Origin: an uncultured virus (IMG/VR IMGVR_UViG_3300032167_000116)
Lineage: Duplodnaviria > Heunggongvirae > Uroviricota > Caudoviricetes
Virus record (IMG/VR): IMGVR_UViG_3300032167_000116
Coordinates: 1 to 64,000 of that record
DNA: 64,000 nucleotides
Strand: one strand, 5' to 3'
This document shows, piece by piece, positions 1 to 64,000 of this stretch. The notes under the pieces were generated by a model that saw only the letters and a list, made by a program, of their open reading frames with translations, ran no database searches and was not told the origin of the DNA. Position numbers and translations under genes: made by a program. Position 1 is the first letter of the stretch, and the number at the start of each line of letters is the position of its first letter.

Positions 1-1111
1 CCGCAGCATCCTTTCCGTCCTTCCCATCCCGGACAGTGACACTGAATGCACTGACCGTCTTTGCAGTGAATGATTCCACGATGCCACCAAGGACCAATTT
101 GTTTGCAGCAGGTTCAAGCAGATCAATTGACAGCTTCCTGACCAACAGATTCTGATTGATTCCGTGCGGATTGCTTGTCACATTCACATATGTTCCCACA
201 TGGAAAGATGTCACCGTCTTATCAATTGCCGCAAGATCGGCTGCTGAAAGTTCGATGATTTCCGGTGTATTGACAAGTGAAGCAAGATGTGCTTTCGCCT
301 TCCGCAGAAGGTTTGAAGCAATTGTGACATCATCCCATATATTTGTTGCAAATATCATGCCATACTCTTTGACCGCATCTTCATCGAAGATATAGTCAAG
401 GCCATCATTCACAGATTCGATTGTCAGTCTTTCTTCGGATCCTTCAAGCTTCGCACCAAGTGGAATCAGTGCCGTTGATATTTCATCACCCTTCCGGATC
501 CGCTTCATTTCAAGCAGATTCTTTGCAAACTCAATCTTCTGTGCTGACAGCAGTGTGAAGTCATTCAAATAATCAATGTAGCTGATATTTTCCTGCCTTC
601 TGATGTCCACATATCCACCATATTTGTTGATAAGTGATTCAGTAATGACTTCCCAAGTCTTCTTGTAGTCATTGGAAGTCATTGAAACTGTTTCCCCGGC
701 ATCCGTCACAGTGACATTTCCCAATGTGAACTGACGATCTGCATCAACCTGTGCATTGTGTTCTGAAATAAGCTTCTGAAGGAATTCTGTGATGCTTCCG
801 GTGAATTCATATGGCCTGATGACTGAATCAATCAGGAAGGCCATTTCCCCTTCACATTCCACATACTTTTCATTGTAGAATCCTATTTCATCATTCAGCA
901 CTCTTCCCCGGAACAACAAATAATCATCCTGATAGACAGTGATGATTGATTTCATCTTCCTGATGAATTCATATGTTGGATGATCCGGATAGATCGTGAA
1001 TGTGAAGTATCCTGTTTTGTTCAGTTCCAAATCTACCTTCGGGGAAAAGATCTTGTATTCTTCCAAACGGTCATCATAAAGCAGGAATGAATCACAAAGT
1101 ACCCGGTACAT
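1..1111 (-). CDS. Tail endopeptidase/Tal-like baseplate hub protein (module A), truncated by the window edge
   Basis: Translated by hand: starts MYRVLCDSFLLYDDRLEEY, homologous to 37664..39253, and runs off the edge in ...VRDGKDGKDAA. Confidence 0.85.
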   Translation of the reverse strand, partial: MYRVLCDSFLLYDDRLEEYKIFSPKVDLELNKTGYFTFTIYPDHPTYEFIRKMKSIITVYQDDYLLFRGRVLNDEIGFYNEKYVECEGEMAFLIDSVIRPYEFTGSITEFLQKLISEHNAQVDADRQFTLGNVTVTDAGETVSMTSNDYKKTWEVITESLINKYGGYVDIRRQENISYIDYLNDFTLLSAQKIEFAKNLLEMKRIRKGDEISTALIPLGAKLEGSEERLTIESVNDGLDYIFDEDAVKEYGMIFATNIWDDVTIASNLLRKAKAHLASLVNTPEIIELSAADLAAIDKTVTSFHVGTYVNVTSNPHGINQNLLVRKLSIDLLEPAANKLVLGGIVESFTAKTVSAFSVTVRDGKDGKDAA

Positions 1112-1112
1112 A

Positions 1113-1751
1113 TCACAACCCCCTTTCGATGTATATGAAGGTTGCTGTGCCTGCTCCGTCTAATAGAATTGTATTTTCCCCATTTACCAACCGAACCGCA
1201 GGAAGGTCATATCTGCCTTCAGAAAGCGAATAGAAATTTGATCCGAAGGTCAGATCCACTTCCCCGGTGATGTCTATTGTCGGCATCACACTTCTTTTGC
1301 TGTTCGTGAGAATGACCGTTTTCGGACCGTTCACCGGTGCTGTCACTACCGTTTCAGATAGCTTTGTTTTGTACGGATCACAATCGCAATCAATTGTCAA
1401 CTTTCCGATATTCTTATCAGCTTTCCATTCTGACACACTGATTCGCCCGGTATAATACCACTCCGGATCATCATCAAGAACGATCTGCATCTTCTGTCCA
1501 TGCAAGGCATCCTGTATATGTGAAAACTGATCCATGAAATCAGACTGCGGAACAATGCTTGAAAACTCAAAGGACAGATTCCGATTGTTATATTTAACTT
1601 CTCCGAAAACTTCCGTTAAATCAAGAACACCATCACCGCCCGGAATCTCAATGGTTTCCGTTTTTGGTGATGGTGTTCCAATTGTCTTTTGTGAAAGGAT
1701 AAGGGAAAAATCACGGTATGAATGAAAATCCCCAAAATTTACACCTTTCAT
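1113..1751 (-). CDS. Distal tail protein (Dit-like), module A
   Basis: 212 aa, MKGVNFGDFHSY...IPGGDGVLDLTE; lies directly upstream of the Tal-like gene; close homologue at 39255..39893. Confidence 0.8.
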   Translation of the reverse strand: MKGVNFGDFHSYRDFSLILSQKTIGTPSPKTETIEIPGGDGVLDLTEVFGEVKYNNRNLSFEFSSIVPQSDFMDQFSHIQDALHGQKMQIVLDDDPEWYYTGRISVSEWKADKNIGKLTIDCDCDPYKTKLSETVVTAPVNGPKTVILTNSKRSVMPTIDITGEVDLTFGSNFYSLSEGRYDLPAVRLVNGENTILLDGAGTATFIYIERGL

Positions 1752-1793
1752 ATAACCTGCCTTTCTTTGCAGTTTAGCAAGTTATCTTTTGTT

Positions 1794-2246
1794 TTATTCC
1801 GTTACTGCTTCCCATCCCTGCGGATATTCAGAAGGCTTCCAAACATTGTTGTCAATCAAGGAACGATATACAACATCATCTTCGGTGCAACAATCCCCTG
1901 TGCCATAAGGACTTGTGGAAATTGCCACATACGGAAGTGCGTGTTTCGGATCCTGTGACCACTTGAATCCCCACTGTGCAGGCAAATCTTCCGGTTCCGC
2001 TGTGAATACAGTGCTGTCATACGGCTGCAACAGCTTCACAACTCTGCCCTGCGGAGAACGACACACAAAACCCACCGGACGATCAAGCATATTGCACTTT
2101 GCACATGCTGCATAGAAAGAAGGAATGAAACCATATTCTTCATACAGTTCGGTTCCGGTCATACTCTCTGCTTTCTCCTGCAATTCCTCTGCAACTTTTC
2201 TTCCATACTTTCGCATGGTGTCTAACACAAAATCTTTGCTTGTCAT
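1794..2246 (-). CDS. Tail-associated protein with a putative carbohydrate-binding (CBM5/12-like) C-terminus
   Basis: YGTGDCC..DDVVYRSLIDNNVWKPSEYPQGW motif; tail locus. Confidence 0.55.
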   Translation of the reverse strand: MTSKDFVLDTMRKYGRKVAEELQEKAESMTGTELYEEYGFIPSFYAACAKCNMLDRPVGFVCRSPQGRVVKLLQPYDSTVFTAEPEDLPAQWGFKWSQDPKHALPYVAISTSPYGTGDCCTEDDVVYRSLIDNNVWKPSEYPQGWEAVTE

Positions 2247-2620
2247 ACCTCATTCACCCCTTCCTCGATTGCGAGTGCCATTTCATCCCACACGTTACTG
2301 TCGGAAGACGGTGTTTCGGGTTCCGGTGTCGGAATCTCCGGAATCTCTCTCGGAGTAAACTCCACAACCTCAGTTCCGTCCTCATTCAGTACAATGTCAC
2401 AGAACCCTTTCGTTTCAAGAATATCTGCAACCATATCATCGGGAACAACCGCATAATCTTCATACGGATTTTCACTCCATGCGGAATTAGTCTGAATGTC
2501 CCTCACCGCATACTCTCCCGTAGTTCCCTTGGAAATAACACAGAAAGGATTTACCCTCTGCGGAATTTCAACGATTTCTTCCTCAATCGGAGTTTCGATA
2601 TTTTCTAAGATTTCGCTCAT
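2243..2620 (-). CDS. Acidic tail-fibre-associated hypothetical protein
   Basis: RBS AGAAAGGAG; homologue at 40335..40649. Confidence 0.7.
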   Translation of the reverse strand: MSEILENIETPIEEEIVEIPQRVNPFCVISKGTTGEYAVRDIQTNSAWSENPYEDYAVVPDDMVADILETKGFCDIVLNEDGTEVVEFTPREIPEIPTPEPETPSSDSNVWDEMALAIEEGVNEV

Positions 2621-2634
2621 GGTATGCTCCTTTC

Positions 2635-3309
2635 TTATAACAGCTCATAATAATAGCTTCCGCCACTAGCATTAAACAGTTCCGATGTTGTAGCCATATA
2701 CAAATTTCCTCCACCATCTCTCGTCCAATACGCATCTGAGCCAGTAACTACCACACCACCCTTTCTTCCGATATATCCGCTTTCTGTTACGATTGCAAAA
2801 TCTTCCGAACTAACCCTTCTAACCATGATACAGTTACCAACTCCACCGACTTTTACAGTTCTTGCCGTAGCACTACCATTTCCAGTGTAAGTGCCAGTAG
2901 GCTTGTTGCCAGTGTGGAGAAGGTCACTTACTACACCACCTGTACTCATAAATGCAGGGTTGTTGATTGCAGAAAAGCCCAAATAACCCATATCGCCAAC
3001 CGTACTCTTATACTGAACGTAATTTACTCCATGTGTTGGATTTGTATTGTTTAAGGTTAATGTTGCCGCTTGTGCAGTCTTGACTTCCATTGTCGCACTA
3101 TTAACAAGCGGTAAGTAGTTCGCAAGGTCAACCGCTATTCCTAACCTCTGCCAATATGCTGTGTTGCTGTCCGATGGTGTCTGCCCGGTGCAAGCCTGCT
3201 TGCATACCCACGATGCCCCGGAATGGTTTACAATATCAAGCATTGCGTATGTAGTGGATGCCGAATAGTCACCCTTCGGCATCAATAAAATTCTTCCTGC
3301 GTTTTCCAT
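2635..3309 (-). CDS. Putative tail fibre/receptor-binding protein (module B)
   Basis: Starts MENAGRILLMPKGDY, with the ATG overlapping the upstream TAA. Has the fibre-type LLHTGNKPTGTYTGNG motif and variable segments versus 40664..41308. Confidence 0.7.
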   Translation of the reverse strand: MENAGRILLMPKGDYSASTTYAMLDIVNHSGASWVCKQACTGQTPSDSNTAYWQRLGIAVDLANYLPLVNSATMEVKTAQAATLTLNNTNPTHGVNYVQYKSTVGDMGYLGFSAINNPAFMSTGGVVSDLLHTGNKPTGTYTGNGSATARTVKVGGVGNCIMVRRVSSEDFAIVTESGYIGRKGGVVVTGSDAYWTRDGGGNLYMATTSELFNASGGSYYYELL

Positions 3310-3446
3310 TATCGCACCCCCCATTCGAGATTTCCGCTTTGGTTATTTACTGCGAACACATACTTCGGTGCATTGTATTCCAAATTCCCGGTTGTAAAGT
3401 TCACAGCAAATTGTGTGTTGTGTGTTATCTGCCGGACTTCTTCCAA
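3124..3446 (+). repeat. 323-bp direct repeat, copy 1 (copy 2 at 41123..41445)
   Basis: Compared by eye: 3 mismatches (3137, 3160, 3395) and an identical core at 3161..3394. Confidence 0.95.
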
Positions 3447-3719
3447 GGCATCCACACACACTTCTTCACTTGCCTTTGCCTTGTTTTCACTTGCCGCCGC
3501 CGCGCTTGCACTTCCTGCCGCGGCATTTGCCGATGCCTGCGCATTTGCCGCACTTGCCGCCGCTTCCGTGATGGGTGCCTGCATATTCAAATCAAGTTCG
3601 ATTATGCGATTATCCAGTTCATCAATCGCGGCATCCATCTTGTTCATGTTTGTTTCGTTCAATGGCGTTTTCCCGGAAGGATAGTTTTCCCATTCAATCC
3701 GCCTGTACGCTTTCTGCAT
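3309..3719 (-). CDS. Tail-tip/fibre adaptor-like protein with an Ala-rich coiled coil (module B)
   Basis: WENYPSGKTPLNETNMNKMD motif seen in phage fibre N-termini; homologue at 41308..41697. Confidence 0.7.
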   Translation of the reverse strand: MQKAYRRIEWENYPSGKTPLNETNMNKMDAAIDELDNRIIELDLNMQAPITEAAASAANAQASANAAAGSASAAAASENKAKASEEVCVDALEEVRQITHNTQFAVNFTTGNLEYNAPKYVFAVNNQSGNLEWGVR

Positions 3720-3891
3720 CTTTTGCCACCTCGCTTTCCGCTTCCGTCTGCAAAGCTATTGCAACCTGCCGCCGCACTGCCGCAAGGGTGTTTTCCACTA
3801 CCATTTCGACTATACAGGGCGGCAAGCCGCTTTTATTTATCGTGTTCACCAAATCCTCTTGAAACTTCTTCGTTGCTGTGTTGATTCCCAT
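3694..3891 (-). CDS. Small conserved tail-module protein
   Basis: 65 aa; the homologue at 41666..41869 has the same overlap with the downstream gene. Confidence 0.7.
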   Translation of the reverse strand: MGINTATKKFQEDLVNTINKSGLPPCIVEMVVENTLAAVRRQVAIALQTEAESEVAKDAESVQAD

Positions 3892-3894
3892 GCC

Positions 3895-5781
3895 TTACAC
3901 CACCTTTGCTTCAAGTGCTTCCAATCTTTCATTGATTACCGCAATCTTTCCCTGCACCCAACCTGTACTTGCAATATTGCCGTACTTATAACCACTTTCC
4001 GCTTGATAACCATTCGCGGACATAATATTGATGTTTCCGATAGTGGTATATGAAATGGTTGTATTTGCGCTATTCAACGAAACCGATGCGGAAATAGAAT
4101 CATTGGTTGTCAAAACACGGTACCCATCCACATAAAAACCGCCTGTTCCCGGCGTTACAACTCGAAGCTGATTGTTGTATAGTTCAATTCGAGAAACGGT
4201 ATTTCCGCCACTTCTAAACCAAACAGCATGGGAACCGTAAATAATTTCATTTCCATTGCTTGCAGTAACCTCAATACCGGAATCCCCTATCTCAACAGTA
4301 TGATAAGAGTTTTTGATTTTAAGATTTCCGTTTGCATCAATGGAGAAATTTCCGCCGCCTGCCGAAACATAGCCATCAAGATTGATTTGCCCTGCTGTGA
4401 TAGTAATTTCATTCAACGCAATGTCAATCATGGTATCTACTTCGCCTGCGGTAACGCGAAGGGAAATCTGATCCGAAAGTTCCGTGATGCTCGATGCAGT
4501 ATTATTCGCCAAATCTTCCACAGATAGATTTATGGCATCCGCAGTCTGCTTTATTTCAGAACTCAACCCTTTGTTTACATCCTCAATCCGGGATTTCGTT
4601 TCTTCCACCGTCCGGGAAAGGATGTTGGTCTTTCCCTTCAACTGCAAAATGGACTGTTGCACCGAATTTACATTGTCGGAATAGGTTTCTTCGCCGTTTG
4701 CATCGTAGGTGTCAAACAACGCCTGTATGCCCTTCAATGTGCGCTCCAAAATGTAGGTTTCCACGATTTGCCGCTGTGTCACTATGCGGATTCCGCTTCC
4801 GACTTCCATGCACGGATTGCCGATTGCTGTTACTCTTGCCGGGCGATACCATAAAACACTGATAATGTCAAATAGCTTCTGCCCGATTGCTTCCAGTGCC
4901 GCCGCATCCTTGCCATACACAAGGAAATTATCTTCAACGATATAGCAATTCTCACCATTGCCGATGATGCACCCGATATCGTTTTCTTCCTGCCGGATTT
5001 GCAGTTTCCCGATTCGCTTTGTGGTGTAATCTTCGTACTTGCATTCCTTGTAGTAATGCGCGGATATGGTTTCGGTACCGGAAGGAAACAAATCTTCCGC
5101 CGGGAATAATTCGTTCGAAGGGAAAAGCCCTGCCACAAATTCTTCAAGCACGACATACTGCATCTTTCCACTCCGCCCGATATGCCCGAAGCATCCGTTG
5201 ATTTCGCAAATAGCCGAAAGCACATCTTTTCCACTTAACACTTTCGGATCAATAGTACGCTCCACAACCATTTCATCATTTGGCAGGGTGATTTCTTCCT
5301 GCTCCACGCCAAAATGCTCCATGAAGGAATCGCGGAACTCCCGAAGGGTGATTGTGCTGTCCTCTTTCGGAAGAATGCTGTTATACCATGCCGCCACATC
5401 CGCTTTGATGATATCGTACATGGCATCATGCGCCACAATATCCCGGAATCGTCTGTCTGCTGTCGGTTTGTCGGATGTTACCTTATAGGTGCCAAGCACA
5501 AAAGGTTCCACAATATCCCCGACATACATTGACACCGTAAAGGTTTCCCCGATAAGCGGAATCACATTGCCAATGATGCGCAGCTTAAATACCGATGCTT
5601 CGCAGGAACCGAAACGAAGTTCCGGTTCCGAACAAAGGCTTTCGGAGATTTCCATGCTTTCCGATACAATATCTTCGTTGCGAAGCGTGACAGAAAGATT
5701 CGGGAAATGGATAATCAGTCTTTTGGCAATGCCCGACTGATTGAAAAGTTCCTTAAATTCTTTTGTATCTGCCATCGTCAA
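3895..5781 (-). CDS. Tail-tip/baseplate hub (Tal-like) protein with a coiled-coil region (module B)
   Basis: 628 aa; ESLCSEPELRFGSCEAS N-terminal hub, SSEIKQTADAI coiled coil, ITITAGQINLDG motif; homologue at 41874..43928. Confidence 0.75.
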   Translation of the reverse strand: MTMADTKEFKELFNQSGIAKRLIIHFPNLSVTLRNEDIVSESMEISESLCSEPELRFGSCEASVFKLRIIGNVIPLIGETFTVSMYVGDIVEPFVLGTYKVTSDKPTADRRFRDIVAHDAMYDIIKADVAAWYNSILPKEDSTITLREFRDSFMEHFGVEQEEITLPNDEMVVERTIDPKVLSGKDVLSAICEINGCFGHIGRSGKMQYVVLEEFVAGLFPSNELFPAEDLFPSGTETISAHYYKECKYEDYTTKRIGKLQIRQEENDIGCIIGNGENCYIVEDNFLVYGKDAAALEAIGQKLFDIISVLWYRPARVTAIGNPCMEVGSGIRIVTQRQIVETYILERTLKGIQALFDTYDANGEETYSDNVNSVQQSILQLKGKTNILSRTVEETKSRIEDVNKGLSSEIKQTADAINLSVEDLANNTASSITELSDQISLRVTAGEVDTMIDIALNEITITAGQINLDGYVSAGGGNFSIDANGNLKIKNSYHTVEIGDSGIEVTASNGNEIIYGSHAVWFRSGGNTVSRIELYNNQLRVVTPGTGGFYVDGYRVLTTNDSISASVSLNSANTTISYTTIGNINIMSANGYQAESGYKYGNIASTGWVQGKIAVINERLEALEAKVV

Positions 5782-6152
5782 TTCTCCTTTAACTTAACAA
5801 GGATTTCACCATACCGGATTCCGCCTGCGGCGTGCTTGTGTGGTGTTTTCATATCTTCCACACGGAAAACACCTGTTGCATATGCTCCGGTTGTGTCGTT
5901 CCAATATTCCACAAATACATTGCGTTCCGGAAATGCAGACATAATCGCAAGATGTTCTTCCATGTCATGTTCCCGGATGGTGAAATTTATTTCCATCTTC
6001 TTTACCGGGCTTAATTCCTCATGCGGATTGCCTGCGGCATCGTAATAGGATGCAAGTACGCGGCTTTTCGGCATGGAATTATAGCTTCCGCGCTTAATCA
6101 TAAAATCACTAATGATGGTTCCATTGACTTTGATTCTATAACCTTGATACAT
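5778..6152 (-). CDS. Small distal-tail-like protein (module B)
   Basis: 124 aa, between TMP-B and the hub gene, in the position and size class of compact Dit proteins; homologue at 43925..44305. Confidence 0.6.
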   Translation of the reverse strand: MYQGYRIKVNGTIISDFMIKRGSYNSMPKSRVLASYYDAAGNPHEELSPVKKMEINFTIREHDMEEHLAIMSAFPERNVFVEYWNDTTGAYATGVFRVEDMKTPHKHAAGGIRYGEILVKLKEN

Positions 6153-6163
6153 ACTGAACCCCC

Positions 6164-8449
6164 TTACGCAAACGCCGGATTCCCGGTTTTCTGTGTGTAT
6201 TCACGCGCTCTGTCACGCACTACACGGAAAATGCCGCTTTCGTCCGTTTCGATTCTCTGTGTATTCTGCAATTCCGGTATTACCTCGCGGATAGCTTCAA
6301 CAACCGCATAGGAAAGACGGTCATAATCAATTCCGCCGCCGATGCCCTGCATTGCCATATCCTGCGCAACCCTGCCAATCCACTTTTCGTTCTGATCTAA
6401 CGGAACAACCGCTTCTGCGCCGTTTCCTTCAAGGAATCCAACCTGCCCTTTTTCAAGGATGCCGCCGCGCTCCAGTTTCGGAATCAGCGGAATGTTGATG
6501 CCCTTGCCGCCTATTTCCGGAACCCAATCCGGAATCTGTAATTTGTTCAATCCGCCAATCAGCGCATTCACCGCATCAATAATGAGATTGATAGGCGTTT
6601 TTACTGCCGTTACCAAGCCTTCAAAAATGCCTGTCACAAAGTCAACCAACGCCTGCCAAGCCTTCTCCCAATCTCCGGTGAAAACTGCGGTGATAAAGTC
6701 AATAATTCCGGTAAGACAAGGCTTTAAGGTGTTTTCCCACATATTCTTGATATGTTCGAAACAAGTATCAACCGCCGGACCGATGAAGTTTGTAAACACT
6801 TCTTCGAATACAGGTGCCAAGACTTCATCAATGAATTTGCCGATTGCTTCAAAGCACGGCTTCAAGTGTTCTTCCCAAATTACACCGATATCAGAAAAAC
6901 AGCCCGAAACAAATTCCTTGATTTCCGGCATCTTCTCGGAAAATACATCACGCACGGTGCCAACGCAGGATTGAATCAGTTCCCAAATCGGCGCACCTAA
7001 TGTTTCCCATGTTGTGGAAAGCACATCCCAAAGCCCGGTGAAAAGCCCTTCGATGTTAACGAAGGATTCTTCGAAGGTGGCTTCCGTTCCAAGCAATCCG
7101 CCTGCAATCATGTTCCAAATTTGCGCAAAAAGCCCGGTCACGGCTTCCAGTAATACCGGGAACGCCGCCGCAAGCCCTTCGGCAATCTGTGATAAAATCT
7201 TCGGAAGCTGCTCGACAATAAGCTGAATAATATCCGGCAATGCTTCAATCAGTGCCAATGTCAACTGCACTGCACAATCAATCAAGGAAGTAATAATTCC
7301 GGAATCGACTATGCCCTCAATCAGTCCCGGCAGGGCATCGCATAGCATTTCCATCAACTGCGGAAGCGCACCAACGATTGCTTCAAATATCTTCATTGCC
7401 CCATCAATAAAAAGCGGAAGAACATCAATCAATGCTCCAAGAATATCCGGAAGCGCATCTGCAAGGCTTCCTATCAAGGACACCGCCGCAGAAATAACCG
7501 TGGGCAATAACGAAGAAATCAATTTCGGGATAGCTTTTGCGATTTTCGGTGCCAATTTCGGTATCAATTCGACAATCTTTTTCAAGATTATTTCTACCCT
7601 CGGAATCACATTGCCTGCCACGGTGATTGCACTTTCGCTGAATAGGTCAAGCAATCCGCCAATATCGGCATTTTCATTTCCCAATCCTGCGACAAGGTTT
7701 TTCCATGCGGATTTCATGGACGAAATAGAACCGGAGATTGTGGAACTTGCTTCCTTCGCCGTGGTTCCTGTGATACCAATTTCCGTTTGTATTACATGGA
7801 TTGCATCTACTACATCCGCATAACTGGAAATGTCGTATTCAATCCCGGAGATTGCCTGCGCATCCCGAAGAAGGCGTTGCATTTCTTCCTTGGTTCCGCC
7901 GTAGCCCAACTTTAAATTGTCAAGCATGGTGTAGTTCTGCTTTGCGAAGCCTTGATAAGCATTTTGGATGCTTTCCATGCTCGTTCCCATCTTGTTTGCA
8001 TTGTCGGACATATCCGTGATTGCCAAATTCGCCTTTTCTGCCGCCTTTGCTGTGTCACCGTCCAAACTCTGAATCAAGGATGCAGAAAAGGATGTGACGG
8101 TTTCCATGTACTCATTCGCGGACATTCCGGCTGTTTTATATGCGTTTTCCGCATATTTTAGTACCGTTTCTCCGCTGTTCTTGAAAAGCGTTTCTACACC
8201 GCCTACAAGCTGTTCATAGTCTGCATATCCATCCAATGCACTTTTGGTAAGTGCCACAACCGCCGCGCCACCTGCCGCAAGCCCTGCGGCAACGGTCTTT
8301 CCGACTTTCACCGCCGCTGAACCGACTTTGCCAAATGCCGATCCGATTTTCCCATGCGATTTTTCTGCCTTATCGACAGTTTCATCAATAGCTGCATTCG
8401 CTCCGCTGTTGTCAATAGCTACCGTTCCAAGTAGCCTAAAAAGTTCCAT
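6164..8449 (-). CDS. Tape measure protein B
   Basis: 761 aa; MELFRLLGTVAIDN start, YADYEQLVGGVETLF/QGFAKQNYTMLDNLKLGYGG TMP motifs, amphipathic repeats, GAEAVVPL motif. Confidence 0.9.
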   Translation of the reverse strand: MELFRLLGTVAIDNSGANAAIDETVDKAEKSHGKIGSAFGKVGSAAVKVGKTVAAGLAAGGAAVVALTKSALDGYADYEQLVGGVETLFKNSGETVLKYAENAYKTAGMSANEYMETVTSFSASLIQSLDGDTAKAAEKANLAITDMSDNANKMGTSMESIQNAYQGFAKQNYTMLDNLKLGYGGTKEEMQRLLRDAQAISGIEYDISSYADVVDAIHVIQTEIGITGTTAKEASSTISGSISSMKSAWKNLVAGLGNENADIGGLLDLFSESAITVAGNVIPRVEIILKKIVELIPKLAPKIAKAIPKLISSLLPTVISAAVSLIGSLADALPDILGALIDVLPLFIDGAMKIFEAIVGALPQLMEMLCDALPGLIEGIVDSGIITSLIDCAVQLTLALIEALPDIIQLIVEQLPKILSQIAEGLAAAFPVLLEAVTGLFAQIWNMIAGGLLGTEATFEESFVNIEGLFTGLWDVLSTTWETLGAPIWELIQSCVGTVRDVFSEKMPEIKEFVSGCFSDIGVIWEEHLKPCFEAIGKFIDEVLAPVFEEVFTNFIGPAVDTCFEHIKNMWENTLKPCLTGIIDFITAVFTGDWEKAWQALVDFVTGIFEGLVTAVKTPINLIIDAVNALIGGLNKLQIPDWVPEIGGKGINIPLIPKLERGGILEKGQVGFLEGNGAEAVVPLDQNEKWIGRVAQDMAMQGIGGGIDYDRLSYAVVEAIREVIPELQNTQRIETDESGIFRVVRDRAREYTQKTGNPAFA

Positions 8450-8475
8450 AAGGGATTCACCCCCTTCTTTTGTTC
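8450..8475 (-). promoter_or_regulatory. Conserved RBS hairpin ahead of TMP-B (GAACAAAAGAAGGGGGTGAATCCCTT-ATG)
   Basis: Identical at 46433..46458; AAGGG can pair with CCCTT. Confidence 0.55.
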
Positions 8476-8508
8476 ATTAAAAAACACACGGCGTGTGTTT
8501 CCGTGCGT

Positions 8509-10518
8509 TTATCGTGCGTTTCCTCTGCTTGCTGTCCGGTACATCCTTCCAAGCCTTGCATCAACCGCAGGTGCCAATTCGCCAACCAATGCGCCGCTAT
8601 CAAGCCGGATTTGCATACCGAATAGATTTTCAAGCAAAGCAATTATTCTGTTCATCCGGGTAATGATATCCGCATCATTTCCCGGCTTTGTTTCTGTTCT
8701 TTGTAACTCGTTCAAATCTTCCGCAACATTGGAAAGCCATGCCCGGTTGTTTTCCAACGGCACAACAGCTTCCGCACCGGAACCCTCTAAGATGCCGACT
8801 TGCCCTTTCTCCAGTACACCACCTTTTGCAAGGCGCGGAAGGGAGATTTTCGACACGGTTCCGACATTGATTCCCGGAAGTTTGTTTGCAAGGCGGATTG
8901 CACTGTTTATCAGTCCAATTCCCTTATTGATAGCACCTTCCACCAAGGATAAGGCACCATTCATTCCTTTTTTCACGGCATTTCCCATTGCGTTTCCGAT
9001 GGAAGTTCCGATTGAACCGAATTTGCTTTTCACCTTGCCCCAAAGCCCGGAGAAGAAGGAACCCCAACTGCTGAAAGCGGATTTGATATTGTTCCATGCG
9101 TTCCGGAAGGTATTGCGGAACCACGATGCAACCGAACCAAAAACGCCACGGATGCCGGACCATATTCCGGAGAAGAAAGAACGCGCTCCATTCCATATAG
9201 ACTTGACACCGTTCCATGCGTTCCGGAAAATTTGGGAAAACCACGATTTCACAGAATTAAAAGTAGACTTGATTCCGTTCCATATCCCCCGGAAGTACCC
9301 TGTCACCGCGGACCATGTTTTCTTAATAGCCGCCCACGCATCCGAAAAGTATTTCCGGATTGCCTTCCATGCGGAATTTGCAAGGGATTTTATCGTGTTC
9401 CATGCGGATTTCCAAAAGTTCCGGAAGCCATCGACATTGTTCCAAAGGTAAATAAACGCCGCCACAAGCCCCACAACAGCCGCCACAACCAAGCCAATAG
9501 GATTTGCCATCAATACCGCATTAAAGGCAATCATGGCAGTTCTAACAACCTTCACGGCGTTTGCCGCTGCGGTCATTATCTTTCCCCATGAAATAATTAA
9601 AACGAAGGCACCGATTGCCGTTGTTGCGCCTATAATAACGCCAACCCATGTTTGCACGGTTTCTTCGTTCTGCTTTATCCATGTGATAGCATCACGGAAC
9701 CAATTCACCATATCTTCAAGGACCGGGATTGCCTTTTCTGCAAGTGATGCAATCGCATTCCGAAGTGCTGTCATTATCGGTTCCCCGATTTCACCAACCT
9801 TCGCCATTGCATCCGATAAGCGTTCCTGCGCCTTCCGGGATTCCATGATATCCTTGTTGGTTTCTTTGTACTGCACGGATGCTTCGCTGTAAGTGCCTTT
9901 TAAGGTCTTTACAATCAAATCCTGCCGTTCTTCCTCGGTTTTCAGCTTCGCCAACTTATCGTTGAAATCCTCAACCGTGATTCCGGACCATTCCAAGGCA
10001 TCCGCAAGGCTTCCTTGCACTTCTCCAAGGGATGCAGAATGATTGATGCCCTCTGCAAGTCCTTCCAACGGCAACGATTCTCCGAAAGTGGCATATACTC
10101 CGGTCAAAATACCTGTTAGATCGGACAGTTCCTTTTCGTTGTCCGCAATCAATGCAAGATGCTGTGATGCTTCCACCGCCTGCCCGGAATCTCCAAGCAC
10201 GGCGTTAAGTTCTGAATAGGTGTCCTTTGCGGCTTTGGAACTGTGTCCTGCTGTCTGAAATGCCGCATCAAGCAGGTTCATTTCCGCCCTGTACTCTCTT
10301 GTACTTTCTACCGCACCGACAAATGCACCGCCAATGGCAAGCCCTGCCGCCCCGATGCCGATTGCAATATTCTTCGCAACACCGCCGATTTTTGAAAAGG
10401 CGGATTCGGTTTCGTTTGCGGATTCATGCGCCTTTTGTGTGGTGCCTTCCAGTGCGTTGTTCGCTTCTGTATTGTCTATTGCTATTGTTCCCAATAACTT
10501 AAACAATTCCATAAGCAT
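8509..10518 (-). CDS. Tape measure protein A
   Basis: 669 aa (probable start MELFKLLG at 10512); LADALEWSG, MANPIGLVVAA, Trp/Phe 11-residue repeats; follows the tail chaperones. Confidence 0.92.
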   Translation of the reverse strand: MLMELFKLLGTIAIDNTEANNALEGTTQKAHESANETESAFSKIGGVAKNIAIGIGAAGLAIGGAFVGAVESTREYRAEMNLLDAAFQTAGHSSKAAKDTYSELNAVLGDSGQAVEASQHLALIADNEKELSDLTGILTGVYATFGESLPLEGLAEGINHSASLGEVQGSLADALEWSGITVEDFNDKLAKLKTEEERQDLIVKTLKGTYSEASVQYKETNKDIMESRKAQERLSDAMAKVGEIGEPIMTALRNAIASLAEKAIPVLEDMVNWFRDAITWIKQNEETVQTWVGVIIGATTAIGAFVLIISWGKIMTAAANAVKVVRTAMIAFNAVLMANPIGLVVAAVVGLVAAFIYLWNNVDGFRNFWKSAWNTIKSLANSAWKAIRKYFSDAWAAIKKTWSAVTGYFRGIWNGIKSTFNSVKSWFSQIFRNAWNGVKSIWNGARSFFSGIWSGIRGVFGSVASWFRNTFRNAWNNIKSAFSSWGSFFSGLWGKVKSKFGSIGTSIGNAMGNAVKKGMNGALSLVEGAINKGIGLINSAIRLANKLPGINVGTVSKISLPRLAKGGVLEKGQVGILEGSGAEAVVPLENNRAWLSNVAEDLNELQRTETKPGNDADIITRMNRIIALLENLFGMQIRLDSGALVGELAPAVDARLGRMYRTASRGNAR

Positions 10519-10522
10519 TTTC

Positions 10523-10819
10523 CTATTCCGGCACGAAGCCTTTCAACATATCCCTTGATTCACTTATCGCATTGCTGATTTCCTCGTTTGTCATGTACTG
10601 TTCGCCGTGCTTCGGCTTTTCGCATTCCCTCACATAATCATCGAAGGACATATCCCCCCAAACTTTATGCAAGTAATACTGCCACCGCGCTTCATGCACC
10701 TTTTCATCGGCAATGGTTTTCAGTATCTCACAGACAAATTCGTGAAACTGTTGCAATCTGATAAATTCATCCATAATCAAAAATGGACTTGCATATCTCT
10801 GTGATAGCAAGTCCATCAA
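10523..10819 (-). CDS. Tail assembly chaperone, frameshifted C-terminal extension (gpT-like)
   Basis: In the -1 frame relative to 10831..11193, and open from the slippery site TTTTTTC at 10867-10861. Confidence 0.8.
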   Translation of the reverse strand: MMDLLSQRYASPFLIMDEFIRLQQFHEFVCEILKTIADEKVHEARWQYYLHKVWGDMSFDDYVRECEKPKHGEQYMTNEEISNAISESRDMLKGFVPE

Positions 10820-10830
10820 TTTGATATATC

Positions 10831-11193
10831 CTACCGATTGAACAACTTCGTAACTCGTCCGAAAAAATCGCGGAAATCCTCTTTCATTACAATCTCAACA
10901 ATAAGTTCGCCGTAATCTGCAAACGGCATCTTTGCAATATCCGTCTGCTTCATCCCGGTAAGACTTGCAACGAACATCTGAATTTCTTTTTCCGCCTTCG
11001 GGATGTTAGAAATCACGATTCCTGCAATGTCAAATAAAACATTCAAACCGACTTTCTCAACATCTTTTGCTTCGCCCTTGAAATCCTCAACATTGAAGCA
11101 TTCCTTGAACTCCCGGATTCCGATTGCGGAAATAATCTTACAGATTGCGCCCATATCGGATGCAACCAACGGTCTTAATTCGTAATTCTCCAT
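10831..11193 (-). CDS. Tail assembly chaperone (gpG-like)
   Basis: Between the major tail protein and TMP; ends DFRDFF over the slippery site. Confidence 0.8.
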   Translation of the reverse strand: MENYELRPLVASDMGAICKIISAIGIREFKECFNVEDFKGEAKDVEKVGLNVLFDIAGIVISNIPKAEKEIQMFVASLTGMKQTDIAKMPFADYGELIVEIVMKEDFRDFFGRVTKLFNR

Positions 11194-11218
11194 TGTTCAA
11201 TCTCCTTTACTTTATATC

Positions 11219-11806
11219 CTAGGCAGTCTGCTTCGGATAAAGAATGCGCCACGGAAGGGTGTCTGCTTCCGGGGAAACATCTGCTACACACTGGAATGTT
11301 CCGGTGAATACGCCTGCTTCCTTGTTCTTGCCCTCTACCTCGAAGCCGGAAGTACAAATTGCCTGCTCGAAGATAATAATGATCGGCGTTCCATTGGTCT
11401 TTTTGCCTACATAAGCAAGATTCTCGATGTAATCACCCTCGGTGATTCTTGCGCGAGAAGTGATTTCGGAAAAGCCTTCGTAAACCGTGGAATCCGCAAC
11501 ATCACCAACAACGCACATCTTCAAGATATCCGGTGTCATTTCAACAAAGTTCACTTCCATCGTTGCCGTTTCACCGACTTTGTGCTTTAAGCCCTTAACA
11601 GCTACAAGCGCACCGTCTACTTCGATATCCATAAACTCCGGAACAATGCTTACCTTGGAACCGCCGGAAGTAGCACCGATAAGAGATTCTTCAAAATTCC
11701 ACTTGCCATCCGCCAATGTCAAGCCCTTATGGATGGTGCCTGCACCAAGCATGATGTTCTCCGGAGTTTTTGCGGTAATACCGCTAGACTTTAATTCTTC
11801 GTACAT
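11219..11806 (-). CDS. Major tail protein
   Basis: IGATSGGSKVSI..DIEVDG motif; synteny; homologue at 49148..49900. Confidence 0.85.
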   Translation of the reverse strand: MYEELKSSGITAKTPENIMLGAGTIHKGLTLADGKWNFEESLIGATSGGSKVSIVPEFMDIEVDGALVAVKGLKHKVGETATMEVNFVEMTPDILKMCVVGDVADSTVYEGFSEITSRARITEGDYIENLAYVGKKTNGTPIIIIFEQAICTSGFEVEGKNKEAGVFTGTFQCVADVSPEADTLPWRILYPKQTA

Positions 11807-12198
11807 TATTTCACGCTCCATTCTTTTACATCTAAATTGATTTGGATTCTTTTAAGTTCGGCATCCTCTGTCGGAACAACCAAACTGTTTGCATAAAAAA
11901 TAGCCACTGCGGAACCATTGTCCGCAATGACTGTATTTCCGCCCACTTTGTTAAAATAGGCGGATATTGCTTCTTTCGCATCTTCCAATGCAAGCCACGA
12001 TCCGCGCGTGAACCCGGACAGAAGGAAGGATGCTTCCTGCAAGCCGGATTCATCGGTTGATTCGATTTCTTGGTATTCACCTACAAAGTAGGTTTCCGGG
12101 GCATCTTCATCCTCTGCTACATCGTAACGCATAAAGGAATAGGCAAGCCCCAAGGAATCCATTGCATCGGATATGATTTTCAATCCTGCTTTGCTCAT
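11806..12198 (-). CDS. Tail terminator/completion protein
   Basis: Synteny; homologue at 49897..50289 (LKRIQINLD.KEWSVK). Confidence 0.7.
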   Translation of the reverse strand: MSKAGLKIISDAMDSLGLAYSFMRYDVAEDEDAPETYFVGEYQEIESTDESGLQEASFLLSGFTRGSWLALEDAKEAISAYFNKVGGNTVIADNGSAVAIFYANSLVVPTEDAELKRIQINLDVKEWSVK

Positions 12199-12605
12199 TT
12201 CATCCTCACTTTCAGCACCTCTTTTGCCCTTCTTATCAAGGCAGGTTTCAAACTGATAAAGGCACGATGGAATGCCCGGTGCGGCTTTTTACCATAGGTA
12301 TGATGCCACTTGCCCTTCTCGTCTTGGTAGTACCAACCGCCTTTTCTGCCGTTGCCGTGAAGTGCGAAATCACCTGTACCAAATTCTTCCCATATTGCAT
12401 TCTGCAATGGGCTTCCGATGGTGCAAACACCTTCGCCTTCATCAACTCTGTAATTCCATGAACCTTTAAGCTGTCCGCTACCAACGCGCGAATTGTCCGC
12501 TACCTGCGAAGATAAAGATTCTCCGGCTTCGTACAGATAGGCAATCGCAGCATCGTTCAATACCGCTTTTACATGTGCGCTGTTGTCCGTAAATTGCACC
12601 GCCAT
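12195..12605 (-). CDS. HK97-gp10-like tail completion protein
   Basis: SGQLKGSW and AIWEEFGTG motifs. Confidence 0.8.
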   Translation of the reverse strand: MAVQFTDNSAHVKAVLNDAAIAYLYEAGESLSSQVADNSRVGSGQLKGSWNYRVDEGEGVCTIGSPLQNAIWEEFGTGDFALHGNGRKGGWYYQDEKGKWHHTYGKKPHRAFHRAFISLKPALIRRAKEVLKVRMK

Positions 12606-12607
12606 AA

Positions 12608-12967
12608 TCACTGCCCCCCGGTATGCTTCAGATAGATTTCCCACTGTGCATTCAAGCCCATAGGATTGTCAATCAGCATTACATCGTATCTCTGCGAATT
12701 TGCCACCATACGCGCATTTTCTGCGCTTACCCTTACCGTTTTACCTTCGATTTCTAAAGTTGCAGGAATCGGCAAATAATCGCAAATAAACAGGTGCGTT
12801 GATTCGTCTACTTTGGCATTGTATGTGGTGTATTTCGCTTCGCCGCCCTTAAAGTCAAGCCAACCGAACAATTCCACCACATCATGCCATGCCGGAACCT
12901 TTTCGCCTATCTCGTTCTTTGTGGTGGTGCTTACCTGCAAAACTGCTTTAATGTTGCCGCCTATCAT
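12608..12967 (-). CDS. Head closure/head-tail adaptor
   Basis: Starts MIGGN; KNEIGE..W, ESTHLFI, YDVMLIDNPMG motifs. Confidence 0.8.
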   Translation of the reverse strand: MIGGNIKAVLQVSTTTKNEIGEKVPAWHDVVELFGWLDFKGGEAKYTTYNAKVDESTHLFICDYLPIPATLEIEGKTVRVSAENARMVANSQRYDVMLIDNPMGLNAQWEIYLKHTGGQ

Positions 12968-12978
12968 GTAAACACCCC

Positions 12979-13500
12979 CTAAAAACGCGCTTTGTGGTAT
13001 TGCTTCAAAAAACCCAATACCGCTTTCGGATATCCGTCCGCGGCGCATTCGTTCGCCATATTGAAATACATCACAGTATGCCGGGAAATCGTTTCGGACT
13101 GCACGCCTACTTTCGGACGGTATTGCAAATCCCACTGAATCATATTTGCAACGCCCATCTTCACATCCGGCGGATAGACAACCTTTGTCACAAGCACATC
13201 TGTTTCGTCCAATGCTCCCGGAAGCGTGACAACATCCCCTTCGATTTCAGAAACGACATACAAGCCCTCGTTGAAATGCGATTCGGAAATCTGTATGGTA
13301 TCACCCACCTTGAACATTGCGGCATCCAAATATAACTTGCCATCCTCGATTGTTCCAACGGTCCGGAAGCCCCGGTGCTGAAAGTTATTGTTTGTATAGT
13401 TCCGAATAAACATTTCGATACCATCAAGCATTCCTTTCAGCACATCATCCGGCTTGTCTGTGGTTATGCGTTGCTTTAATTCCTCAACGGTCATAATCAT
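12979..13500 (-). CDS. Head-tail connector protein
   Basis: YPPDVKMGV..GVQSETISRH motif; follows the major capsid gene. Confidence 0.8.
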   Translation of the reverse strand: MIMTVEELKQRITTDKPDDVLKGMLDGIEMFIRNYTNNNFQHRGFRTVGTIEDGKLYLDAAMFKVGDTIQISESHFNEGLYVVSEIEGDVVTLPGALDETDVLVTKVVYPPDVKMGVANMIQWDLQYRPKVGVQSETISRHTVMYFNMANECAADGYPKAVLGFLKQYHKARF

Positions 13501-13518
13501 AGGGATTGCCCCCTTTCA

Positions 13519-14373
13519 TTACTTCTTGAAGGTTGCAAGAACTACCTTGGAAGCATTGGAAAGTGCAACGGTGTAAATCTCATCAACGGAAACCGCAGTC
13601 TTTCTTGCAAGGCTGAAACGCTCGGTTTCAACATTGACATTGCGCTTTCTGTAAACGGTCAATGCCGGGCTCTCATCCTCGGTTTCATTGTCACCGTTTA
13701 ACTTAACAATCGGACAAACATATCCGGTGCCGCCCTCGTTCTCCGGAACCTTCTTGGACGGAACAACTTCACAACCGCAAATCTTACCGATTGCACCGCT
13801 TACACGAACGGTTTCTGCCAACTTATCAGCGGCAAGGAAATCTGCATCCTTTCTTAACTTCGTAACCTGCTTCGGATGTACGAAAATAACCTTCGGAGAA
13901 TTTACTTCTTCCTCGAAGATATCAACCGCATCAACGATGCCGGAGTAAGAAATAGCGGATGCGATTCCGTCATACTTAAGCTGTGCAGTCTGTAATGCTG
14001 CCATTGCATCTGCATCAACCTTGGATGCGATGGACTTTGCAAGCTGTCCGTTTGCTTCGCCTACCGGATCGCCGTAACCGGAAAGAACTGCTTCATCGGT
14101 CAACTCAACAGCCTTCATTGCCTTCTTAACCTTTGCATTGGTGGTAGTAGCGGTAAGAAGTACGGTGCCGCACTCGATACCCTCTGCAACATCCTCTGCA
14201 TCACCGATGTAAGCGAACTGCGGAACGGTGATAGTGTCACCTGCGTTCTTTGCTTCAAGGGTGGTGTCAATCTTCGCGAACGGAGTAACAACAATCTTGG
14301 AATCAATCTTCGCGGAAATGATATCCGCCATAACTTCTGCATTGATAAGGTTCTCTAACATAGTAGTAGCCAT
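13519..14373 (-). CDS. Major capsid protein (N4-gp56-like family)
   Basis: GDTITVPQFAYIGDAEDVAEG and LTDEAVLSGYGDPVGEA motifs. Confidence 0.9.
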   Translation of the reverse strand: MATTMLENLINAEVMADIISAKIDSKIVVTPFAKIDTTLEAKNAGDTITVPQFAYIGDAEDVAEGIECGTVLLTATTTNAKVKKAMKAVELTDEAVLSGYGDPVGEANGQLAKSIASKVDADAMAALQTAQLKYDGIASAISYSGIVDAVDIFEEEVNSPKVIFVHPKQVTKLRKDADFLAADKLAETVRVSGAIGKICGCEVVPSKKVPENEGGTGYVCPIVKLNGDNETEDESPALTVYRKRNVNVETERFSLARKTAVSVDEIYTVALSNASKVVLATFKK

Positions 14374-14395
14374 AATTTTTTACCTCTCTTTTCGT

Positions 14396-15076
14396 TTAAT
14401 TATTTGTTTTGCCAGTCATTTGTGCGTACACATCCGGCTGTTCCTGCTTCAATTTCAATCTGCTCTGATATCCCATCTTTGCGAACTGCTCCTGCGTGAT
14501 GCCGCCTGTGGAGTTATCCCCGGAAGGTAATCTGTTATCACCAAGAACGCGCATATTGTTACCACTCGCAGATTCGAACATTGTCGGGAACTGCGTTTTC
14601 AGTCCGTCCTTTAACGCATCCCAACCCTTGATATTGTCGTTTTCATCAAGTGATAAGGTTTCGCCCTTCTCTTTCAGCTTTTCATTCAATTTGAATGTCA
14701 AGTAATCAACATCAACCGCCTTTTCCGAAAGCAAAGCAACCTTGATTGCGGATTTGATTTTCGTTTCCTGCAACTGTGCCTGCAAGTCTGCCACCTGCGA
14801 TTCGTAGCCAGTAATCTTGCCCTGCAATTCCTCGTTTCCCTTGGTCCCTTTCTTCAATTCTGCGATCAACTCGTTTGCGGATAAAAGTTCCGCTTCCTTA
14901 CCTTTCAACGATTCATTCAAGGCATCATACTTTCCCTTGCCGACATATTCGCCGGAAGCAAGGTTTGCAATCTTAATCAGCTTATCCTTGTTCGCTTCGT
15001 TGCCGTTGTGTTCGTTGATTTTGCTTTCAATCTGTGCGAAAAGTTCTGCACCTAACAACTCTTTTAAAAACTCCAT
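14396..15076 (-). CDS. Capsid scaffolding protein (Phage_GP20-like)
   Basis: MEFLKELLG..GEYVGKGK, coiled coil; upstream of the capsid gene. Confidence 0.85.
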   Translation of the reverse strand: MEFLKELLGAELFAQIESKINEHNGNEANKDKLIKIANLASGEYVGKGKYDALNESLKGKEAELLSANELIAELKKGTKGNEELQGKITGYESQVADLQAQLQETKIKSAIKVALLSEKAVDVDYLTFKLNEKLKEKGETLSLDENDNIKGWDALKDGLKTQFPTMFESASGNNMRVLGDNRLPSGDNSTGGITQEQFAKMGYQSRLKLKQEQPDVYAQMTGKTNN

Positions 15077-15230
15077 ATCTTCTTCCTTTCTTTGCCGCTG
15101 TTTTTATTTGCGGTGCCGCCGCAGGCAAGATGCCTTTTATATGTGCCCTGCATCCGGGGCAATTTTGCCGTGCTTTTAATCGACTTCGGGCTTCGGTCAA
15201 TCGTTCTGTTGATGCCAACAAAACGATAAT

Positions 15231-15258
15231 AATAAAAGCACCCCGAAGGATGCTTTTA
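15231..15258 (-). terminator. Rho-independent terminator after the endolysin
   Basis: AAAAGCATCC-TTCG-GGGTGCTTTTATT on the minus strand. Confidence 0.65.
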
Positions 15259-15969
15259 AATCTTAATAAGTTTTCCTGCTTTAAGCAGATTCAGCATTTT
15301 ATTGTTCTGTGCTGCCGTGTAACTGTACCCAACAATTCCATTCACTTCCGCAATGCGCGCCCGGTGTCCTTTGGAACTGTCAACACCGATGCTGTTTAAC
15401 GCATCTACAAGGCTTCCGGATTTGCCTGTGTACTTCGGATAATAGTCTATCTTGCTTGTTCCGCTTCCGTCCTCAAGTGCCATTACAACATGGCTTCCTT
15501 CCTTCAAGAAGATTCCGCCAACCTTTGCCAACTTATCACTTGCAAGATGTTCTTCGTCTTGGTATAAACGGAATTTCCCGGTTGCAAGAAGTTTCGCTCT
15601 CATGTTCCCGGTATATCCATCCGCCGCAATGTTCAATCCGGCAAGTTTATAGCAGGAAATAACAAGGGAAGAACAATCGAATCCGCCGGAACCTTTGGAA
15701 ATGTCACCGCCATTCTTTACGATGGACTTATATCCGAACCATCTGCGCGGCTGTGAATATCCGTATGATGAATCCTTGCAAATCTGCTCCATAATCTGTG
15801 CGGCTTTCTTTGCAAGTCTTTCGCTTGTGCATTCAAGGTATACATTCCATCCGCCGTTGTACCATTTCCGGGTGCATATCTCTTTCCCGGTTTGGTCCCC
15901 GGCTTTCTCTCCGCCATAACCTGCTTTTCCGTTTTCGTCCATTACTGCATGTCCGATCTTAATAGACAT
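15256..15969 (-). CDS. Endolysin (NlpC/P60-CHAP-like catalytic domain plus DUF3597-like cell-wall-binding domain)
   Basis: GDQTGKEI, GFDCSSLV, GSHVVM and SLVDALNSIGVDSS motifs; next to the holin. Confidence 0.8.
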   Translation of the reverse strand: MSIKIGHAVMDENGKAGYGGEKAGDQTGKEICTRKWYNGGWNVYLECTSERLAKKAAQIMEQICKDSSYGYSQPRRWFGYKSIVKNGGDISKGSGGFDCSSLVISCYKLAGLNIAADGYTGNMRAKLLATGKFRLYQDEEHLASDKLAKVGGIFLKEGSHVVMALEDGSGTSKIDYYPKYTGKSGSLVDALNSIGVDSSKGHRARIAEVNGIVGYSYTAAQNNKMLNLLKAGKLIKI

Positions 15970-15970
15970 A

Positions 15971-16243
15971 TCACTTCATCCCCTCTTTAATCTGTTTTAC
16001 AGCTTGGTTTGCTCCTGTGGATGCCAAACCGGAAACAATACCGACTGCGATTGCATCCAGTACATTGTTCGCCGGAAAGTCCGGGATAACAAACATTCCA
16101 ACAACGCCCAAAACACCGCCTAAAATGCCGACAATGGACGGAATGAAATTGTCCTTTACCTTCGGAAGCTGCTTGCAAAGCAATCCTACCAAATAGCAAA
16201 TAACCACGATTGCAACAACCGTTCCTACATTCGTAAAATCCAT
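15971..16243 (-). CDS. Holin
   Basis: 90 aa with 2-3 hydrophobic segments; GIVSGLASTGANQ motif. Confidence 0.85.
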   Translation of the reverse strand: MDFTNVGTVVAIVVICYLVGLLCKQLPKVKDNFIPSIVGILGGVLGVVGMFVIPDFPANNVLDAIAVGIVSGLASTGANQAVKQIKEGMK

Positions 16244-16276
16244 CTTTTCTACCTCACTTTCTTATTTTTTTGCATA

Positions 16277-16305
16277 CAAAAAGGACAGCCGATTGACTGC
16301 CCTTA
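16277..16305 (-). terminator. Rho-independent terminator
   Basis: AAGGGCAGTC-AATC-GGCTGTCCTTTTT on the minus strand. Confidence 0.65.
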
Positions 16306-16310
16306 ATACC

Positions 16311-16520
16311 TTACTTTCTGTCTTTGAAAAATTCTTTCCAATATGGATTTTCTTTGTCAAAGATTTCTTTTTCTTCCTTCGTCATATTGTGCGGATAGTC
16401 CGCAAATAGATTATAGATTTTCTTTTTGTCAAAGCTAAACAAGAACTGCCCGACTTGTTCAAGGTCATCTATCCACCATATCTTGTCATTGTCATTGATT
16501 TTATAGAAATCACTTAACAT
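16311..16520 (-). CDS. Small aromatic-rich protein coupled to the MuF extension (candidate immunity/partner)
   Basis: 69 aa, overlaps the MuF stop, AT-rich like the MuF C-terminal extension. Confidence 0.65.
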   Translation of the reverse strand: MLSDFYKINDNDKIWWIDDLEQVGQFLFSFDKKKIYNLFADYPHNMTKEEKEIFDKENPYWKEFFKDRK

Positions 16521-18129
16521 GCCCTTTCAGTCCTTTCTTTTGCCCTGTTTCTGATGTGTTTAAATAGCCCAAAATTTTTCTGAACTCCTCATTTTCTTGC
16601 AGTGATTCAGCTTCGATCAATACATTTGTTGATTCATATTTCGTGCCTGCAATCGTATGAGTTTTTTTACATCCAAATCTTCTTTTCAAAACATCTGTTG
16701 TTAGTTCCTTGAATCCGTTTCCGGTTGCCGATTGCAGTTCCAAATACATATATCCCGATTCTGTTCTTTTTACAATCGAAGCATGGTTTCCTGTCGATAA
16801 ATAATATTCTTTGTTTGGTTCCATTGATTGTAACAAGGAAGATGCGGCTTTTAAATCATTGTATTCTTTTAATATCGTACTTCTAACATTCGGCATTTCT
16901 GCAATCTCTTTTATGTTGCCATTTCTTCCAAAGAAACTTCGGCTTTCTCCACCTCTGAAATCCAAGACATCATATCCGCACTTATTGCCTATATATGCAA
17001 ACCCAAGCGATGAACATGAACCATTTGTCATATCACCGCCGCCCAATCTACTTATTATTTCGGCATCTGTTAGTGATTTCTTAAGGTCTTTTACATCATT
17101 GTATTCAATTCCGCTTTTTTGTAGTTTTTTCAAAGGAATACTAATTTCAGCATCATTTATCTTTTGTACGCCGCTTCGGACACGCTCGGATGCCTGCTTG
17201 TACTGTTTCTTGAACCCTTCGTAATTCCTATCATCCACAATGGCAAATTGCGTTGTGCCTTCATCATCAATCAGCACCGGGGCATCTTCGCTCCATTTGG
17301 TATAGCTTCCGCCCAATAACCACCGCGCCTTTGAATTGCATCGGCAACGGCAGTTCACTACTTCTTCCGCCCTGCCGCTCGGATCGCCGGGATATAACAA
17401 ACCATTGGAGAATACTTCTTCAACCTCTCGGATTTCTCCGTCAACTTCCCTGTGCGTGTCGCGTGTCCTGCTATCAAGTGCGGCACTCCATACTTTCACG
17501 ATATCTGCGCCCTTATCCTTTGCCTTTATATGCGCATCCATCGTTGCTCTTTCCTGTATGCGATGCCCTTCGGTTCTTGCAATCCGCATTGCGTTATTCT
17601 TAGGAATACGCGCCCATGAAGAAATATTCCGGGAAATCTCGGAATACATCATGCCTGTTGATATTCCGCGACTAATTTCCCCGGCAATCTTCTTCCGCAG
17701 GTCCACAACATCTTTTCCAAGTGCAGTATAAAGGCTTTCAGATAGCTTTGTTTCGTGCATTACTGCCGCCACAACCTGCGCTTGGTCTATCGGGAAGATA
17801 AGCGGTATTCCCTGCCCCTGCAAGTCGTACATGGTGCCAATAAAACCATCTTCATAGGACTTTGTAAGGTACTCCGATATGGTTTCAAATTCGTTCGTTT
17901 GCAAGGTTTCAAGAATAGCCTGCACCTGCGTTTTCAATGCCTTCTGATACTCTACTTGGTATATAACATGTTGCATATCGGCATCCTGCCGGGATAGCAA
18001 CAATTCAATCTTGCTGTTGATTTCCCCAAGTGCATCTTCATAATTGCTTTCCAACTGCTTTAATACCGCTTTTTCGTTGTCAAGTTGTACCTGCATGATT
18101 TCCTTCTGCCGTTTATTCAACCGCAACAC
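16510..18129 (-). CDS. Minor head protein (MuF/SPP1 gp7-like) with a C-terminal extension
   Basis: RIARTE, LDSRTRDTH and NCRC motifs; about 210 extra aa versus 53798..54850. Confidence 0.88.
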   Translation of the reverse strand: MLRLNKRQKEIMQVQLDNEKAVLKQLESNYEDALGEINSKIELLLSRQDADMQHVIYQVEYQKALKTQVQAILETLQTNEFETISEYLTKSYEDGFIGTMYDLQGQGIPLIFPIDQAQVVAAVMHETKLSESLYTALGKDVVDLRKKIAGEISRGISTGMMYSEISRNISSWARIPKNNAMRIARTEGHRIQERATMDAHIKAKDKGADIVKVWSAALDSRTRDTHREVDGEIREVEEVFSNGLLYPGDPSGRAEEVVNCRCRCNSKARWLLGGSYTKWSEDAPVLIDDEGTTQFAIVDDRNYEGFKKQYKQASERVRSGVQKINDAEISIPLKKLQKSGIEYNDVKDLKKSLTDAEIISRLGGGDMTNGSCSSLGFAYIGNKCGYDVLDFRGGESRSFFGRNGNIKEIAEMPNVRSTILKEYNDLKAASSLLQSMEPNKEYYLSTGNHASIVKRTESGYMYLELQSATGNGFKELTTDVLKRRFGCKKTHTIAGTKYESTNVLIEAESLQENEEFRKILGYLNTSETGQKKGLKGHVK

Positions 18130-19585
18130 CTACTTCTTCCACCGGGGCATTGTTCAATGCCGCCTGCGCCGCGTTCACTTCCTGCTCCGCTTCATCCGGA
18201 TTCGGAAGTTTGTCTTTGATATCATCGTAATCAAGGTCCAACTGCTCGCAAATCAACTGCATCAAGGTTTCATTGTCAAGCTGCGCCGCAATATTTAAAA
18301 GCGTTGTGATTTCCGTCTGCCGCTTCTGTGCTTCGGTCAATCGGTTCTGTGCGTTCTCCTGCTCGTTTGACATAATTTCATGTTCAAAGCTGAAATATAC
18401 ATCCTTCATTTGGTAATCGGTGCCCTGCTGTTTGTTGATTTCATCAATAACAACCTTGATAATCTTCCGCAGGAACTGCTTCAACCGGATTTCCAACTTG
18501 GAACACTTCAAATCAAGCAGGGAATATGCCGCCTTGATTGCAATGTTGGTTGTTGCCGCCGTGTCCTTCATACCGGACAGATTCAAGCCGAAGCCGAAAC
18601 GGTAAATATTCTTTTCGTCCAATTCCAACTTCGCCTGCCGCGCTTGATACGGAATGTCTACCGTGTGAACCTCAACGCCGCCTTCCTCACTTACCCCGAT
18701 AAGTTTCTTCGTTTTCAAGTTCTGCTGTAATACATCAAGATTATCACCCTCGAATCCTCTTACAACATGAATCGGAGTATCGAAATCTGCAAGGTTATTG
18801 GAAAGACTGCTTGCCATTACATCGTAATCGTCAATAAGCGGCTTAATCGGCTTTAATGCGGAAGTCTGCTTCTTGCATCCATCCAACCGGAAGAAAGGAA
18901 TATATCCGAAGGAATCATAGTAGGTCTTTTCCTTGCCTTCCTCTGCATACAGTGTGTGCGGCTTCGGATTTATCGGTTCCATCGTATCAACCTCGATTTC
19001 TCCGTTGTCCGCCTGCACATAATATGCAACCTGCTCCGCATCCCAATCCATAATGCGCTTGATTCTCTTTCCTTCACGATCTACCCGGTCAATATACCAA
19101 TAAATGATATGCTCTTTTTCATCACTCGCAAATCTTGCTTCTACCTCAATAACGCCGATTGAATCAGCGCAGGCAAACGCCGTTCTGTTGTCCGCGTTCT
19201 TATATGCGTGCATATAATCGAATCCCTTTGTTTGGCATCCGGTCAATACCTCGGACAGTTCCGAAACAAAATCTTCGTTCTCGTTGAAATAGGCATCCAG
19301 TTCCGTTTGTAACTCCGGTTTGTCGGACCGGATAAAGCCGCCTTCACCGGAAAGGATATACTGTGTTGCTTGGTCTACTAATTCCGTGAAGAACGGATGC
19401 GGAATCTTTACATTGCTTCTTGTCTTATCTTCTACAAGATTTCCATCCGCATTGTAATAAAATAACCGCGTGTTCAGTATGTCATGCTCACCGTTGTAAT
19501 AGGCTTCGCCCTGCCGCGCCAACCTCTTTTTTGCGGATGCCGCATCTTCATCCATAAACTGCTTTATTTCTTCAATTCTAAGCAC
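18113..19585 (-). CDS. Portal protein (SPP1 gp6-like)
   Basis: YYNGEHDIL and KPLIDDYD motifs; follows terL. Confidence 0.92.
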   Translation of the reverse strand: MLRIEEIKQFMDEDAASAKKRLARQGEAYYNGEHDILNTRLFYYNADGNLVEDKTRSNVKIPHPFFTELVDQATQYILSGEGGFIRSDKPELQTELDAYFNENEDFVSELSEVLTGCQTKGFDYMHAYKNADNRTAFACADSIGVIEVEARFASDEKEHIIYWYIDRVDREGKRIKRIMDWDAEQVAYYVQADNGEIEVDTMEPINPKPHTLYAEEGKEKTYYDSFGYIPFFRLDGCKKQTSALKPIKPLIDDYDVMASSLSNNLADFDTPIHVVRGFEGDNLDVLQQNLKTKKLIGVSEEGGVEVHTVDIPYQARQAKLELDEKNIYRFGFGLNLSGMKDTAATTNIAIKAAYSLLDLKCSKLEIRLKQFLRKIIKVVIDEINKQQGTDYQMKDVYFSFEHEIMSNEQENAQNRLTEAQKRQTEITTLLNIAAQLDNETLMQLICEQLDLDYDDIKDKLPNPDEAEQEVNAAQAALNNAPVEEVGVAVE

Positions 19586-19600
19586 TTTTGCACCGCCTTT

Positions 19601-20833
19601 CTATACAAGCCAACCTTTTTGCTTTCTCCATCGTTCCGGAACATATCGCAACGCCGCCATTGCATCGTCTTGGAACGATACTGGCTCATCGTAATATTCC
19701 CCGGTCTTTTCATCCTTCTTCCATTTCCACTGTTGCAATTCCTTAATGGTATTCGTGCAGGAAGGATGCACATATATTTTCCGCTGTTTAAGCCAATCAA
19801 TTTGCGCCTTGACGGAACCTGCGGAACCGCCCTTATCAACGCCCTTTGCCCGGAAGCCTGCTTTCTTCCACATCTTGATTCTGTCCGGCTCCGCGCTATC
19901 GCACCACATTTCCCGGTTCTTCGGTATCTCCATCTGCTCCGCAATGGCAATCAGTTCCGAAGTGTCCTTTTCAAACTCATAGATTTCTTTGGTGATGTAC
20001 AAATCACCGTCTTTCCATCCAACCGGGAGAATTGCGTTTGCATGGTTGAATCCGAAGTCCTGCCCGATTGCGAAATCATCGTAATCTGCCGGATTCTGCG
20101 AAATCTCTTTGACTTCCCAATTATGGAGTATCAAACCGCCAATTTCGCCCCATTCTCCCAATCCATAGATTTGATATCCTTCCGGATCGACAACCTTTCT
20201 TCGTTCCATTCGCGCCCGGTACGCATCGTCTATGAATCTATTTGTTAGATATGTGCTGTGGTGTGTAAGCACATTTTCGTCCGGAATATCAAAAAAGACT
20301 TTCTTTATCCAGTGATTCTTGTTTACCGGATTGAAAGTCAATCGTATTTGATAGAACTGCCCCGGCGGAAGTTCGCCACGCAATCTATCGTCTATTATTT
20401 CGAAGTCTGCCTGCGTGATTTCCGTTGCTTCCTCTATCCATACATCTGTAAGTTTGCCCTTTTGGAAGGTGATAGATTTCAGCTTCTCTCGTTGCTTCTC
20501 ATCGTTCACGCCCCGGAAGATTATCTTGTTTCCGTTCGCCTTGCAAGTAAGCTGCAATGGGCTTTGCTTTATATCCCAATATTTATCCGCCTGCGCTCCA
20601 AACATCCGATAAACAGCACCTGTCAACTCTGCATAGGTGCTGTCACGGTTTGTAATATCTGATTTACGGATGCACACAAGGTTCCTGCCCTTGTCCTGCA
20701 TCATTCTCAAAATATAATTCATGGCAGTATCAACCGATTTCCCGGAACCTGCACTGCCCTTCATCACTATATACCGCTTCTTGCTATCATCCACTTCCTC
20801 GAAGCAGGCGTTCATGTTGATATCAATATCCAT
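19601..20833 (-). CDS. terL: Terminase large subunit (PBSX family)
   Basis: Walker A GSAGSGKS, VWIEEATE, TFNP, GQDFGF, DDAMAALRY. Confidence 0.95.
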   Translation of the reverse strand: MDIDINMNACFEEVDDSKKRYIVMKGSAGSGKSVDTAMNYILRMMQDKGRNLVCIRKSDITNRDSTYAELTGAVYRMFGAQADKYWDIKQSPLQLTCKANGNKIIFRGVNDEKQREKLKSITFQKGKLTDVWIEEATEITQADFEIIDDRLRGELPPGQFYQIRLTFNPVNKNHWIKKVFFDIPDENVLTHHSTYLTNRFIDDAYRARMERRKVVDPEGYQIYGLGEWGEIGGLILHNWEVKEISQNPADYDDFAIGQDFGFNHANAILPVGWKDGDLYITKEIYEFEKDTSELIAIAEQMEIPKNREMWCDSAEPDRIKMWKKAGFRAKGVDKGGSAGSVKAQIDWLKQRKIYVHPSCTNTIKELQQWKWKKDEKTGEYYDEPVSFQDDAMAALRYVPERWRKQKGWLV

Positions 20834-20836
20834 AAG

Positions 20837-21256
20837 CTACACCCGGCGGACATTGATTGTCATTTCCATATCCGCATCCACTTCCATTTTGTCAACCAAC
20901 AATCCGTATCGTTTCGCAAGCATTTCTGCCGCCTTTAATTGGTTTACCTGCTTTCGCACCGGAATCTTTGACACTCCGCCTTCCAGATCGACAACACACT
21001 GTTCGTCCGTTTCGGTTCCTCGCATAACTGCGGTAAGGTATTTCAGTATTTCGTCTTGGTCCGCAATCAGTTCCTTGTCCTTCTCTGCAAGCCTTTTGTC
21101 AATGTATTCTCGCAAGTAAGGTTTTGTCATGTTCTCATTTGCAATCTGTTTTGCTGTCTTTTCCGAATATCCTGCTCTTATTGCCGCCTGTGTTGCATTC
21201 AAGTCAATTAAATACTCATCACAGAACCGCTGCTGTTTTGCTGTTAGCTTCGCCAT
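20837..21256 (-). CDS. terS: Terminase small subunit
   Basis: KQQRFCDEYLIDLNATQAAIRAGYS motif; start taken at MAKL. Confidence 0.93.
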   Translation of the reverse strand: MAKLTAKQQRFCDEYLIDLNATQAAIRAGYSEKTAKQIANENMTKPYLREYIDKRLAEKDKELIADQDEILKYLTAVMRGTETDEQCVVDLEGGVSKIPVRKQVNQLKAAEMLAKRYGLLVDKMEVDADMEMTINVRRV

Positions 21257-21286
21257 CCTGCAACACCGCCCTTTCTGTTTTTCTCC

Positions 21287-21380
21287 AAACAAAAAGCCCA
21301 CCGATATAAGGAGTGGGAATATCGGCAGGCTAAATACAAAAGGCACCGTCCGAAATGGTAGACAGTGCCTTTTATGAATC
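21287..21380 (-). ncRNA. Putative structured leader/sRNA: two terminator-like hairpins upstream of terS
   Basis: Same architecture at 58331..58424, with different stem sequences but a conserved GATTCAT, loop ACTCCT and TTTTTGTTT. Confidence 0.5.
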
Positions 21381-21382
21381 GC

Positions 21383-21862
21383 TTATGTAATTGTTATCCA
21401 ATGACAACCTGCACTTGTTCGGTGCGGTTTATCAAGAACCTGTTCAATGGCGCGTATGCGCCGATTGTACTTTTTTGCGGCTTCTGTCATTGTGTCGAAA
21501 ACCTCTCCGGTTTCAACATTCTTTACTTTCCGGCATCCGCCGCTGTGTGTGCCGCCCTTTGTGCAATTATATCCGTTTGGATATATACTGTCGTAGTGCT
21601 TTATCCAAAAGATTTCCTTTTCGCAGGCTTCTTCGTTCGTTGCCGCTTCGTCAATCTTTTCAATGGTGAAATTCATTTCGCCGTACTTCTCTATTGCTTC
21701 TTGCAATTTGAATCTGTGAATCGTTTTCACATTGTAGCAATGTTGCTTCCACCTTGCATCAATCGGCTTCATCGTTTTTCCGATGTAAACCTTTCCGTTC
21801 ACATCGTTTGTAATTTTGTATATGCTATACATTATTTTGTTTACCTTTCTTACATTATACAT
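21383..21862 (-). CDS. GIY-YIG homing-endonuclease-like protein with a NUMOD1-like C-terminus
   Basis: SIYKITN..KVYIGKT, R..QH, EIFWI, NGYN; ETGEVFDTMTEAAK. Confidence 0.85.
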   Translation of the reverse strand: MYNVRKVNKIMYSIYKITNDVNGKVYIGKTMKPIDARWKQHCYNVKTIHRFKLQEAIEKYGEMNFTIEKIDEAATNEEACEKEIFWIKHYDSIYPNGYNCTKGGTHSGGCRKVKNVETGEVFDTMTEAAKKYNRRIRAIEQVLDKPHRTSAGCHWITIT

Positions 21863-22526
21863 TATAATATCCCGGTCATGAAATTACCACAAAGTTTTAT
21901 AAAGTTTTGCAAACTCTTTTCAACTTTTTTTCATTTTTTGCTAGGTTTCCGGTTTCTTTTTCCGCTTTTTATTCGGATTCCGGGTGCAGGTGTCGAAATA
22001 TATACACTTCTTTGTACATGGTTCCTTTTCATCAAATCCGCATTTCGGTTTCTGATCCATTTTTACACCCCCTATTCACACAACATCAACATAAATCCAG
22101 CAATCGCAAGGAAAACCGTACCTTTCAAGAGTAGCAACGGTAAATATTCTTTGATTTTATCTTTCATGGTTGCTCCCACTTCCTTTCCTTCTTCCATCGT
22201 CTGCACCAATGCTCGAAACACTCTACATATCCTATACGGTGTCCGTCTATGGCACATTCGCATTTAACGTGTGCATCATCTTCTTGTTTTCGGATGTTAT
22301 TGCCGCAATTACAACACACTCTTTTCCGTTCTCCGGTCATGGTTGCTCCTTTCTAATCCACATGGACGAACTCTCTTACTATTTCGCACAATTCATTGTA
22401 ACAATCCGTACATAAATCAACTCTTTTCACGAAATCAAAATCACTAATTTCAGTATCTTCATAACCATTCATGGGATTAAATTCTTCTCCGCAATGGTCG
22501 CAAATGCAAATTGTTTTCTTCATCCC

Positions 22527-22883
22527 TTACTCCTTTCCTCGGACAATCGAGATTGCCGCATCAAAACAATCCGCCTTTCTGTCGCTCATATCGCACTCGT
22601 TATACATAAGTGAATCTTTCCATGAGTGTTCAGACCAATATGTTCTATCCTTTTCGTGTCGTTCTTTTTCTACTTCCAGTTCCGCAACCACCGCTTCCAC
22701 ATCGTAGGCAAGTTTACTCTCCACAAAAGCCTTTCGGAGCATTTCTGCGGTTTCCACTTCATATCTACCACACATTCCTTGCATGGTTTCAATGTCAATC
22801 ACGGCTCTTGAAAAGAAATCACTAAACCTATCCGCATCGTAATCTCCCTCAAACTCCTTCGGTATCTCAATCTCTATACGCAT
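22527..22883 (-). CDS. Hypothetical phage protein
   Basis: Strong RBS; co-oriented in a tightly packed early operon. Confidence 0.65.
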   Translation of the reverse strand: MRIEIEIPKEFEGDYDADRFSDFFSRAVIDIETMQGMCGRYEVETAEMLRKAFVESKLAYDVEAVVAELEVEKERHEKDRTYWSEHSWKDSLMYNECDMSDRKADCFDAAISIVRGKE

Positions 22884-22887
22884 GGTA

Positions 22888-23199
22888 TCACTCTCCTTTC
22901 AGTTCATTTGTGATTTCATCAATCACGCTTTCCCAAATGCTAATCATGTAATCTGCGCTCCAATCGTTTCTCTCCGTGGAATGCGCTCTTGCCTTTATCT
23001 GTTCCGAAAATTCCTCGATTGCCTTTGCTCTCGTTTCCTTTACCAATCCTTCCACCGTCTGCATCTTGCAATTCCAAGAATCGCACGTTCCGCTTGTGTG
23101 GTGGATGCACTTATCACAATTTCTGTCCATGCTATCACTCCTTTCCTTCGCTCCAATCAACATACAGCCTTCCGCAACAAATCTCACAATAAGTATCAT
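22888..23199 (-). CDS. Hypothetical Cys-containing protein (true start probably MDRNC)
   Basis: RBS AAGGAAAGGAG ahead of MDRNCDKC; operon packing. Confidence 0.55.
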   Translation of the reverse strand: MILIVRFVAEGCMLIGAKERSDSMDRNCDKCIHHTSGTCDSWNCKMQTVEGLVKETRAKAIEEFSEQIKARAHSTERNDWSADYMISIWESVIDEITNELKGE

Positions 23200-23434
23200 A
23201 CCTCGTTACATTCAGTGTTCTTTTGCAGTTTGGACAAACATACTTTTTCGTTTTCGGCCTCTTTGCCGTTGCCTTTTCCTTCAACTCTCGGAACTCGGAA
23301 ACAGTGCCGATTGCTCTGTATGCCTTTAATTCTTCAATGTCCGTATTTTTCTTTTGAACTGGCAATGCGTTCATGTAACCACCAAAACAAAAATTATCTT
23401 CATTTTCTTTCAAATCATTAAAAATCATACTCAT
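23135..23434 (-). CDS. Zn-ribbon hypothetical protein
   Basis: YVCPNC...YCEICC; shares YRAIGTVSEFRELKEKA with 59500..59811. Confidence 0.7.
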   Translation of the reverse strand: MSMIFNDLKENEDNFCFGGYMNALPVQKKNTDIEELKAYRAIGTVSEFRELKEKATAKRPKTKKYVCPNCKRTLNVTRYDTYCEICCGRLYVDWSEGKE

Positions 23435-23627
23435 TTCCGCTTACCTCGCTTTCCTGCTCTAACCGTTCTATCAGTTTTTCTCGTTGCTCTCGGTCTTTGG
23501 CTTCGATTTCCTGCAAACCATCCCGAAATTCAATTACGGTAATCTCCCCGGCTCTGTACTTCCGCTTTAGTGATTCTCTAGTGTCCTTCATTCCGTCACT
23601 CTCCAATCTGCCGAAGCAATGATTCAA
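23418..23627 (-). CDS. Hypothetical protein (true start probably MKDTRE)
   Basis: Homologue at 60016..60240. Confidence 0.7.
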   Translation of the reverse strand: MNHCFGRLESDGMKDTRESLKRKYRAGEITVIEFRDGLQEIEAKDREQREKLIERLEQESEVSGNEYDF

Positions 23628-24183
23628 TCGAAATTTTATTTCCGGTCTTTTTCAAATCCATTTTGTACCAATCCTCAACACATCCGTTTTCCGTAAAAAC
23701 AAAGCAAGTGTTTTCTGTGGCTTCGTCAATGACAAGTGCCTTTGTTCCTTCTTCATCCTCTACCACATCCCCCACCTTGATTTCCTTTTCCTTCTCATAG
23801 GCTTCGATTTTGGCAAGGGCTTCTTCCGGTTTGAACATATCGAACACATTCTTTATTCCGTTACAAGAATTATCCATACCGAATATTTTGTTTCTATCTG
23901 CGTGTGTTGTGTCGTAAATCTTCTTCGCCAACTCCCACGCATCGTTCAAACCGTCAGAATAGGTTTTGTCTGTAAAAACAATGCACTCTGCCGGAATTTC
24001 GTAGCCATATCTTCTTCCTCCGATTCCAATTTCGCAATCATAGGTCAAGTTTGCCGGATTTACTTCTAATACCTTTGATCTGATTAAAACTTCTTCACCA
24101 ACTTTAAACATACTTACTCTCCTTTCCCGGTGATAAATTCTGCATACGGCAAGGTTTCCACCCATGCACAGAACTCTCTCCAC
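23596..24183 (-). CDS. Hypothetical phage protein (true start probably MFKVGE)
   Basis: GLNDAWELAKKI and IKVGDVV motifs common in Clostridia phage early genes. Confidence 0.65.
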   Translation of the reverse strand: MERVLCMGGNLAVCRIYHRERRVSMFKVGEEVLIRSKVLEVNPANLTYDCEIGIGGRRYGYEIPAECIVFTDKTYSDGLNDAWELAKKIYDTTHADRNKIFGMDNSCNGIKNVFDMFKPEEALAKIEAYEKEKEIKVGDVVEDEEGTKALVIDEATENTCFVFTENGCVEDWYKMDLKKTGNKISIESLLRQIGE

Positions 24184-24677
24184 TCCGGCAATCTGTGGTT
24201 CTTCCTCTGCGAATAAATCGTCTTTAACTGCCGATAATTTGTAGTCATTGCCGCCGTAAGTTTAAAGCCGCACGGATTAGAATACAAAAGTCGCAAATAA
24301 TCTTCCGAATCCTGCGTTTCATTGTACCTATCCTTTAACTCGTTCATAATGGCAATCATACGCTTATCCGTATATTCGCTGTACTGATTGTCTAAATCGA
24401 ACTTCGCTATCCGGTGCATAGTAGATTGACTTGAAATAAAATCAAGAAAATGGTATCGTTCCGCTTCCGTCCATGCCTTAACAGTGAATGTCAAATCAAA
24501 CTGCACGATAATACCTGTCAAAAACTGATCGTGTCCGCTTCCCTTCTCGCAAACCGCAAGTTTATATGTAGTAGGTACAATTTTGCTGTTTAATTCTTCT
24601 ACCGTGGTTGCCATTGGGAACTTGCTGCCTCGCACGGCACTGTCGAATCCGTATACATTTACATTGCTTACTATCAT
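24114..24677 (-). CDS. Conserved phage protein, possibly a distant ThyX-like fold
   Basis: GHDQFL, EAERYH, SQSTMH and NYRQLK..QRKNHRLPEW motifs. Confidence 0.5.
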   Translation of the reverse strand: MIVSNVNVYGFDSAVRGSKFPMATTVEELNSKIVPTTYKLAVCEKGSGHDQFLTGIIVQFDLTFTVKAWTEAERYHFLDFISSQSTMHRIAKFDLDNQYSEYTDKRMIAIMNELKDRYNETQDSEDYLRLLYSNPCGFKLTAAMTTNYRQLKTIYSQRKNHRLPEWREFCAWVETLPYAEFITGKGE

Positions 24678-25096
24678 TTCAACGCTCCTTTCTGCATCTG
24701 CACATAGGCAAGGTATTTTCCGTAACTCATTCCCATTGCCTTTGCCTTGGCTTGTATCTCGTCAATGGTTTCGATGGGCTTCGGTTTCGGTTGCGCTTTT
24801 AGCATCAACCGTTCCGCCCTCATTTTTTCACGGTATACAGCACCCTGTTCCCTTGATCGCCTTTTGTTTCTCTCGGTATTGCATTCCGGACTACAAGTAA
24901 CGCTGTCGCATCTTTTCGCCTTGTACGCCTTGCCGCATTCAAGGCAGATTTTATCAAATTCCACCGGACCTAATTTCTTCCTCTCTTTGTGCGCCCGGTT
25001 CCTGCATCTTTGGGAACAATACTCCATTCTTCTTTCGTGTTGATTGCTTGCATCCACTTCAAAATTTCCGCCGCAATGCCTGCATTGTTTAATCAT
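24674..25096 (-). CDS. Cys-rich (two Zn-binding units) protein with a GMSYG C-terminal motif
   Basis: Paralogue of 26661..27131 and 58506..58967. Confidence 0.75.
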   Translation of the reverse strand: MIKQCRHCGGNFEVDASNQHERRMEYCSQRCRNRAHKERKKLGPVEFDKICLECGKAYKAKRCDSVTCSPECNTERNKRRSREQGAVYREKMRAERLMLKAQPKPKPIETIDEIQAKAKAMGMSYGKYLAYVQMQKGALK

Positions 25097-25411
25097 TTAT
25101 TGTCCTTTCTCCATCCGGTCCAACTGCCGGGCAATCTTGAAATCTATCTGCTCATTTACTACAGCTTCGATTCCGTACAAATAGGCAAGCTGCTCGCACA
25201 TAATCAGCACATCGGCAATCTCCTCGGCAATATCCGATATACTTGCAACAAATTCCTTTGCACTGTCCTTTCTCCGGTTGCTCTTGGTGATTGCCTGTAT
25301 CAGTTCCGCGCATTCCTCGATTGCAACCTGCTCCTGCGACTTTATTCCGTAATATACCGCAATCCCCTTAACCTTCCTTTTCTGTTCCTCTGTCATTTCT
25401 GCTCCTTTCAT
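25097..25411 (-). CDS. MazG-like nucleotide pyrophosphohydrolase
   Basis: EECAELIQAITK...EEIADV motif. Confidence 0.7.
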   Translation of the reverse strand: MKGAEMTEEQKRKVKGIAVYYGIKSQEQVAIEECAELIQAITKSNRRKDSAKEFVASISDIAEEIADVLIMCEQLAYLYGIEAVVNEQIDFKIARQLDRMEKGQ

Positions 25412-25823
25412 CCAGTGCCTTTTGCACCTGCGATAATGCCCTTTGATGCAGTCCGCCGGAAATCCATTGATATGTATAGTTCATATCCACCGCGATTTCT
25501 TCCCACTTCATGCGCGAAAAATACCGCTTGTACAATAACCGGATGCAGTCTGCATCGCAGGCACGGTCTATAAGTTCCATTGCTTCTTTCTTGTAATCTA
25601 CCAACCTATCAATGCTTGCGTTTATCTCACTCTGTACCTTCACAATCTTAATCACGCAATCTTCCAGTTTGGTTTGGCTCCCGGATGCCTGTACCCTCTC
25701 ACCACCAAGGGAAGCTGTGGTTTTCTCCGCCAATGCTTGCAGGCGTTCCAATTCTTCCATCTTGGTTTCGATTTTGGCATCCATCTTCTCGATCTGTTCT
25801 AAGTAATCAATAGCCTTCATCAT
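25368..25823 (-). CDS. RinA/ArpU/DUF1492-like late transcription activator
   Basis: LLYKRYF..MKWEEIA..MNY...HQRAL C-terminal HTH. Confidence 0.8.
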   Translation of the reverse strand: MMKAIDYLEQIEKMDAKIETKMEELERLQALAEKTTASLGGERVQASGSQTKLEDCVIKIVKVQSEINASIDRLVDYKKEAMELIDRACDADCIRLLYKRYFSRMKWEEIAVDMNYTYQWISGGLHQRALSQVQKALDERSRNDRGTEKEG

Positions 25824-26674
25824 GCACCCCCAAATTGTTCTTTTAATGCCTGCGCCCTTCTGCGGATTTCTTCATCATTCGCCGCTGTTTTTGGGGCTCC
25901 CAACAATGCCGCTTCCAAATCTCCTATATCTTCCGAAGGTCTTTCCGGGAAATTATTAAACTGATTCTTTTTGTTCATCCACGAAGGAACGATTTCTTTT
26001 CTGCCCGGTTTCTCTGCATCCTTACGCGCCCAATTCCGGATGGTTGCATAGTGGCTTTTATAACTCTTTCCGGTTGATGCCACATAGGAAGAAAGTCTTT
26101 CGATACGATCCGGAAGGTCCGGATATTCTGCTTTCAGCTTTTCCATTTCCTCATCGGTAAGAAGTACATTTTTGTATTCACCGTATTTATGCTTGACAGG
26201 TTTCTTTTTCGGGGCAGGTGGTTCCGGTTCGGCAGAATCCGGAATAATATCTACTAAACTATCTTTACCTATACTATCCTTACCTATCCTATCCTGTGGC
26301 AACCGTTCGGCAACCACTTGGCAACCATTTGGCAACCAAGTGTAAGCGCCGTTTTCTTTGATATCCAAATGCGCCAATTCCTCTTGAAATGCTGTTGGTG
26401 TATATCTGTCTTTTCTTAGCGCGTTTGCCATTCTCCAATGCTTTATAACAATTACACCGTTTTCGAATTGATAGATATATCTTTTCTCTAAAAGTGCCTG
26501 TAAGTCTTGCACGCTTGCATGCGCTTTGAACATGGATATTGATACTTGATTGCAAAATCCATCATCATCCGCACTCATTGACAAATGGAGATATAATGCC
26601 TGCGCCGATGAAGATAACGCCATGAAATTATCATCATCCGTAACCTTCTTTGTAAACATTCTACGCTCCGCCAT
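25820..26674 (-). CDS. Replisome organizer/replication initiator
   Basis: MAERRMF..SAQALYLHLSMSADDDGF motif; internal iterons. Confidence 0.85.
   Translation of the reverse strand: MAERRMFTKKVTDDDNFMALSSSAQALYLHLSMSADDDGFCNQVSISMFKAHASVQDLQALLEKRYIYQFENGVIVIKHWRMANALRKDRYTPTAFQEELAHLDIKENGAYTWLPNGCQVVAERLPQDRIGKDSIGKDSLVDIIPDSAEPEPPAPKKKPVKHKYGEYKNVLLTDEEMEKLKAEYPDLPDRIERLSSYVASTGKSYKSHYATIRNWARKDAEKPGRKEIVPSWMNKKNQFNNFPERPSEDIGDLEAALLGAPKTAANDEEIRRRAQALKEQFGGA
26298..26337. repeat. Putative origin iterons of phage 1
   Basis: GGCAACC at 26298, 26309, 26320 and 26331 (11-bp period) inside the initiator gene, next to CTATCC repeats. Confidence 0.75.
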
Positions 26675-27131
26675 CCTTCATTCTCCCTTCCTGCATTCTT
26701 CTTATGTACTCCGCCTGCACATACTGTCCGTAACTCATTCCGGCTTCCCTTGCCTTCCGCTGTACCTCGGCAAGTGTTTCAACCTTCTTCTGCTTCTTCC
26801 GCACTGGCTTCGGAATGGTGCCGTTCTTTATTGCTTCCCGGCGCGCTTGGTTGTTTTTCCTTAGCATGAGATTATGCCGTTTCTGCTTACATTCCGGACT
26901 GCAAGTATACTTTATTGATTTGTTTGTCATGAACACTTTTCCGCAGATTTCGCATTCGACATTATACTGTTTCTTTCCGATTTTGATTCGCTCCGCGTTC
27001 TGTTTGTTTCTTGCACCGCATCGGCAAGTTTCACTGCAATATTTTCTTCTTACTTCGTCATGGTTTTTTTCGTCAACCTCGAAAGGCTTTCCGCAAAATC
27101 CACACTCCTTAATCATTTTCCGGCTCCTCAC
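26661..27131 (-). CDS. Cys-rich protein with a GMSYG C-terminal motif
   Basis: CGFC..YCSETC, CEIC..TCSPEC, AGMSYGQY. Confidence 0.75.
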   Translation of the reverse strand: MRSRKMIKECGFCGKPFEVDEKNHDEVRRKYCSETCRCGARNKQNAERIKIGKKQYNVECEICGKVFMTNKSIKYTCSPECKQKRHNLMLRKNNQARREAIKNGTIPKPVRKKQKKVETLAEVQRKAREAGMSYGQYVQAEYIRRMQEGRMKDGGA

Positions 27132-27711
27132 TTTCCACCTTATGAAAATTCAAAAAATCATTGAATTTCAAAAGTGCCTTTTCCTGTGTTTTGTTCGGTT
27201 TCTCACTTTTCCGTGATACATTCAAATGTTTTTCAAATAGATTCGAAATCTCCCGGCTTGCGTTTTTGTACCCCTGCTTTAAACCCTCTCTATACCCCTT
27301 AGAAGGCTTGTATTCGTGAATCTGTGATTTCCCTTCCCCTTGTCCGCCTGCGGTCTTATTTAAAAGCTGATAACCGTTTAAAGCGTATTTCTGTATGTAG
27401 TGCTGTTCCTTTTCGTCAAGCTGTGATTCCGGGAAGTGCATTGCACAAACTTTCCAACCGCAGGGATTGCCTTCCGCAAACAATCCGCGCTTTTTCAGTG
27501 ACAAGTCGATATGCTGATATCCGACAAGATGCTGTGCAAGGCGTGTCAAAATATGCTTCGCCTGCCCGATATATGCGTACCGGATGCCGCTTTCGTCATT
27601 CCGAAGCAGGAAGTATATTCCGCTTCCTTCATCCAGTGCCGGATTGATCGCGCGCAATCTTTCCTTGTTCTTTTTCTCTATTGCCTTAACCCTTGCAATG
27701 TTGGGATTCAT
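27109..27711 (-). CDS. GIY-YIG nuclease family protein
   Basis: SGIYFL...AYIGQA..RLAQH, EQHYI, LLNKT; start taken at MNPN after RBS GAAAGGAG. Confidence 0.8.
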   Translation of the reverse strand: MNPNIARVKAIEKKNKERLRAINPALDEGSGIYFLLRNDESGIRYAYIGQAKHILTRLAQHLVGYQHIDLSLKKRGLFAEGNPCGWKVCAMHFPESQLDEKEQHYIQKYALNGYQLLNKTAGGQGEGKSQIHEYKPSKGYREGLKQGYKNASREISNLFEKHLNVSRKSEKPNKTQEKALLKFNDFLNFHKVESEEPEND

Positions 27712-27859
27712 GTTTTCTCCTTTCTCTCCCCACGGTTGACAGCCGTAGGGAGATTTGAATAGTTTTGTAGAACCAAATGCACCGGATGTGATATGCAAAA
27801 TCAGAAGTGGTGCATATTCCAAACAGCTTGCAGACGGTTTGTATCAAGCTGTTGTGGGC

Positions 27860-28147
27860 TTATAAATACGATTTCCCAAACTCACGGATGAAATCTTCCC
27901 TCGTTCCGTAGTGTTCTTCATAATAGGCTTGTGCCTTTGTTTTTAGTGCCAAATCAACGCCTTTTGCATCCTTCCCGGCAAATACTCCGTTTGGGTGCAA
28001 ATCCGGTCTTAATGGGGCAATAAAGCCGTATTTCTCACATTTCTTTCTGTTGCTTCCACCAAAAATGTGATGCCGTTCCACCGGGGCGCTCCCGGTAAAC
28101 ATGCAATGGTCCATATCATCGGTAAATACACTATGTAATCTTTTCAT
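27860..28147 (-). CDS. HNH-like small nuclease/recombination protein
   Basis: ERHHIFGGSNRK...FIREFGKSYL motif. Confidence 0.6.
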   Translation of the reverse strand: MKRLHSVFTDDMDHCMFTGSAPVERHHIFGGSNRKKCEKYGFIAPLRPDLHPNGVFAGKDAKGVDLALKTKAQAYYEEHYGTREDFIREFGKSYL

Positions 28148-28593
28148 TGTTCGCCCTTTCTAAGAATGCGAACCCATCTTGTTTTAAATTCACTTGGTAT
28201 CTCTTGCCCTCTGTTTCGTTTTCCGGTCCAGTGTGTTCCGCCTGCTTTCCCTTCGCATATAAAGCCACTTGCCTTCAAACTTGCGCCATTCTCGCTTTCG
28301 AGAATATATGTAATGATTTTCGTGTAACCCATTTCTTTTGCAACCCTGCAACAAGCCCCATACAGCATAGAACAGGCATTATATGTTCCGTCCGTGCATA
28401 GTCTGTTAATCTCGCAAGTGATTCCATTATCAAAGTGCCTTGATACAGGTCTGCCGCACACAGCGCAACCAACTAATTTTTCTTCTTTATACAGCCCTAA
28501 TGAAAACTTGCATCCAACCGTTGCTTTATGGTGTCTATGGTGCTTATTGATAAAATCGCACGCTTCTCTAAATGTAATTGGTCTAATTTCCAT
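28144..28593 (-). CDS. XF1762-family (Mom/GNAT-like) protein
   Basis: HHRHH, GRPVSR, EINRLCTDGT.NACSMLY and ITYILESENGASL motifs. Confidence 0.75.
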   Translation of the reverse strand: MEIRPITFREACDFINKHHRHHKATVGCKFSLGLYKEEKLVGCAVCGRPVSRHFDNGITCEINRLCTDGTYNACSMLYGACCRVAKEMGYTKIITYILESENGASLKASGFICEGKAGGTHWTGKRNRGQEIPSEFKTRWVRILRKGEQ

Positions 28594-29131
28594 TGCTCAT
28601 TTTCTCCCATTGTTCCAACGCCCGGCGCATATCCTCGGATGCAGGCGTTTCAAGTTTCATTTCCTGCATTTCGGAAATCACGCCATCAAGAAGGCGGCTG
28701 AACTCCTTTGTATCGTATGTACTGCTTCCGAAATAGCAAAGCATCTGAACCGCTTTCTGTCCGTTTATGTTCACTTCCCCGATCACTTCGCATTCGCGCC
28801 ATTGCGCCTTTACCGCATCAACAACATTCGGTTTCACGCAAATATGCGTATACTTCCCATACCGTTTAAGCATCCGCAGGTATATTTCCCATTTGTCCGT
28901 GGGTGTTTCCATTGCATCCGCAATCTTTCCAAGGCATACCCACAATAAAGCGTTTGCATCCAAGGACCGCTTCGCCCGGTGCTTCACAGCGCGGATACTC
29001 AACCGTTCACATGATTGGATATCATTTGCCGCTTGGATTGCAGAATGCTCGTTCACCGTGAAGGTGATTTGGAACTTGTCTGTTTGCCAGTTCTTCGTGA
29101 TGCCGACTAATTTTCCGGTAAACTCCATCAC
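28583..29131 (-). CDS. NinB-like recombination-associated protein
   Basis: KRSLDANALLW and GSSTYDTKEFSRLLD motifs. Confidence 0.7.
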   Translation of the reverse strand: MMEFTGKLVGITKNWQTDKFQITFTVNEHSAIQAANDIQSCERLSIRAVKHRAKRSLDANALLWVCLGKIADAMETPTDKWEIYLRMLKRYGKYTHICVKPNVVDAVKAQWRECEVIGEVNINGQKAVQMLCYFGSSTYDTKEFSRLLDGVISEMQEMKLETPASEDMRRALEQWEKMSNGN

Positions 29132-29652
29132 GCATCCTTCTTCCTGTTATCCATCAAAAACACCCTTTTCCCTTTGGATGTGTTCTTGATAGACAGTGCA
29201 ACAATGTTCCTGCTTTCGTCATAAAGAATCTGCTCCACCGCGAATTTGTCGTAGCACTGGTACTTGCCGCTTCCGCCCTGTTTGATATCCGCGTTTTCGG
29301 CAGAAATCCATATAAACGGTGCGGAATACAATTCACGCCCGATGCCCCAATTAAAGCAGGCACGCTTGAAGGAATCGGATGCAAGCCCCTTTTCAGCTTC
29401 GGTGAAAGATTCCTTTCCGGTATCTTCCTTCTCTATCCACTGCCGCTTATCTTCATCCCAAAGGGCAACGGTGCAGTTTGCATTGTCGCGGCTGTGGTGC
29501 CGTTGCCAGTTCATAGGACCGACTGTTTCATCAAGAATGTTCTGATCTACTCGCGCATCCTTATACAAAAGAAGTGATAAGCCCTTCTGATTGATGGTTG
29601 CCACCCGGCAATCAATCTCGTTTGCATTCAGTGTTCTAAACTTCAAATCCAT
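29128..29652 (-). CDS. Rad52/Sak-like single-strand annealing protein
   Basis: LDETVGPMNWQ and EKGLASDSFKRACFNWGIGRELY motifs. Confidence 0.8.
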   Translation of the reverse strand: MDLKFRTLNANEIDCRVATINQKGLSLLLYKDARVDQNILDETVGPMNWQRHHSRDNANCTVALWDEDKRQWIEKEDTGKESFTEAEKGLASDSFKRACFNWGIGRELYSAPFIWISAENADIKQGGSGKYQCYDKFAVEQILYDESRNIVALSIKNTSKGKRVFLMDNRKKDA

Positions 29653-29665
29653 AATGCCGCCCCCT

Positions 29666-30127
29666 TTACTTAATCTGAATGTTGTAATTCTCGACAATCT
29701 CCGCGCCCTCAATAGCTGCGCCATCCTTGATTGCCTTCTTCAATGCCGCCTTATCCACGGACGGTTCTTGATACTTCAAGAAATCTTCCGGGATTCTATA
29801 TACATCTGAAATTTCCAAAGATTCTGACTTTCTAAAAGAAACCTTTACCTTCGCACTCTCGAATGCCGTTCCGTCAAGATATCCGGAGATATACCGCTTC
29901 AAACTCTCCATCTTGTTTTCCGCCGCCTTCTGCCGCTGTGCAAAGGCATCCTTTTCCGCCTTTAACGCTTCCGCTTCGGCTTTAAGGTTCTTTATCCAAA
30001 GGCAGATATTCTCGATCTTCGCTTCCCTTGTCAATTCCAGTTCCTCGAAGCGGTCCACATCGAATACCTCTCCGGTTTCTACATCCACGCAATCAAGGAT
30101 TGCCGCATCAATCTCAAATAAATTCAT
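29666..30127 (-). CDS. Siphovirus Gp157-family protein
   Basis: KIENI..WIKNL, IPEDFL..PSVDKAALKKAIKDG..IEGA. Confidence 0.85.
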   Translation of the reverse strand: MNLFEIDAAILDCVDVETGEVFDVDRFEELELTREAKIENICLWIKNLKAEAEALKAEKDAFAQRQKAAENKMESLKRYISGYLDGTAFESAKVKVSFRKSESLEISDVYRIPEDFLKYQEPSVDKAALKKAIKDGAAIEGAEIVENYNIQIK

Positions 30128-30333
30128 TATTCCTCACCTGCCTTTTCCTGCTCCTTCGGTTCTTCCTCAACACCAAGGACCAAAAGCAAATCACCCTTGC
30201 CAACATAACTTGAATTTGCAACCAAATTCTTCACTACCGACAATCTTTCACTGTCGCGCACCAACTGCTCATATTCATACACCGGGACCAATACGCCCTC
30301 ACCATTACTAATTGTCATTGTTGTTCCTGCCAT
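30127..30333 (-). CDS. Hypothetical protein
   Basis: RBS AAGGAG; coupled to Gp157. Confidence 0.6.
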   Translation of the reverse strand: MAGTTMTISNGEGVLVPVYEYEQLVRDSERLSVVKNLVANSSYVGKGDLLLVLGVEEEPKEQEKAGEE

Positions 30334-30460
30334 TTCTCATACACTCCTTATCTCTTTTTTTAATCTTCCTTTTTGTTGTCCTTGGTTAAAATACAAAGCG
30401 CAACCAAGGTGATACATATAATCGCCGTAATCTGTACCGGAACCGCCATCACTTCACCCC

Positions 30461-30697
30461 CTATCCTGCCTTTTCCGGCGTTGAAATCAGCGTGTACACG
30501 GCAACCGATGCCGCGTTTTCATATCTGTTTTTTACCGTGATTCTTTTGGTTTCGATTTCATACCCCTTCTTTCGGTAATTGAAAATCCTTGCCGACAACC
30601 GGGTGCATCCGTATTTCTGAATTGCTTCGATGCTCGTTATGCTTCCATGTTTGATAAGATGTGCAAGCACATCCCCGGTCTGTGTTTGTTTGCTCAT
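30461..30697 (-). CDS. Winged-helix DNA-binding protein
   Basis: HGSITSIEA..YGCTRLSARI motif. Confidence 0.75.
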   Translation of the reverse strand: MSKQTQTGDVLAHLIKHGSITSIEAIQKYGCTRLSARIFNYRKKGYEIETKRITVKNRYENAASVAVYTLISTPEKAG

Positions 30698-30814
30698 CGT
30701 CTGCTCCTTTCTCCGTAACGCTTGGCTGCTTTTGCGGTAAATAGTCAAAAATGCTCATTTGCCCATCGCATCGGTAATTGTCGGGAATCATTCCTTATAT
30801 ACTCCTTTCATGCC

Positions 30815-31024
30815 CTATCGCATCAAATCATCCGTATACTTCCGGAATTGTTCCATACATTCTTCGCAGATAATCTCATCATTTACCACGAAGCAGGTTT
30901 CCGCCTGTATGTGTTCGCCACATTCGCTGCATACCGGAAGCAGGTGCAATGCCGCTTCCTGCTCCGCATCGTGTCGCTCCCATTCGCTGTAATTGTCCGG
31001 GATTCCCATTAAAAGCACCCCCAC
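30815..31024 (-). CDS. Small Zn-finger protein
   Basis: PVCSECGEHI...ICEEC. Confidence 0.65.
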   Translation of the reverse strand: MGVLLMGIPDNYSEWERHDAEQEAALHLLPVCSECGEHIQAETCFVVNDEIICEECMEQFRKYTDDLMR

Positions 31025-31298
31025 TCCGCCGGGATGAATATTTCCTCTCCTTTAACCTCAATATTCGCCCCGGTGATTTCTCCGTTCTCGATTAAAAACT
31101 CATAACCGAAAACCTCATTCTTTCTTACTGCTTCCGCAAGTGTCATTTCCTTTCCCATCTTTGCACTCCTTTCTTGCATTCCTTGCAATGTCAATAAGTC
31201 TTTCTGTAATCTCTCGCGGCACCGTCACTCCGCTAATGTCTTTCGTGATTGTTCCATCCTTTAAGTGGTGATAAACCATGCCGCCTGCTCCTTCCTTA

Positions 31299-31665
31299 TT
31301 CGCTTTAAATCCGCTTAAAGCGAATTGCTAGGTAAAAAAATAATGTTATCGTATGCGATATTGTACAAATCGCAAATAGCATCAATCTTATCAACCTTCG
31401 GCATTGATGCTCCGCTTTCCCAATTACAAAGCGTTTTATTGCTTACATTGATTCTCTTTGCCGCTTCCTTTTGTGTAAGTCCTGCGTTTACCCTTGCGGC
31501 TTTCAGTGTAATTTTCGGCATACTATGATGCACCCCCTTTCGTTTTTCGCTTTAAGCGAATTTCCAAGAATGATAATACTATATTAAAATAATTTTGTCA
31601 ACACTTTTAGCGAATTTTTTTCAAAAAATAATTTACTTTAGGGCGAATTTGGTGTAATATATAAT
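31299..31665. promoter_or_regulatory. Lysis/lysogeny switch: divergent promoters and palindromic operators (consensus TTCGCTTWAAGCGAA)
   Basis: Operators at 31546-31560, 31310-31324, 31600-31614 and 31633-31647. Leftward TTGACA-17-TATTAT (31601-31573); rightward TTTACT (31632) with a TAATAT/TATAAT -10. Confidence 0.75.
31315..31533 (-). CDS. Cro-like XRE regulator
   Basis: LKAARVNAGLTQKEAA..WESG HTH; divergent from cI. Confidence 0.88.
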   Translation of the reverse strand: MHHSMPKITLKAARVNAGLTQKEAAKRINVSNKTLCNWESGASMPKVDKIDAICDLYNIAYDNIIFLPSNSL

Positions 31666-31691
31666 TACCCACAAAAGAAGGGAGTGATTAT

Positions 31692-32072
31692 ATGAGTAAC
31701 ATAGGAAATAAAGAAACAATGGCAAAGAACCTCGCGTATTATGTGAGGATATCGGGAAAGACACAAAAGGAAGTGGCGGAAGTGGCAGGTGTTGCGGCAT
31801 CCACTTTCAACGATTGGATCAAAGCGAAGAAATATCCCCGGATAGATAAGATAGAAATACTTGCAAACTATTTCGGGATATTAAAATCGGATTTGATAGA
31901 AGAAAAAAGCGAAGAACATAAAAAAATGCAGGCAGAAAACAATGCCCTTGCGGATATCGTGGTTCGCCTGCGGATGGATTCGGATTTTATGTCTGTTGTG
32001 GAAGATTTGCATTCATTGGATGAAACGAAGTTCGCCGCAGTCCGGCAAATGCTATCAGCTTTTTTGAAGTAA
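31692..32072 (+). CDS. CI-like XRE repressor without an S24 peptidase domain
   Basis: KTQKEVA..STFNDW..YPRIDKIEILANYFG HTH; only 126 aa. Confidence 0.88.
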   Translation: MSNIGNKETMAKNLAYYVRISGKTQKEVAEVAGVAASTFNDWIKAKKYPRIDKIEILANYFGILKSDLIEEKSEEHKKMQAENNALADIVVRLRMDSDFMSVVEDLHSLDETKFAAVRQMLSAFLK

Positions 32073-32153
32073 TTTGAGGATTAAATCAAGAAGCGGAATG
32101 TCGTTGCACCTTTCAAGTAATTCAACAATTTTTTGTATGTATTCTTCTTTCAT
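32055..32153 (-). CDS. 32-aa peptide convergent with cI; candidate SOS-induced antirepressor
   Basis: MKEEYIQKIVELLERCNDIPLLDLILKLLQKS, with RBS AAAGGAG, its own promoter and a LexA-type box. Confidence 0.65.
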   Translation of the reverse strand: MKEEYIQKIVELLERCNDIPLLDLILKLLQKS

Positions 32154-32177
32154 GGCAGGCTCCTTTCGCCGGGGACG

Positions 32178-32234
32178 GAACGAATGTTCTGAAATCATCA
32201 AAAACATTATATTCACAAAATATTTAAAAGTAAA
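32178..32234 (-). promoter_or_regulatory. SigA promoter plus Firmicutes SOS (LexA/DinR) box
   Basis: TTTACT(32234-32229)-17-TATAAT(32211-32206); GAAC-GAAT-GTTC at 32178-32189. Confidence 0.7.
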
Positions 32235-32302
32235 TGGAAATAATTCACAGTAAAAATGTATGCACCATAGAACCATATTAGAACATAAGGGAGAAAAAAA
32301 TC

Positions 32303-33736
32303 ATGCAGAAAAAAAGAGTATTTATATATGTGCGTGTATCAACGCTTTTGCAAGTCGAAGAAGGCTACTCCATACCGCAACAAGTGGATCGGTTACAAAA
32401 ATACTGTGAAGCTATGGGATATGAAGTTATCAAAGTATATATTGAAGATGGGCATTCCGGCGGAACTATGGACCGTCCGGCATTAAAACAAATGCTTAAA
32501 GAAATCGCAAAACTGCACCCGGATATGATTCTTGTTGATAAATTGGACCGACTTTCCCGAAGCCAATTTGACACCCTATATATGATTCAAAAGATTTTCG
32601 AACCGCAGAATGTGGCTTTTGTTTCAAGGGCAGAATCATTCGATACATCAAGCGCATTCGGAAAAGCTATGGTGGGCATCCTCGCAGTTTTTGCGGAATT
32701 AGAACGCTCCCGAATCAAGGAAAGAATGATTGACGGTAAAGAAGGGCGCGCCAAGGAAGGTAAATACAAAGGCGGCGGAAATGTGCCTATCGGCTTCCGG
32801 TACGATAAGGAAACGGAAGAACTCATAATAAACGAATACGAAGCGGAACAGGTAAAGGAAGTTTATAATCTATTCCTGCGCCGCACCCCGGTAAACTCAA
32901 TCGCAAAGATTATGAACGATAAAGGATATCGCACCAAGTACGGAGAATGGCAAGGACAAACAATCCGGGAATTGATTCTGAATCCTATATACATCGGAAA
33001 GATAGTCCACAAGGGCAAAGTATACGAAGGCTTGCACGATGGATTTATTGACGAAAAGACTTATGAACGCGCCGTGGCTCTTATGGCAGAACGCGACAAG
33101 GAAAACGAGAAGTACAAACCGGGGAAACGGTACAAAACGCCCATCGGCGGCATGATATGGTGCGGATGCTGTACGGCAAAATACCATTGGAGAACAAACG
33201 GAAGGGATAAATGGGGAAAGAAACGCGGATATTATATTTGTTATAGCAGGTCTAAAAGCGATCCGAAATTAGTGAAAAATCCGAATTGCAAAAATAAGAC
33301 TTACCGCGATTATGAACTTGAAGAAATCATTTTCGGAGAAATCCGCCGTTTGAAATCGGAACCTGCATACATCGAAGAACTTCGGGAAAGTGTCGATACA
33401 TCCGCGAAGCAAAAGATGCTTCGGAAGCGTATTGAACAAATCGAAAGCCAAGTTTCTAAATTGATGGACTTGTACACGATGGATGGAATTGATTTATCCG
33501 TGGTAAAAGCGAAAATGAATCCGCTGAACGATGAAAAGCGGTCCTTGGAAGCTGAACTGGAAAACCTCGAAGAAATCGCACCGACAATCACAAAGGAAGA
33601 AATCGTTTCGGTTGTTGATGCTTTCGAAAGTGTGGTAGAATCGGGTGACTGCTACGCGACACACACGGCAATATCTGAACTGATAGACCACATCGTTATT
33701 GATGGGGAAGATATACAAATACACTGGCGTTTCTAA
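32303..33736 (+). CDS. Large serine recombinase (integrase)
   Basis: YVRVST catalytic motif, DRPAL, KLDRLSRS, recombinase domain, CGCC/C..C Zn ribbon and coiled coil. Confidence 0.95.
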   Translation: MQKKRVFIYVRVSTLLQVEEGYSIPQQVDRLQKYCEAMGYEVIKVYIEDGHSGGTMDRPALKQMLKEIAKLHPDMILVDKLDRLSRSQFDTLYMIQKIFEPQNVAFVSRAESFDTSSAFGKAMVGILAVFAELERSRIKERMIDGKEGRAKEGKYKGGGNVPIGFRYDKETEELIINEYEAEQVKEVYNLFLRRTPVNSIAKIMNDKGYRTKYGEWQGQTIRELILNPIYIGKIVHKGKVYEGLHDGFIDEKTYERAVALMAERDKENEKYKPGKRYKTPIGGMIWCGCCTAKYHWRTNGRDKWGKKRGYYICYSRSKSDPKLVKNPNCKNKTYRDYELEEIIFGEIRRLKSEPAYIEELRESVDTSAKQKMLRKRIEQIESQVSKLMDLYTMDGIDLSVVKAKMNPLNDEKRSLEAELENLEEIAPTITKEEIVSVVDAFESVVESGDCYATHTAISELIDHIVIDGEDIQIHWRF

Positions 33737-33778
33737 GGCTATAAAGCCCTAGAACACCGCCAGTATTTAAAAATCGCA

Positions 33779-33832
33779 TTATGTGCAAGTTTGTATGTTT
33801 GGCTTTATCCATCCATATAAACTTGCATCTAA
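33779..33832. other. Putative intact attP
   Basis: TGCAAGTTTGTATG (33784-33797) and CATATAAACTTGCA (33814-33827) form a 13/14 inverted repeat, symmetric about TT at 33805-33806, just downstream of the integrase. Confidence 0.65.
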
Positions 33833-33858
33833 AATACAATACAAAGGATGGATGCAAG

Positions 33859-34179
33859 ATGCAAAGAACAATTCGTAATGGAATCACGATTATTTCCACA
33901 GGACAAACAGAAGGAATCACGCCTTTTAACAAGCATGGTGAATACGGCATATCATGGTATGAAAAATCGAAAAGCTACAAAGTGGATATGCAGTACAAAT
34001 ACCACAAGTTTTCCATCGGCTCCTTCAAGGATTTAGAAACCGCAAAGAAGGCGCGGCGCGTTGCACAATTCAAAGTCGAAGAAGGCATCTTCCCGGAATG
34101 GCATAAATCAAAGCCGCATGGACGGTCATTCGCATTCATGCCGTTTTGGGAAGCCGAATTTGAAAAGTATAATTTATGA
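33859..34179 (+). CDS. AP2-like DNA-binding domain protein
   Basis: GISWYEKSKSYKV...IGSFKDLETAKKAR motif; start taken at MQRT. Confidence 0.6.
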   Translation: MQRTIRNGITIISTGQTEGITPFNKHGEYGISWYEKSKSYKVDMQYKYHKFSIGSFKDLETAKKARRVAQFKVEEGIFPEWHKSKPHGRSFAFMPFWEAEFEKYNL

Positions 34180-34180
34180 T

Positions 34181-34204
34181 GGGCGGAGAAATCCGCCCTT
34201 TTGT
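34181..34204 (+). terminator. Rho-independent terminator between convergent genes
   Basis: GGGCGGA-GAAA-TCCGCCC-TTTTGT. Confidence 0.8.
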
Positions 34205-34209
34205 CTGTC

Positions 34210-35334
34210 TTATGGGTTGCACCTTTTACAAGCTGAATATCCATCGTCTATAAGTTCCTGCCTATCCCCCACAAACTCTGCGTAGTTTTTCGCCTTTATA
34301 TCTGCAACACTCGAACAGTATGGATAATGAAACTTCTTTGTATTCGTATTCATTACATACGCCGTTCCCTCATTCTCTGTAATAACAGACCTGTCCGGAA
34401 CTTCCACTTCTTCTTCGTAGCTATCTCCGGTTGCATAATCAATCACGATTCCCGGCTGTACATTATAACAGAACACATTGAAACATATTCCTTTTCCGTT
34501 ATCCTCTACCGACAATGCTTCTATCTGCAAGCCTTCGGCAATTAGATTGTTACCCTTATACATCGGCGTTACACGGTATAAAACATGGTTGCCCGTACTT
34601 CTAACATAATCATACACTTTATTCTCAAACGGTTGCATTCCTTGTATATTCATGTATCGTGTTCCGGTAATCAGATTCTTTTCGTTCGCGTTTTCTCCGG
34701 TCAACTGCCAACCTATCAAATGGCATCGGTTATACAAATAGAGTCCGTCAATCCCCTCATATTTTACTGTATGCCATCCTGCCGGTTTTATTTGACCGAT
34801 TTCGCCGCGCTCTCCTTCCGGTAGTAAATCCGTCCAGATGCAGGCATACGCAACGCCGCATCTTCCAAGCGCATCCAATGGGCTGTATTCCTCAAAGGAT
34901 TGTGTTGTGATTTCGTCATCCGCAAACTGCGGAATATTATCAAACACGGAAATATATGCTTCCAAGGAGTATTCCGGTATATCAGAAACGCTCAATTTTT
35001 TAGGAATAGCTGTTGGTTTTGGCGTGGCTGTCGGTTCCGGTGTTGCTGTCGGTTTCGGTGTAGGTGTAGATGTTGGCTTCGGCGTGGCTGTCGGTTCCGG
35101 TTCCACTGTTGGTTCTTGGACCGCTTCTGTTGGCTCCGGTGCTTCCGTGGCTGTTGGTGCTTCGGTTGGAACTTCTGTTGCCGCCTGCGTTGGTATCTGC
35201 CTTGTATCTTCGCCCTCTTCATCGTCCGAACCAAATGAACCGATAATACCTAACACCAAAATCACCAAAACAACAATCCACCATTTTTTCTTCTTTTTCT
35301 GCTTGACCGCTCCCATAGCACCACTCCTTTGCAT
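34210..35334 (-). CDS. Membrane-anchored DNA/RNA non-specific endonuclease (EndA/streptodornase-like) with a Pro/Thr linker and C-terminal metal-binding domain
   Basis: Basic plus hydrophobic N-terminus, PT repeats, LDALGRCG, YNRCHLIG..ENANEKNLITGTRYMN, KFHYPYC..GYSACKRCNP. Confidence 0.88.
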   Translation of the reverse strand: MQRSGAMGAVKQKKKKKWWIVVLVILVLGIIGSFGSDDEEGEDTRQIPTQAATEVPTEAPTATEAPEPTEAVQEPTVEPEPTATPKPTSTPTPKPTATPEPTATPKPTAIPKKLSVSDIPEYSLEAYISVFDNIPQFADDEITTQSFEEYSPLDALGRCGVAYACIWTDLLPEGERGEIGQIKPAGWHTVKYEGIDGLYLYNRCHLIGWQLTGENANEKNLITGTRYMNIQGMQPFENKVYDYVRSTGNHVLYRVTPMYKGNNLIAEGLQIEALSVEDNGKGICFNVFCYNVQPGIVIDYATGDSYEEEVEVPDRSVITENEGTAYVMNTNTKKFHYPYCSSVADIKAKNYAEFVGDRQELIDDGYSACKRCNP

Positions 35335-35400
35335 GAATATTTTGGTAATTTAATTATATTACCATAATATCAAGAAAAACAGTCGGAACATTTATTCGAC

Positions 35401-35436
35401 AAAAAAAGAGGGCAAGGAATAACCCCTGCCCTTTCT
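35401..35436 (-). terminator. Late-operon terminator
   Basis: AGGGCAGGGG-TTAT-TCCTTGCCCT-CTTTTTTT on the minus strand. Confidence 0.8.
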
Positions 35437-35438
35437 CT

Positions 35439-35687
35439 TTACTCCGCTTTTTCAAGGTCTGAAAGTCTATGATTCGCCACTTTCATTTGTTCATCAATAA
35501 CTGCTTCGTGTTGTTCCAACCGATACACGCGCTCTATAACATTATTATGTTTGTCAACGCGCTTTGTAAGTTCGTCCAACTTATATTCTATCAGATTCCT
35601 TGTCTGCTGCTGCTGAAAGTGATTGTTTACAATGCACACGATAAGTGTTACTACACCCCCGATGCCTGCCGCAATTATTGTTTCCAT
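35439..35687 (-). CDS. Small membrane/coiled-coil protein typical of phage lysis cassettes
   Basis: N-terminal TM segment; LIEYKLDELTKRVDKHNNVIER...KVANHRLSDLE. Confidence 0.75.
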   Translation of the reverse strand: METIIAAGIGGVVTLIVCIVNNHFQQQQTRNLIEYKLDELTKRVDKHNNVIERVYRLEQHEAVIDEQMKVANHRLSDLEKAE

Positions 35688-35713
35688 GCCCTGTTTATCC
35701 TTTCTTTTGTGTT

Positions 35714-37654
35714 TTATGCTCTATACCCTATCGCAATCCATCCTACGGAAGTATTCGTTGCGCCGTTTCGTGTCACATAGGCATCGAAGCCCGAAACTGT
35801 GATATTCGCCGCCGCATTGCCGGAAACCGATGTTCCCGGAACCGTGGTGATTGCCGTTGTAAGTACCATCGGAATTGATGTGTAAGCTGTGGAGAATGTC
35901 ACCGCCTTTGCTGTCGGTGTATTCGCAACAGGCGTTATTGATTCAACGCCCCATTGAATCAGAAGCCCATTTGAAAAGAAAACCTTTCCGGTCCTGCTTC
36001 CGTGTGTCACCGGATCGGATGTGACAAATTCATCACCGCCGTTTGCCCTTGTAACCTTTACATTCGCATCAAATACAAGATTCTGCGTACTGCTTAAATA
36101 ACGCCAAATGCCGTGATTTCTTGCAGAATCCCAACACCCGATGGATGTTACCGAAGCACCATTGCCGCCGTACAGTTTGCAATTATGTACATTCGTAGAA
36201 TCTTCCGTGGTTTGGAAGTACATATTCTTTTCATCATTGGAACGCTTTAAGCCGCCCATAAATAAATCACGGTAGAAATCGACTGGCATATCAATTTCCA
36301 TTTGGTTTTCCTGCTCCGATACTTTACCGAAGGCAATGCCCTTTCCGGAAGAATGGAAATCAAGCAGGGTGAACGCTGTCGGTACTTCCGCAAACGCAAC
36401 AACGCTCCCGAAATAGTCCGTAATAGTCAACCGCATATCATACGATGAATCAATCGGTGCGATATCCGAAAAAATCCGGGTGGTGTTGATGCTGTAAGAA
36501 TTGCCGGATGCAAGCGCAGTCCATTCCGAAGCCGCTTTTGCCTTATACTCGAACAAATAGGAATTGCTGTTTTTATTCCCAACCGCAGAAATGCTCCAAG
36601 CATAGGCGCAACTTACCGATGTACTTTCGTAATTCTGTGAACCGTCCGCATTCGCACGGAATACGGAAAACTTCGTGATTTTCGGTGCCGTGTATGCCTG
36701 CACCGTGATTGTGGTACTTTTGGATGCCGTTCTGCCCCTGCTGTCCGTGACTGTGGTTGATATCGTCACCGTACCGGACGAAGTAAGCACCCCGGATGTA
36801 AAACTGCTCCCGGTGTAGCTTTTCCCGGCAACCGTGGTTTTGTAGGTCTTAATCGTGGAAGAATAACTCCCGGCGGCGGTGATTGATACCTTCGCCGTGG
36901 ATTTATTCTGCACATAGCCCCCAAACTTCGCAGAAAGCCCGGAAACGCCTTCCGACACCGCAAGGGTAGAAATGCTAGGCACAACCGAAGAAGGCACCTT
37001 CGCGGTAAAGGAAACGGTCTTGGTGCCTATCAGTGTACTTCCGTTGTATGTCTTGCAGGTGATGGTGCAGGTTCCGGATGTTCCGTTTGGAATTTGGCTT
37101 GCAAGGCTTAAAGGAACCGTCCATGCTTTGGATGTTCCAAGTTCGCTTCCGATGGTTCCGGTTGCGCTCCCGAATTTATATGTCAAGGTATGTTCGAAAC
37201 TGCTCGAAGCTCTCGGCATATTTATCGTGATGCTTGCACCCATGTTCACCGAAGATGCCGATACTGTCGGCGTGGTTGCCCTCGGAATGGTTGTCAACGC
37301 CTGCGAATAACTCTGCGAACTGGAAGAAAACTGATCGTGCGTTATCCGGGCGGATGTAGCAAGTGTTTTCGTACCGTCCGCGTTATGCGTGATATTCATT
37401 GTCCGGGAGAATAGCACGATTCCCGAAGATGTGATTTTATCATCCGATGTGATTGCCGCTGTGTACTGCGTGCCGTTTATGGTGCAATACACCGTTCCGG
37501 TGCCGTATGTGGTATATCCGGTGTTGGTACGGTATACCCGGACCGAAACTGTCACATTGGAAGTATTATTCGCCACGCTTTGGCTGTTTTGCGTTATGGT
37601 AATTTTGTACTTGATTTTATCATTTGTAGTAGACATTGCACTTGATGTTGCCAT
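35714..37654 (-). CDS. DUF859-like minor tail/receptor-binding protein with a C-terminal fibre domain (module A)
   Basis: QSVANNTSNVT, LTTIPRAT, VTDSRGR, GIAFGK and LLIQWG motifs. Confidence 0.8.
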   Translation of the reverse strand: MATSSAMSTTNDKIKYKITITQNSQSVANNTSNVTVSVRVYRTNTGYTTYGTGTVYCTINGTQYTAAITSDDKITSSGIVLFSRTMNITHNADGTKTLATSARITHDQFSSSSQSYSQALTTIPRATTPTVSASSVNMGASITINMPRASSSFEHTLTYKFGSATGTIGSELGTSKAWTVPLSLASQIPNGTSGTCTITCKTYNGSTLIGTKTVSFTAKVPSSVVPSISTLAVSEGVSGLSAKFGGYVQNKSTAKVSITAAGSYSSTIKTYKTTVAGKSYTGSSFTSGVLTSSGTVTISTTVTDSRGRTASKSTTITVQAYTAPKITKFSVFRANADGSQNYESTSVSCAYAWSISAVGNKNSNSYLFEYKAKAASEWTALASGNSYSINTTRIFSDIAPIDSSYDMRLTITDYFGSVVAFAEVPTAFTLLDFHSSGKGIAFGKVSEQENQMEIDMPVDFYRDLFMGGLKRSNDEKNMYFQTTEDSTNVHNCKLYGGNGASVTSIGCWDSARNHGIWRYLSSTQNLVFDANVKVTRANGGDEFVTSDPVTHGSRTGKVFFSNGLLIQWGVESITPVANTPTAKAVTFSTAYTSIPMVLTTAITTVPGTSVSGNAAANITVSGFDAYVTRNGATNTSVGWIAIGYRA

Positions 37655-37663
37655 TTATGCCCC

Positions 37664-39253
37664 CTACAATTTTTTAAATGATAGATTGCCGTTCTCTCTC
37701 GGAATGAACGCGAAGTTTCCAAGCTGTAAAGAATGCAGAAATTCGCCATCCATCACATACAGTTTGCTGTTGCTGAAATATGCCACTTCCAACCCGGAAT
37801 CAAGGAATGATATTCGGTCATTCTCAATCCGCAAAGTCAAAGTGTTTCCATCTTCGCCTAGGACTATATTCCCATCGACAAAGCGGATGTATTTGCTTAT
37901 TTCCTCAAACTGTGCATCCGCGCCTGCTGCCACATCATTGATGTTCTGCGAAAACTCCGTGAACCGGATTTCCACATCTTCCGCAGTCTGCGTGATTTGG
38001 TTTGTCACCGAAGAAATGATTGCATCGGTATCTTCCTTCAAATACACTTCTTCCATGATTGTTGATGTGATGCTTTCCGAAGTAGCAAGGATTTGTGCGG
38101 ATAGTTTTGTTTCCGTTTCTAATAGGCTTGTATTGACTTTTTCGGACAGGTCCGATGTAATTTCCACCGTGCGATTTTCTGCCGCGATTTGCCCCCTTAC
38201 AGCCTGTTCTGTCATGGTGTAAACAGTTTCCCCCAAGGTCAACTTGTTCGCCGCAGGTTGCAAAAGGTCAATGGATAGCTTCGTGACAAGGAACCGCTGA
38301 TTGATGGAATGCGGATTCGTTGTCACCTGCACCCACACGCCCAAATGGAACGATTCTATTTCCTTGTTTATCGTGGCAAGGTCCGCCGCCGTAAGTTCGA
38401 TACTATAAAGCATCTGCACCTGCTCCAAAAGGGCTCCGTTTGCCTTTGTAAGCAGGTTTCCCGGCTCCGTAACATCATCCCAAGTCTGCACCCGGAAAAT
38501 CCATCCGTAACGGTCCACGGCTTCTTGGTTATACACATAGTCCACACCGTTATTCACATCGACAATGGAAAGCCTGCTTTCGCTTCCTTCCAGTTTGGCA
38601 CCCAAGGGAATTATTGCTGTTGCAATATCTTCCCCTTTCGTTTCCCTTTTCAGATCGAGAAGGTTTTTACCAAACTCCACCGCCTGCGGCGCAAGCAAAT
38701 TCAATTCCGAAAGATAATCAATATAGTTTCCGTCCGGTTCATGCCGCACCCATAGGAAGCCGCCGTGCGTTTCTATCAGCTTCTTATTTATGCTTTCCCA
38801 TGTATTCAGATATTCCGAATCACTCCGGGAAATATAATCATTGGCATCCGTCACCGTGACATTGCCGACAATGAACCGCCGGGATTCTTCTACCTGCGCA
38901 TTGTGGTTTGCGATAAGCTGCGCAAACAGTTCCGCAGGCGTTCCGGTGAAGTCATACGGTCTTTGGATGGAATCAACGAAAAAAGCAAGTTCTCCTTCGC
39001 AGAAAACTTGCTTCTCGTTATAAAATCCCTGTTCATCGTTTAGGATGCGCCCACGGAATAGCAAATAATCGTCTTGGTACACCGTAACGATGGATTTCAA
39101 CCGCCGCAGGCTGTCAAAGTTCGGATGATTGTTGTAAATGGTAAATTCAAACTTCCCGATCTGATTCAATTCCAATTCTACCTTCGGGGAAAATATCATG
39201 TATTCTTCCGTGCCATCATAAAGCAGGAAAGAATCGCAGTATACACGATACAT
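37664..39253 (-). CDS. Tail endopeptidase/Tal-like baseplate hub protein (module A)
   Basis: LLFRGRIL, EFGKNLLD, TAIIPLGA and C-terminal KYIRFVDGNI motifs. Confidence 0.85.
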   Translation of the reverse strand: MYRVYCDSFLLYDGTEEYMIFSPKVELELNQIGKFEFTIYNNHPNFDSLRRLKSIVTVYQDDYLLFRGRILNDEQGFYNEKQVFCEGELAFFVDSIQRPYDFTGTPAELFAQLIANHNAQVEESRRFIVGNVTVTDANDYISRSDSEYLNTWESINKKLIETHGGFLWVRHEPDGNYIDYLSELNLLAPQAVEFGKNLLDLKRETKGEDIATAIIPLGAKLEGSESRLSIVDVNNGVDYVYNQEAVDRYGWIFRVQTWDDVTEPGNLLTKANGALLEQVQMLYSIELTAADLATINKEIESFHLGVWVQVTTNPHSINQRFLVTKLSIDLLQPAANKLTLGETVYTMTEQAVRGQIAAENRTVEITSDLSEKVNTSLLETETKLSAQILATSESITSTIMEEVYLKEDTDAIISSVTNQITQTAEDVEIRFTEFSQNINDVAAGADAQFEEISKYIRFVDGNIVLGEDGNTLTLRIENDRISFLDSGLEVAYFSNSKLYVMDGEFLHSLQLGNFAFIPRENGNLSFKKL

Positions 39254-39254
39254 C

Positions 39255-39893
39255 TTACAGCCCCCTTTCCAAATAGGTGAAGGTTGCTGTTCCGGTTCCG
39301 CCTAATAGAATGGTATTCGGTCCATTTACAAGCCGCACCCCCGGCAGGTCATAACGCCCGGCGGAAAGTGTGTAGAAATTCTCTCCGAAGGTCAAGGACA
39401 CTTCCCCGGTGATATCTATTGTCGGAATAACAGGCTTTTTGCTGTTCGTAAGAATCACCTTTGTTTCTCCACTCACTGCCGCCGTGATAACCGTTTTTGA
39501 CAGCTTCGCCCGGTACGGTTCACAATCGCAATCAATCGTAAGTTTCCCCACCGCCTTTTCCGCCTTCCATTCCGATACACTGATTCGCCCGATGTAATAC
39601 CACTCCGGGGATTCATCAAGGACAATCTGCATCTTCTCTCCGTGCAAGGCATCCTGCACATGCGAAAACAGGTCCATAAATTCCGCCTGCGGAACAATGG
39701 TTGAAAACTCAAATGATAGATTGCGATTATTATATTTCGTTTCTCCGAAAAACTCCGTTAAATCAAGAACACCATCACCGCCCGGAATGTCGATGGTTTC
39801 CGTCTTTGGCGATGGTGTGCCGATTGTCTTTTGTGAAAGGATAAGGGAAAAATCATTGAAAGAATGATAGTTTCCGAATCTGATTCCTTTCAT
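39255..39893 (-). CDS. Distal tail protein (Dit-like), module A
   Basis: 212 aa homologue of 1113..1751. Confidence 0.8.
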   Translation of the reverse strand: MKGIRFGNYHSFNDFSLILSQKTIGTPSPKTETIDIPGGDGVLDLTEFFGETKYNNRNLSFEFSTIVPQAEFMDLFSHVQDALHGEKMQIVLDESPEWYYIGRISVSEWKAEKAVGKLTIDCDCEPYRAKLSKTVITAAVSGETKVILTNSKKPVIPTIDITGEVSLTFGENFYTLSAGRYDLPGVRLVNGPNTILLGGTGTATFTYLERGL

Positions 39894-39908
39894 AAAACCT
39901 GCCTTTCT

Positions 39909-40331
39909 TTACTGCACTGCTTCCCATCCTGCCGGATATTCTTCCGGGGAATAGGTGTTGCCATTGATAAGTGACTTATACAAGGTGCCGTTGTAGTCCA
40001 CGATATCCCCGATATTGTACGCATCATGCGCCCCTGTCGGTCTGCTCCATACCGGATGCCCTTCCGCATTCAAGCCAATAGGCGTATAAAGTGCCGGATT
40101 CTCATTCGGAAGCCACTCTGCCGCGCTTGTGTGCGCCTGCGCCACGCGGTAAAGCTGCGCATCCCCGACTTCGTTTTCTCCGAAGGTGAACATTTCACCC
40201 TGCTTGTATGCCTTGCCTACTTCGTACTTCGGGAACACCGTTGCAACTTCCATTGCATCTTCATCGGATAAGGACTGTGCGAACATCTGCAATGCCCTTC
40301 TAAGCTGTTCTGCCATTTGTAATTTGTTCAT
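39909..40331 (-). CDS. Tail-associated putative carbohydrate-binding protein
   Basis: LYRVAQAHTS..W.P, WSRPTGAHDAYNIGDIVDYNG..YKSLINGNTYSPEEYPAGW. Confidence 0.65.
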   Translation of the reverse strand: MNKLQMAEQLRRALQMFAQSLSDEDAMEVATVFPKYEVGKAYKQGEMFTFGENEVGDAQLYRVAQAHTSAAEWLPNENPALYTPIGLNAEGHPVWSRPTGAHDAYNIGDIVDYNGTLYKSLINGNTYSPEEYPAGWEAVQ

Positions 40332-40334
40332 AGT

Positions 40335-40649
40335 CTACACCCCCAAAAGCACATTGATAATATCATCGGTTGTCGGCTCCGGCTCCGCTGTCGGAATCTC
40401 CGGAATCTCTCTTGCTGTGAAACTTGCAACCGTGGTTTTATCCTTGGAAAGTTTGATATCACAGAATCCCTTGGTTGCCATAATGTCCGGAACCATTTCA
40501 TCCGGAACAATCGCATAATCGGAATACGGATTTTCACCCCATGCGGAATTTGTCTGAATGTCACGCACCGCATATTCCCCGAAGGTTGCCTTGGAAATTA
40601 CGCAGAAAGGATTTGCCCTCTGCGGATTTTTTAAGATTTCTTCGCTCAT
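40335..40649 (-). CDS. Tail-fibre-associated hypothetical protein
   Basis: Homologue of 2243..2620. Confidence 0.7.
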   Translation of the reverse strand: MSEEILKNPQRANPFCVISKATFGEYAVRDIQTNSAWGENPYSDYAIVPDEMVPDIMATKGFCDIKLSKDKTTVASFTAREIPEIPTAEPEPTTDDIINVLLGV

Positions 40650-40663
40650 GGTATGCTCCTTTC

Positions 40664-41308
40664 TTATAGTCCAACATAATAGTATGTTTCTCCATTAGCA
40701 TTTACATAATCATTAATCGTTGTTATATGCAGTTTTCCTTGATAAACAGACATATTTTCGTGTCTGTTACCATTTGTATCATAAAATCCCAAGCCAGTAA
40801 CAAAAACAATTCCTTTTGTAGAAAATACCGCATATAAGGTGCTAATAGAGTTTCCAACATCAATGATTCTCTCCGTAGCACTTCCATTTCCGGTGTAAGT
40901 GCCAGTAGGCTTGTTGCCAGTGTGGAGAAGGTTATAGCTAGTTCCTCCGCTATGATTCAAGAATTTTAATCCGTCAGCACCATCAAATCCAAGATAACCT
41001 AAAACATTCCAATCCATGCCTACAAATTGCAAGTAAACAGTATCGCCCACTTTATTTTCAAGTACCATAGGGATATAAGACTCTGCCGACACTACCCCAC
41101 CGCTTTTAGGCAAATATTTCGAAAGGTCAACCGCTGTTCCTAACCTCTGCCAATATGCAGTGTTGCTGTCCGATGGTGTCTGCCCGGTGCAAGCCTGCTT
41201 GCATACCCACGATGCCCCGGAATGGTTTACAATATCAAGCATTGCGTATGTAGTGGATGCCGAATAGTCACCCTTCGGCATCAATAAAATTCTTCCTGCG
41301 TTTTCCAT
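40664..41308 (-). CDS. Putative tail fibre/receptor-binding protein (module B)
   Basis: N-terminus near-identical to 2635..3309; YLPKSGG and LLHTGNKPTG fibre motifs. Confidence 0.7.
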   Translation of the reverse strand: MENAGRILLMPKGDYSASTTYAMLDIVNHSGASWVCKQACTGQTPSDSNTAYWQRLGTAVDLSKYLPKSGGVVSAESYIPMVLENKVGDTVYLQFVGMDWNVLGYLGFDGADGLKFLNHSGGTSYNLLHTGNKPTGTYTGNGSATERIIDVGNSISTLYAVFSTKGIVFVTGLGFYDTNGNRHENMSVYQGKLHITTINDYVNANGETYYYVGL

Positions 41309-41445
41309 TATCGCACCCCCCATTCGAGATTTCCGCTTTGGTTATTTACTGCGAACACATACTTCGGTGCATTGTATTCCAAATTCCCGGTTGCAAAGTT
41401 CACAGCAAATTGTGTGTTGTGTGTTATCTGCCGGACTTCTTCCAA
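41123..41445 (+). repeat. 323-bp direct repeat, copy 2
   Basis: Matches 3124..3446 at an offset of 37,999 bp. Confidence 0.95.
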
Positions 41446-41697
41446 TGCTCCAAGGCAGGCCGATTCGCTTGCCTGTGCTGCACTCTCACTTTCTGCCGCT
41501 GCTTCCGCTGATTCTTTCGCCTGTGCTGCATTCTCTGCGGATTTTGTAACAGGCTCCTGCATAGTCAAATTCATATTGATTATGCGATTGTCAAGTTCAT
41601 CCAAGGCAGCATCCATCTTGTTCATGTTCGTTTCATTCAAGGGTGTTGCTTCGGATGGATAATTTTCATACAGGATCCGGTTGTACGCTTTCTGCAT
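41308..41697 (-). CDS. Tail-tip/fibre adaptor-like protein (module B)
   Basis: Homologue of 3309..3719; start taken at MQKAY. Confidence 0.7.
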   Translation of the reverse strand: MQKAYNRILYENYPSEATPLNETNMNKMDAALDELDNRIINMNLTMQEPVTKSAENAAQAKESAEAAAESESAAQASESACLGALEEVRQITHNTQFAVNFATGNLEYNAPKYVFAVNNQSGNLEWGVR

Positions 41698-41869
41698 CTT
41701 TTGCCACCTCACTTTCCGCTTCTGCCTGCAAGTCGATTGCCAACTTTTGCTGCACTGCTCCAAGTGTGCTAGTCAGTACCAATTCGACAACGCATATAGG
41801 CAAGCCGCTTTTGTTTATCAGATCCACCAAATCATTCCTGAATTTCTTCGTTGCTGTGTTTATTCCCAT
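41666..41869 (-). CDS. Small conserved tail-module protein
   Basis: Homologue of 3694..3891; start taken at MGINT. Confidence 0.7.
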   Translation of the reverse strand: MGINTATKKFRNDLVDLINKSGLPICVVELVLTSTLGAVQQKLAIDLQAEAESEVAKDAESVQPDPV

Positions 41870-41873
41870 GTTA

Positions 41874-43928
41874 TCACCCGACCTTCGTTTCCAATTTCGC
41901 AACTCTTTCACGCAATGAAGTGAATTCTGCCCTTGTCACCGGAACATAACCGTTCAGGGTAGAACACTCTATATCACCGGAACAACTCACGCTTCCGCAA
42001 TCAACGGTGCATGAACCGTCACCGATAATCAATGTTGTACCGCTTAAATATGCGACTGCATAAGTGTCAACATATCCGGAATCGTAAAATGTAATAAATG
42101 AGTTTCCGATTCTTGCAACACCACCACCACTTTTTGATGCTATTTGAAGCGTGTTGCCGTACATAGATATTTTTGCGGAAGAACTGCTGATCGTCACACT
42201 TCCGGAACTGTCAACCGAAAAACCACCATTGATTGTTGTATAACCTTCAAGGTTGATTTGACTTGCAGAAATCGTTATATCTTCCAATGCAACAGAAATC
42301 ATGCTTGAAACCTGCCCCTGCGTGGTCCGCAGGTTGATTTCCCCTGCAAGGACTTCAATATCACTTTGCACCGATTCTTCCAAGTTCGTCACACTAAGGG
42401 ATATTCCATCAACACGCAATGAAAGGGAAGATTCCGCACTCTGCGCTCTGCTGACTTCCGCTGTGATACTGTCGGCATTCTGTGTGATTCGAGAAGACAA
42501 GCTGCTTTCCGCACTCTGCGCTCTTGATACTTCGGAAGTGATGCTTTCCGCAGTCTGTGTGATCCTAGATGACAGATTGCTATCTAAATTTGACACAGAA
42601 AGGCTGATTTCATCCGCACGAATAGAAAGGCTTGCTTCTGCTTCCTTCGCTCTCTTAACCTCTGCGGATATTTCTTCAGCAGTCTGCAAGATTTGGGATG
42701 AAAGTTCTTTGTCTAAGTCGATAAGCTGTGACCGTGTTTCTTCCGCTGTCCGTGTCAAGATGTTCATTTTGCCCTTCAACTGCACAATGGACTTCTGCAC
42801 CGAATTCACATTGTCAGAATAGGTTTCTGCACCCTGCGCTTCATAATCATCAATCAAACCCTGAATTCCCTTCAGTGTTCGTTCAAGGATGTATGTTTCC
42901 ACAATCTCATGCTGCGTTATCATGCGGATCCCGGCACCGACTTCCAAATACGGATTGCCGATTGCCTTCACGGTTGCAGGCCTATACCATACAATGCCAA
43001 TAATGTCAAACAACCTCTGCCCGATTGCTTCCAAGCCTGCTGCATCCTTGCCAAACACAAGGAAGTTTCCTTCGATGATATATCCGTTTTCACCATTGCC
43101 GATTATGCATCCGATGTCGTTTTCTTCCTGCCTGATCTGCAACTTCCCAATGCGCTTCGTGGTATAATCTTCATACTTGCAAGATATATAGTTCTGTTGC
43201 GGAATCTTTTCTGTTCCGCTGTTATCCCTTGGGAATAAATCATCCGAAGGATATAATTCATCCGAAGGGTAAAGTCCTGTTACAATCTCCCGAAGGAAGA
43301 TATACTGCATCTTCCCATTCCGTCCGATATGCCCGAAGCATCCGTTGATTTCACAAATGGCAGAAAGCACATCTTTTCCGCTGATTGCTTCCGGATCAAT
43401 GGTCCTTTCCACCACCATTTCATCATGCGGCAGGGTGATTTCTTCCTGTTCCATGCCGAACTGCTCCATGAAGGAATCACGGAATGCCCGAAGGGTGGTT
43501 GTGCTGTCCTTTGTCGGAAGAATGCTGTTATACCATGCAGCCACATCCGCATTGATAATGTCATACATGGCATCATAGGCAACAATGTCACGATATTTTC
43601 TGTCTGCTGTCGGTTTGTCGGATGCCACCTTGTATGTGCCAAGCACGAAAGGATCCACAGCATCCCCGGCATACATCGAAACAACACAGGTTGCACCGAT
43701 CAACGGAATCACATTCCCGATGATCCGCAGCTTAAAAACCGAAGCTTCACAGGATCCGAAACGAAGTTCAGATCCTGAACAAAGACTTTCGGAAATCTCC
43801 ATGCTTTCCGACACAATATCTTCATTCTGAAGCGTGACAGAAAGATCAGGAAATGACACAAGCAGCCGCTTTGGTACTCCCGACTGCTTGAAAAGGTCCT
43901 TGTATTCTTTTGTGTCTGCCATCGTCAA
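41874..43928 (-). CDS. Tail-tip/baseplate hub (Tal-like) protein (module B)
   Basis: 684 aa homologue of 3895..5781 with extra 25-aa SSRITQ..EVSRAQSAESSL repeats. Confidence 0.75.
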   Translation of the reverse strand: MTMADTKEYKDLFKQSGVPKRLLVSFPDLSVTLQNEDIVSESMEISESLCSGSELRFGSCEASVFKLRIIGNVIPLIGATCVVSMYAGDAVDPFVLGTYKVASDKPTADRKYRDIVAYDAMYDIINADVAAWYNSILPTKDSTTTLRAFRDSFMEQFGMEQEEITLPHDEMVVERTIDPEAISGKDVLSAICEINGCFGHIGRNGKMQYIFLREIVTGLYPSDELYPSDDLFPRDNSGTEKIPQQNYISCKYEDYTTKRIGKLQIRQEENDIGCIIGNGENGYIIEGNFLVFGKDAAGLEAIGQRLFDIIGIVWYRPATVKAIGNPYLEVGAGIRMITQHEIVETYILERTLKGIQGLIDDYEAQGAETYSDNVNSVQKSIVQLKGKMNILTRTAEETRSQLIDLDKELSSQILQTAEEISAEVKRAKEAEASLSIRADEISLSVSNLDSNLSSRITQTAESITSEVSRAQSAESSLSSRITQNADSITAEVSRAQSAESSLSLRVDGISLSVTNLEESVQSDIEVLAGEINLRTTQGQVSSMISVALEDITISASQINLEGYTTINGGFSVDSSGSVTISSSSAKISMYGNTLQIASKSGGGVARIGNSFITFYDSGYVDTYAVAYLSGTTLIIGDGSCTVDCGSVSCSGDIECSTLNGYVPVTRAEFTSLRERVAKLETKVG

Positions 43929-44305
43929 TTCTCCTTTAACTTAACAGGAATTTCACCATACCGGATTCTGCCCGGCAGTGCGTATTTGTGCTGATTCTTC
44001 ATGTCATCCACACGGAACACTCCCATCTTGTATTCCCCGGTTGTGTCATTCCAATATTCCACAGACACATTCCGTCCGGTAGAAAATGCAGAAATGAATG
44101 CAGTGTGTTCTTCCATGTCGTGTTCCCGGATGGTGAAACCTATTTCCATTTTCTTGGCCGGACTTAATTCTTCATGGAATCCACCTGCTGCATCGTAGTA
44201 TGAAGAAACAACCCTTGTTGTCGGTGTAGCATAATAACTGCCCCTCTTGATCATCAGATCGCTGATGACAGTGCCATTGATTTTGATTCTATAACCCTGA
44301 TACAT
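43925..44305 (-). CDS. Small distal-tail-like protein (module B)
   Basis: Homologue of 5778..6152. Confidence 0.6.
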   Translation of the reverse strand: MYQGYRIKINGTVISDLMIKRGSYYATPTTRVVSSYYDAAGGFHEELSPAKKMEIGFTIREHDMEEHTAFISAFSTGRNVSVEYWNDTTGEYKMGVFRVDDMKNQHKYALPGRIRYGEIPVKLKEN

Positions 44306-44317
44306 GCTGCACCCCCT

Positions 44318-46432
44318 TTATGCAAAAGATGGATTCCCGGTCTTCTGCGTGTACTCTCTTGCCTTGTCACGCACAACACGGAAGATTCCGTTTTCATCCG
44401 GTACAACCTTCACTACTTCCTGCATGTCCGGAAGAACATCACGAAGTGCATCTGTGAATGCTTCACGCATCATGTTATAATTGGAAACATTCTGTTCCGC
44501 AACAGCTTCCCGGATATAGGTTTTCAGTGTGCTGATCGGTGCAATAGCTTCCGCACCTGCTTCACCACCTACCATTGCATTGTTGCCATTCCGTCCGAAC
44601 ACTGTCGGCTTCTCCATGACACCGCCCTTTGCATACCATTCAATGCCAAGCTTCGGAATGGAACCCTGCAACAGATCCCCGATTTCCCAACCGGACGGAG
44701 TAACACTGAAATGTGGCATCTTGATCTTCGGAAGCTTGAAATCAAAATCGAAAAATCCTTTGATTTTCTCAATGATTCCGCTGATTGTTTCCTTCGCCAT
44801 TTCTATCTTTTCCGTAATACCGGACTTGATTTTTTCGAAGATCCCCACAACCGCATCTTTCGCAGCAGTGAGTTTTTCGGTCATCTTGTCTTTGATCTCG
44901 GTAAGTTTGCCCCCGGTGATTTCATCCATTTTGTTGAATGCTTTGGACCATACCTGTTTTGCGGAATCAGTCATGGTCTTGAAATACCCTTTGATGCCGC
45001 CACCGTTTTCCTCGATCTTCTTCTTCATTGCGGACATCTTGCCGCCTGTGATTTCGTCCATCTTATCAAAGGCCATTCCCCATGCCTGCTTTGCAGAATC
45101 GGTCATGGTTTTGAAATATCCCTTGATTCCACCACCGTTTTCTTCAATCTTCGCCTTCATGTCGGACATTGCACCCGATGCCTTTTCTTTCATCCATGTG
45201 AATCCTTCACCGACTTTTCCAAGCACAGTGCCGATTCCTTCGAATACCGGACCAAGCACAGAACCAATGGTTTCTGCAAGGTATGTGAACAGGTCAATCA
45301 ACGGTTGCAAAATTACGTTCAGTAAATCAAGCAAAGGTGAAATCACAGCTAAAATTGCCGATAACAACGGAGAAAGCAAGTCTAAAATCGGACTTAAAAT
45401 CTTCATTGCTCCTGTCAATAGCGTTGTAAGCACCGGAAGCACAGATTTCACAATCTGAATCAACGGTGGAAGCAACAACTGCAATGCTTGCAACACCACC
45501 GGAAGGATTGCTTCTGTGATCTGCGTGAATGCAGGTAAAAGTCCGTTCAAAATATCCATCAGCATCGGGAAAATGCTTTCTGCCAAATCGAACAGCATCG
45601 GCATCAATGAATCCATCAACCCGATTGCGACAGGTGCAAAACTATCAAAAGCATTCTGTATTTGCGGCATGAATTTCAGCACCATGTCAAGCACTTTCTG
45701 AATGATGGGAAACAGTGTGACACCAAGCTTTGTTCCTACCATCCCGACAGACTTCTTCACATCGTCCAAGGTATCACCAAGGACAACACCTGCATTCACT
45801 GCATCATCACCCATGATCAGGCCCAATTCGTGTGCTCTGTCTGTCAATTCAACAATGCCTTCTGCACCGTTGTTCAACATCGGCATCATTTCAGATCCGG
45901 ATCGGCCAAGAAGTCCATTTGCAAGTGCTGCTTTTTCTGTGCCATTTTCCATTGCAGCAAGTGCCATTGTCACTTCCTTGAACATATCTTCCTGATTCTT
46001 CATTTTTCCTGTGGAATCGTAGATGCTAACACCTAACGCTTCGAACATTTCAACACTCTTTTCAGTTCCGCTTGCTGCTCCGTCCATTTGTGCAACAAGC
46101 GTTTTCATACCCATCTGAAGACTGTTGACATCCATTCCATTCTGCCCCAATACATAGGACCATTCCTGATATGCCTGTTTTGACATACCGATCTTTGCAG
46201 ACATCTTGTCGATTTCATCCGCTGTTGATGCAGACGAAGAAACCACACCCATCAGTGCCGCACCTGCTGCTGCCGTTCCGGTGACAACCGCTGTTCCAAA
46301 CTTCGCTGCCGTTGCCGCCCCTTTCTTCAAGGATTCCGCAAAATTGCCTGCCTTTTTCGATGTGGCTTCTATGTTCTCGTTTGCTTCTTCGTTATCAATA
46401 GCAATCTTTCCGAAGATCTTAAAAAGTTCCAT
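44318..46432 (-). CDS. Tape measure protein B
   Basis: 704 aa; MELFKIFGKIAIDN, ADEIDKMS, WYAKGG..GGEAGAEAIAP; C-terminus shared with 6164..8449. Confidence 0.9.
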   Translation of the reverse strand: MELFKIFGKIAIDNEEANENIEATSKKAGNFAESLKKGAATAAKFGTAVVTGTAAAGAALMGVVSSSASTADEIDKMSAKIGMSKQAYQEWSYVLGQNGMDVNSLQMGMKTLVAQMDGAASGTEKSVEMFEALGVSIYDSTGKMKNQEDMFKEVTMALAAMENGTEKAALANGLLGRSGSEMMPMLNNGAEGIVELTDRAHELGLIMGDDAVNAGVVLGDTLDDVKKSVGMVGTKLGVTLFPIIQKVLDMVLKFMPQIQNAFDSFAPVAIGLMDSLMPMLFDLAESIFPMLMDILNGLLPAFTQITEAILPVVLQALQLLLPPLIQIVKSVLPVLTTLLTGAMKILSPILDLLSPLLSAILAVISPLLDLLNVILQPLIDLFTYLAETIGSVLGPVFEGIGTVLGKVGEGFTWMKEKASGAMSDMKAKIEENGGGIKGYFKTMTDSAKQAWGMAFDKMDEITGGKMSAMKKKIEENGGGIKGYFKTMTDSAKQVWSKAFNKMDEITGGKLTEIKDKMTEKLTAAKDAVVGIFEKIKSGITEKIEMAKETISGIIEKIKGFFDFDFKLPKIKMPHFSVTPSGWEIGDLLQGSIPKLGIEWYAKGGVMEKPTVFGRNGNNAMVGGEAGAEAIAPISTLKTYIREAVAEQNVSNYNMMREAFTDALRDVLPDMQEVVKVVPDENGIFRVVRDKAREYTQKTGNPSFA
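44897..45160 (-). repeat. Two 132-bp (44-aa) tandem units inside TMP-B
   Basis: KIEENGGGIKGYFKTMTDSAKQ.W..AF.KMDEITGGK occurs twice, with synonymous differences. Confidence 0.9.
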
Positions 46433-46469
46433 AAGGGATTCACCCCCTTCTTTTGTTCTTTATCGTGGT

Positions 46470-48377
46470 TTATACGTTCCCACGCATTTTTCTGTTTGAT
46501 AATATACCCAATTCCTGATCAATCCTTGGTGCCAATCTGCTGACCAAGGCATTCCCATCAAGAACGATGTTCGAATCCTTTTCTGCAAGCTGTGGCATGT
46601 ATTCTGCCAATATTGACATGATCCTTTGCATGTAATAGATGACAGGTTCATTCTCTGCTTTCACAGCTTCCCTGACGAACACAAGAAGTGTGTCAATAGG
46701 TGTGATTGCTTCTGCTCCTGCTTCGCCAAACCCTTGCCATCCTGCAAGTGTTGGAAGCACTGTCGGCCTGTCAAATATTCCACCCTTTGCATTCCACTTG
46801 ACAGAAAACTTTGGAACACCGGGGATGTCAAGAAGTTCCGCAGCCTTTGCAAGAATTGCAGGCTTCTTTGACCATGACACACTGATTGAAGGCATTTTGA
46901 TTGCTTTGAACTTCAGATCAATGTTGAAGAATCCCTTTATCTTTTTGATGGCATTGTCCACTGTGTTCCGTGCTGATTCGATTTTTTCTTTGATTGTTGA
47001 ATAGATTGATCCGAAGACTTCAACAACCTTGTTCTTTGCAGAAACTATTGGATCAATCAGGCCCGATTTCAGCAATTGGAAAGCTGAAACAGCCTTGTCC
47101 TTTGCTGATTGCACCTTTTCAGAAATTGTGTTCCGGATGTTGTTGAAAATATCCGTTGCCTTCTGTTTCATGGATTCGAATTTCTCTTTCATGCTGTTGT
47201 ACATTTCAGTGAATTTTGTTTTCAGTATGGAAGCAGCCTTTGAACATGCATCTTGTATCTTCTCCCATAGATTGATCCAAAACTGTCTGAATGGTTCAAC
47301 ATTGTTCCATAAATAGATAAAGGCAACCACAAGGCCTGCAAGAAGTGCCACGATGATTCCGATTGGATTGGCCATAAGTGCCGCATTGAATAAAAGGATC
47401 GCATTTCTGACCGTGCTGATTGCTTTTGCAGCTGCTGTCATAATGGTTCCCCAATTCATAATCAAAAGAAAGATTCCGATGGATGTTGCTGCACCAAGAA
47501 TGACTGCAACCCATGTATGAATTGTGTTTTCATTCTCTTTGATCCAATTGATTGCATCCTTGAACTTGTCAATAAGTTCCTGGATCTTTGGTGCTGCTGC
47601 CGCAACCATGTCCGCAATCTTATTTTTGATTTTAGTCACGATTGGTTCAAATACCGCACCAAGTTCTGCAAAGGCATCAGAAAGCTTTTCCTGTGCCTTC
47701 CTTGCATCCATCACATCCTTGTTTGTTTCCTTGTACTGATCCGCTGCTTTGCCGTATGTATCACGCAAGGTGTTCATGATCAGGTCCTGTCTTTCTTCCT
47801 CTGTTGAACACTCCGCAAGCTGTGCATTGAAGTCATCAACGGTTATTCCGGACCATTCGAGTGCATCGGCCAAGGACGATTGCACCTCTCCTAAAGAACT
47901 GCTGTGGTTGATGGCTTCTGCCAACCCCTCCAACGGCAATGATGCCCCGAAAGTCGAATACACTCCTGTCAAGGTGTTTGTCATGTCATTCAGTTCTTCT
48001 TCGTTATCAGCAACCAATGCAAGGTGCTGTGCAGCTTCAACAGCCGCACCGGAATCACCCATGACTGCATTCAGATCAGAATAGGTGTTTTTGGCCACTT
48101 CAGAACTGTGGCCTGCTGTCTTATAGGCAGATTCAAGCAATCCCATTTCCTGCCTATATTCTCTTGTACTTTCTGTGACTGCAAGGATGGATCCACCAAT
48201 GGCCAATCCTGCACCTGCAATCAACTTGCCTGCTGACACAACGGCCCTTCCAATTCCACCGAAAGCACTGTTGATGGTTCCCTGTGAATTGTTCGCCCTT
48301 TCTGCTGTGTCATCAATGGCATGGTTCGCTTCAGTGTTGTCAATGGCAATGCTGCCAAACAATCTGAACAGTTCCAT
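46470..48377 (-). CDS. Tape measure protein A
   Basis: 635 aa homologue of 8509..10518 (ESTREYR, LPLEGLAE, LADALEWSGITV, MANPIG). Confidence 0.92.
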   Translation of the reverse strand: MELFRLFGSIAIDNTEANHAIDDTAERANNSQGTINSAFGGIGRAVVSAGKLIAGAGLAIGGSILAVTESTREYRQEMGLLESAYKTAGHSSEVAKNTYSDLNAVMGDSGAAVEAAQHLALVADNEEELNDMTNTLTGVYSTFGASLPLEGLAEAINHSSSLGEVQSSLADALEWSGITVDDFNAQLAECSTEEERQDLIMNTLRDTYGKAADQYKETNKDVMDARKAQEKLSDAFAELGAVFEPIVTKIKNKIADMVAAAAPKIQELIDKFKDAINWIKENENTIHTWVAVILGAATSIGIFLLIMNWGTIMTAAAKAISTVRNAILLFNAALMANPIGIIVALLAGLVVAFIYLWNNVEPFRQFWINLWEKIQDACSKAASILKTKFTEMYNSMKEKFESMKQKATDIFNNIRNTISEKVQSAKDKAVSAFQLLKSGLIDPIVSAKNKVVEVFGSIYSTIKEKIESARNTVDNAIKKIKGFFNIDLKFKAIKMPSISVSWSKKPAILAKAAELLDIPGVPKFSVKWNAKGGIFDRPTVLPTLAGWQGFGEAGAEAITPIDTLLVFVREAVKAENEPVIYYMQRIMSILAEYMPQLAEKDSNIVLDGNALVSRLAPRIDQELGILSNRKMRGNV

Positions 48378-48389
48378 GCATTTCCCTTT

Positions 48390-48710
48390 CTATTTTGGGG
48401 AAAATCTCTGCAAGATTCCCCTTGATTGCTGTTTGGTTTCTTCCACCTGTTCATCTGTCATTGATAAGGTTGTCGGTTGTTCCTTCTGCTTCTGCCACAA
48501 CCCGGCCTTCCATTCGCTGAAAGGCATGTCAGACATACTGTGAACGTAAGCAATCCAAAGTTTGTTGTCATCCTCTTTTTCCGCTTCTTCTTTTTTGCGC
48601 TCATTTTCAAGATTGATTATTTGGTTCACAAACTCCCCAAACCGCCCTTGTTCGATGTACAATCTCATGAAGTCCATTGGACTTGCGTATCTTGAAAACA
48701 GCAAGTCCAT
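48390..48710 (-). CDS. Tail assembly chaperone frameshift extension (gpT-like)
   Basis: MDLL..RYASP shared with 10523..10819; in the -1 frame from TTTTTTC at 48758-48752. Confidence 0.8.
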   Translation of the reverse strand: MDLLFSRYASPMDFMRLYIEQGRFGEFVNQIINLENERKKEEAEKEDDNKLWIAYVHSMSDMPFSEWKAGLWQKQKEQPTTLSMTDEQVEETKQQSRGILQRFSPK

Positions 48711-48727
48711 GAACTCAATCTCACCTA

Positions 48728-49129
48728 TTAAAGCAATTTGAAGACAACCTTGAAAAAAGATGTGTTCTTCACCTCATTGAAAGAATCATAGATCATCAAC
48801 GGCAGTGTGCCGAACTCCATCTTCTTGATCTCGTCAACCGGGATCCCGGACATATCCGACCAAAAAGAATAGATGTCCTCACCCACCGGACCGCATAACT
48901 TGGAAATCACGATGTCAGCAATGTCAAGCACAACCATCTTCCCGACTTCATCAATGGTCATTCCCTTCGCTTCCTGCTTGAAGGTGTCCTTGAACTCCTT
49001 CAGGCCAAGCTTGCGGAAAAGCTGCAACAACGGCATCAAATCACCATCATTCAGCTTCCGCAATGTATACGGTCTTTCAATCACTGCTTCTTCCTGCTTC
49101 GTATTATCTTCAATAATTGCTTTACTCAT
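48728..49129 (-). CDS. Tail assembly chaperone (gpG-like)
   Basis: Synteny; ends TSFF over the slippery site. Confidence 0.8.
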   Translation of the reverse strand: MSKAIIEDNTKQEEAVIERPYTLRKLNDGDLMPLLQLFRKLGLKEFKDTFKQEAKGMTIDEVGKMVVLDIADIVISKLCGPVGEDIYSFWSDMSGIPVDEIKKMEFGTLPLMIYDSFNEVKNTSFFKVVFKLL

Positions 49130-49147
49130 AAGGTTTCAATCCTTTCT

Positions 49148-49900
49148 TTACGCTGTGGCCTTTTCCGGGTAGAAAATATAGATCGGTAAGGTGTCAAATA
49201 CATCACCCTTGAAGTCAGCAGAACATTCAAAGGTTGCCTTCAACACTGCCGTTTCCTTGTTCTTCGGCTCAACCTCAAAACCGGAAGTGCAAAGTGCATT
49301 TTCCATGATGATGATCACTTCCGTTCCGTCCGTCATGTTTCCGACAAATGCGATATTGTCAAGATAGTCGGACAGTTCAAGAAGCGGTTTGGTGATGATC
49401 TGCGTGTATCCCTTGATAAGAGAATCCACTTCCTTGCCGACAATTGCCCTCTTGAAACTCTCCACAGTATGCTGTGCAAGGTTCGTTTCAAGGCTGCCTG
49501 CTTCACCCATCTTCAAGGTCAATCCCTTGACCTTTACAGTCGCACCATCGACATCAACATCCGTAAATTCGGAAACGATGGAACACTTGTTGCCACCGGA
49601 TGTTGCACCAAGGACATTTTCTTCAGAATCATCCCATTCACCGATGACAAAATCACCTGCCTTCGGCACATAATCTGCGGCAACTCCAATGAAGGAAACA
49701 TCCGGTGTCAGCTTGCTGATCCGAATCGTGTCAGTGCCTTCTTCCTCGGTGTCTGCGATAACCTTCAGGGAACCCTTCGGCTGCTCTCCACCATCTTCCA
49801 CCGTGACTTTGTTGTACACATACTTCAAATTCTTGAATACCGTGCCTGCTCCAAGTAAGAAATCATCCGGAGTCTTGCTGTTAATTCCCGATTTTCTCAT
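49148..49900 (-). CDS. Major tail protein
   Basis: LGATSGG..DVDVDG; homologue of 11219..11806 with an insertion of about 55 aa. Confidence 0.85.
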   Translation of the reverse strand: MRKSGINSKTPDDFLLGAGTVFKNLKYVYNKVTVEDGGEQPKGSLKVIADTEEEGTDTIRISKLTPDVSFIGVAADYVPKAGDFVIGEWDDSEENVLGATSGGNKCSIVSEFTDVDVDGATVKVKGLTLKMGEAGSLETNLAQHTVESFKRAIVGKEVDSLIKGYTQIITKPLLELSDYLDNIAFVGNMTDGTEVIIIMENALCTSGFEVEPKNKETAVLKATFECSADFKGDVFDTLPIYIFYPEKATA

Positions 49901-50289
49901 TTTTTCACGCTCCATTCTTTCAAATCTAAGTTGATTTGGATTCTTTTCAGGGAACCTTCACCTGTTGGAACAGGGAATGCATTCCCATAAAAAACAGCAA
50001 TCCCATTTCCATTCGGAAGGATTGCTGTTCTGCCCCCAATTGCAGGGAATAATTGTTCAATTGTTGCTTTCTGCTTTTCAAGATCCAACCATGATCCTTT
50101 TCCGGTTCCGGTCAGGATGAATTGTGCTTCCTGCTTTCCATCTTCTGCACCGGGTGTCACTTCTGAATAAGATCCAACCCAATATGCAGGAATGGAAGAA
50201 ACATCAGAAGTGAATTCCATAAATTCATACGGAATCCCGGCTGAATCCATTGCATCTTTTATGAATCCCAAAGCTGCCGTTGTCATCAT
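49897..50289 (-). CDS. Tail terminator/completion protein
   Basis: Homologue of 11806..12198. Confidence 0.7.
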   Translation of the reverse strand: MMTTAALGFIKDAMDSAGIPYEFMEFTSDVSSIPAYWVGSYSEVTPGAEDGKQEAQFILTGTGKGSWLDLEKQKATIEQLFPAIGGRTAILPNGNGIAVFYGNAFPVPTGEGSLKRIQINLDLKEWSVKK

Positions 50290-50714
50290 TCACCATTCCC
50301 TTCTTCCATTCGTGCCTTCAGAACTTCCATTGCCCTTCTGATGATTGCATTCTTCAAGGTGTTGAATGCATTCTGCAATGCCCGGTTTGGTGTTTTACCG
50401 TATGTGTGATGGAATTCCCCGGTCTTTTCATCCCGGTACACCCAACCGCCTTTTCTACCATCACCCTTCAAGGCATATTCACCTGTTCCGAATTCTTCCC
50501 ATATAGCATTCTGAAGTGGTGATCCGATCACTGCTTCCAATTTCGATTCATCGACTTTGTAGGTCCATGAATTCTTCAATTGTCCGGTTCCAACCCTTGA
50601 ATTGTTTGCTGTCTGTGAAGCAAGTGATTCTGCCGATTCAAACAGATAGGCAATTGCAGCCTGATTCATTTCTTCCCTAACTCTCATTGAATTATCTTCA
50701 AAATGAACAGCCAT
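50286..50714 (-). CDS. HK97-gp10-like protein
   Basis: TGQLKNSW and AIWEEFGTG motifs. Confidence 0.8.
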   Translation of the reverse strand: MAVHFEDNSMRVREEMNQAAIAYLFESAESLASQTANNSRVGTGQLKNSWTYKVDESKLEAVIGSPLQNAIWEEFGTGEYALKGDGRKGGWVYRDEKTGEFHHTYGKTPNRALQNAFNTLKNAIIRRAMEVLKARMEEGNGE

Positions 50715-50715
50715 A

Positions 50716-51048
50716 TCATTGCCCCCCTGTATACTTCAGATAGATTTCAAGCTGTTTGTGCAATCCCATTGGATCATCAATCAACTTGACATCATACACA
50801 CCACCATTCACAATCATTCTGCTATTTTCAGCCTTCACAGCCGAATCAAGCTGCTTCCAATCAGAAACAAACACATGTGTTGATTCCTGAATCTTTGCAT
50901 TGAATGTCGTATAGGTGGAATCACCGGAAGAAAGGTCAAGGAATCCTGCAATGTTGTGAATGGTTTTCCATTCCTTCACGGATTCACCGATTTCATTCTT
51001 GGTTGTGGTGCTGATCTGAAGCTGTGCAATTGTATTGCCACCAATCAT
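50716..51048 (-). CDS. Head closure protein
   Basis: Homologue of 12608..12967. Confidence 0.8.
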   Translation of the reverse strand: MIGGNTIAQLQISTTTKNEIGESVKEWKTIHNIAGFLDLSSGDSTYTTFNAKIQESTHVFVSDWKQLDSAVKAENSRMIVNGGVYDVKLIDDPMGLHKQLEIYLKYTGGQ

Positions 51049-51059
51049 GCAAACACCCC

Positions 51060-51590
51060 CTAAAATCTAGCCTTCATGTAAGGCCGTAGGAAGCCGATTA
51101 AGGACTTCGGATAACCAAGTGAGGAATTATCCCCATCCATGTTGAAATAGGTCACAGAATGCCGGGAAATGGTTTCAGACTGTATGCCAACCTTATCCCT
51201 GTTTTCAAGATCCCACTTCATCATGTTCACAACACCCATCTTCACATCCACCGGATAGACAACTTTCGTCACAAGGACATCAGTTTCATCCAAGGCATCC
51301 GGAAGTGCGATGACATCATCACCTTCTTCTTCAACCTTAGAAACAACATACAGGCCTTCATTGAAGTTCGATTCGGTGATCTGTATCGTGTCACCTGCCT
51401 TGAACATGGCAACATCACAATACAGTTTCCCATCCTCAATCGTTCCAACAGTTCTGATTGCCCTTTGCTGAAAGTTGTTGTTGGTGTGTCTTCTGATCAG
51501 CAATTCGATGGCCTGAAGCTTTGCTTCAATCACCGGATCCGCAACATCGGTTGTCACATATGTCTTGAATTCTTCTGCTGTCATAATCAT
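51060..51590 (-). CDS. Head-tail connector protein
   Basis: Homologue of 12979..13500. Confidence 0.8.
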   Translation of the reverse strand: MIMTAEEFKTYVTTDVADPVIEAKLQAIELLIRRHTNNNFQQRAIRTVGTIEDGKLYCDVAMFKAGDTIQITESNFNEGLYVVSKVEEEGDDVIALPDALDETDVLVTKVVYPVDVKMGVVNMMKWDLENRDKVGIQSETISRHSVTYFNMDGDNSSLGYPKSLIGFLRPYMKARF

Positions 51591-51608
51591 CAGGGATTCC
51601 CCCTTTCA

Positions 51609-51848
51609 TTATTCAGCATCCGTCACTTCATAGCCTGCATGACTGCGGAACCATGCTGCCATTCTTGCATCAGAAATGACTGCCTGACCATGTGCGAACT
51701 GCACACCGCCTGCATCAATGCCGCAGAAATTCGGATTGCTTACCACCTTAACCAACCACTTCTTTGCCTTTGCATCTGCCTTTGCATCTGCTGCTGCATC
51801 CTTCTTTGCATCTACTTCTGCATTTACTTCTGCATCCTTCTTTGCCAT
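51609..51848 (-). CDS. Small capsid-associated protein with a low-complexity A/K/D N-terminus
   Basis: Follows the capsid gene; NPNFCGIDAGGVQFAHG motif. Confidence 0.65.
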   Translation of the reverse strand: MAKKDAEVNAEVDAKKDAAADAKADAKAKKWLVKVVSNPNFCGIDAGGVQFAHGQAVISDARMAAWFRSHAGYEVTDAE

Positions 51849-51908
51849 GTCGATCCATCCTTTCTTTTATAAGGTGCGGCAGACTATGCCACCGCACCAT
51901 TCACATTA

Positions 51909-52895
51909 TTACGCAATCTTGATGTTACGGAGAACACCTGCATTTGCAGTATTCTTCAGAACGGTTGCTGCTACCATCTCAACTTCACCCTTCTTCACTG
52001 CACCCGGCTGACTGAAGTCCGGAACATAGGAAGTGATTGCACCGTTTCCGGTCAAGGAAGCTGCATGGAAACCGTTGTTTACATCGAACTTCGCTGCATA
52101 GATGTCAGTAACACCGGAATTCACCTTCACGCAAGAATTTGCGGTCACAGCACCACCGGAAACAGCGTAATGATTGCCAAGATCCATGAAACGAACACCA
52201 TCCATGACAGTCACTCTCTTGCCGAATGCTTCCTCGGTTTCGGTCTTATAACCAAGAAGTCTTGCGATGGTCTGAACCTTGCTGATCATGTCAGTGTTCA
52301 TCAGGAGTGCATCTGCATTGGTCTTCTTGATAAGGTTCTGAAGCATTTCATAGAACTGATCCATGTTGGTCTTCAGGTTTGCCATCGTGGAAAGATCAAT
52401 CGTCTTGCCTTCACCTGCATTGAATTCGGAAGTGGTGCCTGCAAGCATCTTGTCAAGGCCATCGAATTCATCCGTTGCAGTGGTGCTGTTACCATTGATC
52501 AAGGTGTAGTGGAACAGGGAAATTGCTGCTGCAATCTTTTCCTCGAACTGATATGCCATGTTGTTGAACTTGCCTTCAGCCTGCTTCAACACACGGTCCA
52601 TCTCGAAGGAACCACCGAAGATCTTCAGTGCAACAGTCTTCGTTTCAACGGTTGCCTGATTTGCAGTATAGTCATTGTTCAACGCACGGAATGCAGCAGT
52701 TGCCGGCAACTTCTTCTGCACATAGGAATAGGTCAAGGTGCTTCCACCGCCTGCGGACGGAGAAACACAGTTATCAAACGGAAGCATCTGAAGGATTTCA
52801 GACTTTCTCAAAAAGATGTCAACGATCTGCTGACTTACCTTGTCGGCCATACCGACTTTCATTTCTGCTAATGTCATAGCCATAATAATCACCAT
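51909..52895 (-). CDS. Major capsid protein (different family from phage 1)
   Basis: AAFRALN, LKIFGGSFEMDRV, EFDGLDK, VKKGEVEMVA; follows the scaffold gene. Confidence 0.88.
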   Translation of the reverse strand: MVIIMAMTLAEMKVGMADKVSQQIVDIFLRKSEILQMLPFDNCVSPSAGGGSTLTYSYVQKKLPATAAFRALNNDYTANQATVETKTVALKIFGGSFEMDRVLKQAEGKFNNMAYQFEEKIAAAISLFHYTLINGNSTTATDEFDGLDKMLAGTTSEFNAGEGKTIDLSTMANLKTNMDQFYEMLQNLIKKTNADALLMNTDMISKVQTIARLLGYKTETEEAFGKRVTVMDGVRFMDLGNHYAVSGGAVTANSCVKVNSGVTDIYAAKFDVNNGFHAASLTGNGAITSYVPDFSQPGAVKKGEVEMVAATVLKNTANAGVLRNIKIA

Positions 52896-52904
52896 TTACC
52901 TTTC

Positions 52905-53525
52905 TTATTTGGATTCAAATTGCTGCTGAAGTGCTTCAGCAAGTGACTTCGGTTCAGAACTACCATGCCCGGCATCCGAACCCGGAAGCTTGTTTTCCTC
53001 AATCTTCTTCGTAGAAGATGATTCAAACATGTTCGGGAACTGTGTCTTCAATCCCTCACTGTAAGTCTTCCAATCTTTGATGTTGTCATTTTCGTCAAGT
53101 TCAAGGGATTTGCCCTCTGCATTCAGCTTTTCGTTCAGCTTATAAGTGAGATAGCCAACATCAAGGGCCTTTTCGGAAAGAAGTGCCACTTTGATTGCTG
53201 ATGCCTTCTTCGTTTCCTGAAGCTGCTTCTGCAAGTCTGCCACCTGCGTTTCATAGCCTGTGATCTTGCCCTGCAATTCCTCATTGCCCTTCGTTCCCTT
53301 CTTCAGTTCCGCAATCAGGCCATTTGCCTGTTCCAGTTCCGTTTTCTGACCATCGAACAATGCCTGAAGTGCATCATGCTTGCCCTTGCCTACATATTCA
53401 CCGGATGTCAGATTGGCAAGCTTGATTTGCTTGTCCTTGTTTGCTTCATCCCCATTGTAGGCATTCACTTTTTCAGCAAACTGCTTGAAAAGTTCTTCAC
53501 CCAAGATCTCTTTCAAAAATTCCAT
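52905..53525 (-). CDS. Capsid scaffolding protein (Phage_GP20-like)
   Basis: Homologue of 14396..15076 except at the C-terminus. Confidence 0.85.
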   Translation of the reverse strand: MEFLKEILGEELFKQFAEKVNAYNGDEANKDKQIKLANLTSGEYVGKGKHDALQALFDGQKTELEQANGLIAELKKGTKGNEELQGKITGYETQVADLQKQLQETKKASAIKVALLSEKALDVGYLTYKLNEKLNAEGKSLELDENDNIKDWKTYSEGLKTQFPNMFESSSTKKIEENKLPGSDAGHGSSEPKSLAEALQQQFESK

Positions 53526-53651
53526 ATCATTTTCCTTTCTTTTGCGTTGTTTTTAATCGTGGTGTCACCACTGCAAAGCCTAGTTTTAATGTCATGCGAC
53601 AGGACAAATTTGAAGGGATAAATGCCCCCTTCTTGGCATATAAAAAAGCAG

Positions 53652-53801
53652 TCATTTTCGACTGCCTTTCTTCTCTTTCATTTCTTTGTATTGATCACAT
53701 TTCCCAATACAAAAACACTGTTTGATCTTGCACCACATCCGGGCCACACATGAAGAAGATGTCGGATGCAGTATCTTTTCAATCATGTATTTACATTTCA
53801 T
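53652..53801 (-). CDS. 49-aa Cys-rich peptide (not in the ORF track)
   Basis: ATGA overlap with the MuF stop; MKCKYMIEKILHPTSSSCVARMWCKIKQCFCIGKCDQY...; ends in a terminator (GGCAGTC-GAAAAT-GACTGCTTTTTT). Confidence 0.45.
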   Translation of the reverse strand: MKCKYMIEKILHPTSSSCVARMWCKIKQCFCIGKCDQYKEMKEKKGSRK

Positions 53802-54850
53802 TTTTCTAACCCTGCAATCCTTTCCTGTGCCTTCGTGTATTCTTCCGTGTTGCGATAATTATATATTTTGTCATACTGCCTTTTGAAATCATCATAGTTC
53901 TTCGCCTTCACCGGAATGATTTCATCCTTGTATTGCCGCAATGCATCAACGGAAATTCCAAGCTTCCCGGCAATCGGTTCAAGGTCTTCATCGGACATCC
54001 TGTCAGTATCACCGATATATTTTGTTTCTTCCTCTCCAAGCAACCACCTTGCCCTTGAATCACAACGGCATCTGCAATTGATGTCTTCAGAAGGTTCCCC
54101 GAATCCACCCGGTTCCATTGCTTCCATGCCATAGATTTCAAACGGTTCATCAAGTTCCCGGACCTGTCCATCAAGCAATCTGTGTGTATCTCTTGTTTTG
54201 CTATCAAGCGCAGCACTCCAAATCTTCACAATGTCTGCTCCCCGGTCCTTTGCATGGTGCTGTGCATTGGAAATGGCCTTATTTTGGATCCTGTGGCCTT
54301 CAGTCCTTGCAATACGCATTGCATTGTTCTTGCTGATGCCTGCATATCCGGAAAGGTTTCTTGCAATCTCTGAATACATTGCATTGTTTGTGATTCCTCT
54401 GCTGATTTCAGAAGCAATCTTCTTGGAAAGTTCCTTGGTGTCCTTTCCAAGTGCCACATACAGTGACGATGACAGCTGTGTTTCATGCTGAATTGCTGCC
54501 ACAACCATTTCCTGATCAATCGGGAACACCAATGGAATGCCCTGCCCTTGTATATCATACAAAGTGCCGATGAATCCCTGTTCATAGCACTTTGTGAGAT
54601 ATTCGGAAACAGATTCAAAGTTGTTGTTGTGCAGCTGCTCCAAGATTGTTTCAATCTGTGATTTCAATTGCTTCTGATACTCTGTTTGATAGATGACATG
54701 TTGAAGATCGGCATCCCCACGCATCTGAAGGATTGCAATTCTTGTTTCAACCTCTGCCAATGCATCCTGATAGTTTTCGGACAGCTTTTTCAAGATCTCC
54801 TTTTCACTATTCAGTGATACTTGAAGCATTTCCTTCTGTCTGCGGTTCAT
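53798..54850 (-). CDS. Minor head protein (MuF/SPP1 gp7-like), short form
   Basis: RIARTE, LDSKTRDTH and INCRC motifs. Confidence 0.88.
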   Translation of the reverse strand: MNRRQKEMLQVSLNSEKEILKKLSENYQDALAEVETRIAILQMRGDADLQHVIYQTEYQKQLKSQIETILEQLHNNNFESVSEYLTKCYEQGFIGTLYDIQGQGIPLVFPIDQEMVVAAIQHETQLSSSLYVALGKDTKELSKKIASEISRGITNNAMYSEIARNLSGYAGISKNNAMRIARTEGHRIQNKAISNAQHHAKDRGADIVKIWSAALDSKTRDTHRLLDGQVRELDEPFEIYGMEAMEPGGFGEPSEDINCRCRCDSRARWLLGEEETKYIGDTDRMSDEDLEPIAGKLGISVDALRQYKDEIIPVKAKNYDDFKRQYDKIYNYRNTEEYTKAQERIAGLEK

Positions 54851-56297
54851 CTGTCATCACCCCATTCAAAGCACCCTGTGCAGCCTTCAGTTCATTTTCA
54901 GCTTCATCCGGATCCGGAAGCTTCCCTTTGATTTCTTCATAGTCAATGTCAAGCACATCACAGATATTCTGCATCAATGTTTCATTGTCAAGCTTTGCCG
55001 CAAGGTTCAACAAAGTGGTGATTCTTGCCTGCTGCTCCTGTGCTTCCAATAATGCAATCTGTGCATTCTCCTGTGCATTGGACATCACTTCATGTGCAAA
55101 GTTGAAATACACATCCTTCTGCTGATAATCAGTGCCATTGATGCTGTTGATTTCATCAAGGACGATCTTCAGGATCTTCCGGAACATCTGCTTCAGCTTG
55201 ATTTCCTTCTTGGTTGCCTTCAGGTCAAGAAGGGAATACATTGCCTTGATTGCAATGTTTGTGGTTGCAGCAGTGTCCTTCAGTCCGGACATGTTCAAAC
55301 CGAATCCGAATCTGTAAATATTCTTTTCATCCAAGTTCAGTTTTGCTTCCCTTGCCTGATACGGAACATCTACTGTGTGGACCTCAACACCACCATTTTC
55401 ATCAGTGCCGATGATCTTCTTGGTCTTCAAATTGGTCTGCAATTCATCAAGGTTGTCACCTTGGAATCCCTTCACAACATGAATCGGTGTGTCAAAGTCA
55501 ATCAGATTGTTTGAAAGGCTGCTTGCCATCAAATCATAGTCATCAATCAGATCCTTGATCGGTTTCAAGTCACTGAATCTCTTTTTGTTGTTATCCAACC
55601 TGAAGAACGGAATGAACCCGAATCCTTCAAAATAGGTGGAATCATCATTTTCCTTCTTCCATGTGGTGTGCGGCCTTGGATTGATCTTCATGGAATCATC
55701 TTCAATGATCTTCCCATCAGATCCCATGACATAGAAATATGCCTGCTTATCATCCCACACTTGGATTCTTGTGATTTCCTTCTTGCCCTTGTCAATTCTA
55801 TCAATATAGTGATAGATGACATATTCGCATCCGTCATCGGTGTCCTTCTCCCGGACCTCAATCACACCAAGGCTGTCAGCACACTGAAAGGCAATCCGGT
55901 CTTCCGCATTCTTATATGCGTACAAATAGCCGAATCCCTTTGCACTGCTGTCAGTGAGTAATTCAGCCACTTCAGAAGCGAAATCTTCATTGTTGTTGAA
56001 GTATATATCCAATTCTTCCTGAAGCTTCGGATCATCCGACTTGAACAGGCCATCATCCCCGGAAAGAATGTACTGCACCACCTGATCAACCAATTCAGCA
56101 AAGAACGGATGTGAATTCCGGACATTTGCCCTTGTCGTGTCTTCCTGAATCTTTCCATCAGCATCATAATAGAACACCCGGTATTGCTTGATGTCGTGTT
56201 CTCCTTCGTAGTATCTCTGACCGATCCTTGCAAACTTCTTATTGTCTGCACCCTTGTCTTCGTCAATAAACTGCTTTATTTCATCAATCGAAAGCAT
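54807..56297 (-). CDS. Portal protein (SPP1 gp6-like)
   Basis: Homologue of 18113..19585. Confidence 0.92.
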   Translation of the reverse strand: MLSIDEIKQFIDEDKGADNKKFARIGQRYYEGEHDIKQYRVFYYDADGKIQEDTTRANVRNSHPFFAELVDQVVQYILSGDDGLFKSDDPKLQEELDIYFNNNEDFASEVAELLTDSSAKGFGYLYAYKNAEDRIAFQCADSLGVIEVREKDTDDGCEYVIYHYIDRIDKGKKEITRIQVWDDKQAYFYVMGSDGKIIEDDSMKINPRPHTTWKKENDDSTYFEGFGFIPFFRLDNNKKRFSDLKPIKDLIDDYDLMASSLSNNLIDFDTPIHVVKGFQGDNLDELQTNLKTKKIIGTDENGGVEVHTVDVPYQAREAKLNLDEKNIYRFGFGLNMSGLKDTAATTNIAIKAMYSLLDLKATKKEIKLKQMFRKILKIVLDEINSINGTDYQQKDVYFNFAHEVMSNAQENAQIALLEAQEQQARITTLLNLAAKLDNETLMQNICDVLDIDYEEIKGKLPDPDEAENELKAAQGALNGVMTDEPQTEGNASSITE

Positions 56298-56311
56298 CTT
56301 TACACCCCTTT

Positions 56312-56665
56312 CTATAAACAATCGGCATCCAAAAATGCCTTGAAAATTTTAGGTCCTTGTATTGCGAACCAATCTGTGATTGTTTCATCCTGCCCGAATG
56401 CTTCTGAAGTTCCGCTGTTGTTCCATATACCGGATTCATAGAAAAAAGCATGAATTATTTCATGCCTTAACACTTTCTTTCTATATTCCGTCAAATCAGA
56501 AAGACTATTTCTGCATGGTTCAAACTTCCTGATTTTGATTGTCTTGATACTTTGGTCCATGCAACCATCGGAATCTTCAGGCATATCTTCTTCCGGAACA
56601 TCATATAAAATTGTATATTCCGTTCCTAAAACATCTAATACATCCATTTCTTCTGCTTTCTCCAT
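56312..56665 (-). CDS. HExxH metallopeptidase-like small protein
   Basis: VLRHEIIHAFFYESG..ETITDWFA; inserted between terL and the portal gene. Confidence 0.7.
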   Translation of the reverse strand: MEKAEEMDVLDVLGTEYTILYDVPEEDMPEDSDGCMDQSIKTIKIRKFEPCRNSLSDLTEYRKKVLRHEIIHAFFYESGIWNNSGTSEAFGQDETITDWFAIQGPKIFKAFLDADCL

Positions 56666-57870
56666 CCTTCTATGACATAACGCAAGGCCGCCATTGCATC
56701 ATCTTGGAATGCCACAGGTTCATCTAAATATTCCCCTGTTCGGTCATCCTTTTTCCATTTCCATTGCTGCAATTCCTTGATGGTATTCACACAAGAAGGA
56801 TGCACATATATTTTCCGCTGCTTCAGATACTCAATCTGTGCCTTCACGGATCCACCGGAACCACCCTTGTCAACACCTTTTGCCCGGTTATATCCACCCT
56901 TCTGCCACATCTTGATTCTGTCTGGTTCTGCCGAATCACACCACATCTGCTTGTTTCGTGGTATATCAGCAGCCTTTGCCATTTCAATCAGTTCTGAAGT
57001 GTCCTTTTCAAACTCATATATTTCCTTCGTGATATAGATGTCATCATCCTTGATTCCGCATGGAAGGATCGCATTCGCATGGTTGAAACCAAAGTCCTGA
57101 CCGATTGCAAAATCATCATAATCGGCAGGATTCTGTGAGATCTCTTTCACTTCCCAATTGTGAAGGATCAATCCACCGATTTCACCCCATTCACCAAGGC
57201 CATATATTTGATACCCTTCCGGATCCACAATCTTTCTTCGCTCCATGCGCTGCTTGTATGCATCATCAATGAAACGGTTCTGAAGATATGTGCTGTGATG
57301 ACACAACACATTCGGATCCGGAATATCAAAAAAGACTTTCTTGATCCAGTGATTCTTGTTCACCGGATTGAAAGTCATTCTGATCTGATAAAATTGCCCT
57401 TCCGGAAGTTCACCACGCAAACGGTCATCAATGATTTCCAAGTCTGCCTGCGTGAATTCCGTTGCTTCTTCCAACCAAACATCCGTCAGCTTCCCTTTTG
57501 GGAATGTGATTGACTTCAGCTTCTCCCTTTGCCTATCATCATTCATTCCCCGGAATATGATCTGATTTCCATTCGGAATGAATGTCAATGCCATTGGTGA
57601 CTTGTTTACTCTCCAATACTTATCATATTGATCACCAAACATCTTGTATAAGGCACCTGTCAATTCAGCAAAGGTTGAATCCCTGTTGCTGATGTCTGAT
57701 TTTCTCATTGCCACAAGGTTTCTTCCGGGATCCTGCATCAATCGCAGTATGTAATTCTGTGCAGTATCAACGGATTTTCCGGATCCTGCTGATCCTTTCA
57801 TGACAATATACCGCTTTTTGCTTCGGTCCACTTCCCGGAATCCGGGATTCATCTGAACTTTTATATTCAT
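56635..57870 (-). CDS. terL: Terminase large subunit (PBSX family)
   Basis: GSAGSGKS, VWLEEATE, GQDFGF. Confidence 0.95.
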   Translation of the reverse strand: MNIKVQMNPGFREVDRSKKRYIVMKGSAGSGKSVDTAQNYILRLMQDPGRNLVAMRKSDISNRDSTFAELTGALYKMFGDQYDKYWRVNKSPMALTFIPNGNQIIFRGMNDDRQREKLKSITFPKGKLTDVWLEEATEFTQADLEIIDDRLRGELPEGQFYQIRMTFNPVNKNHWIKKVFFDIPDPNVLCHHSTYLQNRFIDDAYKQRMERRKIVDPEGYQIYGLGEWGEIGGLILHNWEVKEISQNPADYDDFAIGQDFGFNHANAILPCGIKDDDIYITKEIYEFEKDTSELIEMAKAADIPRNKQMWCDSAEPDRIKMWQKGGYNRAKGVDKGGSGGSVKAQIEYLKQRKIYVHPSCVNTIKELQQWKWKKDDRTGEYLDEPVAFQDDAMAALRYVIEGWRKQKKWMY

Positions 57871-58313
57871 TCATCTTCATCCCCATAATCAACACTGATG
57901 TTCAGGCTCATGTCCACATCAGCTTCAACCTTTTCTGTATACAGTCCATAACGCTTGCCAAGAAGTTCTGCCGCCTTCAATCTGTCCTTCTCTGAAGGTT
58001 CCTTCATGATCGTCCTTGCTTCAGAACATCCTTCCCCGGTTCCTTCCACCACAATTTCTGCGGATTTACTTTTGCCACGCAAAACAGATGTCAAGTATTT
58101 CAGCACTTCATCCTGATCAGCAATCAATGCTTTTTCCTTTTCTGCCATCCGTTCTTCTATATATTCGCTGATATAAGGTTTTTTTAGGTTTTCATTTGCA
58201 ATTACTGCCGCTGTCTTTACAGAATATCCTGCTCTTATAGCTGCTTGTGTGGCATTTAAGTCAATCAGATATTCATCACAGAATCTTTGCTGTTTGGCTG
58301 TTAATTTAGCCAT
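57867..58313 (-). CDS. terS: Terminase small subunit
   Basis: KQQRFCDEYLIDLNATQAAIRAGYS; start taken at MAKL. Confidence 0.93.
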   Translation of the reverse strand: MAKLTAKQQRFCDEYLIDLNATQAAIRAGYSVKTAAVIANENLKKPYISEYIEERMAEKEKALIADQDEVLKYLTSVLRGKSKSAEIVVEGTGEGCSEARTIMKEPSEKDRLKAAELLGKRYGLYTEKVEADVDMSLNISVDYGDEDE

Positions 58314-58330
58314 CACAATCACCACCTTTG

Positions 58331-58424
58331 AAACAAAAAGGCCTTGAATGCAGGAGTATTGAGCATCATTCAAGGCCAAAGGAAAAGGTGCTGCCCTCAC
58401 CCGAAGACAACACCTTCATGAATC
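58331..58424 (-). ncRNA. Putative structured leader/sRNA upstream of terS
   Basis: Counterpart of 21287..21380. Confidence 0.5.
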
Positions 58425-58505
58425 ATTTTACATTTTAATAATATCACAGGTTTTCAATCACATGTTATACAACATTTTGCAAAAAAGTCACAACGTATAC
58501 ATTTT

Positions 58506-58967
58506 TTAACACTTTTTCTTCTTTGCATCATGCCTTTGTTCCTGTGCATATAGCATTGCATAATACTGACCGTAACTCATGCCACTTGCCAATGCCTTGC
58601 TGTTCGCTTCGTGCAGCTGCTCTTTCTCTTTCTGCTTCTTTTCTTCCTGAAGCTTTTCCTGTCGTTTCTTCTCCCTATACTCCACACCATACACCTTTTG
58701 CCTTTCAGCACTTGCCTTGATTCTGCATCCATCGTTGCAATACACTTTCGTTTCCTTGGTTGTCGTGAACTTCTTCCCACACCACAAACAAAGTCTTTCA
58801 TGCCGAACCACTTCCCCGGTCTTTTCCCTTTTTCTTCTCTCTCGCTTCCGCTTATTTTCCACAGTTATTGCACAATCCGGGGAACAATACTTTTTGTTCA
58901 GATCTCCTTTTTGGTATTCGTTCACCCAAAATTCACTGCCGCAGTATGCACATATTTTCTTTGTCAT
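58506..58967 (-). CDS. Cys-rich protein with a GMSYG C-terminal motif
   Basis: CAYC..YCSPDC, CLWC..YCNDGC, SGMSYGQY. Confidence 0.75.
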   Translation of the reverse strand: MTKKICAYCGSEFWVNEYQKGDLNKKYCSPDCAITVENKRKRERRKREKTGEVVRHERLCLWCGKKFTTTKETKVYCNDGCRIKASAERQKVYGVEYREKKRQEKLQEEKKQKEKEQLHEANSKALASGMSYGQYYAMLYAQEQRHDAKKKKC

Positions 58968-59260
58968 CCCTGCTCCTTTCTGTTATCAATCGGGGATTTC
59001 AGCCAATCAAAAATCAATTTTTCTCCAACTCCGTGACAAAACTGCTTCGTCAAAAACTCTGCCAATTCTACATCATTCATTGTCCGGATGCGGTCTGCGT
59101 TGGTTTCCTGCTCCCACATATCTGTTGCATTTCTTATACACTTGACACATGGATGTTCTTCAATACCATTCATCTTGTATTTGCAGTTATCGCATTCTCT
59201 CTCCATCCTGCGCTCCTTTCTGACACCTTTCACACTTATCCTTAAACATGCAATCCTCAC
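58964..59260 (-). CDS. Hypothetical phage protein (true start probably MEREC)
   Basis: TNADRIRTMNDVELAEFL motif common in phage early genes. Confidence 0.65.
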   Translation of the reverse strand: MRIACLRISVKGVRKERRMERECDNCKYKMNGIEEHPCVKCIRNATDMWEQETNADRIRTMNDVELAEFLTKQFCHGVGEKLIFDWLKSPIDNRKEQG

Positions 59261-59499
59261 ACTTCAACCACTTTTTCTTCTTTCGTTTCTGTGCCATGTA
59301 GTCAAAATATTGTACCAAGCAATATTTGAACATCATTGCTCCCCCTCTAAACCCAAACTAGCCACCAATATACACCTACCATCCAAACCGTCATCAAGGA
59401 AGTACGGACATTTTGTGCATGGAATGTGCAGACAGCGTTTTTCAAACTCCTTACGTTTAAAATACTGCTTAATTTTTCGTATCATGGTTGCTCCTTTCC

Positions 59500-59811
59500 T
59501 TAACTCCAATCAAGATGCTTCCCACAACCGCAAACACGATGGTAATACAAAACAATTCCGTGGCAAGTAGGACAGTGCCAATTCCCGATGTTGGGATTTG
59601 AATCATACGGCACATAATATGGCTTATTCGGCTTTGCCTTTTCCTTCAACTCTCGGAACTCGGAAACAGTGCCGATTGCTCTGTACGATTCCAATTCTTC
59701 CAAAAGTCCCTTCTGCGCTTCCAACGTTTTTCCATAATGTCTGCCACCGCCAACAATTAGAACTTTAGGTTTCTTCGTCATTCTGCACCGCCTTCCTCTA
59801 CTATCCTGCAA
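59500..59811 (-). CDS. Zn-ribbon hypothetical protein
   Basis: WHCPTC...CGCGKHLDWS. Confidence 0.65.
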   Translation of the reverse strand: MQDSRGRRCRMTKKPKVLIVGGGRHYGKTLEAQKGLLEELESYRAIGTVSEFRELKEKAKPNKPYYVPYDSNPNIGNWHCPTCHGIVLYYHRVCGCGKHLDWS

Positions 59812-60011
59812 GGAACATCATCATCAACCTTTTTAATATCGTTGTAATCAATGATGATTTCCGTTTTTTCGCTTTCATCACAAGAACAAATCCCACAAGC
59901 GCACCAATCCGGACGGATCTTGTCACATTGTTTCAGCAACTGTTTAAGTGTTATATCTTCCGGTGCTTCTGCTATAAAAGAAATATCACATCCATTCAAA
60001 ATAAACTTCAT
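59778..60011 (-). CDS. Hypothetical protein
   Basis: RBS and operon packing. Confidence 0.6.
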   Translation of the reverse strand: MKFILNGCDISFIAEAPEDITLKQLLKQCDKIRPDWCACGICSCDESEKTEIIIDYNDIKKVDDDVPCRIVEEGGAE

Positions 60012-60015
60012 TCTG

Positions 60016-60240
60016 TCACTCTCCTTCCTGCGGATCCTCTAATCTCTCCAATAGTTGCTCTCGCATTTCTCTGTCCTTTGCTTCGATCTCCCGAAGTCCG
60101 TTCTTAAACTCCTTTATGGTGATTTCTCCTGCTTTGTACTTCTGCTTCAAGGTTTCCCTGCTGTACTTCATTCCGTCACCTTCCTTTCCAAGATCTCCTG
60201 AACATGCTTCAATGCCCGGCCATGAACTGTTGTGGCCCAT
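60016..60240 (-). CDS. Hypothetical protein (true start probably MKYSRE)
   Basis: Homologue of 23418..23627. Confidence 0.7.
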   Translation of the reverse strand: MGHNSSWPGIEACSGDLGKEGDGMKYSRETLKQKYKAGEITIKEFKNGLREIEAKDREMREQLLERLEDPQEGE

Positions 60241-60611
60241 GAATATGATTTGTCCATCATGGCAGCAGCTTCATCAAGCGTTTTGAACTGTATGTATACC
60301 TTGTGCAGCACATCATATTCAGCAACCGGAAGCTTTTCAATGGTCCTGATGACATCCTTCTTGGTATCAATCAATTCATCTATGTATCTATCAATTTCTT
60401 CTTCCATTTCAATCAATCTGATCACTGCATCTTCCATCCTGCTTTTGTTCCCGGAAGACTGAACCCTTTCCTGTTCCGAAGAACAGGATCCGGTTGACAG
60501 TGCAATTGATTTCCACTGACTTTTTTCTATCAGCTTGTTTTGAATCATTTTGTCAAGCTTGCTGACCTGCTGAAGATAGTCCTTTGCTTTCATTGCTTTT
60601 CCCCTTTCCAT
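60168..60611 (-). CDS. RinA/ArpU/DUF1492-like late activator
   Basis: Homologue of 25368..25823 (ERVQSSG, HGRAL). Confidence 0.8.
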   Translation of the reverse strand: MERGKAMKAKDYLQQVSKLDKMIQNKLIEKSQWKSIALSTGSCSSEQERVQSSGNKSRMEDAVIRLIEMEEEIDRYIDELIDTKKDVIRTIEKLPVAEYDVLHKVYIQFKTLDEAAAMMDKSYSWATTVHGRALKHVQEILERKVTE

Positions 60612-60658
60612 ATTTTTTCGCCAATCTTGCCTTCAGTCGATCCCTTCTTTCTTCAAAG

Positions 60659-61435
60659 TCAGGGATCACCATTCCCAAGCAACTGTTTCTCTAATGCATC
60701 CATGTCACCATAGTTGTGCTGTGGAATGTCGTTGAAGCTGTTCTTTTTGATCCAAGAAGGAACAGGTTCTGTTCTTCCGGTTGTTGCTTTCTTCAATGGG
60801 AATATACCCTGCCAACCGTTCACAATCGACTGATTCAGAATTTCAATCTGTTCAGGAATGGATCCTGACAGTTTGTTCAGTTTGCTAAGAAGAAGTGAAA
60901 CGGCATTTTCCGTCATTGGTTTCTTGATACCTTTCCGATAATCAATAAAATCAATGATTGCTTTGTTCAGTTCGGGAACATCAGAATATATTATTTCTTT
61001 ACATTCTTTTACCTTCTTAACATTCTTTATCTTCTTGTTTGTCGTCACTTGTCCGTCACTTGTCTGTCGGTTGTCCGTCACTTGAATGCTGTTTTGTCCG
61101 TCAGAAGTCTGATACAAATCCCATTTAAGCACTGTAATCAGTGAGTTTTTATTACTTGTCTGTCTGTCAATCTGTCCGTCACTTATGAAGTCATTTAGTG
61201 TTCGCCTGACTTTACTTTCAGAAATAGACAACTGATTCCCTATGGAAATACAACCTGTGATCAACTGCCCCGGCTGCAACATTATTTTCTTACCTTTGAA
61301 CAACGCAGGATATTCCGCATGTGTGGCATTCAGCAATAAATACATCCATACCGCAAGATGGTCCGCATCCTTCATGACAATTGGATTGTCAAGCAGCTTC
61401 CTATGAAGTTTTATCCATCCATTGTTGTCAGCCAT
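60659..61435 (-). CDS. Replication initiator
   Basis: GWIKLHRKLL..YLLLNA.H, QSIVNGWQGIF; internal iterons. Confidence 0.82.
   Translation of the reverse strand: MADNNGWIKLHRKLLDNPIVMKDADHLAVWMYLLLNATHAEYPALFKGKKIMLQPGQLITGCISIGNQLSISESKVRRTLNDFISDGQIDRQTSNKNSLITVLKWDLYQTSDGQNSIQVTDNRQTSDGQVTTNKKIKNVKKVKECKEIIYSDVPELNKAIIDFIDYRKGIKKPMTENAVSLLLSKLNKLSGSIPEQIEILNQSIVNGWQGIFPLKKATTGRTEPVPSWIKKNSFNDIPQHNYGDMDALEKQLLGNGDP
61039..61183. repeat. Putative origin iterons of phage 2
   Basis: Several (T)TGTCCGTCAC-like 11-mers inside the initiator gene. Confidence 0.7.
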
Positions 61436-61439
61436 AAAA

Positions 61440-61763
61440 TCATCCCCTTGCGTATTCCCGGAAGACTTCTTCATTCAAAAGCCTTTGTCCTTCAACAGTG
61501 CTACTTCCACACAGTTCCGGATGCTCTGCCTGAAGCTTCTGTCGTGTTCTTCTGATCGTTTCCGTTGATGGGAACCCATATTCCTTCATGTGAAGAAAGA
61601 ATGTCGGCATCGACATGGAATCTATATCAATACCATTCTTCTTTCCTACAATCTTATAAACCATATAACACAAATAATTGTCACTGCTTCTTGCCATCGG
61701 CTGTTCCGTCAGGACTTCAAGAACAATGTCCTGTGTTGTTTTCAATTCATTCAGTTTTCCCAT
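61440..61763 (-). CDS. Hypothetical phage protein
   Basis: ETIRRTRQKLQ motif. Confidence 0.65.
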   Translation of the reverse strand: MGKLNELKTTQDIVLEVLTEQPMARSSDNYLCYMVYKIVGKKNGIDIDSMSMPTFFLHMKEYGFPSTETIRRTRQKLQAEHPELCGSSTVEGQRLLNEEVFREYARG

Positions 61764-61778
61764 TGCAAATACTCCTTC

Positions 61779-62186
61779 CTAAATCTCTTTGATTTGGATC
61801 CCATGCACATGCAGCATCAGTTTCCTTTTAAGAACAAAATATGCATAACCTGCTGTTGATGGATTTCTATAACCCTTTGTGTCTTCAACCACTGTCTTTC
61901 CATCTTGCTGATAAACAAAATCAGCTATGTACGAACATTCTTTTTCAATGCATCTTTGGCCATCCTTCAGCCTTTTCCCTGTCTTTGAATATCTTTCAAT
62001 GACTTCATACTGTGAAGGGATCAGAACATATTTGACTTGCCTTTGCAGGCCTTGGATTGCCCCTGCTTTTTCAAGCAAGGACAATTCCTGAAACCTTTTT
62101 GCTTCCTTCTTGGAATCAAAGACAATGCCATCAATTTCAACCTTCTTGCTGCCATATTTGTTGCCACTGTATCTTTTCCAAGCCAT
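61779..62186 (-). CDS. DUF1064-family putative endonuclease
   Basis: DGIVFDSKKEA, YIADFVY and VVEDTKG motifs. Confidence 0.85.
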   Translation of the reverse strand: MAWKRYSGNKYGSKKVEIDGIVFDSKKEAKRFQELSLLEKAGAIQGLQRQVKYVLIPSQYEVIERYSKTGKRLKDGQRCIEKECSYIADFVYQQDGKTVVEDTKGYRNPSTAGYAYFVLKRKLMLHVHGIQIKEI

Positions 62187-62199
62187 GCTGCACCTACTT

Positions 62200-62529
62200 T
62201 CAATCTGTTATTGCTATAGAATCATATACTTCTGATTCACAGCCAACACCATTGATACATATGGAGCATGCTTCAATGCCAAGCACAACATAACCTTCCT
62301 TGCAAACACCGGGTTCATCAAGAATATAATTGATGTATACAACAGCGCATCTTCCTGTTAACATGTGTTCGCCTTTTCCATTGCAAGGATGTGGTGTCAG
62401 TTCATTCAAACCGATAAAATCACCCACCATGAAATTCCTGTCATTCTTACGGACTTCAAAAGTCTTTTTACCTGACACAACATCCTCAAAATACTTTGAA
62501 CCAATTTTCAATTGATGTATCATACACAA
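62200..62529 (-). CDS. ASCH/DUF3850 domain protein
   Basis: HQLKI..YFEDV.SGKKTFEVRKNDRNF.VGD. Confidence 0.85.
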   Translation of the reverse strand: MCMIHQLKIGSKYFEDVVSGKKTFEVRKNDRNFMVGDFIGLNELTPHPCNGKGEHMLTGRCAVVYINYILDEPGVCKEGYVVLGIEACSICINGVGCESEVYDSIAITD

Positions 62530-62540
62530 TCACCTTCTCC

Positions 62541-62831
62541 CTAGCTGATAACTGCAACACCGCAATCATGATCCTTTTTGTTCGCAAAATAGCTTTCACC
62601 TTCAGGAAGAACCATATATCCTGCATCATAATCAAGCATTGGATTTGGTCTTGGCTTGTTTATGCGGAACAATCCGCTAATATCTTTTGCAAAGCCACCG
62701 CAAGTGTGACGAATCACAAAAGGTGAAGGTTTTTCACCATCTTCAATCCCTTTTTCACACCACATCCTGAATTCTTTTCCGCACTTTTCGCATTTATATA
62801 CCATATATCCATGAACCATAATTTTTCCCAT
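62541..62831 (-). CDS. Zn-ribbon hypothetical protein
   Basis: YKCEKCGK; RBS. Confidence 0.6.
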   Translation of the reverse strand: MGKIMVHGYMVYKCEKCGKEFRMWCEKGIEDGEKPSPFVIRHTCGGFAKDISGLFRINKPRPNPMLDYDAGYMVLPEGESYFANKKDHDCGVAVIS

Positions 62832-62846
62832 ACATGCACCTACTTC

Positions 62847-63266
62847 CTAATTGAACGGCAATTCTTCATCAATGCCATCCGGGATGTTCATGAACCCATC
62901 CTGATCAACCTGTGGTGCAGATGCCGCATTGCTTGCCGATCCACTTCCCTTGCTTTCGCAGAATTCAAAAGTGTTCACCACAATCTGTTCCGAATAATGC
63001 TTGACACCATCCTTTTCATAGTGGTTATTTCTCACTTCACCTTCAATCAGAAGCTTTGTTCCCTTGCCTACACTGCATTTTTCAAATGTTTCAGCAATTT
63101 TCCCAAATGCCACAAAGCTGAAAAAATCTGCTTCAGGTTGTCCTTCCTGCTTGAATCTTCTGTTACATGCACCGTTAAATCTTGCAACAGCCTCAGCCTT
63201 GCCATCCTGTGAATATTTGATTTCTGCATCAGCAGTCAATCTGATTATGCCTATCCATTTATTCAT
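62847..63266 (-). CDS. ssb: Single-stranded DNA-binding protein
   Basis: ADFF..VAFGKIAE, KGTKLLIEG, acidic tail DEELPFN. Confidence 0.9.
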   Translation of the reverse strand: MNKWIGIIRLTADAEIKYSQDGKAEAVARFNGACNRRFKQEGQPEADFFSFVAFGKIAETFEKCSVGKGTKLLIEGEVRNNHYEKDGVKHYSEQIVVNTFEFCESKGSGSASNAASAPQVDQDGFMNIPDGIDEELPFN

Positions 63267-63471
63267 CTTCTTCACCTTCCTTTGGAGCCAAAACAGCTTC
63301 GCCAATATAGTCAAACTGTTCGTTTGTCAATCTTATGTATGCAGTTCCCTTGTATGGAATTTTCATTCCTGCCTGAACCCCCCATGATTTGACTTCATCA
63401 ACAATCAGCAGGCAACCGCACCATTCACCGGAATTTTCGTTTGCCTGAATTACAGAACCAACTTTCACCAT
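63259..63471 (-). CDS. Hypothetical phage protein
   Basis: WCGCLLIVDEVKSWGVQA motif; operon packing. Confidence 0.65.
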   Translation of the reverse strand: MVKVGSVIQANENSGEWCGCLLIVDEVKSWGVQAGMKIPYKGTAYIRLTNEQFDYIGEAVLAPKEGEEDE

Positions 63472-63803
63472 CAGATGTCACCTTCCCTTCTGTGCAGGCT
63501 GTGTTCCGCATCAAATCCTTCCGGGAATCTTGCCTTCAGCTTGTCGATGTTCATCTGCATCACTTCTTCAAGGCTCCATCCATGCGCTGTGCAATATTCG
63601 GCCACGAACCAAAGCAGATCACCAACTTCTTTCTTCATGTGTTCTTCGTTGAAATCATGCCCCTGATATAACTTTTGACAAATGCTGTGGATCTCCCCGA
63701 CTTCAGCCGACATCCCATGCAATGCATGAAGTTCATTCTGCCATGCCATAAGGTCATGATTGATAGTTCTTGCCGCTAATGCCTGATATTCGTTTCCGGT
63801 CAT
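63471..63803 (-). CDS. MazG-like nucleotide pyrophosphohydrolase
   Basis: NEYQ..A.RT, EVGE, KEVGDLLWFVA, NIDKLKARFPEGF. Confidence 0.88.
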   Translation of the reverse strand: MTGNEYQALAARTINHDLMAWQNELHALHGMSAEVGEIHSICQKLYQGHDFNEEHMKKEVGDLLWFVAEYCTAHGWSLEEVMQMNIDKLKARFPEGFDAEHSLHRREGDI

Positions 63804-63818
63804 AACGCATCCCCCCTT

Positions 63819-64000
63819 CTAATTGCCGAACAATGCCATCTGTGCATCCGTTACATCTTCAGAAGGTGCTTCCGGAACCGATTCTTCCTGATCAACTTCA
63901 GTCACCTGTGCTTCAATGATGGAATCATCGTTTTCAACATAGGTCTTTGTTCCATCCTCATTGATCACCGTCATGTCACCATCCATTGCCATCTGCATTT
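63819..64000 (-). CDS. C-terminus of a probable RecT-like recombinase (truncated by the window edge)
   Basis: Translated by hand: ..MQMAMDGDMTVINEDGTKTYVEND..AQMALFGN*; acidic tail; upstream of mazG/ssb. Confidence 0.45.
   Translation of the reverse strand, partial: MQMAMDGDMTVINEDGTKTYVENDDSIIEAQVTEVDQEESVPEAPSEDVTDAQMALFGN

Follow-up and report, generated by a model that had tools for sequence, protein, structure and literature searches.

In siphophages, tail assembly proceeds from an initiator: the tape-measure protein (TMP) has its C-terminus lodged in the hub, and the tube polymerises around this protein, starting on the Dit ring. Several described systems allow a phage to reach more than one receptor. 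Inversion of the G segment of Mu or the C segment of phage P1, as well as diversity-generating retroelements, lets one genome give rise to virions with different receptor specificity; these systems alter only a fibre gene and depend either on an invertase together with inverted repeats or on a reverse transcriptase. Other phages widen their host range by carrying more than one receptor-binding system, like the dual tailspikes of K1-5 and SP6 and the dual receptor-binding proteins (RBPs) of the lactococcal 936 phages. The locus described here lies in a 64-kb window (the whole stretch of DNA analysed, 64,000 nucleotides of a metagenome-derived virus record) made up of two tandem, diverged siphophage prophages, hereafter P1 and P2 (the former not to be confused with phage P1). 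Each prophage has one major tail protein (MTP), one chaperone pair and two full-length TMPs.

Two tip sets behind one tube gene

All tail genes lie on the minus strand. In P1, the sole major tail (tube) protein (200 aa, 11219..11821; phrog_885, 7.8e-58) is followed by a 120-aa chaperone-like protein in the G position (10831..11193; phrog_1021, 1.7e-21), whose role is suggested by its place between MTP and TMP, and by a second chaperone-like ORF in the T position (98 aa, 10523..10819; phrog_1294, 2.6e-8), likewise assigned from position. Two tape measures come next: TMP1 (TMP-A, 669 aa, 8509..10518; many TMP PHROGs, including phrog_58 at 7.9e-63) with an A-class C-terminus, and TMP2 (TMP-B, 761 aa, 6164..8449; phrog_991, 9.6e-88; best tape-measure family E 1e-88), a mosaic with a B-class C-terminus. 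The TMP1 gene also holds internal 120-nt repeats.

Directly behind TMP2 lie a 124-aa DUF6711 protein (5778..6152; PF20458, 2.1e-18), modelled with a tube/Dit fold, and a 628-aa Tal-type hub (3895..5781; phrog_18190, 6.5e-167), modelled with a gp27/Mu gp44 fold. The ORF list then gives a 65-aa ORF without a Pfam match (3694..3891); ORFs of 66-73 aa occupy the equivalent place in phages that have only this second set (B-only phages). The following 136-aa protein (3309..3719; phrog_3279 and phrog_2012, tail fibre / minor tail) shares homology with the N-terminal part of the fibres encoded 3' of the hub in B-only phages, and by phmmer it matches the first post-hub protein (231-1555 aa) in most loci with this hub family (hubB loci). 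A fibre-like protein of 229 aa (2635..3324; phrog_5073 tail fibre, 3.1e-7) matches CBM_5_12 weakly, short of the Pfam threshold. Two accessory proteins complete the module. The first (125 aa, 2243..2620; phrog_22773, 1.6e-8) is kept in P2 at 67% amino-acid identity and a dN/dS of 0.27. The second (150 aa, 1794..2246; phrog_18593) has a P2 counterpart with two CBM_5_12 modules (1.1e-12) and relatives of 133-144 aa placed 5' of the module-1 Dit in many, not all, dual phages. Module 1 begins with a 212-aa Dit (1113..1751; phrog_33, 4.5e-21) and continues with a Tal that the record end cuts to 370 aa (2..1111; PF06605 Prophage_tail, 4.8e-18; phrog_3558, 2.3e-122); the rest of this Tal and a fibre are found on a larger contig (L003/L155).

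The P2 tail genes (35714-49915) keep this order: MTP (255 aa, 49148..49915; phrog_885, 2.2e-47), chaperone-like pair (133 aa, 48728-49129, phrog_1021; 106 aa, 48390-48710, phrog_1294), TMP1 (635 aa, 46470..48377, A-class C-terminus) and TMP2 (704 aa, 44318..46432, B-class C-terminus), both matching TMP PHROGs, DUF6711 protein (126 aa, 43925..44305; PF20458, 2e-17) and module-2 hub (684 aa, 41874..43928; phrog_18190, 1.2e-181), the last sharing 75% identity with its P1 counterpart across residues 1-445. Fibre and accessory genes of module 2 (151, 219, 104 and 140 aa, 39909..41763; the 140-aa protein has CBM_5_12 twice) precede the module-1 Dit (212 aa, 39255..39893; phrog_33, 8.4e-17), Tal (529 aa, 37664..39253; PF06605, 1.8e-21; phrog_3558, 5.7e-127) and fibre (646 aa, 35714..37654; PF05895 DUF859, 1.4e-60; Gp53-like_C, 2e-6; phrog_372).

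A preliminary description made from the sequence had named these ORFs and noted that their order recurs in P2; lengths and recurrence are confirmed, and PHROGs and Pfam back the names. Its view that the two copies do not stem from a fresh duplication also holds, because same-class TMPs of P1 and P2 are only 50% (A-A) and 29% (B-B) identical and the DNA 67-82% identical. Set 1 consists of TMP1 and, at a distance from it, a Dit, a Tal of the Prophage_tail family and a fibre with DUF859. Set 2 consists of TMP2, the DUF6711 protein beside it and the gp27-like hub, along with small fibre and carbohydrate-binding proteins of its own.

Structure models support the completeness of both tip modules; the preliminary description had called the 124-aa protein Dit-like and the 628-aa protein a hub. 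The P1 DUF6711 model (pLDDT 83.6) matches an 80alpha baseplate chain (6v8i_AC, Z 8.7), a lambda tail-tip chain (8iyk_M, Z 7.9) and the Dits of T5 (Z 7.5) and SPP1 (Z 7.4). As it fits tube proteins equally well (Z 7-9 for both), its putative role in module 2, as a Dit-like ring protein of minimal size, is predicted from fold together with position, the gene lying directly 3' of a TMP and 5' of a hub in 78 loci. The P1 hub model (residues 1-450, pLDDT 80.6) has the gp27/Mu gp44 fold (3cdd, E 8e-14, TMt 0.60), with further matches to 80alpha baseplate chain 6v8i_AE and monocin tip chain 9j1k_L.

Tape-measure classes and single-module relatives

Alignment of the four TMPs bears out the common N-terminal motif (invariant M-E-L-F, G, A-I-D-N and A-N) and the two C-terminal classes seen earlier, and adds a G-A-E-A motif that both TMPs share near the C-terminus. 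Both also match tape-measure PHROGs end to end, in P1 and in P2. The C-terminal class of TMP-A is the one found next to Dit and Prophage_tail Tal in single-TMP phages, and that of TMP-B is the one found next to DUF6711 and hub. This correspondence backs the proposal of a nested layout, in which module B, together with TMP-B, lies between TMP-A and the Dit that belongs to TMP-A.

Across loci, the C-terminal class tracks the hub cluster, with no cross-class case among 93 TMPs (64 distinct C-terminal 60-mers) directly 5' of a tip module, the classes being set by patterns written after the data were seen. The TMP1 C-terminus stays in the A class regardless of the type of module 2, and the TMP2 C-terminus varies with the adjoining hub. 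Since TMP2 and module 2 adjoin each other, their matching may partly be plain linkage. Every type of module 2 tested has a Dit (phrog_33) as its first gene and a Tal-like gene as its second.

Relatives carrying only one of the two sets, for which the preliminary description had suggested a search, exist on both sides. Roseburia phage Jekyll (LR596902) encodes a single TMP with a B-class C-terminus, a protein of 139 aa and a homologue of the hub (42.6% identity). Among hubB loci, one large ORF lies upstream in 62 of 77 and two in 5 of 77. Jekyll and these 62 IMG/VR loci share with the window the DUF6711 protein, the hub (49-56% identity in the IMG/VR loci), the B-class TMP end and the fibre N-terminal module; unlike the window, they have a single TMP (750-1453 aa) with a mostly different N-terminus. 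The window Dit A and Tal A find no match in Jekyll or in the 62 single-large-ORF loci.

Conversely, a single TMP followed by Dit and Tal occurs in Streptococcus prophage Javan422, Blautia phage NatCom_24097, phage NatCom_34192 and loci L130/L132. As in the window, the Dit (212-220 aa) is accompanied by a Prophage_tail Tal and a fibre; these relatives differ in that their one TMP (935-1020 aa) abuts the Dit and no second set is present. All four TMP ends read in the Dit/Tal-only group (L088, L089, L130 and L132) are of the A class. Each set suffices alone in single-TMP phages. L130 also resembles the window in its MTP family and in the motif at the TMP N-terminus. The P1 MTP shares 54% identity with the MTP of L130 (A-only) and 30% with that of the B-only phage L012, which indicates that one tube family serves both tip types.

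Comparison with these relatives also shows TMP2 to be a mosaic. Residues 1-433 of P1 TMP2 share 50% identity with the only TMP of L130, an A-only phage, residues from about 400/470 to 760 align with B-only TMPs, and the C-terminus is of the class seen in Jekyll. TMP2 thus joins a backbone-like N-terminal half to a tip-like C-terminal part, which places the breakpoint inside the gene and not at its end. Furthermore, TMP1 and TMP2 lengths change independently: one 579-aa TMP1 cluster pairs with TMP2s of 492-675 aa in four classes, further TMP1/TMP2 pairs measure 589/583, 589/781 and 703/583, and length ratios on near-identical partners range from 0.83 to 1.33.

Spread, exchange and selection

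The double layout is far more widespread than the preliminary description could know and extends across a group of related phages of the gut. Two TMPs and two Dit-Tal sets are present in 39 of 41 informative IMG/VR loci of the Tal-A family (36 by automatic count, plus L143, L150 and L151 by inspection). As many of the loci are near-identical and were drawn from a handful of large datasets, counting them exaggerates their independence, and the 17 TMP1 clusters (at >=90% identity) that make up the dual loci are the safer figure. The P1/P2 gene order recurs on the second, larger contig and on dozens of IMG/VR contigs from many samples, and the double layout is also found in GenBank virome scaffold MT835521 and in contigs of metagenome-assembled genomes (MAGs) from other studies (L171, L172, L173 and L178). 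It is absent from every named or cultured relative with an inspected tail region, and full-text literature searches returned no description of a layout with two TMPs and two Dit/Tal sets. TMP2 and module 2 have been exchanged among near-identical backbones, so that slot 2 appears to behave like a plug-in host-range cassette.

Both modules are under purifying selection, as indicated by dN/dS values below 1 in each. Values are 0.10-0.24 for TMP2, Dit2, Tal2, Dit1, Tal1 and fibre (L156 against L168), and 0.15 for TMP1, 0.50 for DUF6711 and 0.39 for hubB (L078 against L087). Between P1 and P2 they are 0.13-0.52 where dS is computable, dS being saturated for several genes; the module-1 Dit (79% identity) gives 0.17.

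No conserved terminator or promoter was found between the modules. A weak hairpin with a T-run lies between TMP1 and TMP2 in P1 only, and the strong Shine-Dalgarno-like site of TMP2 is identical in P1 and P2. The earlier statement that the locus has no invertase needs qualifying: a large serine recombinase between the prophages (32303-33736; integrase, phrog_95) also matches DNA invertase phrog_125. What stands is that inverted repeats flank the tail modules in neither prophage, and no invertible switch was found.

Probably two tail kinds from one genome

Each prophage encodes two complete, separate tail-initiation sets that would have tube protein, chaperone pair and head in common, and on balance we think it somewhat more likely than not that it makes two kinds of tail. 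Two tail kinds are the most likely outcome because a siphophage TMP has its C-terminus in the hub and the tube grows on the Dit ring. The late operon would make both initiator complexes in one cell, and the one tube protein would grow on either, provided that both rings are compatible with it. The resulting tails would differ in their tips and, by the rule of 0.15 nm per residue, would measure about 100 and 114 nm in P1. Either kind could then join the same heads to give two virion types. A single virus might thereby produce tails of both kinds, each aimed at a different target.

Virions that bear several receptor-binding proteins are well known among phages, and the modules are co-linear without a regulatory break between them. 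Both points would suit a composite tail, with the two Dit-like rings stacked, both hubs and fibre sets in one tip and both TMPs in the lumen, so that each virion bears two receptor-binding systems. PMC13595954 describes several distal tail proteins forming two separate rings in one tail in some phages, and two distal tail proteins mixed in one ring in phage Nocturne116; two Dit genes by themselves are thus no proof of two tails. We nevertheless regard a composite tail as unlikely. A separate trimeric gp27-like hub is present in each set, together with a TMP whose C-terminus tracks that hub; each set works alone in single-TMP phages, and the independent TMP lengths fit poorly with two rulers spanning one tube. 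Among the fold matches of the models, there is no solved tail in which one hub follows another.

It is similarly doubtful, and in our judgement a little more so, that one set at a time makes infectious tails while the other is a recombination spare or is expressed conditionally, under control invisible in the sequence. The frequent module-2 exchange among near-identical backbones is what a cassette in transit would produce, and the P1 hairpin could be counted in the same direction, but P2 lacks it, and a conserved promoter, terminator or invertible segment between the sets is absent. Both sets are intact and under purifying selection in many lineages, a state that an unexpressed spare would not retain; the shared ribosome-binding-like site of TMP2 argues against silence as well.

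Matches of the models to monocin tip chains (9j1k_K, Z 8.0; 9j1k_L, E 2e-10) recall F-type tailocins and raise the thought that set 2 builds head-less particles from the shared tube protein, with set 1 alone serving the virion. These are some among many matches, and DUF6711 and hub form the sole tip in phages such as Jekyll; the locus contains nothing that would keep tails of set 2 from using the shared proteins for tail completion and head joining, so this seems very unlikely. Hardly credible, despite the metagenomic source of the record, is a chimeric assembly of two strains or a recent insertion heading for loss, given that the order occurs twice in the window at 67-82% DNA identity and again on the larger contig, dozens of IMG/VR contigs, the GenBank scaffold and MAGs from other studies, with all ORFs intact and dN/dS < 1.

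The preferred reading, two kinds of tail from one genome, is best placed against the systems that it resembles. With the canonical siphophage initiators of SPP1, TP901-1, 80alpha and lambda, the window shares the order MTP, chaperones, TMP, Dit, Tal and fibres, the tube/Dit ring fold, the gp27-like hub fold and a TMP C-terminus matched to the hub. It differs in that a single tube gene is followed by two TMPs as well as two Dit/Tal/fibre sets, set 2 lying nested within set 1, between TMP1 and the Dit that belongs to TMP1. Unlike Mu G, phage P1 C and the retroelements, its modules are not flanked by inverted repeats, the sole recombinase is the integrase between the prophages, and the whole initiator is doubled, including ruler, ring, hub and fibres. 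K1-5, SP6 and the 936 phages carry all their RBPs on one baseplate with one TMP, whereas in the window, judged from the genes, each RBP set comes with its own TMP, ring and hub.

Tandem prophages and their tail gene order

The IMG/VR record is 65,784 bases long, of which the window covers the first 64,000. PHROG and Pfam scans of the window ORFs identify a tandem pair of related siphophage prophages, each encoded on the minus strand. P1 extends from the record start to about 31 kb, with its Tal gene truncated at position 1, and P2 extends from 34.2 kb to the window end, with a repressor gene (31692-32072, plus strand) and a large serine recombinase gene (32303-33736, in integrase position) between them. 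P1 and P2 each carry a separate set of terminase, portal, scaffold, capsid and neck genes together with a single major tail protein (MTP) gene, and their structural genes share only 67-82% DNA identity. Both prophages are also found at the same spacing on a larger contig of 114,938 bases, and window positions 1-12200 gave no megablast match in the phage collection. IMG/VR lists the record as 100% complete although it comprises two neighbouring prophages, of which P1 is truncated at the record start; completeness estimates for such records can mislead.

All ORFs named in the preliminary description were recovered, at the lengths it gave, in the ORF calls for P1 and P2. The P1 order on the minus strand is MTP (200 aa), two chaperone-like ORFs, the tape measure proteins TMP-A (669 aa) and TMP-B (761 aa), a DUF6711 protein (124 aa) and a 628-aa protein, followed by ORFs of 65, 136, 229, 125 and 150 aa and then by a 212-aa Dit (Dit A) and a Prophage_tail Tal (Tal A). 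The claimed recurrence of this order in P2 is borne out, with a TMP-A of 635 aa, a TMP-B of 704 aa and a DUF859 fibre gene after Tal. TMP-B lies immediately upstream of the DUF6711 gene and the hub candidate that open module 2, while TMP-A comes after the chaperones and is 7.3 kb from its inferred Dit in module 1.

We further note several features elsewhere in the two prophages. The P2 MTP (255 aa, 49148-49915, minus) has about 60 extra N-terminal residues relative to that of P1, and its residues 5-102 align weakly with other MTPs as a second match; the extension could have arisen by partial duplication of the N-terminus or reflect a wrongly called start. The minor head (SPP1 gp7-like) protein is 539 aa in P1 (16510-18129, minus), where the extra C-terminal part matches phrog_7104, and 350 aa in P2 (53798-54850, minus). 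A holin-like gene (15971-16243, minus; phrog_1129, 9.8e-23) falls within the P1 head-gene block beside a 237-aa protein whose C-terminus is weakly ferredoxin-like, and no endolysin was found among the ORFs scanned in either prophage. Endonuclease-type genes at 21383-21862, 24674-25096, 26661-27131 and 58506-58967 (all minus) comprise one GIY-YIG homing endonuclease, adjoining the P1 small terminase gene, and three HNH-like genes, the latter distributed across both prophages. The P1 early region encodes a Mom-like DNA modification protein (28144-28593, minus; phrog_1384, 5.5e-40). At the end of P2, a 374-aa protein (34210-35334, minus) combines a DNA/RNA non-specific endonuclease domain (PF13930, 6.6e-21) with a weak match to Ada zinc-binding; it could be a moron or competition factor. 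The tRNA-Gly (tcc) called by ARAGORN at 56026-56098 (minus) lies inside the P2 portal ORF (54807-56321) and is probably a false call.

Two complete tape measures and a second tail tip

Both TMPs match many tape-measure PHROGs across most of their length, as do the P2 copies. P1 TMP-A has matches to 34 families besides phrog_58 (7.9e-63, residues 23-587), and P1 TMP-B matches phrog_991 at 9.6e-88 and phrog_3981 at 8.5e-83 (residues 21-684), among others. The common N-terminal motif and the two C-terminal classes, A and B, that were described earlier are upheld by a four-way alignment, in which a G-A-E-A motif is likewise common to all four TMPs. A TMP split by homing-endonuclease insertion, as annotated in several lactococcal phages, was considered and rejected, because each TMP has both the N-terminal and the C-terminal hallmark motifs and no endonuclease lies between the TMP-A and TMP-B genes. 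Within P1 TMP-A, window positions 9040-9406 hold 120-nt (40-residue) direct repeats of 73-86% identity (families D1, D3 and D7), at a place where P2 TMP-A shows an alignment gap; this is an ordinary length-variable repeat block of a tape measure.

The Dit-like and hub folds that had been proposed for the 124-aa and 628-aa proteins are both found in predicted models, each built from an alignment of 22 non-redundant homologues from related loci. The DUF6711 model (pLDDT 83.6) adopts the tail-tube/Dit beta-sandwich fold, with VIA-align Z scores of 8.7 against an 80alpha baseplate chain (6v8i_AC), 8.0 against a monocin tip chain (9j1k_K), 7.9 against lambda tail-tip chain M (8iyk_M, 109 aa), and 7.5, 7.4 and 7.3 against the Dits of T5, SPP1 and p2. 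Tube proteins score equally in VIA-align; the fold fits tube and Dit alike and therefore cannot by itself separate a ring from a tube protein. The gene, however, occupies a fixed place between TMP and hub, twice in the window and in 78 loci with a 100-190-aa gene abutting the hub gene. Predicted fold and position together support a Dit-like ring. The C-terminal galectin-like domain of classical Gram-positive Dits is absent from the modelled single-domain, 124-aa protein, which excludes the classical two-domain subtype and leaves a Dit role possible. Small one-domain distal tail proteins do exist, such as the 121-aa DTP1 of Nocturne116 in the excerpted text of PMC13595954.

Residues 1-450 of the hub candidate are modelled (pLDDT 80.6) with an N-terminal four-domain gp27/Mu gp44 fold. 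Foldseek matches this model to 3cdd (E 8e-14, TMt 0.60), Mu gp44 (1wru, 6e-12), the monocin tip chain 9j1k_L (2e-10) and the 80alpha baseplate chain 6v8i_AE (6.5e-8). The full 628-aa protein and its 684-aa counterpart have no match to Prophage_tail (PF06605), matching only phrog_18190 and, below the Pfam cut-off, Gp58. By modelled fold and by position this protein is a hub outside the Prophage_tail family.

Distribution of the modules and matching of rulers to hubs

Each module also occurs alone, and single-module relatives, whose existence the preliminary description had left to database searches, were found for both. On the module 2 side, a single TMP in Roseburia phage Jekyll is accompanied by a 139-aa protein, a hub homologue (42.6% identity) and a long fibre, with lysis genes after these, and the Dit A and Tal A of the window have no match in Jekyll. 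An IMG/VR scan with the hub N-terminus returned 80 loci, and gene calling recovered the hub in 77. Within six genes upstream of it, one ORF of at least 450 aa was present in 62/77, two in 5 and none in 10. Only three of these 80 loci (L008, L009 and L078) have homologues of Dit A and Tal A downstream of the hub; two more, L010 and L087, have both TMPs and stop short of the part where such genes would lie. On the module 1 side, Javan422, two NatCom phages and the IMG/VR loci L130/L132 have one TMP (935-1020 aa) followed directly by Dit, Tal and fibre. The tube proteins of A-only L130 and B-only L012 belong to the same family as that of the window, and these MTPs are 54% and 30% identical to the P1 MTP.

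Adjacent TMP pairs, also left to database searches, proved common. A scan of IMG/VR with the Tal A N-terminus gave 80 loci, 76 of which were parsed and 41 of which show the region from chaperones to Tal. Two TMPs were counted automatically in 36/41, and three of the five apparent singles (L143, L150 and L151) are double on inspection, giving 39/41; the true singles, L130 and L132, represent one phage type. All of the evidence is metagenome-derived sequence and many loci are near-duplicates; the double loci form 17 TMP1 clusters (at least 90% identity; TMP1 and TMP2 correspond to TMP-A and TMP-B). The layout is also present in metagenome-assembled contigs of other studies (L171, L172, L173 and L178), and a further locus, L176, has two Dit-Tal pairs with one labelled TMP and an unlabelled 1,207-aa ORF. 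Judged by the MAG hits, the candidate host groups are Acutalibacteraceae and Oscillospiraceae. Among the named or cultured relatives inspected for the double layout, Jekyll, Javan422, the two NatCom phages, Acutalibacter phage Fontainebleau, Flavonifractor phage Chenonceau and Butyrivibrio virus Arian all have a single TMP, and the uncultured GenBank virome scaffold MT835521 is the only double among the named entries inspected. Within this clade, the double layout is the rule.

Across the double loci, module 1 is constant, with a Dit of 212-215 aa, a Prophage_tail Tal and a DUF859-type fibre. Module 2 is of several types: the DUF6711 protein and hub of the window itself; a second Dit/Prophage_tail/fibre set; a short 140-aa Dit with a Tal; or a Dit of about 280 aa with a Tal of about 341 aa (phrog_538) and two more proteins. 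All module 2 types tested open with a phrog_33 Dit gene, and their second gene is Tal-like.

The correspondence between tape measure and hub was evaluated by listing the ends of all TMPs and, for TMPs situated immediately before a tip module, clustering de novo the first large protein downstream. This clustering replaced a hub classification by four reference proteins, which left 30/105 TMPs without a label. After exclusion of six loci redundant with other contigs, the set comprises 93 TMPs, whose C-terminal 60-mers are of 64 distinct kinds. With class patterns that were written after the data were seen, C-terminal class tracks hub cluster in these sequences, with 0 cross-class cases among the 93 TMPs. 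The 38 hubs of the window's own type (hubB) are preceded by 35 class B TMPs and 3 variants that are B-like by eye, the 22 Prophage_tail hubs by class A in 22/22, a third hub cluster (17) by one class in 17/17, and the phrog_538 cluster (14) by two related classes (10 and 4). The pattern extends to single-TMP phages, with a class B end in Jekyll and class A ends in L088, L089, L130 and L132, and TMP1 stays class A irrespective of the module 2 type. Because adjacent genes are co-inherited, it is partly linkage.

More telling is the position of the joint in TMP-B, whose two halves have different affinities. Residues 1-433 share 50% identity with the single TMP of A-only L130 and about 46% with TMP2s of other classes, and residues from about 400/470 to 760 align with the TMPs of B-only phages; a breakpoint therefore lies inside the gene. 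The N-terminal motif is common to TMP1, TMP2 and single phages of the same backbone and is absent from other B-only phages. Alignments thus place the N-half of the TMP with the backbone and its C-end with the hub. The single 986-aa TMP of L130/L132 combines an N-half like that of TMP-B with a class A C-terminus, which suggests that tape measures have recombined mid-gene in both directions; these phages might represent the double layout in collapsed form, or its ancestor.

Proposed assembly of two tails and comparison with host-range switches

In siphophage assembly, the TMP C-terminus nucleates the hub, and the Dit ring is the base from which the tube is built up around the TMP. The simplest reading of the double layout, towards which we lean slightly, is that two initiator complexes would form per infected cell and that the one tube protein would polymerise on either of them, giving two tail classes that would each join the same heads. 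Here we infer co-expression of the two sets, compatibility of both rings with the tube and the existence of two particle types. With a tail length of about 0.15 nm per TMP residue, which is established knowledge and also appears in the excerpted text of PMC3556154, the two classes would measure about 100 and 114 nm in P1 and about 95 and 106 nm in P2.

A single composite tip holding both sets is an unlikely alternative, although some phages do encode several distal tail proteins, according to the excerpt of PMC13595954. One TMP1 cluster (14 loci, 579 aa) has TMP2 partners of four C-terminal classes and 492-675 aa, and partners that are otherwise near-identical show TMP1/TMP2 length pairs of 589/583, 589/781 and 703/583. 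Thus the two rulers need not match in length, and this speaks against a single tube spanned by both.

Use of only one set at any given time we regard as rather improbable. In P1 and P2, no promoter, terminator or inverted repeat conserved between the sets was found: promoter-like sites show no excess (16 found against 20.8 expected), no terminator at the TMP1/TMP2 junction is common to both prophages, and inverted-repeat pairs bracketing either module are absent, the best pairs (16-24 nt, 81-94% complementary) being scattered. The ribosome site of TMP-B is strong and identical in both prophages. Neither an invertible switch nor a regulatory break between the sets was found. We note a short hairpin and then six T at 8475-8500 (minus) between TMP-A and TMP-B of P1, which P2 does not have; it might lower read-through in P1 or have no meaning. 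The earlier claim that invertase and reverse transcriptase are both missing stands for the latter (none by PHROG annotation among the ORFs submitted) and is amended by the large serine recombinase in integrase position.

That one set yields head-less particles is very improbable, and artefact or decay is scarcely credible. Relaxed selection in one module was not seen, as dN/dS is below 1 for genes of both modules: 0.10-0.24 between L156 and L168 (TMP2, Dit2, Tal2, Dit1, Tal1 and fibre), 0.15 for TMP1, 0.50 for DUF6711 and 0.39 for hubB between L078 and L087, and 0.13-0.52 between P1 and P2 where synonymous sites are unsaturated (MTP, T and Tal are saturated and excluded, the closer pairs being used instead).

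The textbook siphophage carries a single tape measure and a single tail tip, and the usual view is that host range changes through mutated, swapped or inverted fibre genes. Building on the reading with two initiator complexes, we put at even odds a wider proposal for this gut siphophage clade. One genome would specify two structurally different tails, each with its own TMP, ring, hub and receptor-binding proteins, and one burst would contain two virion types of different tail length and host range. The second slot would be a swapped plug-in cassette, its TMP2 fitting the resident tube and chaperones through the N-half and the incoming hub through the C-end, and the whole would amount to assembly-level bet-hedging on host range without a DNA switch. 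If this is true, host-range prediction from gut phage genomes would change, the tape measure would be a two-part adaptor fitted to the backbone by its N-half and to the hub by its C-end, and the layout would offer a natural scaffold for engineered phages with exchangeable tips. Even if both sets share one tail, two hubs and two rulers would be structurally new. For annotation there is a trap, since a second TMP and a second Dit/Tal set are easily mistaken for duplication errors or two merged phages.

Full-text searches of the literature outside subscription journals turned up no account of paired tape measures with paired tip sets; the excerpted texts of PMC8407745, PMC3556154, PMC3447690 and PMC7953286 contain only tape-measure chaperone pairs or unrelated uses of the words. 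The parts are of known kinds, and what is new is the doubled, nested, cassette-like architecture. Known invertible or diversity-generating host-range systems combine an invertase with flanking inverted repeats, or a reverse transcriptase with template repeats. Neither combination was found among the window's annotated ORFs and repeat pairs; two matched ruler-plus-tip sets kept behind one tube gene in a widespread phage group point to a switch-free route by which one genome would give rise to two kinds of infectious particle.
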